In this document: piece by piece, positions 1 through 64,000 of the stretch
Layout: each line of letters opens with the position of its first letter
How positions within the stretch are numbered: the stretch's first letter is position 1
Source: an uncultured Acidobacteriota bacterium
GTDB taxonomy: Bacteria; Acidobacteriota; UBA6911; RPQK01; JAPXNP01
Assembly (NCBI GenBank): GCA_963777605.1
Contig: CAVZRV010000007.1
Coordinates: 960,001-1,024,000 of the forward strand
DNA: 64,000 nt
Direction of reading: 5' to 3'
Translations under genes and position numbers: made by a program
The notes under the pieces: generated by a model
The model's database searches: none
What the model was told of the DNA's origin: nothing
The model's input: the letters and a program-made list of their open reading frames with translations, nothing else

Positions 1-70
1 GCTCTTCCGGGAGATTGGTCTGGTAGCTGAAGAGAATATTTTCCGGCATGTTGCGAGGTCATTATAATTT

Positions 71-838
71 GTGGCTGTGAAATGTCACTCGATAGGATTG
101 ATTGGTCTTGGGCGGTTTGGCGAGATGGCCTACCGGTACCTTCGTGAATGTGGTCCGCTGAAGGCATACGACGTGGATCCCGCTCGGATGGAGCGCATCC
201 CTGAGGCGGTGAGCCTGGAGGAAGTCTGTCGTTCGGAGGTCCTGGTTCTCTCGGTTCCCATTTCCGCAATGAAGGAAGTCTGCGGTTCCGTGGCTCCGTT
301 TCTGGGCGCCGGACAGGTCGTCATCGACACCTGCAGCGTGAAGGCGAGGCCGGTCCGCTGGATGCTGGAAGCCTTTTCTGAAGAGGTCGAAGTCCTCGGG
401 ACCCACCCTCTGTTCGGACCGGACAGCGGCAAGGAAGGAATCGCCGGCCTCAAAATGGCGGTCTGCCCTGCCCGGATTTCGGCCGGGCGATACGAGGCAA
501 TCTGTGCCTTTCTACGCCGGCTCGAGTTGGTCCTGGTCGAGGCGACGCCGGAGGAACATGACCGGCAAATGGCCTTGAGCCAGGCGATCTTCCACCTGAT
601 CGCCCAGGCGATGCGCCGGCTCGACTGGGGCGTCAAGCCCCTTTCCACTCCCGGCCCGGAAGCTTTTTACCGGCTCGTCAAGACCGTGCAGAGAGACACG
701 CCCCAGCTTTTCCTGGATATGGAGCAGGAAAATCCCTTTGCGGCGGAGTACCGGAAACTCTTCATCGACGAGATTCTGGCCATTGATCATGAATTACTCA
801 ACCTGAAACGAGACAAGGATGCCGGGAAAACTCCCTGA
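71..838 (+). CDS. tyrA: Prephenate/arogenate dehydrogenase (TyrA family)
   Basis: Rossmann GLIGLGRFG; DTCSVK; GTHPLFGP; EEHDRQMA. True start may be GTG 77 (TATAAT at 63-68). Confidence 0.85.
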   Translation: MAVKCHSIGLIGLGRFGEMAYRYLRECGPLKAYDVDPARMERIPEAVSLEEVCRSEVLVLSVPISAMKEVCGSVAPFLGAGQVVIDTCSVKARPVRWMLEAFSEEVEVLGTHPLFGPDSGKEGIAGLKMAVCPARISAGRYEAICAFLRRLELVLVEATPEEHDRQMALSQAIFHLIAQAMRRLDWGVKPLSTPGPEAFYRLVKTVQRDTPQLFLDMEQENPFAAEYRKLFIDEILAIDHELLNLKRDKDAGKTP

Positions 839-1490
839 GTTCAGTCGACGACAGAGGCTGGCCATCTTTCTCGCCAGTTGGGTGGGATGGGTGATGATCG
901 GAATCCTGAACGTGACTCTTCGGATGCGCGTGATCGGAGGAGAACAGCTGGATTCATTTCGCTTGGAGAAAAGGCCGGTGATTCTGGCCTGCTGGCACAA
1001 CCAGATTTTCAGCGCGACCTGGTTCTTCCGTCAGGAGGGAATTGCAGTGATCACGAGCCGGCACTTCGACGGCGAATATATTGCCCGTATCATCGAGCGG
1101 TTCGGCTTCAAAGCTGTGCGGGGGTCGAGTACTCGCGGCGGGGCACGGGCGGTCCTGGAAGTTCGGAAACATGTTGCAGAGGGCAGGATGATCGGGATAA
1201 TGGTGGATGGCCCTAAAGGGCCGCGCTACCAGGCGAAACCGGGGATCCTGTTCTTGAGCAGGATAACCGGGGCGCCGGTGGTGCCGTTTCATATAGAAGT
1301 AGAAAAGCGATGGGAGTTGAACAGCTGGGACCGTTTTCGGATTCCCAAGCCGTTCAGCCGGGCAGTGATGCGAATCGGAAACCCTATCTGGGTCACCTCC
1401 CCGGAAGATGGACGGCTCGACTCCTTTCAGGCGGAATTGGAACGCCTCGCACGGGAATGCGAAGCTGATATAGCCGGAATGCGCGCTTGA
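819..1490 (+). CDS. Lysophospholipid acyltransferase family (DUF374-like) protein
   Basis: [27 protein letters not shown] and [12 protein letters not shown] motifs. Confidence 0.85.
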
Positions 1491-1545
1491 AGGTTGGATC
1501 GCAAAAGGAACCCAGCACCCAATTTCTGCATCTTTAGGTTTCCGT

Positions 1546-2100
1546 ATGCAAGAACTTATCAGACAGATGCTAGTCGAATTGGGCGAAGATCCGGAGAGAG
1601 AGGGACTGCTCGATACTCCGCGGAGAGTTGACCAGGCCCTGCGTTTCCTGACCCGCGGCTACCGGCAGGACATCAATGAGGTCCTCAACAACGCCCTTTT
1701 TACTGTCGAATACGACGAAATGGTGATCGTGCGGGATATCGAGATGTACAGCCTGTGCGAGCATCATCTGCTGCCTTTTTTCGGGCGTTGTCACGTAGGG
1801 TATCTGCCCAGGAACAAGGTCATCGGGCTGAGTAAGATCCCCAGGATTGTCGACGTCCTCGCCCGGCGCCTCCAGGTTCAGGAGAGATTGACCCAGCAGA
1901 TTGCCGAAACCATCCAGGATGCGATCAACCCGAGAGGGGTGGCGGTCATCGTAGAAGCTCAGCACCTGTGTATGATGATGCGAGGGGTGCAAAAGCGGAA
2001 CAGCACGATGATCACTTCAGCCATGCTCGGAAAATTCCGGGAGGATCAGAGGTCGCGGGTGGAATTCCTCGACCTGGTAAGGACAAAGTCGGTTCAATGA
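1546..2100 (+). CDS. folE: GTP cyclohydrolase I
   Basis: [35 protein letters not shown]. Confidence 0.97.
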
Positions 2101-3542
2101 TCGCTCGACTGGTCGGAAGGCACCTGCTGCTGAACAGATTCTTTCCGCTTCTGATCCTTTCCTTTGTCCTCTCGGGATGGGCGATGGGGCAGGAAGAGAA
2201 GCCGGTCGAGGTCAGCGACCAGCCCATCCGGGTTCGAGTTAACCTGGTCACCCTGCGGTTCAGTGTCCGCAACACTGAGGGAGCCTTCGTCAACCACCTC
2301 ACTCCCGACCAGTTCAGCGTTTATGAAAACGGTCAACGCGAAGACATCGCCTTTTTCGATCCGCCTCGCAGTGATGCCAGCTCACAGCGGACCCTTTGGC
2401 TGGCATTCCTCATCGATGTCAGTGGAAGCACTTTCGCGACGCGCGGTGAAGAAATCCTGGCTGCCCAGGCGTTTTTCGACAACGTCTATGATGTCACCAA
2501 GGTAGGTATCTTCGGATTTACCGACAAGCTGATGGTGTTCCAGGATTTCACTTCCGATCGCCAGAGTGCCCTCAGGGCGTTCGCCGCCGCCCGGGCCCAC
2601 CTCGGAAAGACTGCCCTCTACAGCTCGCTCGACAACCTGATGAAACAGATGACGGAACGGGCGGGGCCGAACGACCGCAAGGCCGTCATTCTGGTCTCAG
2701 ACGGGATGGACGACGAGTACCGGCAGGTGCAATCGACCGTTGCCCGGGCCCGCGAAAAGGGTGTCGTTGTCTACACAGTCTGGGTGCCTTCAGCGACCCA
2801 GCTGTACATCGGCCCGGCCGGATCGGGCAAGACCCTGCAACCCGACCGCGACGAGAAGGAGGCCGCGTTCGCCAACCTGGCCCTTCAGACGGGCGGGAAA
2901 TACTATGGAGGATTTGAGACGATTCTCGATTTCGACAATGTCCTGGCCGAAATCAACGAGGAGTTGTTCGGCAACCTTTACTCCGTCGGGTATTACACGG
3001 ACCAACCCTACCTGGATCGCACCGAGCGCCAGATCTCGATTCACATCGAAGACCCGGGTCTGACCGCCCACGGGATTTTCGAAAAGTCTCCCGACCGGGT
3101 GGAAGCGAAGCGACGCTATATCGCGGCGCTCTTCGACGAGGAGTCCCTGTCTGACGTTTCCGGCGGTAGCGAGGATTTCCGGGAGATCGGAGCCGACCTG
3201 GACGTCCTCAGACCCCGGTCCGACCGGGGAACGACAAGCCTGCCTTTCAGACTCAAAATCGCTTCTTTCTCCCTGCTTCGCAATGAAAGAGGCGGGGTGC
3301 GCACCCAGTTTGGGATCATCGGAATTTTGAGTGACCTCAACGGAAACCAGGTGTTCAAGCTGCGGGAGATTTTCAGGGCGCAGATCGATGCCAAGGACCT
3401 GCGCGACGGTCGCGGCGTCATCTATACCAACCGCGTGACCGCCCCCCCTGGAGACTACTTCCTCAAGATTGTTCTCCTGGAGATTCCGAGCTGGCGGATG
3501 ACGGTGCTCCGCCGTCCGGTTCGGATCACACCGACGCAATAG
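2097..3542 (+). CDS. Exported VWA-domain protein (acidobacterial VWFA-related type) with C-terminal extension
   Basis: ATGA overlap with folE stop; signal peptide; IRVRVNLV; MIDAS DVSGS; TALY; VSDGMD; TGG motif. Confidence 0.8.
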
Positions 3543-4383
3543 ACTCGAGAACAGCGCAGCGGTCGATTCCCGCAAGATCCTGCTTCATTTGGCGTACACT
3601 CCAGCCCAGTTGCGCGGCCAGGGCAACAATTGAGGGACCCTGGCCATAGCCGAGTTCGACAACCAGGGGAGCTTCATCCAGCAGGAGGGTTCGGGCGGAG
3701 GTCAGGATTTCCCGGTAGATTTCCAGGCCCGAAGGTCCGGAGAAGACTGCTCCCGAAGGTTCAAAACGGCGCACGGAGAGATCGACCCGGGGGTCATCGT
3801 CAGCCACGTAGGGGGGGTTGGAGACGATGAGACTGACCGGGGATACGTCGGCGAATGGTTGGAGAGTGCGACCCTCGCGGAACTCGACCCGTGCCTCGAC
3901 GCCGTTCCGTCGGGCGTTCTCGCGGGCAACCTCCAGGGCGGCGGCGCTATTATCCCCGGCCAGCACGTGGCTGGAGGGAAGTTCACAGGCCAGCGATACC
4001 GCCAGGCAGCCGGAACCGGTTCCGACATCGATGATTCGGGGTTTCTGAACATCCTGCAGGAGTTCCAGGGAGGTCTCGACCAGAAGCTCGGTTTCGGGGC
4101 GCGGAATCAACACCCGCTCATCGACCAGGAACGGTCGTCCGAAGAACTCCTGGACGCCCTCGAGGTACTGAAGGGGATAGTGACCCGAACGTCGCCGGAC
4201 CAAGTCTCGAAACGACGCCGACACCGGATTGGGCACATCGAACTCGGGGTGGCTCAGCAACCAGGCACGGGAGCGTTCCAGAACCAGTTGGAGGAGTCGT
4301 TCCGCGTCGAGGCGGGCCGACTCCAGGTCGGCGTCCCGCAGGACCCGGGTTCCTTCCTCGAGGAGATCCTGGACGCGGGACAT
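3526..4383 (-). CDS. prmC: Release factor glutamine methyltransferase
   Basis: LIPRPETE, DVGTGSG, SNPPY; downstream of prfA. Confidence 0.95.
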   Translation of the reverse strand: MSRVQDLLEEGTRVLRDADLESARLDAERLLQLVLERSRAWLLSHPEFDVPNPVSASFRDLVRRRSGHYPLQYLEGVQEFFGRPFLVDERVLIPRPETELLVETSLELLQDVQKPRIIDVGTGSGCLAVSLACELPSSHVLAGDNSAAALEVARENARRNGVEARVEFREGRTLQPFADVSPVSLIVSNPPYVADDDPRVDLSVRRFEPSGAVFSGPSGLEIYREILTSARTLLLDEAPLVVELGYGQGPSIVALAAQLGWSVRQMKQDLAGIDRCAVLESIASV

Positions 4384-4392
4384 GGGGTTCGG

Positions 4393-5467
4393 TCAGGCGA
4401 TGGCCTGCTCCTTTAGGACTTCGGCCTGATAGTGGGTGATCAGTCCGTCGATGATGTCGTCCAGAGCCCCTTCCATGATTGTGTCGAGCTTGTGGAGGGT
4501 CAGGTTGATCCGGTGATCGGTAACGCGATTCTGCGGGAAGTTGTAAGTCCGGATCTTCTCGCTGCGGTCTCCGGTCCCAACCAGCGAGCGCCGGTTGGCC
4601 GCGATTTCCTCCTGCTGCTCGCGCTGGGCCTTTTCATAGAGTCGCGAGCGCAGGACTTTGAGGGCTTTGGCCTTGTTCTTGATCTGTGATTTCTCGTCCT
4701 GGCAGGTGACGACCTCACCGGTCGGGATGTGGGTTATCCGAACCGCAGAGTAGGTGGTGTTGACCGACTGCCCGCCGGGCCCGGACGAGCAGTATGTGTC
4801 GATCCGCAGGTCGTTGGGATCGATGTGAATCTCCACGTCGTCAACCTCGGGGAGAACGGCTACTGTGACTGCGGACGTGTGAATTCGGCCCTGGGCCTCG
4901 GTTTCGGGAACACGTTGAACCCTCTGCACGCCACTCTCAAACCGGAGACGGCTGAAGACACGGTCGCCACTGATGGAAGCAATGACTTCCTTGATTCCAC
5001 CGACGCCTGAATAGGTTGACGGAAAGAACTTCGGTCTTCCAGCCTTTTGACTCAGCGTAGCGGGAATACATGCGAAACATCTCGTGCGCGAACAGGGTCG
5101 CCTCGTCCCCACCGGTCCCGGCACGGATTTCCAGGATTACGTCACGCTCGTCGTTGGGATCTCTTGGGAGCAGGAGGACTCGCAGCTTCTCTGTGCACAA
5201 CTCCACTTTCTCTTCCAGCTCGGCAAGCTCCTCACGGGCCAGCTTCGCCATTTCCACATCCTCTTCATCGTGCAGGAGTTGCCGAGTTTCCCGAATCGAA
5301 GTATCGAGCGATTTGTATCGTCGGTACTCTTCGACGATCTCTTCCAGTTCGGAGTGGGCCCGGGCGGTGTTCTGAAACCGCTTCAGGTCTGAAACCAGGT
5401 TGGGATCGCTCAGCTGCCGGGACAGTTCCTCGTATCGTTCTTCCAGTGACGCCAGCTTCTGAAACAT
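4393..5467 (-). CDS. prfA: Peptide chain release factor 1, split by an apparent +1 frameshift near 5011-5030
   Basis: N-half ([11 protein letters not shown]) in ORF 4937..5467; C-half ([21 protein letters not shown]) in ORF 4393..5124; PET (PxT) motif marks RF1. Confidence 0.95.
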
Positions 5468-5479
5468 GGGCGGGGATGC

Positions 5480-5698
5480 TTATCCCTTTCGATTCAGGAT
5501 ATTCCCGAACTTCCGCTGGAAACGCTCCACGCGACCGGCGGTATCCACGAAGCGTTGCTTCCCGGTGAAGAACGGATGGCAGGTCGAGCAGATCTCCAGC
5601 CGGAGTTCGCCGCCCTTGGTCGACTTGGTTTCCCACTCAGCTCCGCACGCGCAGCTGACTTTGACAGTCTCGTATTGAGGATGAATGTCTGGTTTCAT
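5480..5698 (-). CDS. rpmE: 50S ribosomal protein L31 (zinc-binding type)
   Basis: MKPDIHP, CACG...[16 protein letters not shown]. Confidence 0.97.
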
Positions 5699-5817
5699 AG
5701 TTGTTCAGTGACCTCGCTAAAAGTCGAGAGGACGTCAAAACCGATTCCGGCTCGCCTCGCAAAAGGATAAGTCTAGCAAAATCTGGTCTTCGGAGTCGAT
5801 CAACCTCTCGGATCCGC

Positions 5818-5847
5818 TTGACAAGCCATTGATCTGCAAGGTATAAC
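5818..5847 (+). promoter_or_regulatory. Sigma70-type promoter for rpsA
   Basis: TTGACA (5818-5823), 18-nt spacer, TATAAC (5842-5847). Confidence 0.7.
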
Positions 5848-6050
5848 GGGTTCTTTGAAAGTTTGGGGCAGATGGGAGCAGTCCGGGCGCTCGCCCGGTT
5901 GCTGATGAATTCAGAAGTTGTACCAATCGCAGAATTCCCTACTAACAGCATCATTCTCAAGATCGACGCTTGACCGCTGATGTTGCGCCCATTCGAGATT
6001 TCCGGCCGACGTTTGTCGGCCTGAAAAATTTCTTAGGAGGTTTTTGGTGA

Positions 6051-7835
6051 ATGACGCAAACCATTGAAAAGAAAGTGGATGAGGCAGCAGAACTGACGGC
6101 CGCTGCCAAACCCTTGATCGAAGATCAAGGTGAAGTGGATTTCGGCGCAATACTGGACGCTTATGACAAGAGCGTTCAGGACTTTGCCGAAGGTGAGGTG
6201 GTCAGAGGCAAGGTCCTGAAGGTTTCGGATGAGACGGTCGTCGTCGATGTCGGCTTCAAGTCCGAAGGAGTCATATCAGTTGGCGAGTTCCGCGATGAAG
6301 ATGGAAAAGTCAATCTGAAGCCCGGTGACAGCGTGGAGGTGCTCCTCGAGAGCATCGAAAGCGATGGGTCCGTCGTCCTCTCGCGCGAGAAGGCCGAGCG
6401 GATGAAGATCTGGGATTCCATTGAGAAGGCGTACGACGACCAATCGATCCTCAAGGGGCGTGTGATCGAGCGGATCAAGGGAGGCCTCGCCGTAGACATC
6501 GGTGTACGGGCATTCCTTCCCGGCTCCCAGATCGACATGCACCCGGTGCGGAACTTGGATAGCTTCAGGGGCGAGGAAATTGAAGTTCGGGTGATCAAGG
6601 TCAACAAGCGGCGCGGGAACATTGTCCTCTCGCGGAAGGCCGTCCTTGAGGAAGAGTACTACCGCCTCAAGGAAGAAACCCTGAAGACCCTGGAAGAGGG
6701 CAAGGTGGTTAGTGGAATCGTCAAGAACATCACGGACTACGGTGCTTTCGTGGACCTGGGCGGGATCGACGGACTGCTCCACATCACTGACATGTCCTGG
6801 GGCCGGGTCAACCATCCTTCAGACCTGTTCAAGATCGGGGACGAAGTCGAGGTCAAGATCTTGAAGTTCGATCGGCTCGAGGAGAAGGTTTCCCTTGGAT
6901 TCAAGCAGCTCACCGGCGATCCGTGGCTGAGCGCCGCAGAACGCTACCCGAAGGGTACGCGCGTCCAGACGAGAGTCGTGAGCGTGACCGATTACGGTGC
7001 TTTCGTGGAGCTCGAAGAAGGGATCGAAGGTCTCATCCATATCTCGGAAATGAGCTGGAATCGTCGTTTAAAGCACCCCTCGAAAATGGTCGAGGTCGGT
7101 GACGAAGTCGAAGCGGAGGTTCTGGAAGTGGATGCCGAGAACCGGCGGATTTCGCTTGGTATGAAGCAGACTGAGCCCAACCCGTGGGACTTGGTCGAAG
7201 AGTCCTACGCGATCAACTCGGTGGTCCACGGTATCGTCCGGAACATCACCGATTTTGGTGGTTTTGTTGAGGTCGAGGAGGGTGTTGAAGGTCTCGTTCA
7301 CGTTTCCGACCTGAGCTGGACGAAGAAGATCAAGCATCCGTCCGAGGTTCTCCAGAAGGGGCAGGAAGTGGAGGCGGTTGTCCTCAACGTGGACGCCGAA
7401 AACCAGCGGCTTTCGCTTGGCATCAAACAGCTCCAGCCTGACCTTTGGGAAGAGTTCTTCTCCCGCCATCAGGTTGGGGACGTTGTGCCCGGCACTATCA
7501 TCCGGTTGGCCAACTTTGGCGCTTTTGTCGAGATCGAAGAAGGGATCGAAGGTCTTTGCCACGTTTCAGAGTTGAGTACGCGGCGGATTGAGAACCCCGA
7601 GGACGAGTTCGAAGTTGGACAGGAACTCGAATTCAAGATAATCAAGCTGAATCTTCTCGAGCGTAAGATCGGCCTTTCCATCCGGGCCATGTCCGAAGAC
7701 GAAGGGGTCGAGGAGCGCTGGACCTACACGCCTGAAATGGCCACTACTTCAATCGGGGAGATCGCGGGAGCCCAGCTCGGCGAATTGAAGAAGAAGGCCG
7801 AGAAGGCAAAGGAGACCAAGGATGACGAAAGCTGA
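6051..7835 (+). CDS. rpsA: 30S ribosomal protein S1
   Basis: Six S1 repeats (AFLPGSQ, YGAFVDLGGIDGLLH, EGLIHISE); AGGAGG SD. Confidence 0.97.
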   Translation: MTQTIEKKVDEAAELTAAAKPLIEDQGEVDFGAILDAYDKSVQDFAEGEVVRGKVLKVSDETVVVDVGFKSEGVISVGEFRDEDGKVNLKPGDSVEVLLESIESDGSVVLSREKAERMKIWDSIEKAYDDQSILKGRVIERIKGGLAVDIGVRAFLPGSQIDMHPVRNLDSFRGEEIEVRVIKVNKRRGNIVLSRKAVLEEEYYRLKEETLKTLEEGKVVSGIVKNITDYGAFVDLGGIDGLLHITDMSWGRVNHPSDLFKIGDEVEVKILKFDRLEEKVSLGFKQLTGDPWLSAAERYPKGTRVQTRVVSVTDYGAFVELEEGIEGLIHISEMSWNRRLKHPSKMVEVGDEVEAEVLEVDAENRRISLGMKQTEPNPWDLVEESYAINSVVHGIVRNITDFGGFVEVEEGVEGLVHVSDLSWTKKIKHPSEVLQKGQEVEAVVLNVDAENQRLSLGIKQLQPDLWEEFFSRHQVGDVVPGTIIRLANFGAFVEIEEGIEGLCHVSELSTRRIENPEDEFEVGQELEFKIIKLNLLERKIGLSIRAMSEDEGVEERWTYTPEMATTSIGEIAGAQLGELKKKAEKAKETKDDES

Positions 7836-8097
7836 ACTCGTGGACGGGGTATCGAGAGCTTCGGGATTGAGTAAGAAGGATGCCGAGGTCATCGTTCAGA
7901 CCGTGCTGGACAGCATCATCGAGTCTTTACGCCTGGGGGAGAAGGTAGAGCTTCGCGGTTTTGGGAGCTTCCGACTCCGCGAGAGGGCTTCTCGACAGGG
8001 ACGCAACCCCAAGACCGGGGCCAAGGTCCATGTTCCTGCCAAGAAGGTTCCCTACTTCAAACCCGGCAAGGAGCTCAAGGAGCTGATTAATTCCTGA
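7822..8097 (+). CDS. ihfB: Integration host factor beta / HU family protein
   Basis: MTKAEL, ELRGFGSF, GRNPKTG, PYFKPGKEL; follows rpsA. Confidence 0.85.
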   Translation: MTKAELVDGVSRASGLSKKDAEVIVQTVLDSIIESLRLGEKVELRGFGSFRLRERASRQGRNPKTGAKVHVPAKKVPYFKPGKELKELINS

Positions 8098-8099
8098 GG

Positions 8100-8591
8100 A
8101 TGGACATCCTCTGGACTCCTTGGCGGTTCCATTACCTGAGATCCGCTTCGGACAAGGATGAATGCGTGTTCTGTCGGATTCTTTCCGACGGGCCGACCGG
8201 CGACCCGGAGCATTTCATCCTTGTCCGGGGCGTCCACTGCTTCGTAATCCTCAATCGCTTCCCTTACACTTCTGGCCACCTGATGGTGGTCCTCTTCCGT
8301 CACGTCGCCACCCTCCAGGACTGTACCGAGCCGGAACTCACCGAGATGATTCATTGGGCCCGGATCTGTGAGGGTTTCCTGCGCGAAATCTACTCTCCCA
8401 ACGGATTCAATGTCGGACTCAACATCGGCCATTGCGCCGGCGCCGGGGTGGCAGGTCACCTCCATATGCATGTGGTTCCCAGGTGGACAGGCGATGCCAA
8501 TTTTGTCTCTGTCATCGGGCAAACACGCACGATTCCGGAGGAACTCGAGGTAACCTACGCGAAATTGCTCCCGTACTTTCAAAATCGCTGA
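8100..8591 (+). CDS. HIT family hydrolase
   Basis: LWTPWR, CVFC, LNRFPYTSGH, HLHMHVVPRW. Confidence 0.9.
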   Translation: MDILWTPWRFHYLRSASDKDECVFCRILSDGPTGDPEHFILVRGVHCFVILNRFPYTSGHLMVVLFRHVATLQDCTEPELTEMIHWARICEGFLREIYSPNGFNVGLNIGHCAGAGVAGHLHMHVVPRWTGDANFVSVIGQTRTIPEELEVTYAKLLPYFQNR

Positions 8592-8809
8592 AATCGACCG
8601 AACGAGGCCTTCCAAAAGGCAACATTCCAAGCCCTCCCGTGCAAACCCACGTAAGTGTCAGAAATCTTCTCAAATCGCACGCAAACATTGACTCCCACTT
8701 GAGGACTATTGGCCTAATCCCCTGCGCAACAAGCAGAATTCAGATCGTTCAAGAAAGGTCATTGAAGAACCCGGGAACGCGTGCTACGGTAGTCGCCGAC
8801 TAGTCGAAC

Positions 8810-8895
8810 CCATCCACTTATCCCAGCACGCGGGGCGGGGATTTCCACATCCTGTGGAAAACGTGTGGATGGTTTCGGCTTTCTTTTTCTTAGGG
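8810..8895. promoter_or_regulatory. DnaA-box cluster (probable oriC or dnaA autoregulatory region)
   Basis: Imperfect boxes ATTTCCACA (8841-8849), TGTGGAAAA (8853-8861), TGTGGATGG (8864-8872), followed by a T-rich stretch, directly upstream of dnaA. Confidence 0.55.
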
Positions 8896-8995
8896 TGCAA
8901 AACTGTTGATGTTGGGGGTCGCGGTGAAGAGAGAGAGTGGAAGCGCCAGTTCAATCGCCGCGTCTTTTGGAGTTGAGGGGGAGAGCGCGATAAAC

Positions 8996-10327
8996 ATGGA
9001 TGTTTGGGAGAGGATTCTGAAACGTGTGGCCGAAAAGGTATCGGATCAGAATTTTGACATTTGGTTCCGGCCAACCACGCTTCGCGAATTCGACCCCTCC
9101 ACCAAGAAGCTGCAGGTGTGGGTTCCCAATCGTCATTTTCGGTACTGGCTTGGGGAGAACTACCGGGATGTCCTGGGGGAGACGCTGAAAGAGCTTGACC
9201 ACCAGGATGTCGAGGTCGAGTTCTCGGTAGTCGGGGAGGACGGGGAAACGCTGGTAGAGACGCAGGAAGGGTCTACCCGGGGGGCTCCCGGCTCGCGCAA
9301 CGGCCAACCTCCACCCAGTCTGAACCCGAAATACTCCTTCGCCAGTTTTGTTGTCGGCCGATCGAACCAGTTCGCACATGCTGCTGCGCTTGCCGTCGCC
9401 GAACAGCCTTCTTGTGCATACAACCCGTTGTTTATCTACGGCGGGGTGGGGCTCGGCAAGACCCACCTGATGCATGCCATTGGGCAGCGCATCCTCCAGG
9501 AGCGGAGCCAGGCCAGGCTGACCTACATGTCGGCTGAACGGTTTATGAATGAGTTGATCCACTCAATCCGTTACGATCGCATGATCCAGTTCCGGGACAA
9601 GTACCGGAATATAGATGTGCTGCTGATGGACGATATTCAGTTCTTGGCCGGAAAAGATCGTACCCAGGAGGAGTTTTTCCACACCTTCAATGCCCTCTAT
9701 GACGGGCACAAGCAGATCATCATTTCCAGCGATTCTCCCCCCAAGGAAATCCCGACGCTGGAAGAGCGCCTGCACAGCCGGTTCGACTGGGGATTGATTG
9801 CCGACATCCAACCGCCGGACCTCGAGACCAAGATTGCAATTCTGAAGCGAAAGGCCGAAGTCCACGGCATCTATCTTCCGGACGAAGTAGTCCTGTTTAT
9901 CGCGGGAAACATCAAGTCCAACATTCGGGAACTGGAGGGAGCGCTGGTTCGCCTGATGGCATACAGCAGCCTGACGGGTGAGCGGATGGACATGGGACTC
10001 GCGAACCGGGTGCTGCGAAATATTGTGGAAAACAGCGTCCGCGTGATTACAATTGAGCAGATACAGAAAATGGTGGCCGAGCACTACTCCTTGAAAGTTT
10101 CGGATTTGAAGGCGAAGAACAATGCGCGTCGAGTAGCGGAACCGAGGCAGTTGGCCATGTTTCTGACCAAGGAGCTGACTAAAAACTCTCTTTCCGAGAT
10201 TGGAAAAGAGTTCGGAGGGAAGCACCATACGACGGTCCTCCACGCGATTAGAAAGGTCGATGAACTGCAGAAGACGGATCAAAACCTTCGCGCAACGATC
10301 GAGCGACTCAAAGAGGCCATCTCTTAG
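8996..10327 (+). CDS. dnaA: Chromosomal replication initiator DnaA
   Basis: YNPLFIYGGVGLGKTHL, DDIQF, QEEFFHTFN, HTTVLHA; ATG 8996 chosen. Confidence 0.98.
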   Translation: MDVWERILKRVAEKVSDQNFDIWFRPTTLREFDPSTKKLQVWVPNRHFRYWLGENYRDVLGETLKELDHQDVEVEFSVVGEDGETLVETQEGSTRGAPGSRNGQPPPSLNPKYSFASFVVGRSNQFAHAAALAVAEQPSCAYNPLFIYGGVGLGKTHLMHAIGQRILQERSQARLTYMSAERFMNELIHSIRYDRMIQFRDKYRNIDVLLMDDIQFLAGKDRTQEEFFHTFNALYDGHKQIIISSDSPPKEIPTLEERLHSRFDWGLIADIQPPDLETKIAILKRKAEVHGIYLPDEVVLFIAGNIKSNIRELEGALVRLMAYSSLTGERMDMGLANRVLRNIVENSVRVITIEQIQKMVAEHYSLKVSDLKAKNNARRVAEPRQLAMFLTKELTKNSLSEIGKEFGGKHHTTVLHAIRKVDELQKTDQNLRATIERLKEAIS

Positions 10328-10366
10328 GGTGGGGACGTTCACAATCAAAAGGGGTGAGGAGCGATT

Positions 10367-11473
10367 ATGGATCTGACGATTCGCAAGGGCGAGTTACTGA
10401 AAGAACTCCAGTATGTCCAGGGGGTCGTTGAGCGAAAAGCTACCGTCCCCATCCTCACCAACCTGCTGCTCGAAACGACGGGCAATGCCCTTTCCATCAC
10501 CGCCACCGATCTGGATGTGACGCTCCGCTGCACGAGTCGGGCGGACGTCAAGGTGGCGGGGGCCTTCACGGTATCCGCCCGGAAGATGTTCGACATCGTC
10601 AGGTTGCTCCCGGAAGCCGACGTCCACTTGAAAGCCAGCACGTCCGAATGGCTGAACGTGACTTGCCAGCGGTCCAAGTTCAAAGTCGCGGGATTGTCAA
10701 AAGAGAACTTTCCCGAGATCCCTTCCGTCAAAGGCGAGACAGTCAAGTTGCCGGGGCGGGCCCTGCGGGTCATGATCCCGCGATGTGTTTTTGCGATAAC
10801 GCAGGAGGAATCCCGATACACCCTGAACGGAGCTCTTCTGATTGTAAAGCCGACCGGGCTGACGTTCGTCACGACCGACGGTCACCGGTTGGCTCTCCTG
10901 GCGCATCCGTGTGAGATCAGCGACGCGGTTTCCGAAAGCCGGGTCCTGGTTCCCAAGAAGACGCTGGTGGAGCTGAACAAGTTGACGGCCGAAGATGTAG
11001 AGTCGGTGACGTTCGGATTTTCCGAGAACCACCTCTTTTTCAAGGTGGCGGATAGACTGCTGGTTTCGCGCATTCTGAGCGGGCAGTTCCCGAACTTTGA
11101 GATGGTCATCCCCCGCGAAAACAACCGTCAACTGCGGGCGCAGACAGGTGAGCTCTCCAATGCCCTACGCCGGGCCTGCGTCATGGCGGACGAGCAGTCT
11201 CGAGCCGTGCGCTTCAGCCTGAAAGAAGGCACGCTCGAGCTATCGGCGGCAAGCGCCGACTACGGAGAATCGTCCGAAAGCGTCAATGTCGCCTATTCGG
11301 ACGAGCCCATGGAAATCGGCTTCAATGCTCAGTACATGCTCGACTTCCTGAATACGCTCGATGTCGATCAGGTTGATCTCTGGGTCAAGGACAAGGAAAC
11401 GCAGGGCTTGATGAAACCGGTCGATAACGACGACTTTGAATACAGCTATGTGATCATGCCCATGAAAATCTAG
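10367..11473 (+). CDS. dnaN: DNA polymerase III beta clamp
   Basis: ATDLD, TTDGHRL, IGFNAQY, VIMPM. Confidence 0.97.
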   Translation: MDLTIRKGELLKELQYVQGVVERKATVPILTNLLLETTGNALSITATDLDVTLRCTSRADVKVAGAFTVSARKMFDIVRLLPEADVHLKASTSEWLNVTCQRSKFKVAGLSKENFPEIPSVKGETVKLPGRALRVMIPRCVFAITQEESRYTLNGALLIVKPTGLTFVTTDGHRLALLAHPCEISDAVSESRVLVPKKTLVELNKLTAEDVESVTFGFSENHLFFKVADRLLVSRILSGQFPNFEMVIPRENNRQLRAQTGELSNALRRACVMADEQSRAVRFSLKEGTLELSAASADYGESSESVNVAYSDEPMEIGFNAQYMLDFLNTLDVDQVDLWVKDKETQGLMKPVDNDDFEYSYVIMPMKI

Positions 11474-11544
11474 CGGCCCAATTCTGCCTGCCGCGGCCGG
11501 AGACGGCCGCCCCGTCGGGGACCGCCTTTCAGTTCACCCATCTG

Positions 11545-11553
11545 TGTTACAAT
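11545..11553 (+). promoter_or_regulatory. Extended -10 promoter candidate for the gyrB transcript
   Basis: TGnTACAAT. Confidence 0.45.
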
Positions 11554-11559
11554 TCAAGA

Positions 11560-14319
<2,760 letters not shown>

Positions 14320-14344
14320 TTTTCAATCTGCTGAGTGCCCCAAC

Positions 14345-16807
14345 ATGGACAACCTTTCGAGAGAATTGCCAGTCAACATCGAAGAGGAGATGAAATCCTC
14401 TTACCTCGACTACGCCATGTCCGTCATCATCGGACGCGCGTTGCCCGACGTTCGGGACGGCCTGAAACCGGTTCACCGCCGGGTTCTCTACGCGATGAGA
14501 GACTTAGGCAACGTGCACAACAAGCCGCACAAGAAGTCGGCCCGCGTTGTCGGCGAAGTCATCGGCAAGTACCATCCTCACGGAGAATCCGCTGTTTACG
14601 ACACGATTGTCCGGATGGCGCAGGAGTTTTCCATGCGGATGCCCCTCGTAGACGGACAGGGAAATTTCGGCTCGATCGACGGGGACTCGGCGGCGGCCAT
14701 GCGTTACACCGAAGTCCGGATGTCACGGCTGGCCGAGCAGCTTTTGATCGATATCGACAAAGAGACGGTCGATTTCCAGCCCAACTATGACGAGTCCCTG
14801 GTGGAACCGTTGGTCCTTCCGACCCGGGTGCCCAACCTGCTCGTCAACGGAACTTCCGGGATCGCTGTCGGGATGGCAACCAATATTCCGCCCCACAATC
14901 TGGGAGAAGTCGTCGATGCACTGTTGTTGATCCTCGACAACCCAGGGGCGGGGATGCGCGAGATCCTTCCGATCATTCCTGGGCCGGATTTCCCGACGGC
15001 CGGCTTTATTCACGGTCGACAGGGGATCGTTCAGGCCTACGGAACCGGTCGCGGCGTGGTTCACATGCGAGCGAAGGCTGACTTCGAGGACATGGGCCAG
15101 CGTATCGCGATCATCGTGGAAGAGCTGCCGTATCAGGTCAACAAGGCAAAGCTCATCGAACGAATTGCCCAATTGGTTCACGATAAGCGGATCGACGGTA
15201 TCAGCGACCTGCGTGACGAATCTAGTCGCGAAGGGATGCGCATCGTGATCGAGCTGAAGCGGGACGCGGTTCCCGAGATCGTGCTCAACTACCTCTATAA
15301 GCTGACTCCAATGCAGTCGTCTTTTGGGGTCATTCTCCTGGCAATCGTGGACGGGCAGCCCCGGGTCATGACCTTAAAGGAGATCCTGGTCCTATTTCTC
15401 GAACACCGGAAGGAAGTTGTCCGGCGCAGGGCTGCCTTCGAACTGACCAAGGCAGAGCAGCGCGCCCATATTCTCGAAGGACTGAAAAAGGCCCTCGATT
15501 ATCTCGATGAAATCATTACGTTGATTCGGGCGTCATCATCCCCTGCAGAGGCCAGGGAGCAACTGATTTCCCGGCTGGAGTTTACCGAGCCGCAGGCCCA
15601 GGCGATTCTGGAAATGCGCTTGCAGCGACTGACCGGCCTGGAGAGGGAGAAGATCATTGAGGAGTACGGAAGTCTGCTCAAGGAGATCGCCCGACTCCGA
15701 GAGATCCTGTCAGACGATAAGGCATTGAAGAATGTAATCCGGGAGGAGCTTCAACAGATAGGTTCCACCTTCGCGAGCCCGCGGAGGACCGTTATCCTGG
15801 ATCAGCAGGCGGACCTTACCATAGAGGACCTGATCGCCGAAGAGAACGTTGTGATCACGACCACCCGGAACGGCTATGTCAAGCGCACCGCGCTGGACGT
15901 TTACAAGAGCCAGGCCCGTGGTGGAAAGGGGCGACGGGGCATGACGACGGCCACCGAACAGGACATCATTGACGATCTCTTCGTGGCTTGGACGCACAGT
16001 TACCTGCTGATTTTCACCAACAAGGGACGGGCCTACTGGCTGAAGGTCTATGAGATACCCAACGTGGGGGCGGCTGGCCGGGGTAAACCGATCATCAACC
16101 TGATCAACATCGCCAAGGATGAGCAGATCGCCGACATCATTTCAGTGGACAGCTTTGACGATGCCCGCTTCGTGATGATGGCTTCCCGCCAGGGTTATGT
16201 AAAGAAGACCGAGCTGAAGGCATTCTCGAATCCCCGGTCCGCAGGGATCATTGCCTGCGGTGTTGATGAAGGGGATGAACTCCTCAAGGTGGAACTGGCT
16301 TCGGTCGGGGATCACGTCCTTCTTTCGACCCACGGAGGCTACTCGATCCGGTTCTCCGAACAGGACGTTCGGGCAATGGGCCGAACGGCACGGGGAGTGA
16401 AGGGACTCACCCTCAGGCAAGGTGACGGACTGGTCAGTATGTGCCTGTTGTCGGATGAAACGGGAGACGTTCTGGCGGTCACGCAAAACGGATACGGGAA
16501 GCGGACTCCCCTTTCCGAGTATCGTCTCCAGCACCGGGGCGGCCTCGGGATCATCAACATCAAGACGACCAAACGCAACGGGCAGGTCTCTGGAGTGGCC
16601 CATGTGACCAGCGAAGGTGATCTGATTCTAATTACGGAACAGGGCAAGATCATCCGGCTGCCGGTCATGCAGGCACGCCGGACGGCGGCGCGGAGCACCC
16701 TCGGAGTGAAACTGATCGACGTTGACGAAGACGATCAGGTTTCCGACATCACTGTCGTCCCACCCGAGGAAGAGGAAGTCGAGGATGAGGCTGGCGCCGA
16801 AAATTGA
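14345..16807 (+). CDS. gyrA: DNA gyrase subunit A
   Basis: [21 protein letters not shown], GyrA box QARGGKG. Confidence 0.98.
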
Positions 16808-17612
16808 CGGGAGATGGGTGCTGCTGCTGCCCATCCTGTCCTTTGTAGTGGGAACCTGGTACTTCCGGAGTGACCGCAGCGATGTGAAGGTCGCCATGGA
16901 GCGGGCCCGCGACTTCTGGCGATCGGGGGCCTACGAAGAAGCAATCGAGGCGTACACGAACCTCCAGTCCCGGAATCCGTCGAGCGAGTTGGCGCCGGAG
17001 TGCCTTTGGGAAATTGCCACTATTTACTATTACAACCTCTACGACATTTCGAACGCGATGCACTACTTTGAGCGGGTTGTCGATGAGTACCCACGCTCGC
17101 GCCTCTGCCTGGAAAGTCATCTGAAGCTTGCCGAGATCTTCGAACGCGAGCTCAATGAGCCAAACAGCGCGGTCCACCAGTGGGAGGATGCGCTGAAGCT
17201 GGGGATGGATGCCGATGAGGAGCACGAGATCGAGTTCAAGATTGCAGATGCCCAATTCAAGATGAACGAGCTCGACGAGGCATACGCCGGCTTCGAGCAA
17301 CTCGCCCAGGGGGAAGACACGGGTCACCACCTGGCTCAACAGTCCCGGGTTCGGATGGGAATCCTGCTCGAGCTCTCAAAGGACTACGAAGGGGCCATCC
17401 GCCAATTCACAGGGATCCTCGCGGCCGGCCCGTGCAAGGATTGCCGCCTGCAGGCGCAGCTGGAGTTGATCGAGTGCTATGAAGCGCTCGACCGGCTGGG
17501 AGACGCCATCGAAGCGGCGAAAAATATCAGTCCTCAAGACTATCCTTCCGATAAGCGGGGCGAAATACTTGACCGATTGACGGCCAAACGTAGATATTAC
17601 GGGTCTGAGTAA
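16785..17612 (+). CDS. Membrane-anchored TPR protein
   Basis: N-terminal TM; TPR-like repeats (YP.S motifs); overlaps gyrA end. Confidence 0.75.
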
Positions 17613-18100
17613 TGGAACTGCTTCTTGATTTCAGCCAGTGGTGGGCCTCCCTTCAAAACGAACAGATCATTTTGATCGCTGTCGTGGCCGGCGCAGTGCT
17701 TCTGGTAGTGGCCATGCTGATCGTTTTGAGCCGGCGAAAATCGAGTGCCGTTCGGGAACTTGGGATCTCACTGAAAGGTTTTCGGGAGCGCAATCCCTGT
17801 TTCTACCGGGTAATGACCGCCGTCCTGAAGGCAGGAAAATCCTCTGAACTAACCCAGCGGGGAGACGTGCGGGCGGCCCTGCGACTGCTCCAGGATCAGG
17901 CACGCAAGCGGGGCAAGCGACCGAAGAAGCCGGAGCGAACCGCTTCGCTTCTGGCGACCGGGCAATCGGGCAAAGACCGCCAGGAAGCGGCGACGATGAC
18001 GATATTGCGAGCGGTCTACATGGATGAGACGCTCTGCAGGTCTCTCCCGAACAGTGTGATCAAGGATATCGACCGCTACCTGGACACCTTGACAGGATGA
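17612..18100 (+). CDS. Hypothetical single-TM protein
   Basis: TAATG coupling to upstream gene; one hydrophobic helix; basic cytoplasmic part. Confidence 0.65.
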   Translation: MELLLDFSQWWASLQNEQIILIAVVAGAVLLVVAMLIVLSRRKSSAVRELGISLKGFRERNPCFYRVMTAVLKAGKSSELTQRGDVRAALRLLQDQARKRGKRPKKPERTASLLATGQSGKDRQEAATMTILRAVYMDETLCRSLPNSVIKDIDRYLDTLTG

Positions 18101-18170
18101 GCGCACTCGTTTAGACTCTCCCTTTTCGAATTTCCGGTTTTTTGTGTTTATCTATAGAAAGGGGTCTGGC

Positions 18171-18365
18171 TTGGCCGTAGTCGTTGTGCAAGATGGAGAG
18201 TCGCTGGAGAGCGCGCTGCGGCGCTTCAAGCGGAAGGTCCAGCAGGAAGACATCATCCGCGAATCCAAGAAGCATTCGTTCTTCCTGAAGCCCGGGGAAA
18301 AGCGGCGCCTGAAGAGGGCCCTGGCCGTGAAGCGGGCGCGGAAGAGAATGGCCAAACTGGGCTGA
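18171..18365 (+). CDS. rpsU: 30S ribosomal protein S21
   Basis: ESLESALRRFKRK, FFLKPGEKRR; TTG start after AAGGGGT. Confidence 0.9.
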   Translation: MAVVVVQDGESLESALRRFKRKVQQEDIIRESKKHSFFLKPGEKRRLKRALAVKRARKRMAKLG

Positions 18366-18393
18366 ACAGGGCGACCACGAACTTTCTTCAGCT

Positions 18394-18420
18394 GCCCGGG
18401 CAAGCGGTCCGGGCTTTTTA
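18394..18420 (+). terminator. Intrinsic terminator after rpsU
   Basis: GCCCGGGC-loop-GTCCGGGC followed by TTTTT. Confidence 0.75.
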
Positions 18421-18424
18421 CTTT

Positions 18425-19303
18425 ATGGAACCAGGTGGGAGAGCTGTCGAGTACGAGAATCAGCTTCAGTCGGCGGTCTGTTACCTGCAAGCGAGGTATG
18501 GGGAGGCGCCGCGAACCTGCTGGGTTCTCGGCTCCGGACTAAGCGGTTTTACCTCTGATCTCGGAACGGCCTCGGAAGTGCCTTTTTCCGAGGTTCCAGG
18601 CTTTCCCTCGGTCTCGGTTTCCGGCCACCCCGGTACCCTATCCCTGATCGGTACGGAGCCGGCTCGGGTCTGCTGTCTGCTGGGCCGCACTCACTTCTAC
18701 GAAGGTATTCCGCTCAGCCGTATCGTGTTTCCGGTGCGTGCGCTTGCGCTCTGGGGGGTGCGAGATTTTGTCCTGACCAATGCTGCCGGGGCGATCAACG
18801 CAGATTTTGGTCCTGGCGAGCTCATGTTGATTCGGGATCACCTCAATTTTCAGGGGGACAATCCCCTGTCCGGCCCCCACTTCCCCTCCCTTGGCGAACG
18901 TTTCCCCGACATGACCGAGATCTATGACCGCTGCCTGAACGAGATCGCGGTCCGGGAGGCGGAGCGACTTGGCCTGACACTGCGCCAGGGGATTTACCTT
19001 GCGGTAAAAGGGCCGAGCTACGAGACCCCGGCGGAGATCCGGATGTTCCGCCTCTGGGGGGCGGATGCCGTTGGTATGTCAACCGTGCCGGAAGCGATCG
19101 CGTTGAGACAGTTGGGACGCCGGGTGCTTGGGCTCTCCTGCATTACCAACCTGGCAGCGGGAACGCTCTCATGTCGGCTGGACCACCAGGACGTGCTGGC
19201 GGTCGGCCGCCAGTTGCAGGGCCGGCTGAAAGGGCTTCTTTTTGAAGTGTTGCGGGCGGTCCAAGCCGAAGAAGGCGGATTTGACCATGAAACGAATCGA
19301 TAG
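18425..19303 (+). CDS. punA: Purine-nucleoside phosphorylase (trimeric type)
   Basis: LGSGL, GRTHFYEG, TNAAG, GPSYETPAE, VGMSTVPE. Confidence 0.93.
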   Translation: MEPGGRAVEYENQLQSAVCYLQARYGEAPRTCWVLGSGLSGFTSDLGTASEVPFSEVPGFPSVSVSGHPGTLSLIGTEPARVCCLLGRTHFYEGIPLSRIVFPVRALALWGVRDFVLTNAAGAINADFGPGELMLIRDHLNFQGDNPLSGPHFPSLGERFPDMTEIYDRCLNEIAVREAERLGLTLRQGIYLAVKGPSYETPAEIRMFRLWGADAVGMSTVPEAIALRQLGRRVLGLSCITNLAAGTLSCRLDHQDVLAVGRQLQGRLKGLLFEVLRAVQAEEGGFDHETNR

Positions 19304-19833
19304 GGAAGAGTGCGTCCTGGTGGTGATCGACATCCAGGGGCGGCTGGCCGAACTGATGACGGATCGCGACCGCTTATTTGAGAATCTGGTTCGACTGATC
19401 CGCGGAGCCGGCCTGCTGGAGGTCCCGATCATCTGGACCGAGCAGGTACCGGAAAAGTTGGGTGCCACTACTGAAGTTATTCGGAAAGAACTTGCCGACG
19501 CAAACGCCGATTGCCAAGTCGGCTTTCAGTTGTGTGGGGGAACCGTCGTTCGTGGACCGGCTCAGCGCGCTGGAGCGAAGGACCGTCATTCTCTGTGGGA
19601 TCGAAACCCACGTTTGTGTCTACCAGACGGCCCTTGATCTCCTCGAAGCCGGCTACCGTGTGGAGGTCGTGACGGATGCGGTGTCTTCGAGAAGCGAGTC
19701 CAATCGGGACCTCGGGTTGAAGCGGATGAAGCAGGCTGGGGCGGGAATGCTGGGTACTGAAATGTTGCTCTTTGAACTGCAGCGGGTTGCGGAGGGAGAA
19801 CGCTTCCGCAAGCTCATCCAGATCGTCAAGTGA
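19287..19833 (+). CDS. Isochorismatase-family hydrolase, apparent +1 frameshift near 19490
   Basis: VIDIQ and TEQVPEKLG in one frame; KSAFSC, GIETHVCV and DAVSSR in the next. Confidence 0.85.
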
Positions 19834-20179
19834 ACAGATCTCCCCGGTGATTTGCCGCATGGACCTTGGGGGAAATCACGCAACAGTGGCAGCGGCTTCG
19901 AGTTCGAATTCTCCCGATTTTGTTCGAATGTTATGAAACCTTGGGCGATAGGGGGTATCAGAGTAATTGGGCATGAAACGTGCTTCAGTTTCAGTGTGAA
20001 ATCTGATTCCGATATCGAGGCCTAGTTCTAGAACCACCACCAGTTCACCGGAACAACGCTGATAGCTCATCCTCCTGAACGAAGGGCTAGGCCTTGATTC
20101 TTTTCTAGAGACCACAAGAAGGTCGAACTTGGAGTTCGTGCCAACGGGGGCCGAATTCCTCGAAGGGAGATACGTTTTA

Positions 20180-23100
20180 ATGGCAAAGGAAAAAGAAAAG
20201 AACGGAGCAAAGTATCCGGGAATTCCCCAGGCCATGGATGGAACGGCGGCCGCCGTTTCAATGGAAACTGCGGGGAGTGAGGCGGGTGGTGTTTATCCCA
20301 TCACTCCTGCCAGTAACATGGGGGAAGGTTTCGCAGAGGCTGCGGCCGCCGGAAAGCCCAATGTTTTTGGTCGGCGGTTGGTCTTCTTTGAACCAGAGGG
20401 AGAGCATGCCGCGGCCGCGGTCACGGCGGGAATGAGCATGACCGGTCTCCGCTCGGCGAATTTTTCCGCCGGGCAGGGTATCGCCTACATGCACGAATCC
20501 CTCTACGCTGCAGTCGGCAAGCGGCTCACCTACGTCTTGAACATCGCCAGCCGGGCGATGACCAAGCAGGCGCTGAACATCCACTGCGGACATGACGACT
20601 ACCACTCGGTTGACGACACTGGCTTCTTTCAGGTGTTTGCGAAGAACGTTCAGGAAGTAGCCGACCTCAACCTCATTACTCATAAGATCGCCGAACTGGC
20701 ACTCAATCCGGGGATTCTCTCCCAGGACGGGTTTTTGACCAGCCACGTTATTGAGACGCTGCGCTTGCCCGAAGTGGAACTGGTGAAAGAGTTCCTGGGT
20801 GATCCTTCCGAAATCATCAAATGCCCCACTCCGGCGCAGAAGATGATTTTCGGCGAAACGAGAAGGCGAATTCCAGAGCTGTTCGATCTCGATTATCCTG
20901 CGATGCTGGGCGTTGTTCAGAATCAAGATTCCTATGCACAAGGCGTTGCAGCCCAGCGGCCCTTCTTTTTCGACCACATCAAAAAGATCGCAGACGGCGC
21001 ATTTGAAGAATTTGCCGCATTAACGGGGCGGAAGTATTTCCGAGCTTCGGGATACCAGGTTGAAGATGCCGACTACGTGGTGTTGGGTCAGGGCTCGATC
21101 GTTTGGAACCTGGAGGAGGTCGCTGACCACCTCCGCGAACAAGGCTTCAAGATTGGCGTTGTCAACCTGACCATGTTCCGGCCGTTCCCCGACGACCTTA
21201 TCTCCCGCCTTCTCAAGGGAAAGAAGGGAGTCCTGGTGCTTGAGCGGGTTGACCAGCCGCTGGCCGGCGACCTGCCGCTGCTTCGCGAAACCCGCGGATC
21301 AGTGCTGAAAGCCCTCGAAAACGGTCGGGCCGGCAACGGCAGTTTGCCCTATCCCACCGTGGATTCGTACGGTTCCCAGGATGCTCCGGACTTCTACTCC
21401 GGCTGTTTCGGGCTTGGTAGCCGTGACACCCAGCCGGGCGATCTGATTACGGCGATCAAGAACATGATGCCGGAAGGGGAACACAAACGATTCTTCTACC
21501 TCGGCATCGATTTTCTGCGGAAGGGCGGCTCCGACAAGCTGAACGAGCACCAGCAGGAAATCATCAAGTCTTATCCCAATATCGAAGAACTCTCCCTGCA
21601 GCCGGAAACTAATGTCAACCTGTTGCCCAAGAGTTCCCTTGCAGTACGCATACACTCAGTCGGCGGATGGGGTGCAATCACGACCGGTAAGAATCTGGCC
21701 CTGACGCTCTCCGACCTGCTGGGCATGCACGTTAAAGCTAATCCCAAGTATGGATCGGAAAAGAAAGGGCAGCCGACGACCTTCTACGCGACGTTTGCTC
21801 ATGATCCTATTCGACTCAACTGCGACCTCAGGTTCGTGGACGTCGTGCTGTCCCCCGATCCTAACGTCTTCCGCCACTCCAATCCTCTTTCCGGGTTGAG
21901 TGACGGCGGCGTGTTCATCATTCAAACCGACTTGCCCGAAGAGGAACTCTGGCAAAGCCTGCCTTCCTGGGCGAAGGAATTCATTCGCAAGCACAAGATC
22001 AAGGTCTACTACATCGACGCCTTCGCTATCGCTCGCTCGGAAGCTCCTGATATCGAACTGCAGTACCGTATGCAGGGGGCAGCTTTCCAGGGTTCCTTCT
22101 TCGCGGCATCTCCTCTCATGGAGCGGGAGAACCTCGGGGAAGAAGATCTCTTCAACGCGATTCACGCTCAGCTGAAAAAGAAGTTCGGCCATCGAGGACA
22201 TCAGGTTGTCGATGCCAACGTGCGGGTTATCTCGCGCGGCTACAAAGAAGTGAACCAACTCGACTACTCGAAGCTCTCGGACAAGCGCACGGAACTGGTG
22301 GAGATCGGAAAGGAATCGCAGAGATCCGGTCCGGCGGTCACTGCAGCTCCGATGCCCGGTGTTGGCGACCCGGGCCGCTTCGCCGATGAAGTCTTCGAGT
22401 ACTATCGAACTGGTCAGGATCCGGTTGCGGATCCCTTCGCCGCGCTCAGCGCGATTCCGGCGGCAACCGGAACCTTCCGGGATATGACCACGATCCGGTT
22501 CGAGGTACCCAAGTTCGTCGCCGAGAAGTGTACCGGTTGCGGTCACTGCTGGACCCAGTGTCCGGATGCGGCCATCCCCGGCCTGGTGCTGGAGATCGAC
22601 CAGTTGCTTCTCTCGGCTGCCCGGCAGGCTGGAAACGGCCAGCCCCTTGGCCTGTTCCCCACCCTGGTGGAGCCCCTGAGCAAGGAGGTCCGGACTCTCT
22701 TGAAGACGGTTCCCAATTCCTCCTTCGATGGAGTTCTCGACCTGGCCTACAAGAATGCCTCGAAGGCGCTCGCTCTCGAGCCGGCCAAGCAGACCGAGCT
22801 CGACGGGGAGTTTGGCAAGGTGGCGGCGGTGCTGGGCAAGCTCCCGGTCGCCAAAACGCTGCCCTTCTTCGACGTTCAGGAACGGAAAGAGGAAGGAAGC
22901 GGCGGCCTGCTTGCGGTAACGATCAATCCTTACGCCTGTAAGGGTTGTAACCTCTGCGTGGATGTCTGCCCCGATGAGGCACTGGTCACGGTGAAGCAGG
23001 ACGACAAGGTTATTGAGGAACTGCGCGAAACCTGGAAGATCTGGGAACAGCTTCCGGACACTCCGGATCGTTATGTTCAGGTGCGCGATCTTCATGAAGG

Positions 23101-25195
23101 CATCGGCGTTCTCCACACTCTTCTCCTCAAAAAGGAGAACTACCGCATGATGGTGGGTGGAGACGGATCCTGTATGGGGTGCGGAGAAAAGACAGCGGCC
23201 CACCTGGTCGTCTCGGCTATCGAAGCGTCCCTGCAGCCCCACGTCCTCAGCTTCGTCGAGAAGATCGATGACCTGACAGAGAAGCTCGATTCCAAGGCCC
23301 GCCTCCTGCTCGCGAAGGATGTCGATCTGGACGGCATCGAAGGATCCGACAATGTGGGCATTGCCCTGGGTGACACCCGGACCCGGCTGAGTCACCTGAC
23401 CAAGCTGATCCGGGAACTGAAGGACCTCAGCTGGCGTTACAAGAGTGGCCCCAGCGGCAAGGGGCGTGCGGCTCTCGGCATGACCAACTCGACTGGTTGC
23501 TCGTCGGTTTGGGGCAGTACCTATCCTTACAACCCGTACCCGTTCCCGTGGGCAAACCACCTCTTCCAGGATGCTCCATCACTGGCCCTGGGAATCTTCG
23601 AAGGGCACATGAGGAAGATGGCCGACGGTTTTGCGCTCGTGCGCCGCGCTGAACTGGAGGTCGAGGATGCCTACGATTCGGCTGTCCACGACGATTTCTT
23701 CGTTGCGTTCAACTACGAGAAGTTCACCGACGAAGAGTTCCTGCTCTGCCCGCCAATCGTGGCGATGGGTGGAGACGGAGCCATGTACGATATCGGGTTC
23801 CAAAATCTCTCCCGGCTGCTGGCCTCCGGCAAGCCGTTGCGGGTTGTTGTTCTCGACACGCAGGTTTACTCAAATACGGGTGGCCAGGCCTGTACTTCCG
23901 GTTTCACCGGGCAGGTTTCGGACATGGCCGCATACGGGAAAGCCCAGCACGGTAAACAGGAAGCTCGGAAAGAGCTGGCTTTGATCGCGGCGGCTCACAG
24001 GACGGCTTATGTGTTGCAGTCCTCGCAGGCCTCGCCCGCGCACTTGGTGGGCGGTATTCTGAGGGGGTTGGCCTCCAGGCGCCCCGCGATTTTCAACATA
24101 TATACGCCTTGTCAAACGGAGCACGGCATCCCGGATCACGCATCGGAGCACAACGCCAAACTCGCCCTCGAGGCGCGGGCAGTGCCCTACATGATCTACG
24201 ATCCTGACGCCGGTAGTTCCTTGAGCGAGCGCTTGAGCCTGGACGGCAACCCGTCAATCGGGGATGACTGGCCGACGTATGAACTGAAATATGCGGATGA
24301 AGCAGGTGCCGAGCAGACCATGGTTCTGCCCATGACCATTGCGGATTGGGCGGCCACTGAACGGCGTTTCTCCAAGCAGTTCAAGCGGGTCAAACCGGGC
24401 AAAGACAACGGCGAGCTGGTTCCGTACCACGAGTACCTGAAGCTTGCCGTTGAAGAGACTGAAGGGAAGACCCCCTTCATATACGCCATCAACAGAGAAG
24501 GGAAGCTGGACCGGATCGCGGTTGCCGAGGAAATTGTCAGCCTCGGTCGCGAGCGGCTCGACTTCTGGAACGAAATCTGTGAAATGGCTGGGGAGCGCAT
24601 CTCCGAAGCAGTGCGGGACCGGATTGCTTCTGAAAAGGAAAGCGAATTCGACGAACGTCTCGCGGAGATCAAGGAGCAGTACGAAGCCGAAATCGAAGAG
24701 CTCAAACGAACCTATCCTCAGGATGTTGCCCGTCGCATGGCGGAAGCCCTGATGGGTCAATCAGGTTCGTTGGGGAGCTTCATCTCTTCCGTTACGGCAA
24801 CTCCGGTTGCACCGCCTGCGGTTCCCAGCGGGAATGGCCCCCAGAAGAAAGGGGAGCCCTCGCCCGCAGCAGCACCGGCTCCTGCCGCTGTCGCAGAGTC
24901 CAAGGCCGAGCCTGAAAAGGTTGAGGAAGAAGAGGAAGAGCTGGGCATGGGAGCCTGGATCGACCAGGATATCTGCACAGCATGTGACGATTGCATGAAA
25001 GTCAATCCGAAACTCTTCGTGTACGAGGCGAATGGCAAGGCGACCGTGACCGATCCGAAGAATGGTACCTTCAAGGATCTGGTTCTCGCGGCCGAGCGTT
25101 GTCCTTCTGGTGCTATTCATCCGGGAGCCCCGGTGAACAAGCGCGAGAAGGATCTGCCGAAGTGGGTCGAACGGGCTGCTCCGTTCAACGAGTGA
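20180..25195 (+). CDS. Single-chain pyruvate/2-oxoacid:ferredoxin oxidoreductase with extra C-terminal ferredoxin
   Basis: YPITP, YGSEKKG, two CxxCxxCxxxCP motifs, CMGCGEK, TGCSSVWG, GGDG, YSNTGGQ; C-terminal CTACDDC...CP. Confidence 0.93.
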   Translation: MAKEKEKNGAKYPGIPQAMDGTAAAVSMETAGSEAGGVYPITPASNMGEGFAEAAAAGKPNVFGRRLVFFEPEGEHAAAAVTAGMSMTGLRSANFSAGQGIAYMHESLYAAVGKRLTYVLNIASRAMTKQALNIHCGHDDYHSVDDTGFFQVFAKNVQEVADLNLITHKIAELALNPGILSQDGFLTSHVIETLRLPEVELVKEFLGDPSEIIKCPTPAQKMIFGETRRRIPELFDLDYPAMLGVVQNQDSYAQGVAAQRPFFFDHIKKIADGAFEEFAALTGRKYFRASGYQVEDADYVVLGQGSIVWNLEEVADHLREQGFKIGVVNLTMFRPFPDDLISRLLKGKKGVLVLERVDQPLAGDLPLLRETRGSVLKALENGRAGNGSLPYPTVDSYGSQDAPDFYSGCFGLGSRDTQPGDLITAIKNMMPEGEHKRFFYLGIDFLRKGGSDKLNEHQQEIIKSYPNIEELSLQPETNVNLLPKSSLAVRIHSVGGWGAITTGKNLALTLSDLLGMHVKANPKYGSEKKGQPTTFYATFAHDPIRLNCDLRFVDVVLSPDPNVFRHSNPLSGLSDGGVFIIQTDLPEEELWQSLPSWAKEFIRKHKIKVYYIDAFAIARSEAPDIELQYRMQGAAFQGSFFAASPLMERENLGEEDLFNAIHAQLKKKFGHRGHQVVDANVRVISRGYKEVNQLDYSKLSDKRTELVEIGKESQRSGPAVTAAPMPGVGDPGRFADEVFEYYRTGQDPVADPFAALSAIPAATGTFRDMTTIRFEVPKFVAEKCTGCGHCWTQCPDAAIPGLVLEIDQLLLSAARQAGNGQPLGLFPTLVEPLSKEVRTLLKTVPNSSFDGVLDLAYKNASKALALEPAKQTELDGEFGKVAAVLGKLPVAKTLPFFDVQERKEEGSGGLLAVTINPYACKGCNLCVDVCPDEALVTVKQDDKVIEELRETWKIWEQLPDTPDRYVQVRDLHEGIGVLHTLLLKKENYRMMVGGDGSCMGCGEKTAAHLVVSAIEASLQPHVLSFVEKIDDLTEKLDSKARLLLAKDVDLDGIEGSDNVGIALGDTRTRLSHLTKLIRELKDLSWRYKSGPSGKGRAALGMTNSTGCSSVWGSTYPYNPYPFPWANHLFQDAPSLALGIFEGHMRKMADGFALVRRAELEVEDAYDSAVHDDFFVAFNYEKFTDEEFLLCPPIVAMGGDGAMYDIGFQNLSRLLASGKPLRVVVLDTQVYSNTGGQACTSGFTGQVSDMAAYGKAQHGKQEARKELALIAAAHRTAYVLQSSQASPAHLVGGILRGLASRRPAIFNIYTPCQTEHGIPDHASEHNAKLALEARAVPYMIYDPDAGSSLSERLSLDGNPSIGDDWPTYELKYADEAGAEQTMVLPMTIADWAATERRFSKQFKRVKPGKDNGELVPYHEYLKLAVEETEGKTPFIYAINREGKLDRIAVAEEIVSLGRERLDFWNEICEMAGERISEAVRDRIASEKESEFDERLAEIKEQYEAEIEELKRTYPQDVARRMAEALMGQSGSLGSFISSVTATPVAPPAVPSGNGPQKKGEPSPAAAPAPAAVAESKAEPEKVEEEEEELGMGAWIDQDICTACDDCMKVNPKLFVYEANGKATVTDPKNGTFKDLVLAAERCPSGAIHPGAPVNKREKDLPKWVERAAPFNE

Positions 25196-25215
25196 CGTCG
25201 GGGTAATCCCCTGTG

Positions 25216-25256
25216 AAAGAGGAAGGGCCGCGCTTGCCGCGGCCCTTTTTTATTTT
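25216..25256. terminator. Bidirectional intrinsic terminator
   Basis: AAGGGCCGCG-loop-CGCGGCCCTT followed by T-tract, between convergent genes. Confidence 0.85.
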
Positions 25257-26271
25257 ACCGTCCTGCCGTGGAAGCAGCTGCCTCTTCGCGGGCGCGTTCC
25301 AGGACATCGGAGAGAGAAACGGGGACGCCACCGAGACGCTTGCTCTCATGGGCGGCTGCCATGAAAGTGTAGATCTCAAGGGTCTCTTCAATGGAGACGG
25401 GTGAGATGCCGGTTTCGAAGAACTGGACGATCTTCACCAGCAGGGGTCGATAACCTCCGAAGGGGCCGATCGGCTCGATCGCCTCGGAACCGAAGACGGT
25501 CCCGCCGTAATCCTCTTTGCCTTCCCGCAGCCCCTGGAAGATCCCGGTGCGGCCTTCCGTCCAGGTTCCCACTACGATGTCCGAGATGTCGGTCTTGGTA
25601 CGGACGACCGATTTACAGCCGGTTCCCATGACGGTGTAGAGAAGTTCAACCCCGTGGATGCCATACCAGAACAGATCGGGGTGAGTCGGCTCGAGGTGTG
25701 CCGGGCTGTATGCAAATGCCCGCAGCACCCGTCCGGCACTCCCGGCACGAAGTTGCTGCGCACTTTCGACGTAGCGAAGCGACGACGAGGAGAAAACCGG
25801 GACCCGGTAACGGGCGGCGGCATCGTAGATCGCGACGGTGTCTGCCAGAGATGCTGCTACCGGCTTGTCGATAAAAACCCGCTTACCTGCCTTGAGGACG
25901 GGGATCGCCTGCTCCAGGTGCCGTCGGCCGTCGTTGGTCTCGAGCAGGACAACATCCACGCGGTCCAGCAGGGCAGGAATCGAATCGACGATCTCTACGC
26001 CCATTTCCCGGACGTCTTCGGTATAGCGGGGGATTCGACTGGTGCTCGACTCGATGTCAAGACTCCCCTGTGGATAAGCTGCGACCACCCTGTATCCCCC
26101 CAGGTCCTCCGCTGCGGCGGGGTTGTTGAGTTCCTTGGTGAATGCAACGGCGTGCGAGGTATCCAGGCCGATTATGCCAACCCGGTGCCCGGGGGCCACC
26201 TGGGGAGCGGCCAGAATGCAGGTCAAGAGCGCTGTCGCGACGGCAACAGCAGACAGGAAGTGTTTCCTCAT
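25255..26271 (-). CDS. Gfo/Idh/MocA family oxidoreductase with signal-like N-terminus
   Basis: IIGLDTSH, FIDKP, SSSSLRY, WYGIH. Confidence 0.85.
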   Translation of the reverse strand: MRKHFLSAVAVATALLTCILAAPQVAPGHRVGIIGLDTSHAVAFTKELNNPAAAEDLGGYRVVAAYPQGSLDIESSTSRIPRYTEDVREMGVEIVDSIPALLDRVDVVLLETNDGRRHLEQAIPVLKAGKRVFIDKPVAASLADTVAIYDAAARYRVPVFSSSSLRYVESAQQLRAGSAGRVLRAFAYSPAHLEPTHPDLFWYGIHGVELLYTVMGTGCKSVVRTKTDISDIVVGTWTEGRTGIFQGLREGKEDYGGTVFGSEAIEPIGPFGGYRPLLVKIVQFFETGISPVSIEETLEIYTFMAAAHESKRLGGVPVSLSDVLERAREEAAASTAGR

Positions 26272-26285
26272 GGTTTCTTATCTCC

Positions 26286-27317
26286 TTAGTTATCCCGGAA
26301 TTCGGCGACCGACCGAAAATCGTCGGTCATGTAGTAGCGTCCATTGCTCCCGACAACAAACGCCTGGACGTTCTGCAGGGTCGAGACCAGCCGCAAGCCC
26401 GCGTCCGGGCCGAGGACAAAGACAGTGGTGGCCAGAACATCAGCGGTCTCTGCGTCCGGCGCTACGACAGTGACCGATTGGCACTTGTCGGCAGGATAGC
26501 CGGTGCGCGGGTCGATGATGTGGTGATAGCGGACCCCATTGACGATGCGGAATCTCTCGTAGTCGCCGGAAGTGACTACCGCGCCGTCCGAAATCTGAAT
26601 GCGGGCGATCAACTCATCTTGAGCCCCGCGCGGATCACGAATTCCGATCTTCCAGGGGCGGGTTCCCTTTTCTCCCGATGTCAGCACGTCACCTCCGCCG
26701 TTGACGAGAAACTCGTCGAAGCCGGCGTCCCGGATTACCGTGCCCGCCCGGTTGATGGAATAGCCCTTGGCGATCCCACCCAGTCCGATAGCCACATCCT
26801 TGGGCAGGGAGACCCGGTTTCCGTCGATTTTAATCTTGCGGTAGTCCACCCGGGCGCGCGCTTCTGCGACCTCCTCGGGGGTAGGAGGGACGAAGTCTTC
26901 GTCAAAATGCCAGATATTCCCCATGCTGCGCCACGTAATGTCAAAAGCCCCATGGCTAACCTCCCCCCAGTGAATTCCTCGCCGAATCATGTCCGCGAGC
27001 TCCTGTGGGACTTCGACCGGAACGCCCGATCCGGCTGCCTGGTTGACGGCACTGATCGGAGAATCGGGACGCCACTCGCTCATCAATCGCTCGATCCGGT
27101 CCAGCTCTCCGAAGGCCGCGTCCAGAGCCGCTTCCGCTTTCTCCTTGCTGTCGTCGTCAGCGACGATCTGCATCGACCACAATGTCCCCATCATCTGGCC
27201 TTCACGAACGACGACCGGGACCGGCCGACTGTGATCAACGTACGATCGCAACCCGATCATGACGAGGATCAAGGTGAAGCCCAGCAGAAGCGTCAGGAGA
27301 CCCTTTGATATTCGCAT
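26286..27317 (-). CDS. apbE: FAD:protein FMN transferase
   Basis: MGT, GAFDIT, LGGIAKGY, TSGDYER, HHIIDPRTG, ADVLAT. Confidence 0.93.
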   Translation of the reverse strand: MRISKGLLTLLLGFTLILVMIGLRSYVDHSRPVPVVVREGQMMGTLWSMQIVADDDSKEKAEAALDAAFGELDRIERLMSEWRPDSPISAVNQAAGSGVPVEVPQELADMIRRGIHWGEVSHGAFDITWRSMGNIWHFDEDFVPPTPEEVAEARARVDYRKIKIDGNRVSLPKDVAIGLGGIAKGYSINRAGTVIRDAGFDEFLVNGGGDVLTSGEKGTRPWKIGIRDPRGAQDELIARIQISDGAVVTSGDYERFRIVNGVRYHHIIDPRTGYPADKCQSVTVVAPDAETADVLATTVFVLGPDAGLRLVSTLQNVQAFVVGSNGRYYMTDDFRSVAEFRDN

Positions 27318-27343
27318 CGACGACGACTCGATTCTGGTGCGGG

Positions 27344-28735
27344 CTAGTTCTCTTCAGGAGGCGTGGAGCCGAGAACGTGCCGGGCTCCTTCCTCCAGCCG
27401 ATTCCTCAGGTCCGCAACAATAGCGGGGAAATCCTTCGCCCGGTTGTACCGTTCACTCGGATCGATCTCGAGGTTGAAGAGCTGCACCGGCTCTACCGGC
27501 TCGCTGTATTGCGCTCCCTCGAGTCCACCGGGTAGACGGAGTTTCCAGGGTCCCCGGCGGACGGCCTCAGCACGCATACCGTTGAAGTAGAAAAGGTCCC
27601 GTTCCCCGACCGGAGTTCCGTTTGTCAAGAGCGGTTGAATATCGACGCCGTCGTAGATTTTTTCAGCAGGCAGCTCGGCTCCGGAGATGGCCGAGATCGT
27701 CGCGAACAGATCCATGGTCGTGACCGGTTCGGCGCTGACCTGGCCGGAAGGGATGTGGCCGGGCCACCGAACCAGCGCGGGGACGCGAACGCCCCCTTCG
27801 TAAGTAGTCGCCTTGGCACCGCGCAAAAGCCCGGGAGAACCGGCGTGCCAGGGCTTGACGATGTCTTCCTGGAACATCCGGTCGGGCATATTCAACCAGG
27901 GCCCGTTGTCACTCGTGAAAATCATGATGGTGTTCTGGCTGAGGCCGAGTTCCCCGAGGGTATCGTCGATCCGACCGGCGCTCCAGTCGATCGTTTCGAT
28001 GACGTCGCCGTAGAGGCCGCCCCGGGACCGACCGACGAAGTCCTCTCCCGTGCTGATGGGAACGTGCGGCATGCTGTAGGCCAGATAAAGAAAGAAGGGC
28101 TCTTCAGCCGACCGGTGAATGAACTTGACTGCCTCGTCGGTGTAGCGTTCCGTAAGCAGTGACTGGTCCCGAAGGACCTCGGTAGGCTTGGAATCCCGGT
28201 ACAGCTGAAGCGGGCGTTCGGTCTGGACCCAGGGGGGGATCATGTCGTTACTGTAAAGCAGCCCGAAATAGGAATCGAAGCCGTTGGCGGTGGGCAGGAA
28301 AGCGGGCTGGGAACTCCCAAGATGCCACTTCCCGATTGCCATGGTCCGGTAACCCCGTCCCTTCAGTACCTCCGCCAGCGTCAACTCCTCGGCGGGGATC
28401 CCCTTGTCCGAATCAGGTCCAAGGACGTTGGGGAGGCCGACCCTTTGAGGGTACCGTCCTGTCAACAGGGCCGCACGGGACGGAGTGCAAGTCGGGGCCC
28501 CGACGTAGAAAGAGGTCAGCCGAATGCCTGCACTGGCCATTCCGTCAAGGCGGGGCGTCTGAATTGTCGGATGTCCGAATGAACTGAGATCCCCGTAACC
28601 CATGTCGTCGGCGAAGAGAATGACCACGTTAGGCGCACGCGCGGGCGACTCGGGCTTGGTGCAGGAAAGGGTCACGAGCAGAAGTAGCGCCGGAAAGCCC
28701 CAAAGGAAGCGGGGAAGGATCGAATTTCGGATCAT
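27344..28735 (-). CDS. Arylsulfatase (formylglycine-dependent), lipoprotein
   Basis: ADDMGYGD, CTPSRAALLTGR, GKWHLG, SDNG; lipobox-like TLSC; start estimated. Confidence 0.92.
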   Translation of the reverse strand: MIRNSILPRFLWGFPALLLLVTLSCTKPESPARAPNVVILFADDMGYGDLSSFGHPTIQTPRLDGMASAGIRLTSFYVGAPTCTPSRAALLTGRYPQRVGLPNVLGPDSDKGIPAEELTLAEVLKGRGYRTMAIGKWHLGSSQPAFLPTANGFDSYFGLLYSNDMIPPWVQTERPLQLYRDSKPTEVLRDQSLLTERYTDEAVKFIHRSAEEPFFLYLAYSMPHVPISTGEDFVGRSRGGLYGDVIETIDWSAGRIDDTLGELGLSQNTIMIFTSDNGPWLNMPDRMFQEDIVKPWHAGSPGLLRGAKATTYEGGVRVPALVRWPGHIPSGQVSAEPVTTMDLFATISAISGAELPAEKIYDGVDIQPLLTNGTPVGERDLFYFNGMRAEAVRRGPWKLRLPGGLEGAQYSEPVEPVQLFNLEIDPSERYNRAKDFPAIVADLRNRLEEGARHVLGSTPPEEN

Positions 28736-28953
28736 TATGATAGCGATTGTATCGGCAGTGCGCGTGACGCTCAACAAGGACACTGCTGAAATGCCGAACC
28801 TTGGCGGTACTCTGGAACAAGCAGGCCGGATTCTGTTAGGGTTTAGCATTGATCGGCTCGTATAATGGGCAAATCGCTGTCGTGCGGCTTGCAGCCTCGA
28901 GCGATCCAGGCGGCTGGCCAAATCTTTGTGCTCGATCATTTTGGGATGTCTTT

Positions 28954-30651
28954 ATGAATGCAAGTGAGAGGCGTTGCAGGACCCTCCCATTTCACTTTCT
29001 CCTGCTACTGCTCTTTGTTCTGCCAGGTTGCACGAAGCGGCAGGTTGAAGTTACGGCGATCGATTCGCGCGAGCCGGATGTGTCGGCCGGCGCCGAAGTC
29101 GAGGATACGGTGCTTGCAAACGTCGAGCAGCCCGACTATTTCGCAGAACAGGGGAAGAAAGCGGCAGAAGCGTTGGACCGGGACGCCAGGCGACTGGTCG
29201 ATGCGGGCCGGGTGCGGGTCTTCCGCGGCCAGCTGGGTGATGCACAAGTCTATTTCGATGAGGCCCTGGATCTCTTGGATGAGAGCGGATTCCCCTTCGA
29301 CGAATACCCATTCCTGGAATCCACCTATGGGGAACTGGAAGCGGAGATTCGCCGAATCGAAGTGTTGGCGGCAGCAGAGCCGGACGATACTCCCTTGCGC
29401 CTGTCCGAGGAACTGGCCGAATCTCTTTCGCCGCTGGACGACATTGCAGGCCTCGACCTGTATGCCGTCGAAGTTGATCCGAAGCTCGAGAATCTTGTCA
29501 GCGAAGATCTGAAGCAGACTCCTTTCGATTTTCCGATCGTTGTCAACGAGCAGGTGTTGCGTTTCCTCGATTATTATCAGGGTCGGGGCCGGAAGGCGAC
29601 GGAAGAGGCGCTTCGTCGCTCGGGGCGATACGTTGACGAGTTCAGGAAGATTTTCGCCGAAGAGGGGCTTCCGCAGGATCTGGTCTACATGGCTCACGTT
29701 GAGAGTCTCTTCAAGCCAAAAGCTTATTCCAGAGCAAGAGCCCGGGGCATCTGGCAGTTCATGTCGGGCACGGGCCGGGTCTACGGCCTTAACATTAACT
29801 GGTGGGTGGACGAACGGATGGACTTCGAGAGGGCCACTCGGAGTGCCGCCCGAATGTTGAAGGATCTCAAAGAAGAGTTTGGCGACTGGTACCTGGTACT
29901 GGCGGCTTACAACGTGGGCAAGGGACGCGTGGGCCGGGCACTCAGGCGTTACGGGGACATGGATTACTGGACTATGGTCAAGCGGCGCCTGATTCCTCGA
30001 GAGACCCGGAACTTCGTTCCGTCCATCCTCGCCGCGATGATCATTTACAAGAATCCGGCCCGATATGGGTTTGACGTCCAACCGGATCCGCCCATGGATC
30101 GGGAGAAGGTCGCGGTGCCTTACCAGGCCGACCTCAACGTGATCGCAGACCTGATCGATGTGGACGTCGATCTTCTCGACGAGATGAATCCGGAACTTCT
30201 GCGGGGAATAACGCCATTTGAAAGTGACGATTACTACCTAAAGGTTCCTCCCGGCAAGGCGATAGAGGCGGCCCAGCAACTAGCTGATTTGCCCCCCGAC
30301 AAGCGGCTCAGGTGGGCACACCACAAGGTTCGCAATGGTGAAACACTTTCCCTCATCGCGTCTCGCTACCGAGTCGCAATCCGGGCCATTGCCGACATGA
30401 ACCGAATTCGGAACGTCAACAGATTGAGCCTCGGGCAGGACCTGATCATCCCGCTTTCGGACTACCGGGCGGTAGCTTCCGCGGGAAGTGGAATGCCCAG
30501 CAGTGGCAGTCATATTGTCCGGCGCGGAGATTCTCTCTACCGGATAGCGCGCCACTACGGGGTCCGAATGAACGACCTCTTCAAGTGGAATAACCTGGGT
30601 CCGCGAGACACCATCCATCCCGGGCAGGAGATTCGCCTTTCCGGCGACTGA
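28954..30651 (+). CDS. mltD: MltD-like lytic transglycosylase with LysM domains
   Basis: Lipobox LPGC; HVES, GIWQFM, LAAYN, ETRNFV; two clear C-terminal LysM repeats. Confidence 0.88.
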   Translation: MNASERRCRTLPFHFLLLLLFVLPGCTKRQVEVTAIDSREPDVSAGAEVEDTVLANVEQPDYFAEQGKKAAEALDRDARRLVDAGRVRVFRGQLGDAQVYFDEALDLLDESGFPFDEYPFLESTYGELEAEIRRIEVLAAAEPDDTPLRLSEELAESLSPLDDIAGLDLYAVEVDPKLENLVSEDLKQTPFDFPIVVNEQVLRFLDYYQGRGRKATEEALRRSGRYVDEFRKIFAEEGLPQDLVYMAHVESLFKPKAYSRARARGIWQFMSGTGRVYGLNINWWVDERMDFERATRSAARMLKDLKEEFGDWYLVLAAYNVGKGRVGRALRRYGDMDYWTMVKRRLIPRETRNFVPSILAAMIIYKNPARYGFDVQPDPPMDREKVAVPYQADLNVIADLIDVDVDLLDEMNPELLRGITPFESDDYYLKVPPGKAIEAAQQLADLPPDKRLRWAHHKVRNGETLSLIASRYRVAIRAIADMNRIRNVNRLSLGQDLIIPLSDYRAVASAGSGMPSSGSHIVRRGDSLYRIARHYGVRMNDLFKWNNLGPRDTIHPGQEIRLSGD

Positions 30652-30801
30652 CCTGCCACAGGAGGTGATCGCCCCGGTCTCAGCCGGAGGACATCTCGGT
30701 GACATACTTCCCAACAAAGTGGACAATTCGGGTTGGTAGTCTGGTGTGTCCCCCGTCTTGGGAGTGCTAAAGAAGCGGCAGCTTCGTTCGATAATAGTGG
30801 A

Positions 30802-32301
30802 GTGACCGATCACCGACCATCGACAACCGCACACGAAATCAAGACGCTCATTCTGTCGTTCCAACCAGTCATCGCTGTCGAGACCCTGGAAGAAGAGCGG
30901 GTGGACCAGATTCTCGAGAACGTGGCGCAGCAGCTTCGGTTACCTTTGTTTGAGTGGACGGTGACACGCGGCTTGCGGCGCCGGGAACAACCCACCCCGT
31001 TTCATGGAACCAGCCAGCCGCTGATTCTGCTCAAGCACATCGCAGGGTTGACCATCGAGGCGATTTTCCACCTCAAGGATTTCGGCCCTCATCTGGAGGG
31101 TGCTGAGGTCAGACGCCAGTTTCGTGAATTGGCGGGTGCGTTTTCGGGGAAGAAATCGACCTTGGTGATCAGCGGGGGAACGGTGGAGTTTCCGCCCGAT
31201 CTCAATCATCTGGCGATCCACTACCGGTTGAGATTTCCTTCCCGCGACGAACTGAGGGCGGCCGTCCGGGAGCAGTTGCAGGACCTTCGGACCCAACGCT
31301 CGTTTCAAATCGAACTCGGGCCTGACGGCCTGGAAGAGTTGCTCCGTGCCCTCAGAGGGCTCACCCTGAAACAGGCACGACAGGTGCTAGCTTACTGCAT
31401 ACTCGACGACGGCAGGCTCGGAGCCGACGATATCGGCCGGATTATTGAGCGAAAGGGAGAAGCCATTCGGGAACAGGGCCTTCTCGAATACTATCCGGTC
31501 TCCTCGAACGAGTACGAACTCGGCGGATTCAAGTCGCTGCGGGGATGGCTCGATCGAGCGAAGGTCGGCTTCAGTAAAAAAGCCCGGGAGCTCAACCTCA
31601 GTCCCCCCAAAGGCGTTCTGCTCGTGGGAGTCCAGGGTTGCGGCAAGTCACTGGCGGCAAAATTCGTAGCCAAACAGTGGCGGCTTCCCCTGCTGAAGCT
31701 GGACGCCGGCTGCCTCTTCGATAAGTACGTGGGCGAATCCGAGAAGAATTTTCGCCGAGCCACGGGGCAGGCGGAATCGATGGCACCAGTGGTTCTCTGG
31801 ATCGACGAGATCGAGAAGAGTTTTGCCTCAGGTGGAGCCGGAGATGCCGACGGTGGCCTGGGGAAGCGAATCCTGGGCGCGTTCCTGACCTGGTTGCAGG
31901 AAAAGAATGACGAAGTATTCGTGGTCGCAACTGCGAACGATCTGTCGGCGCTGCCCCCGGAACTGCTTCGCAAAGGGCGCTTCGACGAGATCTTTTTTGT
32001 AGACCTTCCGGAACTGGCGGAACGCGCCAGTATTTTCAAGATTCATCTTGCGTTGAGAAACCAGTCGCCCGGAAACTTCGAATTGACCAGGCTTGCGGCG
32101 GAAACAGGGGGGTTCAGTGGAGCCGAGATCGAGCAGATCGTCATCACAGCGCTTTACCGGGCGCTCCACAACCAGTCAGCCCTCACGACCGAGAGCCTCA
32201 TCCAGGAAGCTCACTCGACAATTCCACTGTCAGTTTCGCGCCGCGAAGAAATAGAAGAACTCCGGACTTGGGCGCGACAGCGATTTGTCAGCGCCAATTA
32301 G
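30802..32301 (+). CDS. Ycf46-like AAA+ ATPase
   Basis: Degenerate N-terminal AAA; GVQGCGKS, LWIDEIEK, PPELLRKGRFDEIFFVDLP. Confidence 0.88.
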   Translation: MTDHRPSTTAHEIKTLILSFQPVIAVETLEEERVDQILENVAQQLRLPLFEWTVTRGLRRREQPTPFHGTSQPLILLKHIAGLTIEAIFHLKDFGPHLEGAEVRRQFRELAGAFSGKKSTLVISGGTVEFPPDLNHLAIHYRLRFPSRDELRAAVREQLQDLRTQRSFQIELGPDGLEELLRALRGLTLKQARQVLAYCILDDGRLGADDIGRIIERKGEAIREQGLLEYYPVSSNEYELGGFKSLRGWLDRAKVGFSKKARELNLSPPKGVLLVGVQGCGKSLAAKFVAKQWRLPLLKLDAGCLFDKYVGESEKNFRRATGQAESMAPVVLWIDEIEKSFASGGAGDADGGLGKRILGAFLTWLQEKNDEVFVVATANDLSALPPELLRKGRFDEIFFVDLPELAERASIFKIHLALRNQSPGNFELTRLAAETGGFSGAEIEQIVITALYRALHNQSALTTESLIQEAHSTIPLSVSRREEIEELRTWARQRFVSAN

Positions 32302-32683
32302 GTTCCAGTCCCCAGGACCGGCCGGCTCAAACAGCAGAGGCCGGTGAACCGGGTGTCACCTCCTACCGCTCGGAGTTTGTCGAATTGATGTGCAGCCTGT
32401 CCAGATGGTGACTTTCTTTCTTCCCGGAACGGAAGATCCAGACGATCACAGCAGCGACAATAACAATGCCGATAATCAACGAGTAAGTCATCTATTGGCC
32501 TCCTAACCTTGACTTCTGCCAGCACCATTCCGGTCCGAGCTTTGAGCAGCCGCAATCACAGGAGATCGAACTTAGACGACCGGTCTTTCCCAATCACCTC
32601 AGCCGTGCCATCGTGAATTGACTTGATTCAATTCTATCTGCGGGTTGTGAAAAAAGGCAACTCAAAAGCAACTTCAGTTCGAC

Positions 32684-32917
32684 CGTTTAATTTCTCTACA
32701 AGTGTGGTCTTTCTCAGCCATTCGGGCCCAGAACCCAAGCAGGGCGGGCTTTTGAGCCCTTGACAGGCAGGAGTGCGACCGGGAGTTGTAGAAGCCTTCA
32801 ACAGTCACCAAAAGGACAAGTGTTGCAAAATCTCCCCAATGGTACTGGGAAACTGTTTAAAATCAGTAGGTTCTAGATGTTGTTTGGGATTTCAAGTCGA
32901 TTGGCGACAGACGTGCA
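32684..32917 (+). promoter_or_regulatory. Sigma54-dependent promoter with candidate enhancer and IHF sites
   Basis: TGGCGACAGACGTGCA (GG-N10-GC, 32902-32917); AATCAGTAGGTT (32861-32872); 17-bp imperfect palindromes at 32787-32803 and 32684-32700. Confidence 0.6.
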
Positions 32918-32929
32918 TTTACTAATGGC

Positions 32930-33700
32930 GTGAAACAAGGATCAGTTCCAACATGTATTTGGATGGACGCGGGGCTCATCTCCTATCGGCTGTGTGACCG
33001 GAATCTGGATTGTGACAACTGTCTTTTCGACCGGGTGATGAGAGGAAAGACCGAGGGACTGGAGCAATTGATTCAGCCCTCGATGCCAAAGGTGGTTCGC
33101 GGGCCGCGGTTCCTGCCTGGATTCGGGTTTGATCCTCGGTGCTTCTACTCGAGAAATCACTTGTGGTTCCGGGTTGAAGAGAAAGCAAACCTGAAGATCG
33201 GCCTCGATCACTTCGGAAGCCAGCTGTTGGGAGCCATCAGCGCGGTGGAAACGCCTGAAGAAGGCACTGAACTTAACGCCTTCACGCCGATTCGCATTTC
33301 CAACGAACTCGGAGAAGTCGAGTTGGTGTCGCCCGTCTCGGGAAGGGTGGTATGGAACAACCCTGATCCCCGCCGAACTCCTTCTCTGGTCTCCGACGAC
33401 CCCTACGACCGGGGGAGCATGATCACGGTTGAATCCGACGATCTTACCGGAAGCCTCAAAAGCCTCCATTTTGGAAGGTCGGCTGAGGTCTGGCTCCAGC
33501 ACGAGGTCGAACAATTGGCGGGAGACGTGATTGCCTTGGCGTTTAAGGAGCATCCCACCGTCGGAACGACCGCGACGGATGGCGGAGAGGTGATTGCAAA
33601 TTACCTCGCAGTTATTCGGCGACAGGAGAGTTTTCGGACAGTGCTGAAGAGATTCTTCGGGGCAGTCCCCGTTAAAAAGGGTGGCTCAAAATGGTATTAG
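32930..33700 (+). CDS. GcvH-like protein without lipoyl-Lys, N-terminal Cys4 domain
   Basis: YSRNHLW, IGLDHF, SPVSGRV, DPYDRG resemble H-protein; C9/C22/C28/C31 N-terminal motif. Confidence 0.8.
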   Translation: MKQGSVPTCIWMDAGLISYRLCDRNLDCDNCLFDRVMRGKTEGLEQLIQPSMPKVVRGPRFLPGFGFDPRCFYSRNHLWFRVEEKANLKIGLDHFGSQLLGAISAVETPEEGTELNAFTPIRISNELGEVELVSPVSGRVVWNNPDPRRTPSLVSDDPYDRGSMITVESDDLTGSLKSLHFGRSAEVWLQHEVEQLAGDVIALAFKEHPTVGTTATDGGEVIANYLAVIRRQESFRTVLKRFFGAVPVKKGGSKWY

Positions 33701-34357
33701 TAATGGTTTTCTTAACCGTAGTCTGTTCTATCGCGACAGTTGAAACCGTTGCCTGGCTCAGGCGGCGACGCGAGCTTCAGGAATCAGCTCAACGGTCCAC
33801 TGAACCTGTGATTGGGGAGGTGTACTGGCATCCGGGCCACGCCTGGCTTCGTGTGCTTTCCAGAGAGCGGGCGGCGATCGGGATCGACGGTTTCGCCCTT
33901 AGACTGCTAGGGAGAGTTGACGAAGTTCGTTTGCCCGAGCCGGGGACCCGGGTCCGCCAGGACGAACCTTTTGCTTCGGTTCGCCAAGGGTCTCGGTGGG
34001 TACGGTTCGCCTCGCCGGTAGACGGAACGATCGACGAAGTTAACCCTCAGGGTGTGAAAGATGGCCGTGACGGAGAAGAACGTTACGAGAAGGGATGGCT
34101 GTGCCGGTTGCAGGCTTCCGACCTGAGAGAGATGCCGGCGGGTTTGATCGGCGCACACGACATCCGTGACTGGATGGCGCGCCAGGTCCAAACCGTGATG
34201 GACTTCTTCGCGCAGAGATCGGCAGGTCCCGCAGCTCCAGCCCATGATTCCCGACGGCGGAACGCTCGTGGACGGCCTTCTGGAGCAGGCCGACGATGAA
34301 ACTTGGGCACAACTGACGCAGCGCCTGTTCGAAGCCTCCTCACGGAAGGAACGTTGA
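33691..34357 (+). CDS. Membrane-anchored GcvH-like protein without lipoyl-Lys, apparent +1 frameshift near 34225-34245
   Basis: N-terminal TM; YWHPGHAW, IGIDGF, SPVDGTI, YEKGWL; +1 frame continues MIPDGG...W...F to TGA 34357. Confidence 0.78.
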
Positions 34358-34563
34358 AACTTGGGCGCCGGACTCCCGGCGCCTTCTGTCGAAGAAACCA
34401 TCCTTATAGTTGAATAATCCTGCAATACTCGGTCAATATCAGCTTACCGCTGCAACAAAATTCTTTTTGCTTCTGGACGATGGCTTGCTATCTTGTAAGG
34501 TGGTCGGTCCATGGGAGGCCGACGTGTCCCCGCCAGCCTAACCGGGGAAAGAGGTGGTGAGCT

Positions 34564-36201
34564 TTGACTGGGCGTCTGAGTCTTCGACTCATCCTGAGCC
34601 TCATTGCGATTCTCGGGATCATTTTCACGCTGTTTGGATACCTGGTTACCGAGCTGCATCGGCGTGACCTCGAGAGCGTCAATTCCGAAGCTGCCGATCG
34701 CATCAGCGACTCGATCAAGCGCAGCATTCTGTACAGCATGCAGCTTAATCACCGGGAGCATATCTACCAGACCATCAAGACAATAGGCGGTGAACCGGGA
34801 ATCAACAAAGTTCGAATCTTCAACGAGATCGGCAGGATCAGCTTTTCGAGTGATGATGCCGAGATCAATCGGATGGTCGACAAGCGAGAAGAGGCCTGCT
34901 ATGGCTGCCACAACCAGGAGGAGCCCCTGCGGCGGCTGGAGCGACCTGACCGTCACCGGATATTCTACGACGCCCAGGGAAACCGGATCCTTGGGGTCAT
35001 CAATGCGATTGAAAACGAACCGAGCTGCTGGGAAGCGGACTGTCACGCGCACATCCCGGAGCAGGCCATTCTCGGTGTGCTCGATGTGACGGTTTCGCTG
35101 GCACACGTCGACGAAATCACCCGGCGGGGGCGCAACCTGATGCTGATCCAGTTGGGGATCGCGGTTCTGGGGGTGTCGATCCTGCTTGGGATGCTGGTTT
35201 GGAATTTCGTCGATCGCCCAATTCGACAGTTAATGGTTGGGACGGAGAAGATCGCCTCCGGAGACCTGGACTATCGAATTCAGGTCAACACCAGCGACGA
35301 AATGGGATCTCTCAGTGAATCATTCAACCGGATGACCCGCCAACTCGACCAGGCCCGGGCCGAGGTGAACGCATGGACGCAGACCCTCGAGGCGAGGGTG
35401 GAGGAGAAGACAGCAGAACTGAAGCGGGCCCACGATCAGATGATGCAGGTGGAGCGCATGGCGTCGATGGGGAAACTGGCTGCCATCGTGGCCCATGAAA
35501 TCAATAATCCGCTGGCGGGTATTCTGACCTCGACCCGGCTGATTCTGAAGCGGATTGACCGAAAGGCGATCGAACTGAAAGACGACAGCCGGGAGCATCT
35601 CGAAATGATCGCTGACGAGACAAGCCGGTGCGGTTCCATCGTCAAGAACCTGCTGCAGTTTGCGCGGCCCACCAGCAAGAACCGCGAACCCGAAGACATC
35701 AACAACGTAATTCGCGAGTCATTGAGGCTCGTCCAGCACAAGATCAACCTCATGAGCGTGGAAACCCAGTTAGAACTGTCGGATGATGTGCCCCCGGTTG
35801 TCTGTGACGCCCAGGGGATCAAGCAGTCATTGCTCGCGATTCTGATCAATGCGTGCGAAGCGGTCGGAGACTCCGGGGGAGAAATCGAATTAGGGTCGGA
35901 TTTCCTTCCGCAGGAAGACCGGGTTTGTATCTGGGTTCGGGACAACGGTCACGGGATGGACGAACAGACCCGGCAGCGAATTTTCGAGCCCTTTTTTACA
36001 ACGAAAGAAGAAGTACGCGGCGTCGGCCTGGGGATGGCTGTGGTGAGCGGAATCGTTAGCGCTCACGGCGGAACCGTCGACGTGGAATCGGAAATTGGCC
36101 GGGGAACCACGATCAGGATCTACCTTCCCGCACAGGTTCCGGACCAGATTGGGGTGGTCGCCGATGAAGTGCGGGACGAGAGGAGAGAGAGCGACGCATG
36201 A
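34564..36201 (+). CDS. Sensor histidine kinase with periplasmic c-type heme motifs and HAMP domain
   Basis: Two TMs; CYGCH and CWEADCH; AHEINNPL; DNGHG; FEPFFTTK; GLGM. Confidence 0.92.
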   Translation: MTGRLSLRLILSLIAILGIIFTLFGYLVTELHRRDLESVNSEAADRISDSIKRSILYSMQLNHREHIYQTIKTIGGEPGINKVRIFNEIGRISFSSDDAEINRMVDKREEACYGCHNQEEPLRRLERPDRHRIFYDAQGNRILGVINAIENEPSCWEADCHAHIPEQAILGVLDVTVSLAHVDEITRRGRNLMLIQLGIAVLGVSILLGMLVWNFVDRPIRQLMVGTEKIASGDLDYRIQVNTSDEMGSLSESFNRMTRQLDQARAEVNAWTQTLEARVEEKTAELKRAHDQMMQVERMASMGKLAAIVAHEINNPLAGILTSTRLILKRIDRKAIELKDDSREHLEMIADETSRCGSIVKNLLQFARPTSKNREPEDINNVIRESLRLVQHKINLMSVETQLELSDDVPPVVCDAQGIKQSLLAILINACEAVGDSGGEIELGSDFLPQEDRVCIWVRDNGHGMDEQTRQRIFEPFFTTKEEVRGVGLGMAVVSGIVSAHGGTVDVESEIGRGTTIRIYLPAQVPDQIGVVADEVRDERRESDA

Positions 36202-37565
36202 TAGCCAAGTCCGTTGCACGGGTATTGGTGGTAGACGACGAACTCGCCGTACGCAAGTCACTGGGGGGCTGGCTTCGGGAGGAAGGATACGAGGTCGATG
36301 TCGCCGGCTCTGGGAAGGAGGCCCTCGAGGCGCTCAGTCGAAACGACTGGGATGTCTTCCTGGTAGACATCAAGATGCCCGGGATCGACGGCCTTGAGCT
36401 CCAACGGCGGATCCAGGAGATCCACCCCGATTCCACGATCATCATCATGACGGCCTATGCCTCGGTGGACACAGCCGTCGAGGCGATGAAACAGGGAGCG
36501 TATGACTATGTCGTCAAGCCTTTCGAGCCGGAAGCCCTGGAGAACCTGATTCGGAAGGCGGCCGAACGGAAGCAGCTGCTCGATCAGAACGTTCAACTGC
36601 GGGCGAAGATTGACGAGATGAGTGCCTTCCATGGGATTGTCGGGCAAAGCGGGGTGATTCGCCGGGTGCTCGAGGAGATCAAACTGGTGGCCGAGTCGGA
36701 CACCACGGTCCTGGTTCGGGGGGAAAGCGGAACCGGAAAGGAGCTGGTGGCCCGGGCCATCCATGCGTGCAGTCCGAGAAGGTATTTGCCCATTGTGACG
36801 GTCAGCTGCGGGGCACTTGCGGAAGGAGTCCTGGAGAGCGAATTGTTTGGACACGAAAAGGGTGCGTTTACAGGGGCGCAGTACCGGCGCAAGGGCAAGT
36901 TCGAGATGGCGGACGGAGGGTCCCTGTTCCTCGACGAGGTCGGTGACATCTCCCTCAAGACCCAGGTTGACCTCCTTCGGGTGCTGGAACACAAGGAGGT
37001 TTGCCGGGTTGGGGGGAACAAGATGGTACCCGTCGATTTCCGATTGATCACGGCGACCAACAAGAATCTGGAGAACATGGTGCAGGAGGAAACCTTCCGG
37101 GAGGATCTCTACTATCGCCTGAACGTTTTTGCGATTACACTTCCGCCCCTCCGGGAGCGACGGGACGACATTCCCCTTCTGGTCGATCACTTTCTGCGGA
37201 AGTTTGCCCGCAGCATGAACAAACCTGTGGGGAGTGTTAACAATGAAGCACTCTCCATTCTCTCCTCCTATAACTGGCCCGGGAATATCCGAGAGCTGCA
37301 GAACGCTATCGAGCGCGCGGTCCTGGTGTGCCGGGGCGCTGCCATCGAAGCGGAGCATGTCCCGCTTCTGAAAAATGAGAAGGACCGAACGCTCGATGAC
37401 AAGTCACTCGCATCAATTGAGAAGGACCATATCGAAGCCATTTTGGGCGAGACTGACTGGAACATCTCTCGGAGTGCCAGAGTCCTGGGGATCGACCGGG
37501 TCACCCTTTATAACAAGATTAAGAAATATGGGCTGAAGCGAGAAGATTCAGCCACCAACAACTAA
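36198..37565 (+). CDS. Sigma54-dependent response regulator (NtrC/AtoC family)
   Basis: REC (VVDD, DIKMP); GESGTGKE; GAFTGA; WPGNIREL; Fis-type HTH. Confidence 0.95.
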   Translation: MIAKSVARVLVVDDELAVRKSLGGWLREEGYEVDVAGSGKEALEALSRNDWDVFLVDIKMPGIDGLELQRRIQEIHPDSTIIIMTAYASVDTAVEAMKQGAYDYVVKPFEPEALENLIRKAAERKQLLDQNVQLRAKIDEMSAFHGIVGQSGVIRRVLEEIKLVAESDTTVLVRGESGTGKELVARAIHACSPRRYLPIVTVSCGALAEGVLESELFGHEKGAFTGAQYRRKGKFEMADGGSLFLDEVGDISLKTQVDLLRVLEHKEVCRVGGNKMVPVDFRLITATNKNLENMVQEETFREDLYYRLNVFAITLPPLRERRDDIPLLVDHFLRKFARSMNKPVGSVNNEALSILSSYNWPGNIRELQNAIERAVLVCRGAAIEAEHVPLLKNEKDRTLDDKSLASIEKDHIEAILGETDWNISRSARVLGIDRVTLYNKIKKYGLKREDSATNN

Positions 37566-38134
37566 TGAATCAAATCCGGCTGGTCGGGGTCGGGAGCCCG
37601 GACGTCGATGTTCTTGAGTTTCTCTCGCTCACCCTTGGTGAGAGTCTCCCTCAGCCTTGCCTGGTGGATGGAGTCCGCTTTGACGTATCGGAGGCCTTCG
37701 AGGTGTCTCGGAGTCAATACTTTTCCACCCGGATCGTTTCGGACCTGCTGAACTACTCCGGCGGATATCCTCGGGCCAAGGTGCTTGGAATTACCGACGT
37801 TGATTTGTTCATTCCGATTCTTACCTTTGTCTTCGGGGAAGCCCAGCTCGGAGGGCCGGTCGGCCTGGTTTCAACCCATCGTTTAAGGCAGGAGTTCTAC
37901 GGTCTTCCTGAAGATCGAGGCATCTTTCTGGAGCGGGTGGAAAAAGAGGCCTTGCACGAGCTTGGGCATACCTTCGGACTGGTCCACTGTCATCGACCCG
38001 GGTGCGTGATGGGCTTCTCGAACGCGGTGGAGAAGGTCGACCTGAAGACAAATACCTATTGTTCCGAGTGTCGGATCACCGCCGGGTTGGAAAAGACCGC
38101 CTCGGAGTTCATCCGAAGCCCGGAAAGCATTTGA
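37565..38134 (+). CDS. Archaemetzincin-family (M54) Zn metalloprotease
   Basis: FVFGEA, KEALHELGHTFGLVHC, CVM Met-turn, C-terminal CxxC. Confidence 0.9.
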   Translation: MNQIRLVGVGSPDVDVLEFLSLTLGESLPQPCLVDGVRFDVSEAFEVSRSQYFSTRIVSDLLNYSGGYPRAKVLGITDVDLFIPILTFVFGEAQLGGPVGLVSTHRLRQEFYGLPEDRGIFLERVEKEALHELGHTFGLVHCHRPGCVMGFSNAVEKVDLKTNTYCSECRITAGLEKTASEFIRSPESI

Positions 38135-38142
38135 GGTCCCAG

Positions 38143-38520
38143 CGTGGTACGGCCGTCCCGGCCGTGACCGGGATTTCTTGTCTTCCGCGGAGCACAGGCG
38201 AGAAGCCTGTGACACGGCCGTCCCGGCCGTGACCTTGGAGTTCCTCCGCTGTTCTCCCATGGTCACAGGCGGGAAGCCTGCTGACACGGCCGTCCCGGCC
38301 GTGACCTTGGAGTTCCTCCCCTGTTCTCCCATGGTAACAGGCGAGAAGCCTGTGACACGGCCGTCCCGGCCGTGACCTTGGAGTTCCTCCGCTGTTCTCC
38401 CATGGTCACAGGCGAGAAGCCTGTGACACGGCCGTCCCGGCCGTGACCTTGATTCCAGTCTTCTGTTTTCCGTGGCCACAGGCGAGGACGCCTGTGGCAC
38501 AGCCGTCCCGGATGGGACGG
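38143..38520. repeat. Left tandem REP/REPIN-like array (about 71-bp period, 5 units plus a degenerate end)
   Basis: ACGGCCGTCCCGGCCGT at 38149, 38214, 38286, 38357 and 38428, degenerate at about 38499, alternating with CACAGGCGAGAAGCCTGTG-type palindromes. Confidence 0.92.
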
Positions 38521-38557
38521 ACGCGTAGATTTTGGAGTGACGAGCGTTATTCCTGGT

Positions 38558-39184
38558 ATGGAGTTCAAACCTCTGTCTTCAGACCAAATCATTCGCCGTT
38601 ACCGCCGGAATCTCCCCCACTGGCGAGCAGCGGGCGCAACCTATTTCATCACCTTTCGGACAGCCGATTCGTTACCCTCAAGCAGGTTGCCCCAGATCGA
38701 GGAGCAACGTCGACTCTGGCTCCAGTTTCATCCCCCTCCGTGGTCGGCCGCAGAATATGCCGAGTTTCAACGGTTTCGATTCCGGACCTTGGACCGGTGG
38801 CTCGATCAGGGATTGGGGGCATGTGCATTGAGGGATCCTCGACTGGCCCGCGAAGTAGAGGAGACGCTTCGATTCTACGACGGCCGACGCTATGTATTGG
38901 ACGAATTCTCGGTCATGCCGAACCACGTTCACGCCCTGGTTCTTCCGATTGAAGCGTGGGAAATCGAGACCATCCTGCAGAGCTGGAAGTCCTTTTCCGC
39001 CCATTCTGTCAACGAGCTCCTCGATCGTTCCGGAACCTTCTGGCTTGACGAAACCTACGATCACATCGTGCGCTCGGTCGAGGAACTGGAGAGGACGCGA
39101 GCGTACATCAGGAACAATCCGAAGAGTGCCCGCCTTTCCGCGGGAACCTACCGAGTCAGCTGCGGCAGTGGGATCGAAACCTGA
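38558..39184 (+). mobile_element. REP-associated tyrosine transposase (RAYT, HUH Y1 family)
   Basis: RRNLPHW, YFITF, MPNHVH (HUH), YDHIVR, YIRNNP; flanked by palindromic repeats. Confidence 0.9.
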
Positions 39185-39192
39185 TCCATCGC

Positions 39193-39396
39193 GTGGTCAG
39201 GCCGTGACCGGGATTTCTTGTCTTCCGCGGAGCACAGGCGAGACGCCTGTGACACGGCCGTCCCGGCCGTGACCTTGAGTTCCGTCCCCTGTTCTCCCAT
39301 GGCCACAGGCGAGGACGCCTGTGGCACGGCCGTCCCGGCCGTGACCTTGGATTCCTCTTCTGTTTTCCGTGGCCACAGGCGGGACGCCTGTGACAC
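39193..39396. repeat. Right REP/REPIN-like array (3 units)
   Basis: Same palindromes and same linker order as the left array. Confidence 0.92.
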
Positions 39397-39427
39397 ACTG
39401 CTGTCTCTCCGGTGAAACAGCTCTGAA

Positions 39428-41470
39428 TTAATCGACAAGGATAATTTGATGGATCTCCAGACGTGGCAGCAGGGCGTGTACGACCCCGTCGGAGTATCGA
39501 AAGGGGAGAGACCCTCCTTCGGGGACAAGGGTCAGGCTGTCCGGCTTTCGAGGGGTACGGATTTCGATCGTAAGCGGGCCGACGGCGGGGATCTCGTCGA
39601 AAACGTTGACCTTTTCGTCGGCGTGGGGGCCGCCGGTGTTGACCAGGTTCAGGGCCAGCTTTCCGTTGACGCGATTCAGGGTGACATCGACGAAGTGGGA
39701 TCCGCGCACCGAGACCACGGGATCGGGAACGAGGCGGCGCACCACATCGGCCAGGAAATCCCGGCTGACTTCGGTACGGCTGTTGACGTAACGCTCTCCC
39801 AGATCGAGGTAAATGCCGGCGATTTTTCCGCCGCCCAGTTGCCGGATCGAAGCGGCCGGAAAGCCTTCGCCGACCGGATCGTTGACGGTTTCCGGATTTC
39901 GATTGAACACGGTGCCAGTCCCCTCTGTCCCCTCTTTGAGGTTGACCTCCTGAAACCGGGACTTGATTCCGGCCATCCGGTCCTGAAAGAAAAGACCGTT
40001 AACGAGATCCTCCGGTTCTCCGACGAAATCGACGCCGAGCTCATCCCGGAAGAGCCCTGTCGCACTCGGTCCGATGACCAGCAGATTTCCTCCGCGGCGG
40101 ACGTACTCGACGAGCTTGTCCCGGAACTCAGGCTCGATGGAGTCCCACTCGGGATAAACAAGAAGCGGGTACTCATCCATACGGCCCTCGAGCTGGTGCT
40201 CCATGACGATGTCTACGACGTTCTGAGACTCCAGCAGGCTCTGCAGGACACCGCGAAGAGGAACAAGTTCCCCGCCCCACGCGGCGAAGAGCTTCCGGTT
40301 GGTCCGGTAGAACGCTTTCCCTGAGTAGATCAAGCCAAGCTGGGGAACGGGGACCGCCCCTTGGCAGACCGACTGGCGCGCCCGGCAGAAACGGGCTACA
40401 TCGGCCATAAGGTCCATTTGCCAGAGCCGAATTGAGCCGTCCCGCTTCTGGGGAAAGTAGGCCTGAAAGCCGCCTCCGAGAGACAGTACCATCGCGGCTT
40501 CCTGCTTGAGTTGTACGGGGGACTTTGTGCTGTAGAGTCCGTCCGCCCAAGTGAAGCTCCAGGCCATCAGATCCCAGGGTTTCCCTTGGTAGACCATGCT
40601 TCTCCCCTCGAGGCGTGCGCTGTTGACACTGTTGCGGGCAGAGAAGTCGCCCGAGATGAAGTCGACCGGAACCGTCACCGGCTCGGGCATCATCGACGTG
40701 TACGCCCAGTTGCTGGCGATCTGAAAATCGGGATCGTGGCGGTGCAGGGTGTCTACGTAGTGCTTGAGGTAGTGCCGGAAGCCGTTCCTGCAGAAGTCGG
40801 AGAATTCAAGCCAGTGAGGCTGATCGGGCTCTTTGGGCACGGACTCGATTCCGGTTTCGCGGTGAAACCGCGCGAGGACGGCGGGCGCGTAATCTCTCTC
40901 CGTGGCCCAGCATTCACCATCCACCCATACGCCATCGACTTGATACTCATCGCGCAACTCCTCGAGCTGGGGGATGAGCAACTTGTCGACGTAAGGTCCG
41001 AAGACCGAAGTGAGTCGATCGTCAGATTTTCCGTCGGGGCCGATCCGGGCCCAATCCGGGTGTTTCTTGACGGCCTGGGCATCCCAGACTCCTGAATGGT
41101 GAACGTAAAGTGCAACGCCGTGACGTGCCGTGACCTCCCTGAAGATCCTTAGCGGGTCCTTCACAAAGCCGGGAGCCTGATTCCCGACCGTGGTGGGGTA
41201 GGAAGAGTAGCCCGGGTGGCCCTTACTGTCGACCTGGATGTAATCGGGATGGACTTTCTCGAGAACCTCTTCCACCATTTCGGGAGTGAGGTTGCGCCCG
41301 ATCTCGACCGAATCCTCTCCGGCATGGAAATCGAAATGAATACCCAGATAGCTCTCCGACCGTCGCAGTCGCTTCGAGGCCGATCCGGTTTGAGCGGCCC
41401 AGACAGCCAAAGTAAGCAGGCTGAGGGCGAATACTCCGGTCAAAATGCCATACCTGGTAAATCTCGCCAC
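39428..41470 (-). CDS. Exported putative glycoside hydrolase (TIM-barrel, GHL6/alpha-fucosidase-like) with trimerisation-like domain
   Basis: Signal peptide; GIHFDFH, SKGHPGYSSYPT, DGVWVDG; GTG 41470 after GGGAG. Confidence 0.7.
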   Translation of the reverse strand: MARFTRYGILTGVFALSLLTLAVWAAQTGSASKRLRRSESYLGIHFDFHAGEDSVEIGRNLTPEMVEEVLEKVHPDYIQVDSKGHPGYSSYPTTVGNQAPGFVKDPLRIFREVTARHGVALYVHHSGVWDAQAVKKHPDWARIGPDGKSDDRLTSVFGPYVDKLLIPQLEELRDEYQVDGVWVDGECWATERDYAPAVLARFHRETGIESVPKEPDQPHWLEFSDFCRNGFRHYLKHYVDTLHRHDPDFQIASNWAYTSMMPEPVTVPVDFISGDFSARNSVNSARLEGRSMVYQGKPWDLMAWSFTWADGLYSTKSPVQLKQEAAMVLSLGGGFQAYFPQKRDGSIRLWQMDLMADVARFCRARQSVCQGAVPVPQLGLIYSGKAFYRTNRKLFAAWGGELVPLRGVLQSLLESQNVVDIVMEHQLEGRMDEYPLLVYPEWDSIEPEFRDKLVEYVRRGGNLLVIGPSATGLFRDELGVDFVGEPEDLVNGLFFQDRMAGIKSRFQEVNLKEGTEGTGTVFNRNPETVNDPVGEGFPAASIRQLGGGKIAGIYLDLGERYVNSRTEVSRDFLADVVRRLVPDPVVSVRGSHFVDVTLNRVNGKLALNLVNTGGPHADEKVNVFDEIPAVGPLTIEIRTPRKPDSLTLVPEGGSLPFRYSDGVVHALLPRLEIHQIILVD

Positions 41471-41544
41471 AGGCAACTCCCTGCCTTGTTCGACTGAGTT
41501 GAAGGGAGGCCGGCACCCGACCTCCCTGAGAGCCGTGCCGGCGG

Positions 41545-42906
41545 CTATCTTCGGACGTTCAGCCAAGTCTCGTAGCTGTTCACCTCGACAGGTTCCTGTT
41601 CCTCCTTTGGAACGCCGAGATACTCGGCCACGGACGGAACCAGCTTCGAGTACCAAATGGTCGCGTTTACAGTCACCTTGCCTTCCGGTATCGATTCAGG
41701 CAGGCGGAAAGTGTAGGTTTCGCTGACCGCTTTCAAAGGCGCAAGCCGATAATCGGGCCCGAGTTTTGCGGTGTGCCACTGGGCGATCGTCATGCGGCCT
41801 TCAGGATCAATGTAGGGAAGGCGGAAGATACGGTCTCCCTCGGGAACGCCGCCGTCGCGCAGGAGGCCCTTGAAATCGGCCAGACCCTTGATGTCCCCGA
41901 TATCCTGGTAGGCCAGCGCCGATGCGGATGCAATCGTCAACTCCTCTCCCTCAAAGCCCTTGGCATCGACGGGAAGGTGGTAGACGTTGCCGGCGGAATC
42001 GCGGGCTTCGACGTGGAGCCAGAGCAGGCGCTCCTCCGCGGAACCGCTGGGAACCATGTGCCCGGCCTTCGCGTTGACCACCACCGCGGTTACCTTCACT
42101 TCATCGCCCGGGCCGGCTTCGCGCACGGAGGGATGCGCCCGGACTTCTGCGACGCCGCGCAGTTTTCCGTCGTCATGCGCGCCATGGAAGAGGTGCTGAC
42201 GGACGTTGGGTCTATCCTTGCCCATTCCGGGGGCGCTGTTACCGGCGGCCGGCGGCATGTGGCAATCCTGGCAAACGATCCCGGCCTTGGCATGAGGGCT
42301 CTCTTTCCACTCCAGTTGGGTTGACTTCACCCAAACCCCGTAGGGATCCTTTTCATTGTGGCAGGTGCCGCAGAACTCGGTCGTCCGCAAGAACGGGTTG
42401 TCCTTAATCTTGTGAACCGGACTTTCATCATCCGAGTGAATACCCTGCTTGACGTCGCCCGGGGATATCACATAGTTGAAGTTAAAAGGAACATCCCCTT
42501 TGAACCCGGTGATGCTGTGACAGACTTCGCAGGAGACACTTTCGTTAGCCCGGGTTCCTTCTGCAGGACGGCTCGGCGGGATGTCTCCGGCGAGGAAGGC
42601 CAGCGGCGCATGACAGCCGTTGCAGCCGGCCTTGATTCCTGCCACCTTTTCCAGTTTCAGGCTGTGCGGCAGAGCCAATTCGAAGTACTCGATCTCATCC
42701 CAGGGGTGCGTGAAGCACTGAGACATCATGGCCTGTTCGTGCTGAAAGGTCAGGTCGACGTGGCACGAGGCGCAGGCGTCCGGCTCCTGGAAGCGCTCGT
42801 AGGGAACGGTGCCCATCGCTTCGTCACCGACCTTCTGGGCCCAAATCGGGCCACATAATACCAGAGCGATCGCCGCGGCGGCGGCGTATCTTGCGGATCT
42901 CATCAT
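41545..42906 (-). CDS. Periplasmic pentaheme c-type cytochrome
   Basis: Signal peptide; CASCH, CNGCH, CEVCH, CGTCH, CQDCH. Confidence 0.9.
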   Translation of the reverse strand: MMRSARYAAAAAIALVLCGPIWAQKVGDEAMGTVPYERFQEPDACASCHVDLTFQHEQAMMSQCFTHPWDEIEYFELALPHSLKLEKVAGIKAGCNGCHAPLAFLAGDIPPSRPAEGTRANESVSCEVCHSITGFKGDVPFNFNYVISPGDVKQGIHSDDESPVHKIKDNPFLRTTEFCGTCHNEKDPYGVWVKSTQLEWKESPHAKAGIVCQDCHMPPAAGNSAPGMGKDRPNVRQHLFHGAHDDGKLRGVAEVRAHPSVREAGPGDEVKVTAVVVNAKAGHMVPSGSAEERLLWLHVEARDSAGNVYHLPVDAKGFEGEELTIASASALAYQDIGDIKGLADFKGLLRDGGVPEGDRIFRLPYIDPEGRMTIAQWHTAKLGPDYRLAPLKAVSETYTFRLPESIPEGKVTVNATIWYSKLVPSVAEYLGVPKEEQEPVEVNSYETWLNVRR

Positions 42907-42952
42907 GATGTTCCCTCCCCTCAGTCAAGCATCCAAACGGCGCAGGATGGAC

Positions 42953-45215
42953 CTATTTTGTGGCCCGCCCCAGTTCCTGCGCATCAACCACAGCGATGGC
43001 AGCCATGTTGACAATGTCCTTCGCCTCGAATCCGTGCTGGAGGACATGGACCGGCTTCTTCATCCCGACCAGGATCGGCCCGATCGCTTCGGCACCCCCA
43101 AGGCGCTGAAGCAGCTTGTAAGCGATATTTGCCGACTGAAGGTCGGGGAAGATGAGGACGTTGGCCGATTTGGTCAGGCTACTGAACGAGTAGTGTTTCT
43201 CGATGAGGTCGTGAAATACGGCGGTGTCGGCCTGCATTTCACCGTCGATCATCAGATCAGGCGCCTTCTGCTTGACCAGTCGGGTTGCCTCCCGGACCTT
43301 GTCAACAAGCGGATGGCGGACACTGCCGAAGTTCGAAAAGGAAAGCATGGCGACTCTGGGTTCCACGTTGAAGCGGCGAGCCACTTCGGCCGTCAGAATG
43401 GCGATTTCGGCCAGTTCCGGTGCCGTGGGATCGATGTTGACCGTGGTGTCGGCGAAAAAGTAGGTGTGGTCCTTGAGGACCATCATGAACAGGCCCACGA
43501 CTCGACTGCAGTCTTCCCGGGTCTGGATGATCTGCAGCGCCGGTCGGAGGGTGTCGGGATAATGCTGGCTGATACCGCAGACAAGGGCGTCTGCGTCCCC
43601 CTGCTGGACCATCATTGCGCCGAACACGGTCTTGTTTTTGAGCATGCGCCGGGCATCGGTCAGCGTGACACCCTTTCGTTCACGCAGTTTGAAAAGGGCC
43701 TCGGCATATTGTTCGGCCTTCTCGGGAGGCATCCGGGTCAACAATTTCGATATCGCTGAGCCGCAATTCGTGCTGCAGAATCAGTTCCTGCATTCGGTCA
43801 TTGCGTCCCAGCAGAACGGGCTGGGCGAATTTCTCGTCGACGATGATCTGGCTCGCCCGGAGCACCGTCTCGTGTTCCCCTTCCGGAAAAACCACCCGCT
43901 TGGGGTCTCGGCGCGCCTGGTTGATCATGAGCCGCATGACTTCGCGGGATCTCCCGAGCCGTCGCTCGAGGTCCTCCCGGTATTGTTCGATATCGATCGT
44001 GCGGCGGGCAACGCCGGTTCTCATAGCCGCTTCGGCAACAGCGGCGGATTCGACGATGAGAACGCGATGGTCGAACGGCTTGGGGATCAGGTAGTCCGGG
44101 CCAAAATGAAGCCGCTCAATCCCGTATGCTTTCGTCACCGACTCGGGTACATCCTCGCGGGCCAATGAAGCCAGGGCGTGGGTCGCCGCGAGCTTCATTT
44201 CCTCATTGATCGCGGTTGCCCGTACATCCAGGGCGCCACGGAAAATGAACGGAAATCCGAGGACGTTGTTAACCTGGTTCGGGTAATCGGAACGACCCGT
44301 TGCCATGATGGTGTCGGGTCGTGCCGTCATTGCCTCTTCGTAGGTGATTTCCGGGTCAGGGTTGGCCAGGGCAAAAACGATCGGGCGCTCGTTCATGGTC
44401 CGGAGCATTTCGCCGGTCACGCAGTTCGCGATGGACAACCCGACAAAGACATCCGCCCCCTTCAGGGCTTCTGAAAGCGTTCGGGCGTCGGTGTCGTTGG
44501 CCAGCGCCTCCTTGTACGGGTTCATCCCAACGGTACGACCGCGGAAAACGGTCCCCTTCGAGTCGCAAAGGATCAGGTTCTCGGGGCGAACACCAAGAGA
44601 GATGTAGTACTTGGCACAGGCGATTCCGCTCGCACCCGCTCCATTGAATACCACGCGGACGTCCTCAATCGGTTTGCCCGCAATCTCCAGGGCATTCAAG
44701 AGAGCTGCTCCCGAGATAATGGCGGTCCCGTGCTGATCGTCGTGGAAAACGGGGATAGTGAGGAGTTCCTTCAGGCGTTCTTCAATGCGAAAACATTCCG
44801 GCGCCTTGATGTCTTCCAGGTTAATTCCTCCAAAAGTTGGCTCCAACAGCTGGACGGTCCGGATGATCTCCTCGGGGTCCAGACTGTTGAGCTCGATGTC
44901 GAAGACGTCGATGTCTGCAAATCTCTTGAAGAGAACAGCCTTCCCTTCCATGACCGGCTTCCCTGCAGCCGGACCGATATCCCCCAGCCCGAGCACCGCT
45001 GTTCCGTTGGAAATGACGGCAACCAGGTTGCCCTTGGCGGTATATTCGAATACATCATCGGGGTTTTCGTGGATCTTGAGGCAGGGAACGGCTACTCCCG
45101 GCGTGTACGCCAGAGAGAGGTCCCTCTGTGTTAAACAGGGTTTACTCGCAGTGACTTCAATCTTTCCCTTGCGACCCTCGCTGTGGTATTCGAGGGCTTC
45201 CTTTTCCCTGATCAT
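42953..45215 (-). CDS. maeB: NADP-dependent malic enzyme with PTA-like domain, apparent +1 frameshift near 43722-43735
   Basis: [36 protein letters not shown]; C-part DGEMQAD, IGPILVG. Confidence 0.95.
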
Positions 45216-45427
45216 GGTAGAACCTCCTACACCTTATCTTTGATCGCGCTAGCGACAACTGCAAGCGTTTTGTCGGCCATTCTCGTGAAAAGGCCAAGGG
45301 CACGCGATTGAAAGGGCGGCACAGTCGGAAGGTGACGCAGGGATGACCCGGGTTGGGGCATTTCACCCGAGTCACTCGTCAATGTTGGTCTCAAGTTCGG
45401 ACCCGAGGAGAAGCAGGAACCGGACAG

Positions 45428-45808
45428 TCACTCGGCCAAGAAATCAATCACGAACACATCATCGACAACAGGGCCGACCAGCTTGCCAAACGCCTTGTGG
45501 GCCGGGTGAACGAGATATGCATCCCGGTCCTTCTCATTCCTGAAGGTCAGGATGAAGCAGTGGGTGAATCCCTTGTTCAGGTTCTCCGGGCTGATGTTGG
45601 TTCCGGTCTCAAAGGAGACAATCGTGTCAATGCTGTTTTTCAGATTGCCGAATTCATCGACCACCTTGTCGATCTGACTCTGGTCCGTATTCGCCTTGAA
45701 CTTGAACGCAACCACATGGCGCACGGTACCGGCAGACTCCTCGGCCGGAGAAGCAAAGAACGCGATGCTGAACAGCGCAAGCAGAGCGATAGGAATGAAT
45801 CGGTGCAT
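45428..45808 (-). CDS. Dabb (stress-responsive A/B barrel) protein with signal peptide
   Basis: RHVVAFKFK, GFTHCF, YLVHPAH. Confidence 0.88.
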   Translation of the reverse strand: MHRFIPIALLALFSIAFFASPAEESAGTVRHVVAFKFKANTDQSQIDKVVDEFGNLKNSIDTIVSFETGTNISPENLNKGFTHCFILTFRNEKDRDAYLVHPAHKAFGKLVGPVVDDVFVIDFLAE

Positions 45809-46060
45809 GAAAATCCCCCCAGTTCGAAACTCGGAAAGACGATACACTGAAGCCTTTCCGTCTTCAAGCGACCGAGTCAAACTCTGGCTGCCCTACCGGG
45901 AGCAGTGCTACTGGGCGTCGGTCGGGCTCTCGAGTATCAAGACCTGGTCGTGGTCGAGAACCGGATCGATTATAGCGGTGGGACTTCCGGCAAGTCGGAT
46001 GCCATCGGTGACAGCGTTGACCTGGTCCACCTTCACATCCAGCCTGCGAAAGAACCTGGG

Positions 46061-47972
46061 CTATTCGACGGGTGCGCTCTTACGGGCGTCGAGGTCGCCC
46101 CACCGTTGGTAGAGCGTTTCGAGTTCTTCCTCGAGGCGGTGCCACCTGAAGGTGATCTCAGAGACTGATTCGGCGCGCTCCTGGTAGAGTTCAGCTGAGG
46201 TCATCAGGGCATTCAGACGCTCCCGCTCCCGCTCCAGTTCCTCGATTTTCCCGGGCAGCGCCTCGAGTTCCCGTTCCTCCTTGTAGGACAACTTGGAGGA
46301 AGTCTTCGATGGGACCGCTTTGCGGGCTCGTGCGGATTTCTTCAGGGGATTCGGAGTGGGGGTCGCGTAAACCTGATTGGCACGACGGCCCCGCCAATCA
46401 TCGTAGCCACCCACGTATTCAACCAGGTTCCCGGGGGACTCGAAGACGAGGCAACTGGTGACGGCGTTGTTCAGAAAGGTTCTGTCGTGGCTCACCAGCA
46501 GAAGTGTTCCAGGGTACCCGACGAGCAGTTCTTCGAGCATTTCGAGGGTTTCGACATCGAGATCATTGGTGGGCTCGTCCATGACCAGAACGTTTGCCGG
46601 ACGGGCAAACAGGCGTGCGAGCAGGAGCCGGTTCCTTTCCCCTCCAGACAGGGCCCGTGCCTGCATTCGAGCCCGGTCGGGAGGGAACAGGAAGTCTTCG
46701 AGGTAACCGTAGAGATGCCTGGTCTTGCCACCGGTTGAGATCTGGTGACGGCCGTCAGCGACGTTGTCGGCGACAGTCTTCTCATCATCGATCTGGGAGC
46801 GCATCTGGTCGAAGTAGGATACCTCCAGGCCCGTGCCCAGCTGGACTCTTCCGGAAAGGGGCGGAAGGAGACCGAGCAGGAGCCTGATAAGCGTTGTCTT
46901 TCCAATGCCGTTCGGCCCGACGATACCAATCTTGTCACCCCGGACAAGCGTGGTCGAGAAGTCCCTGACGATCGGAAGATCCTGCCAGGAGAAACTGATG
47001 TTCTCGACGCGGGCCACCAGCTTGCCCGATCGGGCCCCCTCGTCGAGTTGGAGGTTTACGCTGCCGATTTCCTCTCGAAACCTTCGCCGCTCGTCCCGCA
47101 TATCCTCGAGGGCGCGGACCCTCCCTTCGTTGCGGGTGCGTCGGGCTTTGATTCCCTGTCTGATCCAGGCTTCTTCCTGGGCCAGCCTTTTCTCGAAACG
47201 TCTCAGCTCAACCGCTTCAGCGTTCAGAAGGTCTTCCCGCCGGCGCAGGTAGTTCTGGTAATCCCCCGGCCAGTCGGTCAATCGCCCCCGGTCCAGTTCG
47301 AGGATGCGGTTGGCAACGTTCTGCAGGAAGCTCCGATCATGTGTGACAAAGAGGACCGCCCCCTTATATTCGTTGAGATCTTCTTCCAGCCAGGTTATCG
47401 AATCTATGTCGAGGTGATTGGTCGGTTCGTCCAGGAGGAGAATTTCAGGTTCGGTCACTAGCGCCTGGGCAAGCAGCGTCCTTCGCTTGACGCCTCCGGA
47501 GAGCTCATCGAACTGGGAGTCGGCGGGAAGCTTGAGCCTGGAGATAATGGTCTCGACCATCTGTTCGGTTCGCCAGCCGTTGGCCGCTTCCAGCTCGCTC
47601 TGAATTTCGCCAAGGGTCTCGAAGTTTCGCTCCACCGGGGTCAGCCTGGAGCCGGGAACTGGCCGCGTGATAGGCGCGAACGAGGTTGCCGATCGACCCA
47701 AGTCCCTCCGAGACAATCTCAAAAACGGTTCCGGAAACGTCCTCCGGAACCTCTTGGGCAAGACGGGCGATCCGGACCGACTTTTGAACCGACCGCTCTC
47801 CCGCTTCAGCGGCAATTTCCCCCGAGATGATCTTCAATAGAGTGGACTTGCCGGTGCCGTTTCGCCCCAGTAGACAGACTCTTTCCCCCCGATCCAGGGT
47901 CAGGTCCACTTGATCGAGAAGTGGAGGGCCACCAAATGCAAGTTGGATATCTTTCAGACTGATCAGGGGCAT
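46061..47972 (-). CDS. uup: ABC-F ATPase Uup, apparent +1 frameshift near 47615-47640
   Basis: GRNGTGKS, LSGG, DEPTNHLD, WIRQGIKARRTRNEGR, second ABC domain, KLSYKE. Confidence 0.92.
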
Positions 47973-48205
47973 AAGCAACCAGGGAAAGACCGGAGCTCAA
48001 TCGTCAGCTTCGAACGGATGGTCTAAATTTGGTCCCATTACCCAGATTAGCACGGCAATCCCCGCCATCCCTCATTACGCCTCCCTGGAGCGGTCCTTAA
48101 GTCCGAGCCATTCTCGGGGAAGACTTGTGTCCTCCTACCGTCCGCCTGTTGTGGTAGCCTCCAAGCAGGCGGGTCCCCATCAGGAGGGGCCGTCGGAGAT
48201 GGACC

Positions 48206-48523
48206 ATGAAGGCTATCGCAGATATCTGTATCGTTCCGATCGGAGTGGGAGTCAGCCTGTCCAGGTACGTGGCAGCGTGTGAGGAAGTGATCCGGGGAAG
48301 CGGGTTGAAGGTGCAATTGCACGCGTACGGGACCAACGTCGAGGGAGACTGGGATGAGGTCATGGCAGTCCTCAAGCGTTGCCATGAGGTCGTCCATGAA
48401 ATGGGTGCACCGAGGATCACCACGACGGTCAAGGTGGGTACCCGGGTTGATCGGGACCAGTCGATGACGGACAAAATTGAGAGCGTGGAGCAGAAGCTGA
48501 AGGAGGGCAGGGTCTGTGAGTAG
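48206..48523 (+). CDS. MTH1187/YkoF-family thiamine-binding protein
   Basis: IVPIG, SLSRYV, GTNVEGDWDEV, KIESVEQKL. Confidence 0.88.
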   Translation: MKAIADICIVPIGVGVSLSRYVAACEEVIRGSGLKVQLHAYGTNVEGDWDEVMAVLKRCHEVVHEMGAPRITTTVKVGTRVDRDQSMTDKIESVEQKLKEGRVCE

Positions 48524-48559
48524 TCGCGGGCTCCCAAGGGGCTGGACGGGGAGGACGAA

Positions 48560-49483
48560 GTGAGCTGGCAAGTCAGGAAACATACGCTACCTTTCGTTGC
48601 ACTCGTGGTTCTTCTGTTAGCACTGAACTGTCCAACGGCCGTTTTGGTCGCTGCGGATCACCTCGTCAAAGTCAGCTATGAAGCCCGTTCCCTTCAGCCC
48701 GGAGAGCTTGCGGTACTGACGGTAGAAGCTCCGGCCATGATCGAAGGCGGCGTTGCCGACATTTTCGGCAAAAGCTTTCCCCTTTTCAGAGTTTCCGACA
48801 ACAATGTCTATGAGGGACTGGTTGGCCTTGACCTGAACCTGGATCCTGGTACTTACACGTTGAAGGTTCACGGCCGCCTGAAAGGAGAGCCCTTCGAGGT
48901 TTCCGAAGCCCTCACGGTCAAGTCCAAGAAGTTCCCGGTACGCCGGATTACGGTGGACGAGAAATTCGCCAACCCTCCCGCCTTGGTGATGCAGCGGATC
49001 GAGCGGGAGCAGGCACTGGTCAACGGGATTCTCTCGAAGACGACGCCGCGGAGGTACTGGGACGGGACATTTGTCCGGCCGGTCCCCGGAGCGGCATCGA
49101 GCAGCTTCGGGAAACGCAGCATCGTGAATGGACAGGCGCGCAGTCCGCACAGCGGGACGGATTTCAAGGCATCGGCCGGAACTCCGATTCATGCCCCGAA
49201 TGCCGGCAGGATCGCCCTGGCTCAGGACCTCTACTTCGCCGGGAACACGGTGATCATCGACCACGGGCTCGGGCTCTACACCTACTTTGCCCATCTCTCG
49301 AAGTTCGAGGTGAAGCAGGGTGACCAGGTAGAAAAGGGACAGGTTGTCGGGCTGGTCGGTTCCACGGGAAGAGTGACCGGCCCCCATCTGCACTGGACGG
49401 CCCGCCTCGTGGGAGCCAGGATTGACCCCCTCTCCATCCTTGAGCTGCTGGGAGACCCCGGCGCTATCGACTCAGCACGCTGA
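48560..49483 (+). CDS. M23 family metallopeptidase
   Basis: HSGTD, IDHG, HLS, TGPHLH. Confidence 0.92.
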   Translation: MSWQVRKHTLPFVALVVLLLALNCPTAVLVAADHLVKVSYEARSLQPGELAVLTVEAPAMIEGGVADIFGKSFPLFRVSDNNVYEGLVGLDLNLDPGTYTLKVHGRLKGEPFEVSEALTVKSKKFPVRRITVDEKFANPPALVMQRIEREQALVNGILSKTTPRRYWDGTFVRPVPGAASSSFGKRSIVNGQARSPHSGTDFKASAGTPIHAPNAGRIALAQDLYFAGNTVIIDHGLGLYTYFAHLSKFEVKQGDQVEKGQVVGLVGSTGRVTGPHLHWTARLVGARIDPLSILELLGDPGAIDSAR

Positions 49484-51113
49484 CGACCAGCAGCGTGAGA
49501 TCATCATACTGACGCGCGTTGCCGACAAAGCCGGAAACGGACCGCTGGATGGATTCCAGAATTCCCTGGGCGTTTCCCTCGTCGGCGGGAATCTCGGAAA
49601 CGGCCAGGCACAGGCGCTCGTCGCCGAACATTCCTTCCTGTTCGTTTTGGGCCTCTACGACTCCGTCGGTGAACATGACCAGGTGGTCTCCCTCAGAGAG
49701 CTGAACCGTTCCGGCCTTGAAGGTGAAGTCCTTTCTGAATCCGACGATTGGGCCTCCTTCGGTGAGCATCGAGACCGTCCCTTTCTGGAAAAGAAACGGG
49801 GGATTGTGCCCAGCATTGACGTAGGTCAGGATGCCTGATGGAATGTCGAGTTCGCCGTAGAAGAGAGTCACAAAACGGTTGTCCGGAGCATCATCCACGA
49901 AGCCGTTGTTCAACAGGGCAATCGTCTCATCGACCCGGGCCCGGTGCCGAATTTGGTTGCGCAGCATCGAGCGGAGACTCGCCATCAGCAACGCAGCGGA
50001 GAATCCCTTTCCACTGATATCCGCGACAACAAGGGCGCAGGTGGTTTCGTCGAGAGGAATGACGTCGAAGTAGTCACCGCCCACTTGTGCCGCCGGTTCA
50101 CTGTACCCGGCAAAGACGAAACCGGGGTAGGCGGGCATGTTCTTGGGCAGGAATCCAAGCTGGATAGAACGGGCCAGGCTGATCTCTCGATCCAGCCTTT
50201 GTTTTTCCAGTGCTTCCCGGTGCAATCGGGCGCGCTCGATCGCGATCGCAGCCTGATCGGACAGTGCCGAGAAGATGGGGAGGTCATCCTCGGCGAAACG
50301 ATCCCCTCCAAACCGGTTGAGGGCCTGCAGGACGCCGATGATTTGTCCGTCGGCATCGTGCATCGGAACACAGATCAGGTTTCGAGTTCGAAATCCTGCC
50401 TTGGAAATCTCACCGAAGAAGCGAGGATCCCGTTCGACATCAGGTACGATCAGCGCCGCCTTGTTGGTGACGACCCAACCTGCGAAGCCCTTCCCGGCGG
50501 GGATGCGCAAGCCGGAAATTTCGGCGCGGGCCGGGCCGGTCGGAACGGCAATTTCCAGCTCCCCGGATTCCCGATCCAGGAGCATCAAGGAACTGGCCTC
50601 CGCCCGCATGATTTCCTTGGCAGCTTCCATAATTTCCGCCAGCAGATGTTCCAGCGTTACAGAAGAATTGATTCGGGCTGAAATTTCCACAAGGTGACTC
50701 AGGCGGACGCTCGTCGAGGCCCAGGTCACCCAACTGTTATTTCCTCCGATGAGACGACCGAACTTCGCCAGATAGCGACTTTGATCCCTGGCAACGAGAA
50801 ACGGGGAGAGGCGAACGGCGATTGCCGACTCCTCGGCGGGTTCTGTGGCCAGGACCTTAATCCAGCAGGGTGTGGCAGGGGGGGCTTCGGCAACTCCTGT
50901 GCCTGATTCCAGCAGAACGGCCCCCAGTCGGACGTGAAACTTCAACGAGGTGTTGGCAGGTGGAAGAGAGCGTAACATCCCCTGCAGTTGGGCGAGGTTG
51001 CCCGCCACAGCCAGGAGCTGCCCGGTGGTCTGCCGGGGCCGTCCGTCCTCAACCCAGAACAAGTCGAGCGTCACTCCAGGGGAAAAGTGGAACAACTCGT
51101 CGAGGTTGTCCAT
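49464..51113 (-). CDS. GAF plus SpoIIE/PP2C phosphatase (RsbU-like)
   Basis: GAF domain; VGGDYFD, ADISGKG, NAGHNPP, FTDGVVE, DDLT. Confidence 0.92.
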   Translation of the reverse strand: MDNLDELFHFSPGVTLDLFWVEDGRPRQTTGQLLAVAGNLAQLQGMLRSLPPANTSLKFHVRLGAVLLESGTGVAEAPPATPCWIKVLATEPAEESAIAVRLSPFLVARDQSRYLAKFGRLIGGNNSWVTWASTSVRLSHLVEISARINSSVTLEHLLAEIMEAAKEIMRAEASSLMLLDRESGELEIAVPTGPARAEISGLRIPAGKGFAGWVVTNKAALIVPDVERDPRFFGEISKAGFRTRNLICVPMHDADGQIIGVLQALNRFGGDRFAEDDLPIFSALSDQAAIAIERARLHREALEKQRLDREISLARSIQLGFLPKNMPAYPGFVFAGYSEPAAQVGGDYFDVIPLDETTCALVVADISGKGFSAALLMASLRSMLRNQIRHRARVDETIALLNNGFVDDAPDNRFVTLFYGELDIPSGILTYVNAGHNPPFLFQKGTVSMLTEGGPIVGFRKDFTFKAGTVQLSEGDHLVMFTDGVVEAQNEQEGMFGDERLCLAVSEIPADEGNAQGILESIQRSVSGFVGNARQYDDLTLLVVSVLSR

Positions 51114-51137
51114 CGGGGAAATAGTAACAAAATGCAG

Positions 51138-52568
51138 CTATGCAGGAGGGCCGAACTGCCATCCCGTGCGAGGGAAACGGCTCAGAACGACGGAGTCGCC
51201 GGTCAGCCAGCCGTGCCCGAGTGCGTGACCCTGGTACCGAATCAGTACCTGGCCGGGCTGGGGTGCCGAGCAGGAATGGTCCAAACGGTTTGCGAAGGCG
51301 AAGACGTCCTGCCAATTCGTCAGCTCTACGCAGTTTCGAGTCGCTTGCGCTCCAAGCAGGTGAGCCCCTTCAGTAGTGATAGTGGGAGGGAACCTGCGCG
51401 TGTGGGCGATCGGGAGACCAATCCGCACCGGGACGGCGTGGAAGGGGAAGCCTTCAAAGCCGCTGGACGCCGAGTTCAGTTCCGCTGCGAGAGAGTACAG
51501 GCTTCCGGCGAGCAACCTGTCCGAGAAACCGAATCGATGAGAAAGCTGTTCCAGGACTGCTTCGATAGCCGGTTCCGGGTCGCCGGAAAGGACCGAGCAG
51601 GGAGTTCTCGGACTGCGCAGTCGGGGACGACCGAAGGATCCGGTCTTGCGAATTCGGGCGACAAAGAAACCCTCGCAATGGTTTTCATGTGGGTAGATGC
51701 GAATTGCACGGCGCATCTGGGCAGGCCAGTGATGGCCTTCAAACTGCGTGAGGCCGGGGCGAGTTTGGAGGCCCGGCAGGAGGACCGGCTCGAGTTCTAT
51801 TGGGAACCGTTCGAGTGCCTCAGCAAGGATCACTTCGTTTTCCTGCGGCGCCACCGTGCAGGTGGAGTAAATCAAGACACCTCCCGGACGGAGTGCTTTC
51901 AGTCCGCTGGTGAGTAGGCTCCGTTGCTGGATCGCCAGGCGCTCACTTCGTGCGGGCGTCCAGCGGCACAGCACCTCCGGGGACTTACCAAGGGTGCCGA
52001 GGGCCGAACAGGGCGCGTCCAACAGGACTCCGTCAAAGCTCTCAAAGTACTGGTTCCCGTAGAGCTCACCGTAGCCCTTCAGCACGGCAGCGTTGGTGGC
52101 CCCCATTCTGCGAAGGTTGAAAACAAGGCTCCGAATTCGTTTGGCGGACGGATCGTTGGCGACGATCAGCCCGTCCGGGCTGATCCACTCGGCCAGTTGA
52201 GTGGTTTTGGACCCGGGAGCCCCGCAGAGATCCAGCACGCGATCCGCGGACTTGGGCGCGAGGGCACAGACTGGGGTCATGGAAGCCAGATCCTGGATAT
52301 AGATCTCGCCCAGGAAGTGGCACAGGCTCTTGCCGATTGAGCCAGCATTTCGATCGGCGCTGAACACGCCCTCCCAGCCGGGTAGTCCTTTGAACTCAAA
52401 TCCCTCAGCGCGAAGGAGAGCCTCCTGAAACGAGCGTGAGTGCTTCAGCGAATTGAACCGAAACCAGAATGGAGGTTCGACGCCGGCCTGCTCCAGGTAG
52501 TGCCCGGACTGGCCCTCCGTGACGGCGTCGAGCAGGGAGGCGAGCTCCGAGGTGGTGTCAGTTGTCAT
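51138..52568 (-). CDS. RsmB/NOP family RNA m5C methyltransferase (RsmF-like)
   Basis: YIQDLAS, DLCGAPGSKT, LDAPCS, YSTCT, ENE; start estimated. Confidence 0.9.
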   Translation of the reverse strand: MTTDTTSELASLLDAVTEGQSGHYLEQAGVEPPFWFRFNSLKHSRSFQEALLRAEGFEFKGLPGWEGVFSADRNAGSIGKSLCHFLGEIYIQDLASMTPVCALAPKSADRVLDLCGAPGSKTTQLAEWISPDGLIVANDPSAKRIRSLVFNLRRMGATNAAVLKGYGELYGNQYFESFDGVLLDAPCSALGTLGKSPEVLCRWTPARSERLAIQQRSLLTSGLKALRPGGVLIYSTCTVAPQENEVILAEALERFPIELEPVLLPGLQTRPGLTQFEGHHWPAQMRRAIRIYPHENHCEGFFVARIRKTGSFGRPRLRSPRTPCSVLSGDPEPAIEAVLEQLSHRFGFSDRLLAGSLYSLAAELNSASSGFEGFPFHAVPVRIGLPIAHTRRFPPTITTEGAHLLGAQATRNCVELTNWQDVFAFANRLDHSCSAPQPGQVLIRYQGHALGHGWLTGDSVVLSRFPRTGWQFGPPA

Positions 52569-52643
52569 TCGTGTACTCAAACCGATATTATCAAGGACAG
52601 GCAGTTCCGGAAGACCGGGCCATTTCCTTTCGAGTGTTTGAGA

Positions 52644-53399
52644 GTGAAGCATCCTTTCCAATGGGTCGTCGTCCTTTTGCTGGTACTTCTCGCGCCGAGC
52701 ATTTTGCGAGGCATGGAAGACCGGCCTGCAATCGATTCAGGGTCGGTACCGGACTTCACTTTTGTTCGCCTGATCTATTCAGGGGGCAACTGGAGAGGAT
52801 CGAATTGGGCGACCGACTACCCGAAGGCGGACCATCAACTCCTTTATGCGATCCGAAAGTTAACCGACCTCTCGTTCATCAATCCTGAGGCCAAGGCGAT
52901 GCCTCTCAGTTCCGAGGAACTGTTCGAATACCCTTTCCTGTATGCAGTCGAAGTGGGGTACATGCACTTGAGCGACGAAGAAGCCGCCCGCCTGCGGGAG
53001 TACCTGCTTCGGGGTGGTTTCCTGATGGTGGACGACTTTCATGGTGAGTACGAGTGGCAGAACTTCTACCACGAAATCAAGAAGGCGCTGCCGGAATACG
53101 AACCTGAAGATCTCCCCATCGAACACCCCGTCTTCCACTGCTACTTCGAAATCAACAAGGTCTTTCAGGTCCCTGGCCTGCAGTTCCTCTACACGGGACG
53201 CACTTGGGAAAAAGGAGGCCGGGTGGCGCACTATCGTGGTATCCACGACGATAACGGACGTCTGATGGTGATGATCAACCACAACGTTGACTTCGGAGAC
53301 GCCTGGGAGTGGGCCGAGGTCGAGATGTACCCGCGTCGTTATGCCCACCTCGCATTTCAACTCAGCGTCAACTACATCGTCTATTCGATGACCCACTGA
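52644..53399 (+). CDS. DUF4159-family protein
   Basis: WATDYP, YPFLYAVE, GGFLMVDDF, DFGDAWEW, NYIVYSMTH; signal peptide from GTG 52644. Confidence 0.8.
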   Translation: MKHPFQWVVVLLLVLLAPSILRGMEDRPAIDSGSVPDFTFVRLIYSGGNWRGSNWATDYPKADHQLLYAIRKLTDLSFINPEAKAMPLSSEELFEYPFLYAVEVGYMHLSDEEAARLREYLLRGGFLMVDDFHGEYEWQNFYHEIKKALPEYEPEDLPIEHPVFHCYFEINKVFQVPGLQFLYTGRTWEKGGRVAHYRGIHDDNGRLMVMINHNVDFGDAWEWAEVEMYPRRYAHLAFQLSVNYIVYSMTH

Positions 53400-53457
53400 A
53401 TTGCCGGCGGCGTTTCTCCGGATTGTGACCGCGAGACCACGCGCGCGGCCGCGAACT

Positions 53458-54670
53458 TCAATCTCCGTTTGAGCGAAGTTGCTCGAGGAGGCGCGATGCT
53501 TCCCGGGCAGCCCCATCATAATCAGGAAGCGAGAGCACCGCCCGATAGTGAGCGGCGGCGGCTTCGGTTCGGCCCAGCCGGGACAGGGTACGGCCCAGTT
53601 CGAGGTGTCCCGTTACCCGGTCCGCGTCGGAAGCGTCCGGACTCGCCAGGGCTGCCTCAAAGTAGCTGCAGGCAAGATCGGGTTGGCCGCTGTCCCGAAG
53701 CTTGAGCGCCAGCTGGTTGTTGAACCGGGCCTGGCGGAGGGCCTGATAGTTGGGCGCTTGTAAAGCCGCCAGCTGAGAAATTCGACGATAGACGTCCAGG
53801 GACTCGGTTTGGCGACCCATACGCTCCAGGATTTGGGCCTGGTTGACGTGAAAGATGTAATTCTCGGGGTACTTGGCGTGGAGCTGTTCTGCCAGGCGGA
53901 GCCCGTCCCGATAGCGCTTCTCACGGACAAAAAGGACCATCTGAAGGACCCGGCTGTCGTCGGAGACGAACTCTCCATTTTGAGCCGCAAGGTTCAGGTA
54001 CTCGAAGCCTCGCTCTTCACTTCCCCGGTAGCCGAAGAAAGTGGTGAACCACTTGATGTACCAGGGGAGGTTGGCAACGATGTATTCGTACAGTCCGGCA
54101 CTCATGTAGGCGTCGTAGAAGTCCGGGGCCCGTTCCAGAATTTGGGAGTGATAGCGATAGGCCCGTTTTCCAAATGTGAATGCGCTGCCGACACTGTGTT
54201 CGACCGTGAATGCATACGATCCCTCGACGCCCTCGACGGCTCCCAGGAAATAAAGGGCTTCCAGATCGTAGGGGTTCTTCTCCAACAGGGCAGTGCAAAG
54301 CTGGCGCGCCTTCTGAATGTTCTCCTGGTAGCGTTGGCGGATTCCGCTGGGAACATCGACCGCCCTGGCGTCGGCAAAGTATCCGGGAGAAACAAACTTC
54401 TCCAAATCGAGGTCGAGGTGATCGAAGAGGAACTTGAAGCCAGGAGGTCGCGGCCAAATAGAGCGGAGGGGCGGGGTGTTCCGGATATTCCTCGGCAAGG
54501 CGGGTGAAGACCTCGTCTGCTGCGGCATAGTCCAGGCGGTATATGTCATCAAAGCCCGGACGGGCCTCGCGCATGAACTCGGGAGAACGCAGGTCGCCTG
54601 CATTGAGGATAGCCGTCCCAAATACCAGGGGAAGGACCAAGGAATGGACCAGCCGAAAGAGGGGATTCAT
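53458..54670 (-). CDS. Exported TPR protein, apparent +1 frameshift near 54430-54445
   Basis: N-part (signal, YPEHPAP) in ORF 54017..54760; C-part (PDFYDAY..G.YEY) in ORF 53458..54621. Confidence 0.7.
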
Positions 54671-54749
54671 AAGCGCCTGGCACCTCAGCGCGATGGCTCG
54701 CAGCGTCGGGCCAGCCCTGCAACCCGGCGCGTGGATCAACCGCACTTCA

Positions 54750-55466
54750 TCACAATCCACCCCAGTAGAACATCACGCCCGTGCTGATTTGCCAATTGTG
54801 CAGTAACCCTTCAGCGTTGAATCCAGGCCCCACGTTTCCCTGGAAGGAAGGAGAGTTCTTGGGGAGCCCATATCCGGGTACACCCGTGATTTGATCGCGA
54901 AGGTCAAACCGAACACCCCAGCGCTGGCCGACAAGATACTTGAGTCCTCCGCCAACAGAGGCCGCCAGCTTCCAGACATTCTGAAGGTCAACTCCTGCCC
55001 TGGCGGCGTCGGCGCGAGACGCTCCGTCAACCTGAAAAAAGGCGGCACCCAAACCTGCGGAGACATAGGGACGAAGCTGCTGGTCAGAAATAGTGGGATA
55101 AAAGAGCAGGTTGTAGACGGCGCTGTGGACTTGATGTTTCAGGTCAAGCCTGGACAGTGTTGGGCGCACGTCCAAAAACGCCATGGGCTGGTTTGAGAAG
55201 CTATATTCCAGTTCGGCGCCGAAGTTGTCGTTCAGGTTCTCCGTGATTCTTCCGCCAGCCATGTAACCGGACGAAAAATCAAGGGTTACGAGTCGAGTCG
55301 CATCTTGGCCGTCCACCGGAGTGACACTCGTCTTGTCTCCGACCGAGCTGAGCCCGAACAGAAGGGAGAGTTCCCACTTGTCCTTGTTTTCGTACTGGGT
55401 CTGTGCGCTGAGCGCCGGGGCGCTGAGAACCACAACCGCTACTGCCAGAATGATCTTCCTTAACAT
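54750..55466 (-). CDS. Outer-membrane beta-barrel protein
   Basis: Signal peptide; alternating beta-strands, RPYVSAGLG, GGGLKY; aromatic C-terminus. Confidence 0.8.
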   Translation of the reverse strand: MLRKIILAVAVVVLSAPALSAQTQYENKDKWELSLLFGLSSVGDKTSVTPVDGQDATRLVTLDFSSGYMAGGRITENLNDNFGAELEYSFSNQPMAFLDVRPTLSRLDLKHQVHSAVYNLLFYPTISDQQLRPYVSAGLGAAFFQVDGASRADAARAGVDLQNVWKLAASVGGGLKYLVGQRWGVRFDLRDQITGVPGYGLPKNSPSFQGNVGPGFNAEGLLHNWQISTGVMFYWGGL

Positions 55467-55573
55467 CGTGTACTCCCGCAGGCTTCTATGAGGCACTAAT
55501 ACTATACTCAAGATGCGAAAAGAGCTGCAAAGACTACAAGAGAGTCGCCGCGTGCAGCCGCTTCGAGAATTCG

Positions 55574-55604
55574 ATACACTAGTTTTCTTATCGGTTTAGT
55601 GTAT
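55574..55604. promoter_or_regulatory. Inverted-repeat operator candidate upstream of cysD
   Basis: ATACACTA-N15-TAGTGTAT in an AT-rich divergent intergenic region. Confidence 0.5.
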
Positions 55605-55642
55605 ATAGACTCAGAACTACTCTTTCGTATAGAAGAAAACCA

Positions 55643-56548
55643 ATGGAACAGTACAGTCTGACCAACCTGCAGCAGCTGGAGGCGGAGAGTATCTTCATCA
55701 TCCGGGAGGTCGTTGCGGAATTCGAGAACCCGGTGATGCTCTACTCCGTCGGGAAAGATTCCTCCGTGATGGTTCACCTGGCTCGAAAGGCCTTTCGCCC
55801 CGGCAAAATTCCCTTCCCGCTCCTCCATATCGATACTTCCATGAAGTTCCCGGAAATGTACGAATTCCGTGATCGGTTTTGTCGGGAGATAGGTGCCGAC
55901 TTGATCGTACACACGAACCGGCCCGCCCTGGACGCGGGGGCCAGTCCCTATGCACTGGGGACGCAGCGTTGCTGCGGCCTGCTCAAGACCCAGGCCCTTC
56001 TCGATGCGCTCCGGGCCGGCCAGTACGACGCGGCGTTCGGCGGTGCCCGGCGTGAGGAGGAAAAGAGCAGGGCAAAGGAGCGAGTGCTTTCGTTTCGGGA
56101 CGCATTCGGCCAGTGGGACCCCAAGAACCAGCGCCCTGAACTGTGGGAACTCTACAACACAAGGGTCAACCAGGGAGAGACGATTCGGGCCTTTCCGCTT
56201 TCGAATTGGACTGAACTCGATATCTGGCATTACGTGCACCAGGAAGAGATCCCCGTCGTACCGCTCTATTTCGCCCAGGAAAGAGACGTTATTGAGCGGG
56301 CCGGCCAGTTGATCCCAATCTACGAGAAGACCATGGTGCGAGCCGAGGACGAGGTCAAGCGCTTGCGTTGCCGCTTCCGAACTCTTGGTTGTTACCCCTG
56401 CACGGGGGCCGTGGCCAGCGAGGCGACGACGGTGGAGGAGATCATCGAAGAGATGATGATTGCACGGCAGTCAGAACGGGTTTCGCGAGTGATCGATCAC
56501 GACGCTGAGGGTTCAATGGAGATGAAGAAACGGGAGGGCTACTTCTGA
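55643..56548 (+). CDS. cysD: Sulfate adenylyltransferase subunit 2
   Basis: [45 protein letters not shown]. Confidence 0.96.
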
Positions 56549-58464
56549 TGCAGGTAGAAGAACTACTGCGCCGAAACCGCGAATCCAGCCTTCTCCGTTT
56601 CGTGACCATCGGAAGCGTTGACGACGGCAAGAGCACCTTGATTGGTCGCCTGCTCTACGAATCCAAGAGTATTTACGAGGACCAACTCCAGTCCCTGGAA
56701 CGGGCCTCGTCCCGCCTGGGCCGCGGGCAGGTCGATCTGGCTTTCTTGACCGACGGACTCAAGTCGGAGCGGGAGCAGGGGATCACCATTGACGTTGCTT
56801 ACCGTTACTTTTCAACGCCGCGGAGGCGCTTTATTGTTGCCGATTGCCCGGGGCACGAGCAGTACACGCGGAACATGGTCACGGGAGCGTCAACCGCAAG
56901 CCTGGCGGTCCTCCTGATCGACGCCTCGCTCGGAGTGCTGACCCAGTCCAAGCGGCACGCATTCATTGCCTCGCTCCTGGGAATCCCGCATATCGTCGTC
57001 TGCGTCAACAAGATGGACCTCGTTGACTGGGACCGCGAAGTCTACGAGGGGATCAAGACCCAGTACCAGGATTTTGCCGCCCGGCTTGAAATCAAGGACC
57101 TGACTTTTATTCCAGTCAGCGCACTGGATGGGGAGAATGTCACTTCCCTGGGATCCCGAATGCCCTGGTATCACGGGCCTTCGCTCCTCGAGCACCTGGA
57201 GACCGTCTTCACGGGTAGCGACCGCAACCTGGTCGATCTGCGGATGCCGGTCCAGTACGTCCTGCGGCAGAGTGCCGACTTTCGAGGCTACTGCGGCCGA
57301 ATCGCTTCGGGGATCCTCCGTGTCGGGGACGAAGTGCGCCTTCTTCCCTCCGGACGGAGCAGTCGAATCAAGTCGATTGTCGGACCCGACGGCGAACTGA
57401 GTTACGCCTTCCCCCCGCAGTCGGTTACGGTCAGCCTGGAGGACGAAATCGACGTGAGCCGTGGGACCGTCCTGGCGCACCCGCAAAATCTGCCCGTCGT
57501 CGGCCGGGAACTGGAGGCGATCCTGGTGTGGATGTCCGAGGAGCCCTTCAAACCGGGCAAGCCATACATTATCAAGCACTGCGCGCGACAGATTCGCGGC
57601 CAGTTTACCCGGCTCAACTACCGGATCGAACCCGAAGAACTCCACCGGGGACCGGCCGAGTCGCTGGGTTTGAACGAAATCGGGCGAGTGGAACTTGAAC
57701 TCTATCAGCCGATCGCCTTTGACGAGTACTCGAGAAATCGAACTACCGGCAGCTTTATCGTGATTGACCCGGTTGGCAACGGAACCGTCGGAGCCGGAGT
57801 AATCATCACCCGATTCAAGGGGAGAGGCTCCGCCGCCCGATCGGGAGCCCTGGCGTCCCCCGCAAGCCGGAATATTACACCGCACCGGGGACTGGTTCCG
57901 CCGGAGAGGAGGCACCAGTTACTCGGGCAGCGGCCGGTGACGCTCTGGTTTACAGGCTTGAGTAGTTCCGGCAAGAGCACGATTGCACTCAACCTTGAAA
58001 AACGGCTTATTCACGACGGGCATGCGGCCTATGTTCTCGACGGCGACAATATCCGGGTCGGGCTGAACCGGGACCTGGGTTTTTCGGCTTCGGACCGAAC
58101 CGAGAACATCCGAAGGATTTCCGAAGTCGCCGCTTTGTTCAACGAGTCGGGGATGATCGTTCTGACCGCCTTCATTTCTCCCTATCGGGAGGATCGTTCC
58201 AGCGCCCGGGAAATCGTCGGAGACGCCAACTTTGTCGAGGTCTTTGTCGATGCCCCCGTCGAAGTCTGCGAAGCCCGGGACCCGAAGGGGCTCTATCGCC
58301 GCGCCCGGAGCGGGGAAATCGCGGAATTTACCGGAGTGTCCGCTCCTTACGAGGCGCCGGAGGCTCCCCAGATCCATCTGAAGACGGCCAGTCAGAGTGT
58401 GGAGGAGTGTGTCGAAGAAATCCTCCGGCACCTGAGGGGAAAAGGCTTTCTCGCGAACGGCTAG
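56548..58464 (+). CDS. cysNC: Bifunctional sulfate adenylyltransferase subunit 1 / APS kinase
   Basis: GSVDDGKST, EREQGITID, DCPGH, NKMD; C-terminal TGLSSSGKST, LDGDNIR, RDPKGLY. Confidence 0.96.
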   Translation: MQVEELLRRNRESSLLRFVTIGSVDDGKSTLIGRLLYESKSIYEDQLQSLERASSRLGRGQVDLAFLTDGLKSEREQGITIDVAYRYFSTPRRRFIVADCPGHEQYTRNMVTGASTASLAVLLIDASLGVLTQSKRHAFIASLLGIPHIVVCVNKMDLVDWDREVYEGIKTQYQDFAARLEIKDLTFIPVSALDGENVTSLGSRMPWYHGPSLLEHLETVFTGSDRNLVDLRMPVQYVLRQSADFRGYCGRIASGILRVGDEVRLLPSGRSSRIKSIVGPDGELSYAFPPQSVTVSLEDEIDVSRGTVLAHPQNLPVVGRELEAILVWMSEEPFKPGKPYIIKHCARQIRGQFTRLNYRIEPEELHRGPAESLGLNEIGRVELELYQPIAFDEYSRNRTTGSFIVIDPVGNGTVGAGVIITRFKGRGSAARSGALASPASRNITPHRGLVPPERRHQLLGQRPVTLWFTGLSSSGKSTIALNLEKRLIHDGHAAYVLDGDNIRVGLNRDLGFSASDRTENIRRISEVAALFNESGMIVLTAFISPYREDRSSAREIVGDANFVEVFVDAPVEVCEARDPKGLYRRARSGEIAEFTGVSAPYEAPEAPQIHLKTASQSVEECVEEILRHLRGKGFLANG

Positions 58465-58684
58465 GGCTGGTCGGCAACAATGAGGCACGCCACCTTCCGG
58501 GGGACCTTCCAGGTTCCACCGATTGCCTGGTGGGAACGATTCTCTTGACACTGTTGGATTCCCGCGCACACACTGGGCGGGAGAAGAACAGCAAAATGGT
58601 TTCCCTTCCTCGCCGAGAGGCTCGTCCGGGTATTGCCATCAGCCGGCGGCCTTTCATCGGGGTGATCCTGAGGAGGTGACCACC

Positions 58685-59746
58685 ATGCGCTCAACGACTT
58701 GGCGTTGTGTCCGATCTGTCGCAATTGCCCTGGGCCTCATGCTGTCCGCCTGGCTCCTCCTTTCCTGCGGGGGCTCAAACCGGAGAGAGGAGGCCTCGGC
58801 GACGCTCGTTCTAGGGGCCTACACCACCCCGCGAGAAGCGTACGGCAAGGCCATCATTCCAGCCTTTCAGGAGTTCTGGAAAGCGCGAACCAGCAAGTCG
58901 ATCCAGTTTCGAGAATCCTACCTGGGAAGCGGAGCACAATCGAGGGCCGTGGTCGGCGGATTTGAAGCGGACCTGGTCGCTCTGTCTCTGGAAGCGGATG
59001 TGGATCGGATCAGCGAGGCCGGGCTGATTCAACACGACTGGAAATCGGGTTCCAATAAAGGAATTGTCTCTACCTCGATCGTCGTACTGGCGGTTCGAAA
59101 GGGGAACCCTCGAGGAATCAGAGACTGGGCCGACCTCCGCCAGCCGGACCTGGCAGTCCTGACGCCCGACCCCAGGACCTCAGGAGGCGCGATGTGGAAC
59201 ATCTGCGGCCTTTTCGGCGCTGCTCGGAGGGGATTTGTAGAAGGGGTTCCAGCCGACGACCCGGGCGCCGCCGCGGATTTTCTCAAAGCCGTTTTCAGGA
59301 ACGTCTCCATCATGGACAAAGGGGCCAGGGAATCGATCACGAATTTTGAACGGGGTGTCGGTGATGTGGCCATTACTTACGAGAACGAAGTGCTGGTGGC
59401 ACGTCAGGCCGGGCAGGAGTACGACTACGTTATTCCACGCTCGACCATTCTGATCGAGAATCCGGCAGCGGTCATCGATACCTACGCGGACCGGCACGGA
59501 GTGCGGGATGTTGCAGAGGCCTTCCTGGAGTTCCTCTGGAGCCCGGAAGCACAGCGCGCCTACGCCGATTACGGACTTCGCCCGGTGGATCCCGAAATTG
59601 CGGCTGAAGTCAGTGCGCGCTACCCGGTCGTCGAGGACCTATGGGATGTGAGCTACCTGGGCGGATGGGAACAGGCTGTCCCGCTCCTGTTCGGTCCGGA
59701 CGGAATCTACACCCGCATGTACCTTGAGATGCACGGAGCCCAATGA
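58685..59746 (+). CDS. sbp: Sulfate ABC transporter substrate-binding lipoprotein
   Basis: GAGGAGGTG SD; lipobox LLSC; GSGAQSR, RKGNP, PRTSGGA, YENE. Confidence 0.93.
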   Translation: MRSTTWRCVRSVAIALGLMLSAWLLLSCGGSNRREEASATLVLGAYTTPREAYGKAIIPAFQEFWKARTSKSIQFRESYLGSGAQSRAVVGGFEADLVALSLEADVDRISEAGLIQHDWKSGSNKGIVSTSIVVLAVRKGNPRGIRDWADLRQPDLAVLTPDPRTSGGAMWNICGLFGAARRGFVEGVPADDPGAAADFLKAVFRNVSIMDKGARESITNFERGVGDVAITYENEVLVARQAGQEYDYVIPRSTILIENPAAVIDTYADRHGVRDVAEAFLEFLWSPEAQRAYADYGLRPVDPEIAAEVSARYPVVEDLWDVSYLGGWEQAVPLLFGPDGIYTRMYLEMHGAQ

Positions 59747-60615
59747 GCAATCCGGTCAGGCTGGGCGAACCGGTAGCGCCGTCGTCACAGGTTTCCACAC
59801 GAGTGCAGCCCTGGGGGAGATGGGGTCTGAGGGCTGCGGCGGTCAGTTACCTCGGTCTGATGATCGTTGTGCCGCTTGGCGCCGTCGTGGAGACCGGTCT
59901 GTCCGGAGGAGTGGGAGTCTTCCTGGGAGACCTGTCGAACCCCATCGCGTGGTCAGCCCTGAAACTCACCCTGATGGTGGCCGCCGCCACCACAGCCGTC
60001 AACACCGTTTTCGGAACCTTGACCGCCTACGTTCTTGTGCGGATCGAATTTCCCGGGCGGCGGTTCTTCAACGCGATCGTGGATCTGCCCTTTGCCGTGC
60101 CGACGCTCGTGACCGGCCTCATGCTGGTCGTCCTGTACGGACCCCAGGGATTGGCTGGAGCCTGGCTCGAGCAGCACGGAATTCAGCTGATCTTCGCCAA
60201 GCCGGGCATCGTTTTGGCCCTGCTGCTGGTGACCTATCCTTTTGTGATCCGGAGCGTCCAGCCGGGTCTGCTGGAACTGGAACGGGATCAGGAAGAGGCG
60301 GCGTACACCCTGGGAGCCTCGAAGTGGATTGCTTTCTGGAGGATTGTCCTGCCGACGATTCTTCCCGCGGTCTTGACCGGAGCTCTCTTGACCTTTTCTC
60401 GAGCGCTGGGCGAGTTCGGATCGGTGGTCATCGTGGCGGGGAACATTCCGGGCCAGACCCTGACGGCTCCGGTGCATATCTACGGGCAAATCGAGTTTGA
60501 CAACCAGCGGGCTGCCAGTGCCATGTCTATCCTGATTCTGGCACTCTCGTTCAGCCTCATCGTGGTCGTGGACTGGATGCAGCGAAAGAGGGATATCCGA
60601 CATGGCCGGTCGTGA
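59743..60615 (+). CDS. cysT: Sulfate ABC permease CysT
   Basis: VDLPFAVPT, RSVQP, EEAA, RALGEFGSV, AGNIP. Confidence 0.92.
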   Translation: MSNPVRLGEPVAPSSQVSTRVQPWGRWGLRAAAVSYLGLMIVVPLGAVVETGLSGGVGVFLGDLSNPIAWSALKLTLMVAAATTAVNTVFGTLTAYVLVRIEFPGRRFFNAIVDLPFAVPTLVTGLMLVVLYGPQGLAGAWLEQHGIQLIFAKPGIVLALLLVTYPFVIRSVQPGLLELERDQEEAAYTLGASKWIAFWRIVLPTILPAVLTGALLTFSRALGEFGSVVIVAGNIPGQTLTAPVHIYGQIEFDNQRAASAMSILILALSFSLIVVVDWMQRKRDIRHGRS

Positions 60616-61462
60616 CGGGCGCCCCATTGACGCTCCGCAGGGCGGGCGGGCCTTGCGAAAGAACCGCTTATGGGAGTGGTGCCTGGTGCTTCTGGTTGCG
60701 GGCTACGCTGGAGTGCTCCTCCTGGGACCCATGACCGCAGTGATCTTCGGTGCTCTGCGCGAGGGACTCGGGGTCTTCTGGGCCCAGGTCACCAATCCGG
60801 AGGCCGTCAATGCCATTCGGCTCTCGTTGCTCCTGGGTTTGGGGGCAACGGTGCTGAACACCGTTTTCGGGCTTGGAATCGCCTGGGTTCTGGTCCGGGA
60901 TAACTTTCCTGGAAGACGCTATCTCAATGGGCTGGTCGATCTCCCGTTTGCCGTTTCTCCGGTGATCGCCGGTTTGATGTTGATTCTTCTCTTTGGACGA
61001 GACGGGTGGTTCAGTCCCTGGACGGAAGCAATCGGACTGAAGCTGGTCTTTGCCTGGCCCGGTATGTTACTGGCCACGACCTTTGTCAGCCTTCCCTTCG
61101 TCGTTCGAGAAGTCATGCCGGTCCTGAACCAGATTGGGGTCGAGCAGGAACTGGCTGCCTATACGATGGGGGCGAGCTCGTGGAGGACCTTCTGGTCGGT
61201 GACCTTTCCGTCCCTTCGATGGGGACTGCTCTACGGGATTTCGCTCACGTTGGCGCGGTCGTTCGGAGAATTCGGGGCCGTTCTCGTGGTCAGCGGTGGC
61301 GTGAGCGGACTGACGGAGACCTCGACGCTCTACATTTTCCGTTCACTGGATGACCGGAACTATGTCGGGGCCTACGCGATTGCGTTGCTGCTGGCGATGA
61401 TTTCGTTCGGGATCCTGATCGGAATGGAATTTCTAAAGCGCTCGAGAGAAAAGGCGGATTAA
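60602..61462 (+). CDS. cysW: Sulfate ABC permease CysW
   Basis: DLPFAVSPV, PFVVRE, ARSFGEFGAV. Confidence 0.92.
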   Translation: MAGRDGRPIDAPQGGRALRKNRLWEWCLVLLVAGYAGVLLLGPMTAVIFGALREGLGVFWAQVTNPEAVNAIRLSLLLGLGATVLNTVFGLGIAWVLVRDNFPGRRYLNGLVDLPFAVSPVIAGLMLILLFGRDGWFSPWTEAIGLKLVFAWPGMLLATTFVSLPFVVREVMPVLNQIGVEQELAAYTMGASSWRTFWSVTFPSLRWGLLYGISLTLARSFGEFGAVLVVSGGVSGLTETSTLYIFRSLDDRNYVGAYAIALLLAMISFGILIGMEFLKRSREKAD

Positions 61463-61497
61463 CGGCCGGGCCAGGAGCCCGCCTGCAGGGACACGGT

Positions 61498-63402
61498 ATG
61501 TCAATTGTTCTCGATCACATCAGCAAGAGTTTCGGAGGCCATGTCATCGTGGACGATTTCAGTCTCGAAATCGCCGATGGAGAGTTCTTCGTCCTCCTGG
61601 GAGCAAGCGGCAGCGGAAAGAGCACAATACTCAGGATCATCGCGGGCCTGACACCGGCAGATCGCGGAAGGGTCCTGCTCCACGATCGTGACGTCACCTT
61701 GCTGACACCCCAGGAGAGAGATATCGGGCTGGTCTTCCAGAACTATTCGATCTTCCGGCACATGACGGTCGCCGAGAACATTGAATTCGGACTCAAGCTG
61801 AGAAAGAGTTCCAAGGCGGAACGAACCCGCCGCAGGCAGGAGCTGCTCGATCTCGTCGGCCTCTCCGGGTTGGGCGACCGGTTGCCGAGCCAGTTGTCGG
61901 GGGGCCAGCAGCAGAGGGTCGCGCTGGCCCGAGCCCTGGCCTACCAGCCCAAGGTTCTGTTGCTCGACGAGCCATTCGGCGCCCTCGACGTCAAGATCCG
62001 GAGCCAACTCCGGCGTAACCTCAAACAGATTCAGCAGAAACTCCGGGTCACGACGATCATGGTGACCCACGACCAGGAGGAGGCTTTCGAACTGGCGGAT
62101 CGAATCGGGGTTATCGAGAAGGGGCGCCTTCTTGAACTCGGGCCGGGAGAGGAGCTTTACCTGCGTCCCCGGACCTCCTTTGTCGCAACCTTTCTCGGTG
62201 GCGGCACCGTGGTGGTGGGAAAAATCCGTGAGGGAAAGGCTCACTTCGGGCGCCTCGTGTTACCCCTGACTGCAGAGATGGCACCGGACGAGAACACGCG
62301 GGTTCAGCTCCTGATCCGACCCGAGCAGGTCGCACTTTTCGAGCAACCTCCGCCGGCAAGTGAAATCTGCCTGGGACGGGCGGAACTGATCGAAGAGTCC
62401 TTCACCGGGTCGACGCGGAAGCTCCGGCTCCGGCTCCCCAGGCTGAGAGGGACTCGGCAGATCTCCCCTCCCCCCCCGTTTGGGGAGGATGGGCTGCTCG
62501 TGGACGCCCTTCAGGGAGCCTCCGATGTGGGAGTCGGGGCTACCCCGTACGCTATCGTCAAGGGATTTCATGTCCTTAAGGCGCCCCCCTTGCGGGTGCT
62601 CGTCGTGGCCCCTCCCGGACAGAGTTGTACCCAGGCTCCTCCCTTCGTCCGGTGGACAATCGAGAAGCTGGAAGGGACCGGCACTTGTCTCTCGACGGGC
62701 AGACCGGATGCCGCAACCGAGTCGGAACCGCCGGCGACAGGATCGGAGCAGCAAGCTGGTGGAGAAATGGAAACCACTTCCCGAAAGGGCGGTCACTTGG
62801 AGGGAGTTCTCGCGGAACTGGAGCACTCCCTATACGACATCGTGGTTCTGGTCGTCCCGGACCGAGGCGGATCGAAGACCCTGCCCGGTGAGACGCTGGA
62901 GCTGATCGATTGCCTGCTGCGAATGGGAGAGTTCCCAATCCTGGTGGTAAACGGGGAGTTCACCCGGATCCGTCGGATGATGATCTGCACGCGGGGCGGA
63001 GAGCCGGGCAAGCACGACGTGATGGGCGGGGGAAGGCTGGCCCGGCGGCTTGCGGTTCCGGTCGAGTTGCTGCACATTACGACTCCCGAGTCCCCGTCCA
63101 GTGACCTCTCCCGGGCTCACCTCGATCGCGCAGCGGCGACCCTGCGCTCGTTGGACCTCGAAGTTTCCCTGCGTTTCCGTGAAGCTGACTCGGCCGCTCC
63201 TGCGATTCTCGAGGAAGCGCATCGTTCCGAAAGCGACTTGATCGTGGTTGGCGGACATCTGCCCAGAAGCCGGTTCTTCCCGGGCGAGGACGTGACTCGA
63301 CAGGTGATCCGGGGGGCGGACCGGCCGGTTCTGGTGATCCCGGTGGAGGAAAGGCGGGTAGGAATCCCGGACTCGAGGACCGGGACTCCATCGCAGTTGT
63401 AA
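61498..63402 (+). CDS. cysA: Sulfate ABC ATPase CysA fused to C-terminal universal stress protein domain(s)
   Basis: GASGSGKS, LSGGQQQR, DEPFGALD, THDQEEA; C-terminal DLIVVG...G...RQVIR.ADRPVLVIP. Confidence 0.9.
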   Translation: MSIVLDHISKSFGGHVIVDDFSLEIADGEFFVLLGASGSGKSTILRIIAGLTPADRGRVLLHDRDVTLLTPQERDIGLVFQNYSIFRHMTVAENIEFGLKLRKSSKAERTRRRQELLDLVGLSGLGDRLPSQLSGGQQQRVALARALAYQPKVLLLDEPFGALDVKIRSQLRRNLKQIQQKLRVTTIMVTHDQEEAFELADRIGVIEKGRLLELGPGEELYLRPRTSFVATFLGGGTVVVGKIREGKAHFGRLVLPLTAEMAPDENTRVQLLIRPEQVALFEQPPPASEICLGRAELIEESFTGSTRKLRLRLPRLRGTRQISPPPPFGEDGLLVDALQGASDVGVGATPYAIVKGFHVLKAPPLRVLVVAPPGQSCTQAPPFVRWTIEKLEGTGTCLSTGRPDAATESEPPATGSEQQAGGEMETTSRKGGHLEGVLAELEHSLYDIVVLVVPDRGGSKTLPGETLELIDCLLRMGEFPILVVNGEFTRIRRMMICTRGGEPGKHDVMGGGRLARRLAVPVELLHITTPESPSSDLSRAHLDRAAATLRSLDLEVSLRFREADSAAPAILEEAHRSESDLIVVGGHLPRSRFFPGEDVTRQVIRGADRPVLVIPVEERRVGIPDSRTGTPSQL

Positions 63403-63479
63403 CGTCCTACCCGACTTCTTTTTCAGGAGGCCCTGCCCTGCGGGGTTTGTGGAAGGCATTCGATTAACGGGGGTTCGTG

Positions 63480-64000
63480 ATGACAGGTTCCACACGTTGC
63501 CGTATTTTCGTTTCGGTCGCCCTGCTGGTGGCCGTTGCAGTTGCCCTGGACGTTGATCTCTCTGCTCAGGACCGCTTCCAACAGCTCGATCAACGGATTG
63601 CCCGGGTGGAAGCTCAACTGCAGGACCTTCTGGCGGAAGTCCAGCAACTTCGCAAGGAGCGGGCACAATTGGATCTTGCGGAGAAGCCGCCTCAGCCGAA
63701 GGTCGATCTCGACAGCCGGGGCTTGCAGGTGGAAACTCCCAAACGGGACTTCAGCCTCCAGATCTCCGGCGGATTTCAGGTGGATGCCCGAAACTTCCTG
63801 TCCGGCAGGACTGTTATCGGCGGTGATACTCTTCTGATCAGGCGGGCCCGGCCGAACCTGATCCTGAAGGCCGGCAAGTTCGGATTTCGCCTGACTCCCG
63901 ATTTCGCAGGTGCTTCCGCCTCTCTCTACGATGCCTACCTGAGCTGGACACTTACGCCCTATCTTCAACTGCGGGCAGGAAAAATGAAGTCGCCGCTCGG
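63480..64000 (+). CDS. OprO/OprP-like anion porin, 5' part (runs off window)
   Basis: Manual translation from ATG 63480: signal peptide, coiled coil, FQVDAR, IRRARP, PDFAG, DAYL, RAGKMK.P. Confidence 0.8.
   Translation, partial: MTGSTRCRIFVSVALLVAVAVALDVDLSAQDRFQQLDQRIARVEAQLQDLLAEVQQLRKERAQLDLAEKPPQPKVDLDSRGLQVETPKRDFSLQISGGFQVDARNFLSGRTVIGGDTLLIRRARPNLILKAGKFGFRLTPDFAGASASLYDAYLSWTLTPYLQLRAGKMKSPL

Follow-up and report, generated by a model that had tools for sequence, protein, structure and literature searches.

The locus described here raises the question of whether two genes resembling that of the glycine cleavage H-protein (GcvH), arranged next to genes for a sensor histidine kinase, a sigma-54 regulator and an archaemetzincin, belong to one functional unit, and which role GcvH-like proteins may play in such a unit. 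In the following, the window denotes the whole stretch of DNA analyzed (64 kb).

Gene arrangement and conservation of the locus

According to the ORF list of the window, five ORFs on the + strand, named A, B, HK, RR and M54, occupy positions 32930-38134 (Table 1). Their coordinates bear out the claim of an earlier note on this DNA of five co-oriented genes with overlaps, namely of 10 nt (A/B), 4 nt (HK/RR) and 1 nt (RR/M54). In a consensus scan, the stretch separating B from HK contained no terminator-like hairpin, in agreement with a single long transcript. Furthermore, a Pfam scan of 48 ORFs of the window detected no member of the GCV_T, GDC-P, lipoate-ligase, sirtuin or macrodomain families, so that the claimed absence of glycine-cleavage partner, lipoate-ligase and sirtuin/macrodomain genes holds for these ORFs.

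Table 1. Positions of the genes and putative control elements of the locus within the 64-kb window.
Feature	Position	Strand	Basis
Palindrome TGTAGAAGCCTTCAACA, candidate upstream activator site of RR	32787..32803		Exact TGTNG-N7-CNACA match
Weak sigma-54-type -24/-12 element TGGCGACAGACGTGCA	32902..32917	+	Best candidate; GG and GC kept, 3 mismatches
Gene A, soluble protein of 256 aa: Cys4 module, GcvH-fold core without lipoyl lysine, C-terminal helical extension with DGG loop	32930..33700	+	Pfam GCV_H, structure model
Gene B as the ORF stands, 202 aa: N-terminal membrane helix, GcvH-fold core without lipoyl lysine, tail out of frame	33691..34299	+	Pfam GCV_H
Displaced 3' part of B in the next reading frame, conserved C-terminal DGG module	34235..34354	+	tblastn and three-frame translation
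HK, sensor histidine kinase, 545 aa: membrane helix, periplasmic PAS/Cache-like domain with CxxCH and Cx4CH, membrane helix, HAMP, HisKA, HATPase_c	34564..36201	+	Pfam, structure model
RR, NtrC-type sigma-54 activator/response regulator, 455 aa	36198..37565	+	Response_reg, Sigma54_activat, AAA_lid_14, HTH_8
M54, archaemetzincin zinc protease, 189 aa; start overlaps the RR stop codon	37565..38134	+	NF033823, motif
Terminator-like hairpin 3' of the M54 gene, function putative	38155..38174	+	Consensus match alone

For comparison, 597 matching stretches were collected, yielding 577 confirmed relatives, of which the best 80 loci were considered. Since all 80 loci were picked for containing an A-type gene, the frequencies reported below are conditional on A and biased towards its closest kin. 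Neighbouring genes were taken as raw ORFs and assigned by phmmer matches to the window proteins. Forty of the loci provided at least 6 kb on both sides and are referred to as the full-flank set.

The complete trio of HK, RR and M54 was found in 31 of these 40 full-flank loci (singly: HK 34, RR 35 and M54 32), and a second GcvH-like gene was present in 38. Among the 9 loci with an incomplete trio, five (L038, L050, L061, L066 and L070) encode none of the three proteins within 8 kb, L059 is devoid of M54, L007 and L034 stop at or just past the regulator, and the kinase of L009 is fragmented. At least nine phylum-level labels are represented among the related loci. Hence, the neighbourhood comparison that the earlier note had proposed revealed co-occurrence of lysine-less GcvH-like genes with a kinase, a sigma-54 regulator and an M54 gene across phyla. 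Judged from gene neighbourhoods, the gene set is a real co-conserved unit in many phyla. The module is common in the anaerobe-rich phyla Desulfobacterota, Acidobacteriota, Bacteroidota, Ignavibacteriota and Gemmatimonadota.

GcvH-fold proteins A and B

Both A and B match the Pfam family GCV_H (E-values of 7.8e-14 and 8.3e-16, respectively), and the structure model of A (pLDDT 88.7) adopts the barrel-sandwich H-protein fold, as deduced from a Foldseek match to E. coli GcvH 3a8i_E (E 1.2e-9, target-normalised TM-score 0.89, rmsd 1.5 Å over 124 columns). Relatives are named 'glycine cleavage system H protein' in public sources. These observations would be expected if A and B represented ordinary lipoate-carrying H-proteins, of the glycine cleavage, sulfur-oxidising sHdr/LbpA or ADP-ribosylated GcvH-L type, that became chance neighbours of an unrelated two-component system. 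However, their scores against the gcvH equivalog model TIGR00527, 59.6 bits for A and 56.8 bits for B, are far below the cut-off of 115.85. Moreover, the lipoyl lysine, defined as the hairpin lysine eight residues before a conserved Pro, is missing from both proteins: in A, Gly or a gap stands opposite the lysine of E. coli GcvH, and in B, Ser stands opposite that of the pea H-protein. Across 81 A-type sequences, this position is not a conserved lysine, and lysine occupies exactly this column in only 2 of 36 B-type sequences. The lack of lipoyl attachment claimed for the A/B pair thus agrees with the alignments. Considering also the lack of lipoate-ligase, sirtuin, macrodomain and gcvT/P genes among the window ORFs and the conserved linkage to kinase, regulator and protease across phyla, an ordinary H-protein function is extremely improbable.

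Protein A differs from a plain H-protein by an N-terminal Cys4 module (C9, C22, C28 and C31), which is invariant in 81 sequences and whose motif was found in 139 of 151 relatives. No match to this module was obtained in Pfam, PDB or Atlas, and none to the C-terminal extension in Pfam, the database compared. From its sequence, the invariant Cys4 module appears fit for a metal or Fe-S site, which supports the earlier idea of a metal/Fe-S role for an H-fold protein. Furthermore, the whole A module is fused to HisKA in 14 of 95 hits, 13 of which also possess HATPase_c. Cys4 and DGG are kept in all 14 fusions, which belong to one clade and whose A parts are 59-100% identical. This occurrence of the A module on a kinase core in one clade points to a sensor role for A, but the fusion does not prove contact in trans.

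Protein B shares the hydrophobic N-terminus that is typical of B-type proteins; its reading frame in the window is disrupted. Residues 2-173 of the B protein encoded by the related locus L001 align to window positions 33685-34200 in a single frame, and residues 186-218 match 34235-34333 in the following frame (frame 2) with 70% identity (tblastn). Accordingly, the frame change falls between 34200 and 34235, and the shifted frame would close at 34354, so that the apparent 264-nt gap before HK partly holds the displaced end of B. The frameshift is absent from the account given in the earlier note. Since the displaced end contains no stop codon and is still 70% identical to its L001 counterpart, a recent change or a sequencing error is suggested. 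A malic-enzyme/PTA gene at 42953-45215 in the window is also split by a frame change, which hints at indel errors in the assembly.

The genes adjoining the GcvH-like genes in related loci offer another explanation for A and B. In 26 of the 40 full-flank loci, NrfC-like/NrfD-like genes separate or flank the GcvH-like genes, and each of these loci also encodes a B-type protein (26/26). An NrfCD gene lies within 150 nt of B in 30 of 42 loci. In addition, multihaem c3/c7 cytochromes adjoin the module in L036, L059 and L074. The closeness to NrfD-type complexes mentioned in the earlier note therefore applies to the relatives, but not to the window, where no NrfCD gene was found anywhere in the 64 kb. 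Accordingly, the GcvH-like proteins might be subunits with a structural or assembly role in a quinone-interacting respiratory complex of the NrfCD type, i.e., the metabolic output of a two-component system that merely regulates this complex; A and B of the window would then be leftovers of a lost complex, to which the membrane anchor and the frameshift of B would be suited. However, A/B or A/A pairs occur without NrfCD in 14 of the 40 full-flank loci, e.g., in Desulfobacterales-type loci and in L001 and L002 with an intact B, and only 10 of 44 loci have an NrfCD gene that abuts A. The A-kinase fusions likewise do not agree well with a purely structural function of A in respiration; for B, such a function is still plausible. 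Overall, this explanation is regarded as unlikely, albeit worthy of consideration.

Sensor kinase, regulator, control region and protease

Two predicted membrane helices of the kinase HK enclose the motifs CYGCH (residue 112) and CWEADCH (residue 155), in line with the haem-type sensor kinase claimed before. Neither CxxCH nor Cx4CH varies in any of the 46 kinases compared (that of the window and 45 from related loci), and the H-box histidine H311 of the HAMP/HisKA/HATPase_c part is conserved in an alignment of 37 kinases. In the structure model (pLDDT 82.1), the periplasmic part shows a PAS/Cache-like secondary-structure layout, in which a five-stranded sheet follows a long N-terminal helix and CXXCH is located in an insert. 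No Pfam family, DUF3365 included, significantly matched the sensor part; its best match, Mcp40H-20_sensor (15.9 bits, E 0.017), remained below the cut-off of 27, placing HK outside both the sCache_haem (DUF3365/Tll0287) and the Geobacter Mcp40H families. Covalent haem attachment and redox sensing by HK are predicted.

The regulator RR combines a receiver, an AAA+ and a Fis-type HTH domain as known for NtrC-type activators (Response_reg 1.5e-32, Sigma54_activat 2.4e-68 and HTH_8 3e-14 in Pfam) and features GAFTGA at residue 222, which was recovered by exact string in only 43 of 56 regulators. Cut-offs of the named NCBIfam equivalogs (AtoC, ZraR, NtrC and others) were not reached by RR.

Upstream of A, the + strand contains no match to TGGCAC-N5-TTGCW with up to 2 mismatches. 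The best candidate, TGGCGACAGACGTGCA, ends 13 nt before the GTG start of A and is conserved in place in the two relatives L001 and L002; by a rough estimate, a match with 3 mismatches would arise by chance about once in four regions of such size. Since A starts 14-16 nt after the GC of this element, its mRNA would be nearly leaderless, and a near-leaderless GTG start is unusual. In related loci (1.03 Mb in total), 11 of the 16 perfect TGGCAC-N5-TTGCW matches are followed by a GcvH-like ORF at a distance of up to 120 nt, compared to 0.16 expected; with up to one mismatch, this applies to 20 of 52 matches, compared to 0.52 expected. The sigma-54-type promoter claimed for the locus is hence well represented in the relatives, but only by a weak candidate element in the window itself. 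The palindrome TGTAGAAGCCTTCAACA, located 99 nt upstream of TGGCGACAGACGTGCA, is the sole exact copy of TGTNG-N7-CNACA in the window. Among the best 80 of 577 relatives, 41 of 64 exact matches to this pattern, which was derived by eye from 20 upstream regions representing a subset of the loci then used for counting, lie up to 300 nt upstream of a GcvH-like ORF compared to 2.9 expected.

Given the frameshifted B gene and the absence of NrfCD, the system may be undergoing partial decay in this genome; alternatively, the sequence may contain indel errors. Together with the three promoter mismatches, the frame break at 34200-34235 and the lack of NrfCD within 64 kb would be compatible with a locus that is partly non-functional, with B as a pseudogene and a weak promoter left over from ancestors harbouring the full NrfCD-linked system. 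However, A, HK, RR and M54 are intact and possess all conserved residues, and L001 and L002 share the reduced layout of the window while their B genes are intact. The stop-free displaced end of B and the second frame-split gene likewise speak for a recent change or for assembly errors, and decay of the module is considered quite unlikely.

Archaemetzincins occur in archaea, bacteria and mammals, and abstracts on the family describe their biological role as little known. The M54 protein of the window scored 154.4 bits against NCBIfam NF033823, i.e., above the cut-off of 145, and exhibits the motif HELGHTFGLVHC...C.M...CSEC, corresponding to the extended archaemetzincin motif HEXXHXXGXXHCX4CXM...CXXC (PMC3427221). 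HExxH...H is kept in all 52 M54 copies of neighbour loci and the full motif in 42 of them, the other 10 deviating by the missing Gly alone. In the best 80 of 577 relatives, the M54 gene accompanies the regulator gene in 51 of 57 loci; its start overlaps or adjoins that gene, the median gap being 5 nt. A link of the archaemetzincin family to a two-component system was not found in the literature searched. The putative role of M54 in protein turnover, as assumed in the earlier note, is deduced from gene adjacency, and its tight linkage to one signalling module in multiple phyla provides a short list of candidate substrates, namely A, B and the regulator.

Proposed circuit and relation to known systems

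Based on genome interpretation, the region is proposed, with a probability of roughly 0.5, to encode one instance of a widespread two-component redox circuit that depends on sigma-54, with A as the putative cytoplasmic sensor input. Via two covalent c-haems in its PAS/Cache-like domain, the kinase would sense either the redox state of the periplasm or a haem ligand, e.g., NO, and subsequently phosphorylate the regulator. The latter would bind the palindrome and open the sigma-54 promoter directly before A. The resulting transcript would span A and B and probably continue through HK, RR and M54 to the hairpin at 38155, leading to positive autoregulation. Protein A, with a metal or an Fe-S cluster bound by its Cys4 module, would feed a second, cytoplasmic signal into the kinase. 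B is interpreted as its membrane-tethered paralogue, which in most genomes, but not here, is encoded beside an NrfCD-like quinone module. As the least supported step, M54 may be a dedicated protease resetting the circuit by cutting A/B or the regulator. The contacts between the proteins of the module assumed in this scheme are likewise predicted. Since the module is common in anaerobe-rich phyla and often accompanied by NrfCD-like modules and multihaem cytochromes, it may control the tuning of respiration to redox potential, as does BccR in Geobacter.

A more far-reaching and doubtful extension of the proposed circuit is that the Cys4, GcvH-fold and DGG module represents a new class of cytoplasmic Fe-S/metal redox-sensor input domain for histidine kinases, acting in trans or in fused form, and that the archaemetzincin is its dedicated processing protease, which would cut the flexible, nearly invariant DGG loop common to A and B and thereby switch or reset signalling. 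If true, the M54 family would thereby gain its first physiological substrate. While H-proteins are known to carry their cofactor on a swinging arm, the fold found here lacks this arm, is combined with a Cys4 module and in some cases forms part of a kinase; it would constitute a new sensory domain. Moreover, no family model covers the periplasmic domain of the kinase with its two haem motifs. The module thus provides a testable approach to a possible new sensor domain and to archaemetzincin function.

Among known systems, GcvH, LbpA of sHdr sulfur oxidation and GcvH-L share the fold of A, the model of which also matches GcvH-L (PDB 5a35, E 6.1e-5). In contrast to these lipoylated proteins as described, A and B do not possess the lipoyl lysine and reside in a different gene context; they additionally feature an N-terminal Cys4 module (A) or membrane helix (B) and the C-terminal helical DGG extension. 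The family model and the extended motif relate the window M54 protein to the archaemetzincins described, i.e., AmzA of Methanopyrus kandleri, AMZ-tk and human AMZ1/2, whereas it differs in being bacterial and translationally coupled to a sigma-54 regulator gene.

E. coli ZraS/ZraR works with the periplasmic accessory protein ZraP. Similar in its logic to the module, this system combines a sigma-54 two-component pair with a small neighbouring accessory gene, which is under sigma-54 control and exerts feedback on signalling, and the cytoplasmic part of HK matches ZraS (PDB 9jfj, Foldseek). The best NCBIfam matches were AtoS (232 bits) and ZraS (175 bits) for HK, and AtoC (463 bits) and ZraR (445 bits) for RR; all four remain far short of the respective equivalog cut-offs (646, 479, 714 and 760 bits), so that the window pair is not orthologous to these proteins. 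Furthermore, the accessory proteins of the module exhibit a GcvH fold and are cytoplasmic or membrane-tethered, in contrast to periplasmic ZraP, its kinase differs from those of ZraS/ZraR and AtoS/AtoC by the haem motifs, and a protease gene is attached to the module.

Regarding haem-c periplasmic sensor domains, the PAS-like sensors of Geobacter GSU0582/GSU0935 and the sCache_haem (DUF3365/Tll0287) family have been reported (PMC12889525); HK resembles them in the helix-plus-sheet layout of its periplasmic domain with CXXCH in an insert. As described, these sensors carry one motif, whereas HK has two (CxxCH and Cx4CH). The literature searched yielded no description of the module, in agreement with the earlier note, which named no functional characterisation. 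Judged by published descriptions, the nearest characterised analogue is the Geobacter sulfurreducens system in which BccR (GSU0598) and the neighbouring two-component protein GSU0599 with two haem motifs control the cbcBA operon, which is sigma-54-dependent, induced at low redox potential and not induced without bccR (10.1101/2021.04.15.440034; PMC8396549; PMC3831638). As in the module, a regulator composed of REC, sigma-54 AAA+ and HTH domains adjoins a two-component protein with two CX2-4CH c-haem motifs; this likeness of HK/RR to GSU0599/GSU0598 is deduced from published descriptions. The passages on the BccR system make no mention of an M54 gene, and the Geobacter papers call GSU0597 and GSU3489 only hypothetical. 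The first two genes of the target operon, which is transcribed divergently from bccR, encode small 'hypothetical' proteins; the membrane quinone oxidoreductase specified by this operon is CbcBA (cytochromes b and c) rather than NrfCD. In view of this partly characterised analogue, the system is less unprecedented than the earlier note stated.

Gene organization and occurrence of the module

The five genes would constitute a sigma-54-dependent two-component redox circuit, in which A may represent a novel cytoplasmic sensor with the H-protein fold as its scaffold, B a paralogue tethered to the membrane and linked with an NrfCD-like quinone module (NrfC-like dicluster protein plus NrfD-like membrane protein), and M54 the dedicated archaemetzincin of the circuit. 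The signalling frame is of a known kind and the accessory parts are new; the module as such is apparently undescribed. The gene set proposed in the earlier note was recovered as five co-oriented ORFs overlapping by 10 (A/B), 4 (HK/RR) and 1 nt (RR/M54), but the promoter is weak here and a frameshift in B had been missed. Likewise, the families reported as missing from the neighbourhood (glycine-cleavage T or P, lipoate ligase, sirtuin, macrodomain) were absent from all 48 window ORFs scanned with Pfam. Since dnaA, dnaN, gyrB and gyrA follow one another, the window is near the chromosomal replication origin; it also encodes a PFOR-like protein, and outside the module it looks like ordinary chromosome.

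Features of the window and their coordinates
Feature	Position	Strand	Annotation
dnaA-dnaN-gyrB-gyrA	8906-16807	+	
AAA-family ATPase gene	30733-32301	+	Directly upstream of module
42-aa ORF	32366-32491	-	Divergent from A
Palindrome TGTNG-N7-CNACA	32787-32803		99 nt upstream of candidate -24/-12 element
Candidate -24/-12 element	32902-32917		3 mismatches
A	32930-33700	+	Pfam GCV_H
B	33691-34299	+	Pfam GCV_H
Frame change in B (within this interval)	34200-34235		
DGG extension of B	34235-34354		In next frame
Sigma-54-like match before HK (dismissed)	34474-34489		
HK	34564-36201	+	HAMP, HisKA, HATPase_c (Pfam/NCBIfam)
RR	36198-37565	+	Receiver, sigma-54 AAA+, HTH_8 (Pfam/NCBIfam)
M54	37565-38134	+	Archaemetzincin, 154.4 bits (curated cut-off 145)
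Repeat array	38144-38519		
Terminator-like site	38155-38174		After M54
IS200-like Y1 transposase gene	38537-39184	+	Pfam Y1_Tnp, E 1.8e-7
Repeat array	39200-39396		
Multihaem c-type cytochrome gene	41545-42906	-	453 aa
Malic-enzyme gene with C-terminal PTA-like domain	42953-43744 and 43680-45215	-	Two overlapping ORFs, different frames

Relatives of A were found by a plain word-based search in only three cases, and a full HMMER scan returned 2586 cluster representatives at E<=1e-3 and 679 at E<=1e-10. One genome per species was scanned with a 13-sequence alignment; 597 stretches matched and 577 of them code for a relative, the nearest originating from Acidobacteriota genomes (44% identity). 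ORFs were called in the loci of the best 80 of these 577 relatives and matched to the proteins of the window; since every locus was chosen for its A-type gene, all co-occurrence counts are conditional on A. Among the 40 loci from this set with at least 6 kb on either side of A (full-flank loci), the kinase was present in 34, the sigma-54 regulator in 35, M54 in 32, all three together in 31 and a second GcvH-like gene in 38. The nine exceptions to the trio comprise two loci that stop at or just past the regulator (L007, L034), one with a fragmented kinase (L009), one missing M54 (L059) and five missing all three genes (L038, L050, L061, L066, L070). Across the best 80 loci, the regulator was found in 57, in 51 of which M54 lay beside it (median gap 5 nt). 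Phylum labels within this set include Acidobacteriota, Desulfobacterota ('delta proteobacteria'), Bacteroidota, Ignavibacteriota, Gemmatimonadota, Eisenbacteria, Planctomycetota, Nitrospirae and Wallbacteria, among others. The expected co-conservation across taxa was thus observed and, as judged from gene neighbourhoods, the module is real and widespread.

The full archaemetzincin motif occurs in the window's M54 and in 42 of 52 neighbouring copies, the other ten deviating in the glycine only; from gene adjacency alone, we infer a role of this protease in the module.

Further features were recorded around the module. The 42-aa ORF, preceded by an AGGAGG ribosome-binding site, codes for a membrane peptide with a single helix. 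Its position is conserved in L001 and L002, the relatives with a layout like that of the window (~64% identity), and in the related locus L003 (38%), and the remaining loci yielded no copy; the ORF may either be a component of the module as it occurs in this lineage or have no connection with it. The AAA-family ATPase gene is syntenic in L001 (5808-7364) and L002 (5682-7364) with E-values of about 1e-223 to 1e-226, and, as the remaining 78 loci yielded no counterpart, its position probably reflects mere lineage synteny. Downstream, the two repeat arrays consist of units of ~71-72 nt, each with a GTCACAGGCGAGAAGCCTGTGAC-type hairpin, and flank the Y1 transposase gene, an arrangement characteristic of REP elements that surround a REP-associated tyrosine transposase.

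The H-fold proteins A and B

Both proteins score far under the cut-off of the TIGR00527 gcvH equivalog (A 59.6 and B 56.8 bits, cut-off 115.85). In residue-level alignments, the lipoyl lysine of E. coli GcvH lies opposite Gly or a gap in A, and that of the pea H-protein opposite Ser in B, as expected for the non-lipoylated type previously proposed; moreover, lysine is not conserved at this position in 81 A-type and 36 B-type sequences. The known H-like proteins LbpA and GcvH-L are described as lipoylated. The structure model of A is confident (pLDDT 88.7, pTM 0.79), and for the superposition of its core onto E. coli GcvH the target-normalised TM-score is 0.89 and the rmsd 1.5 Å.

To this core, A adds an N-terminal four-cysteine module (Cys4) with all four cysteines invariant (C9-x12-C22-x5-C28-x2-C31) and a C-terminal helical extension, in which a nearly invariant DGG motif sits in a lower-confidence loop of the model. 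The Cys4 motif was present in 139 of 151 relatives of A, and two to four copies of the module occur in some relatives. Because eight of the 12 relatives seemingly devoid of it align from query residue 12 onwards, their gene starts may have been called at an internal Met. Searched alone, the module gave no match in Pfam or Atlas and no significant match among PDB sequences (best: Nab2 zinc finger, E 0.36). B-type proteins share the DGG extension with A, have no Cys4 and carry an N-terminal hydrophobic helix followed by basic residues. A FastTree phylogeny of 158 GcvH-like ORFs required five changes of the A/B label, a number that carries little weight.

In the window, the B ORF ends in an unconserved Arg/Pro/Gly-rich tail and the conserved DGG extension, 70% identical to that of L001, follows in the next frame; a frame change between these segments is therefore indicated by sequence conservation. 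The malic-enzyme gene is split likewise, the PTA_PTB profile being covered at positions 3-75 by one ORF and 74-319 by the other. This second frame change points to indel errors in the sequence or to decay of the gene, and in the case of B an indel error and a true mutation are therefore equally likely.

A search for longer forms of A with the A-family alignment found none, weak evidence that was overturned by a search starting from P0052, a relative in which a complete A module is followed by HisKA and HATPase_c. The A part of this protein retrieved 95 proteins, 14 of which combine GCV_H with HisKA, 13 of them also with HATPase_c. Several sources are represented among these fusions, whose contigs reach 76 kb in length. 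The fusions form one clade (A part 59-100% identical), whose unfused kin are labelled Syntrophales or Syntrophobacteraceae. Cys4 and DGG were kept in all 14, and an H-box motif follows ~52 residues past DGG in 13. Since a complete A module is fused to the kinase domains, the role of A as a putative kinase input is supported, the fusion being no proof of contact in trans.

Two other arrangements were noted: the relative P0244 fuses a GCV_H domain without the Cys4 motif to an AMP-binding (acyl-CoA synthetase-like) enzyme, and in the related locus L018 the A-type gene is immediately followed by an acetyl-CoA-synthetase-like gene.

Kinase sensor and candidate promoter region

CxxCH and Cx4CH motifs were invariant in all 46 kinases compared (the window's and 45 from related loci). 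Both lie in a periplasmic segment flanked by two long helices and predicted to comprise a long helix, a short helix and five strands; judged from this secondary structure alone, the sensor domain may be PAS/Cache-like. No family model matched the sensor part significantly (best: Mcp40H-20_sensor, E 0.017), and Foldseek with the whole kinase model matched cytoplasmic kinase parts only.

Sigma-54-type promoter sequences, as proposed in the earlier note, recur ahead of GcvH-like genes in relatives. Within 1.03 Mb of related loci, 16 perfect TGGCAC-N5-TTGCW matches were detected, 11 of which lie at most 120 nt upstream of a GcvH-like ORF (0.16 expected); the corresponding numbers were 20 of 52 at up to one mismatch and 32 of 201 at up to two. 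However, the window's own candidate is weak, its position and element being kept in L001 and L002. In all three, the start codon of A follows the GC of the -12 element by only 14-16 nt, which implies an unusual, nearly leaderless message. The palindrome TGTNG-N7-CNACA recurs upstream of the sigma-54 promoters of related loci, with 41 of 64 exact matches located at most 300 nt upstream of a GcvH-like ORF (2.9 expected), a count that is partly circular because the motif was derived from 20 of those same regions. The window is an independent case, as it contains its sole exact match in 64 kb ahead of the candidate element. Between B and HK, no terminator-like site was found. A sigma-54-like match before HK was dismissed as chance; it is not kept in L001 or L002.

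Respiratory neighbours and characterized analogues

The NrfD-type complexes mentioned in the earlier note were encountered in relatives but not in the window: a 4Fe-4S dicluster and an NrfD-like membrane protein are encoded between or beside the GcvH-like genes in 26 of 40 full-flank loci (best 80 of 577), and no NrfCD gene was found in the window or in L001 to L003. The dicluster protein matches Fer4_11 and carries a TAT signal in some loci, and the NrfD-like protein has a cytochrome c7 tail in some. All 26 full-flank NrfCD loci contain a B-type gene, and the eight B-less loci are all without NrfCD; furthermore, among the best 80 of 577 loci, an NrfCD gene lies adjacent to B in 30 of 42 and to A in 10 of 44. 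Desulfobacterales-type loci possess two A-type genes in place of A plus B. Multihaem cytochromes are encoded beside the module in some related loci.

In the window, a multihaem c-type cytochrome gene with MtrC/MtrF-like, c7, c552 and NapC/NirT-type matches is located on the opposite strand, 3.4 kb downstream of the module.

No description of this module was found in the literature searched, and the terms 'glycine cleavage', 'GcvH' and 'peptidase' are absent from the D. vulgaris sigma-54 regulome paper (PMC4641369). The nearest characterized analogue, likened by published descriptions and with homology as a lead rather than a result, is that of Geobacter sulfurreducens. There, BccR (GSU0598), a receiver/sigma-54/HTH regulator, is encoded divergently from a sigma-54 operon whose first two genes code for hypothetical proteins and which specifies the quinone oxidoreductase CbcBA; induction of this operon occurs at low redox potential and depends on bccR (10.1101/2021.04.15.440034). 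Moreover, the two-component protein GSU0599 is described as having two haem motifs of the CX2-4CH type (PMC8396549, PMC3831638).
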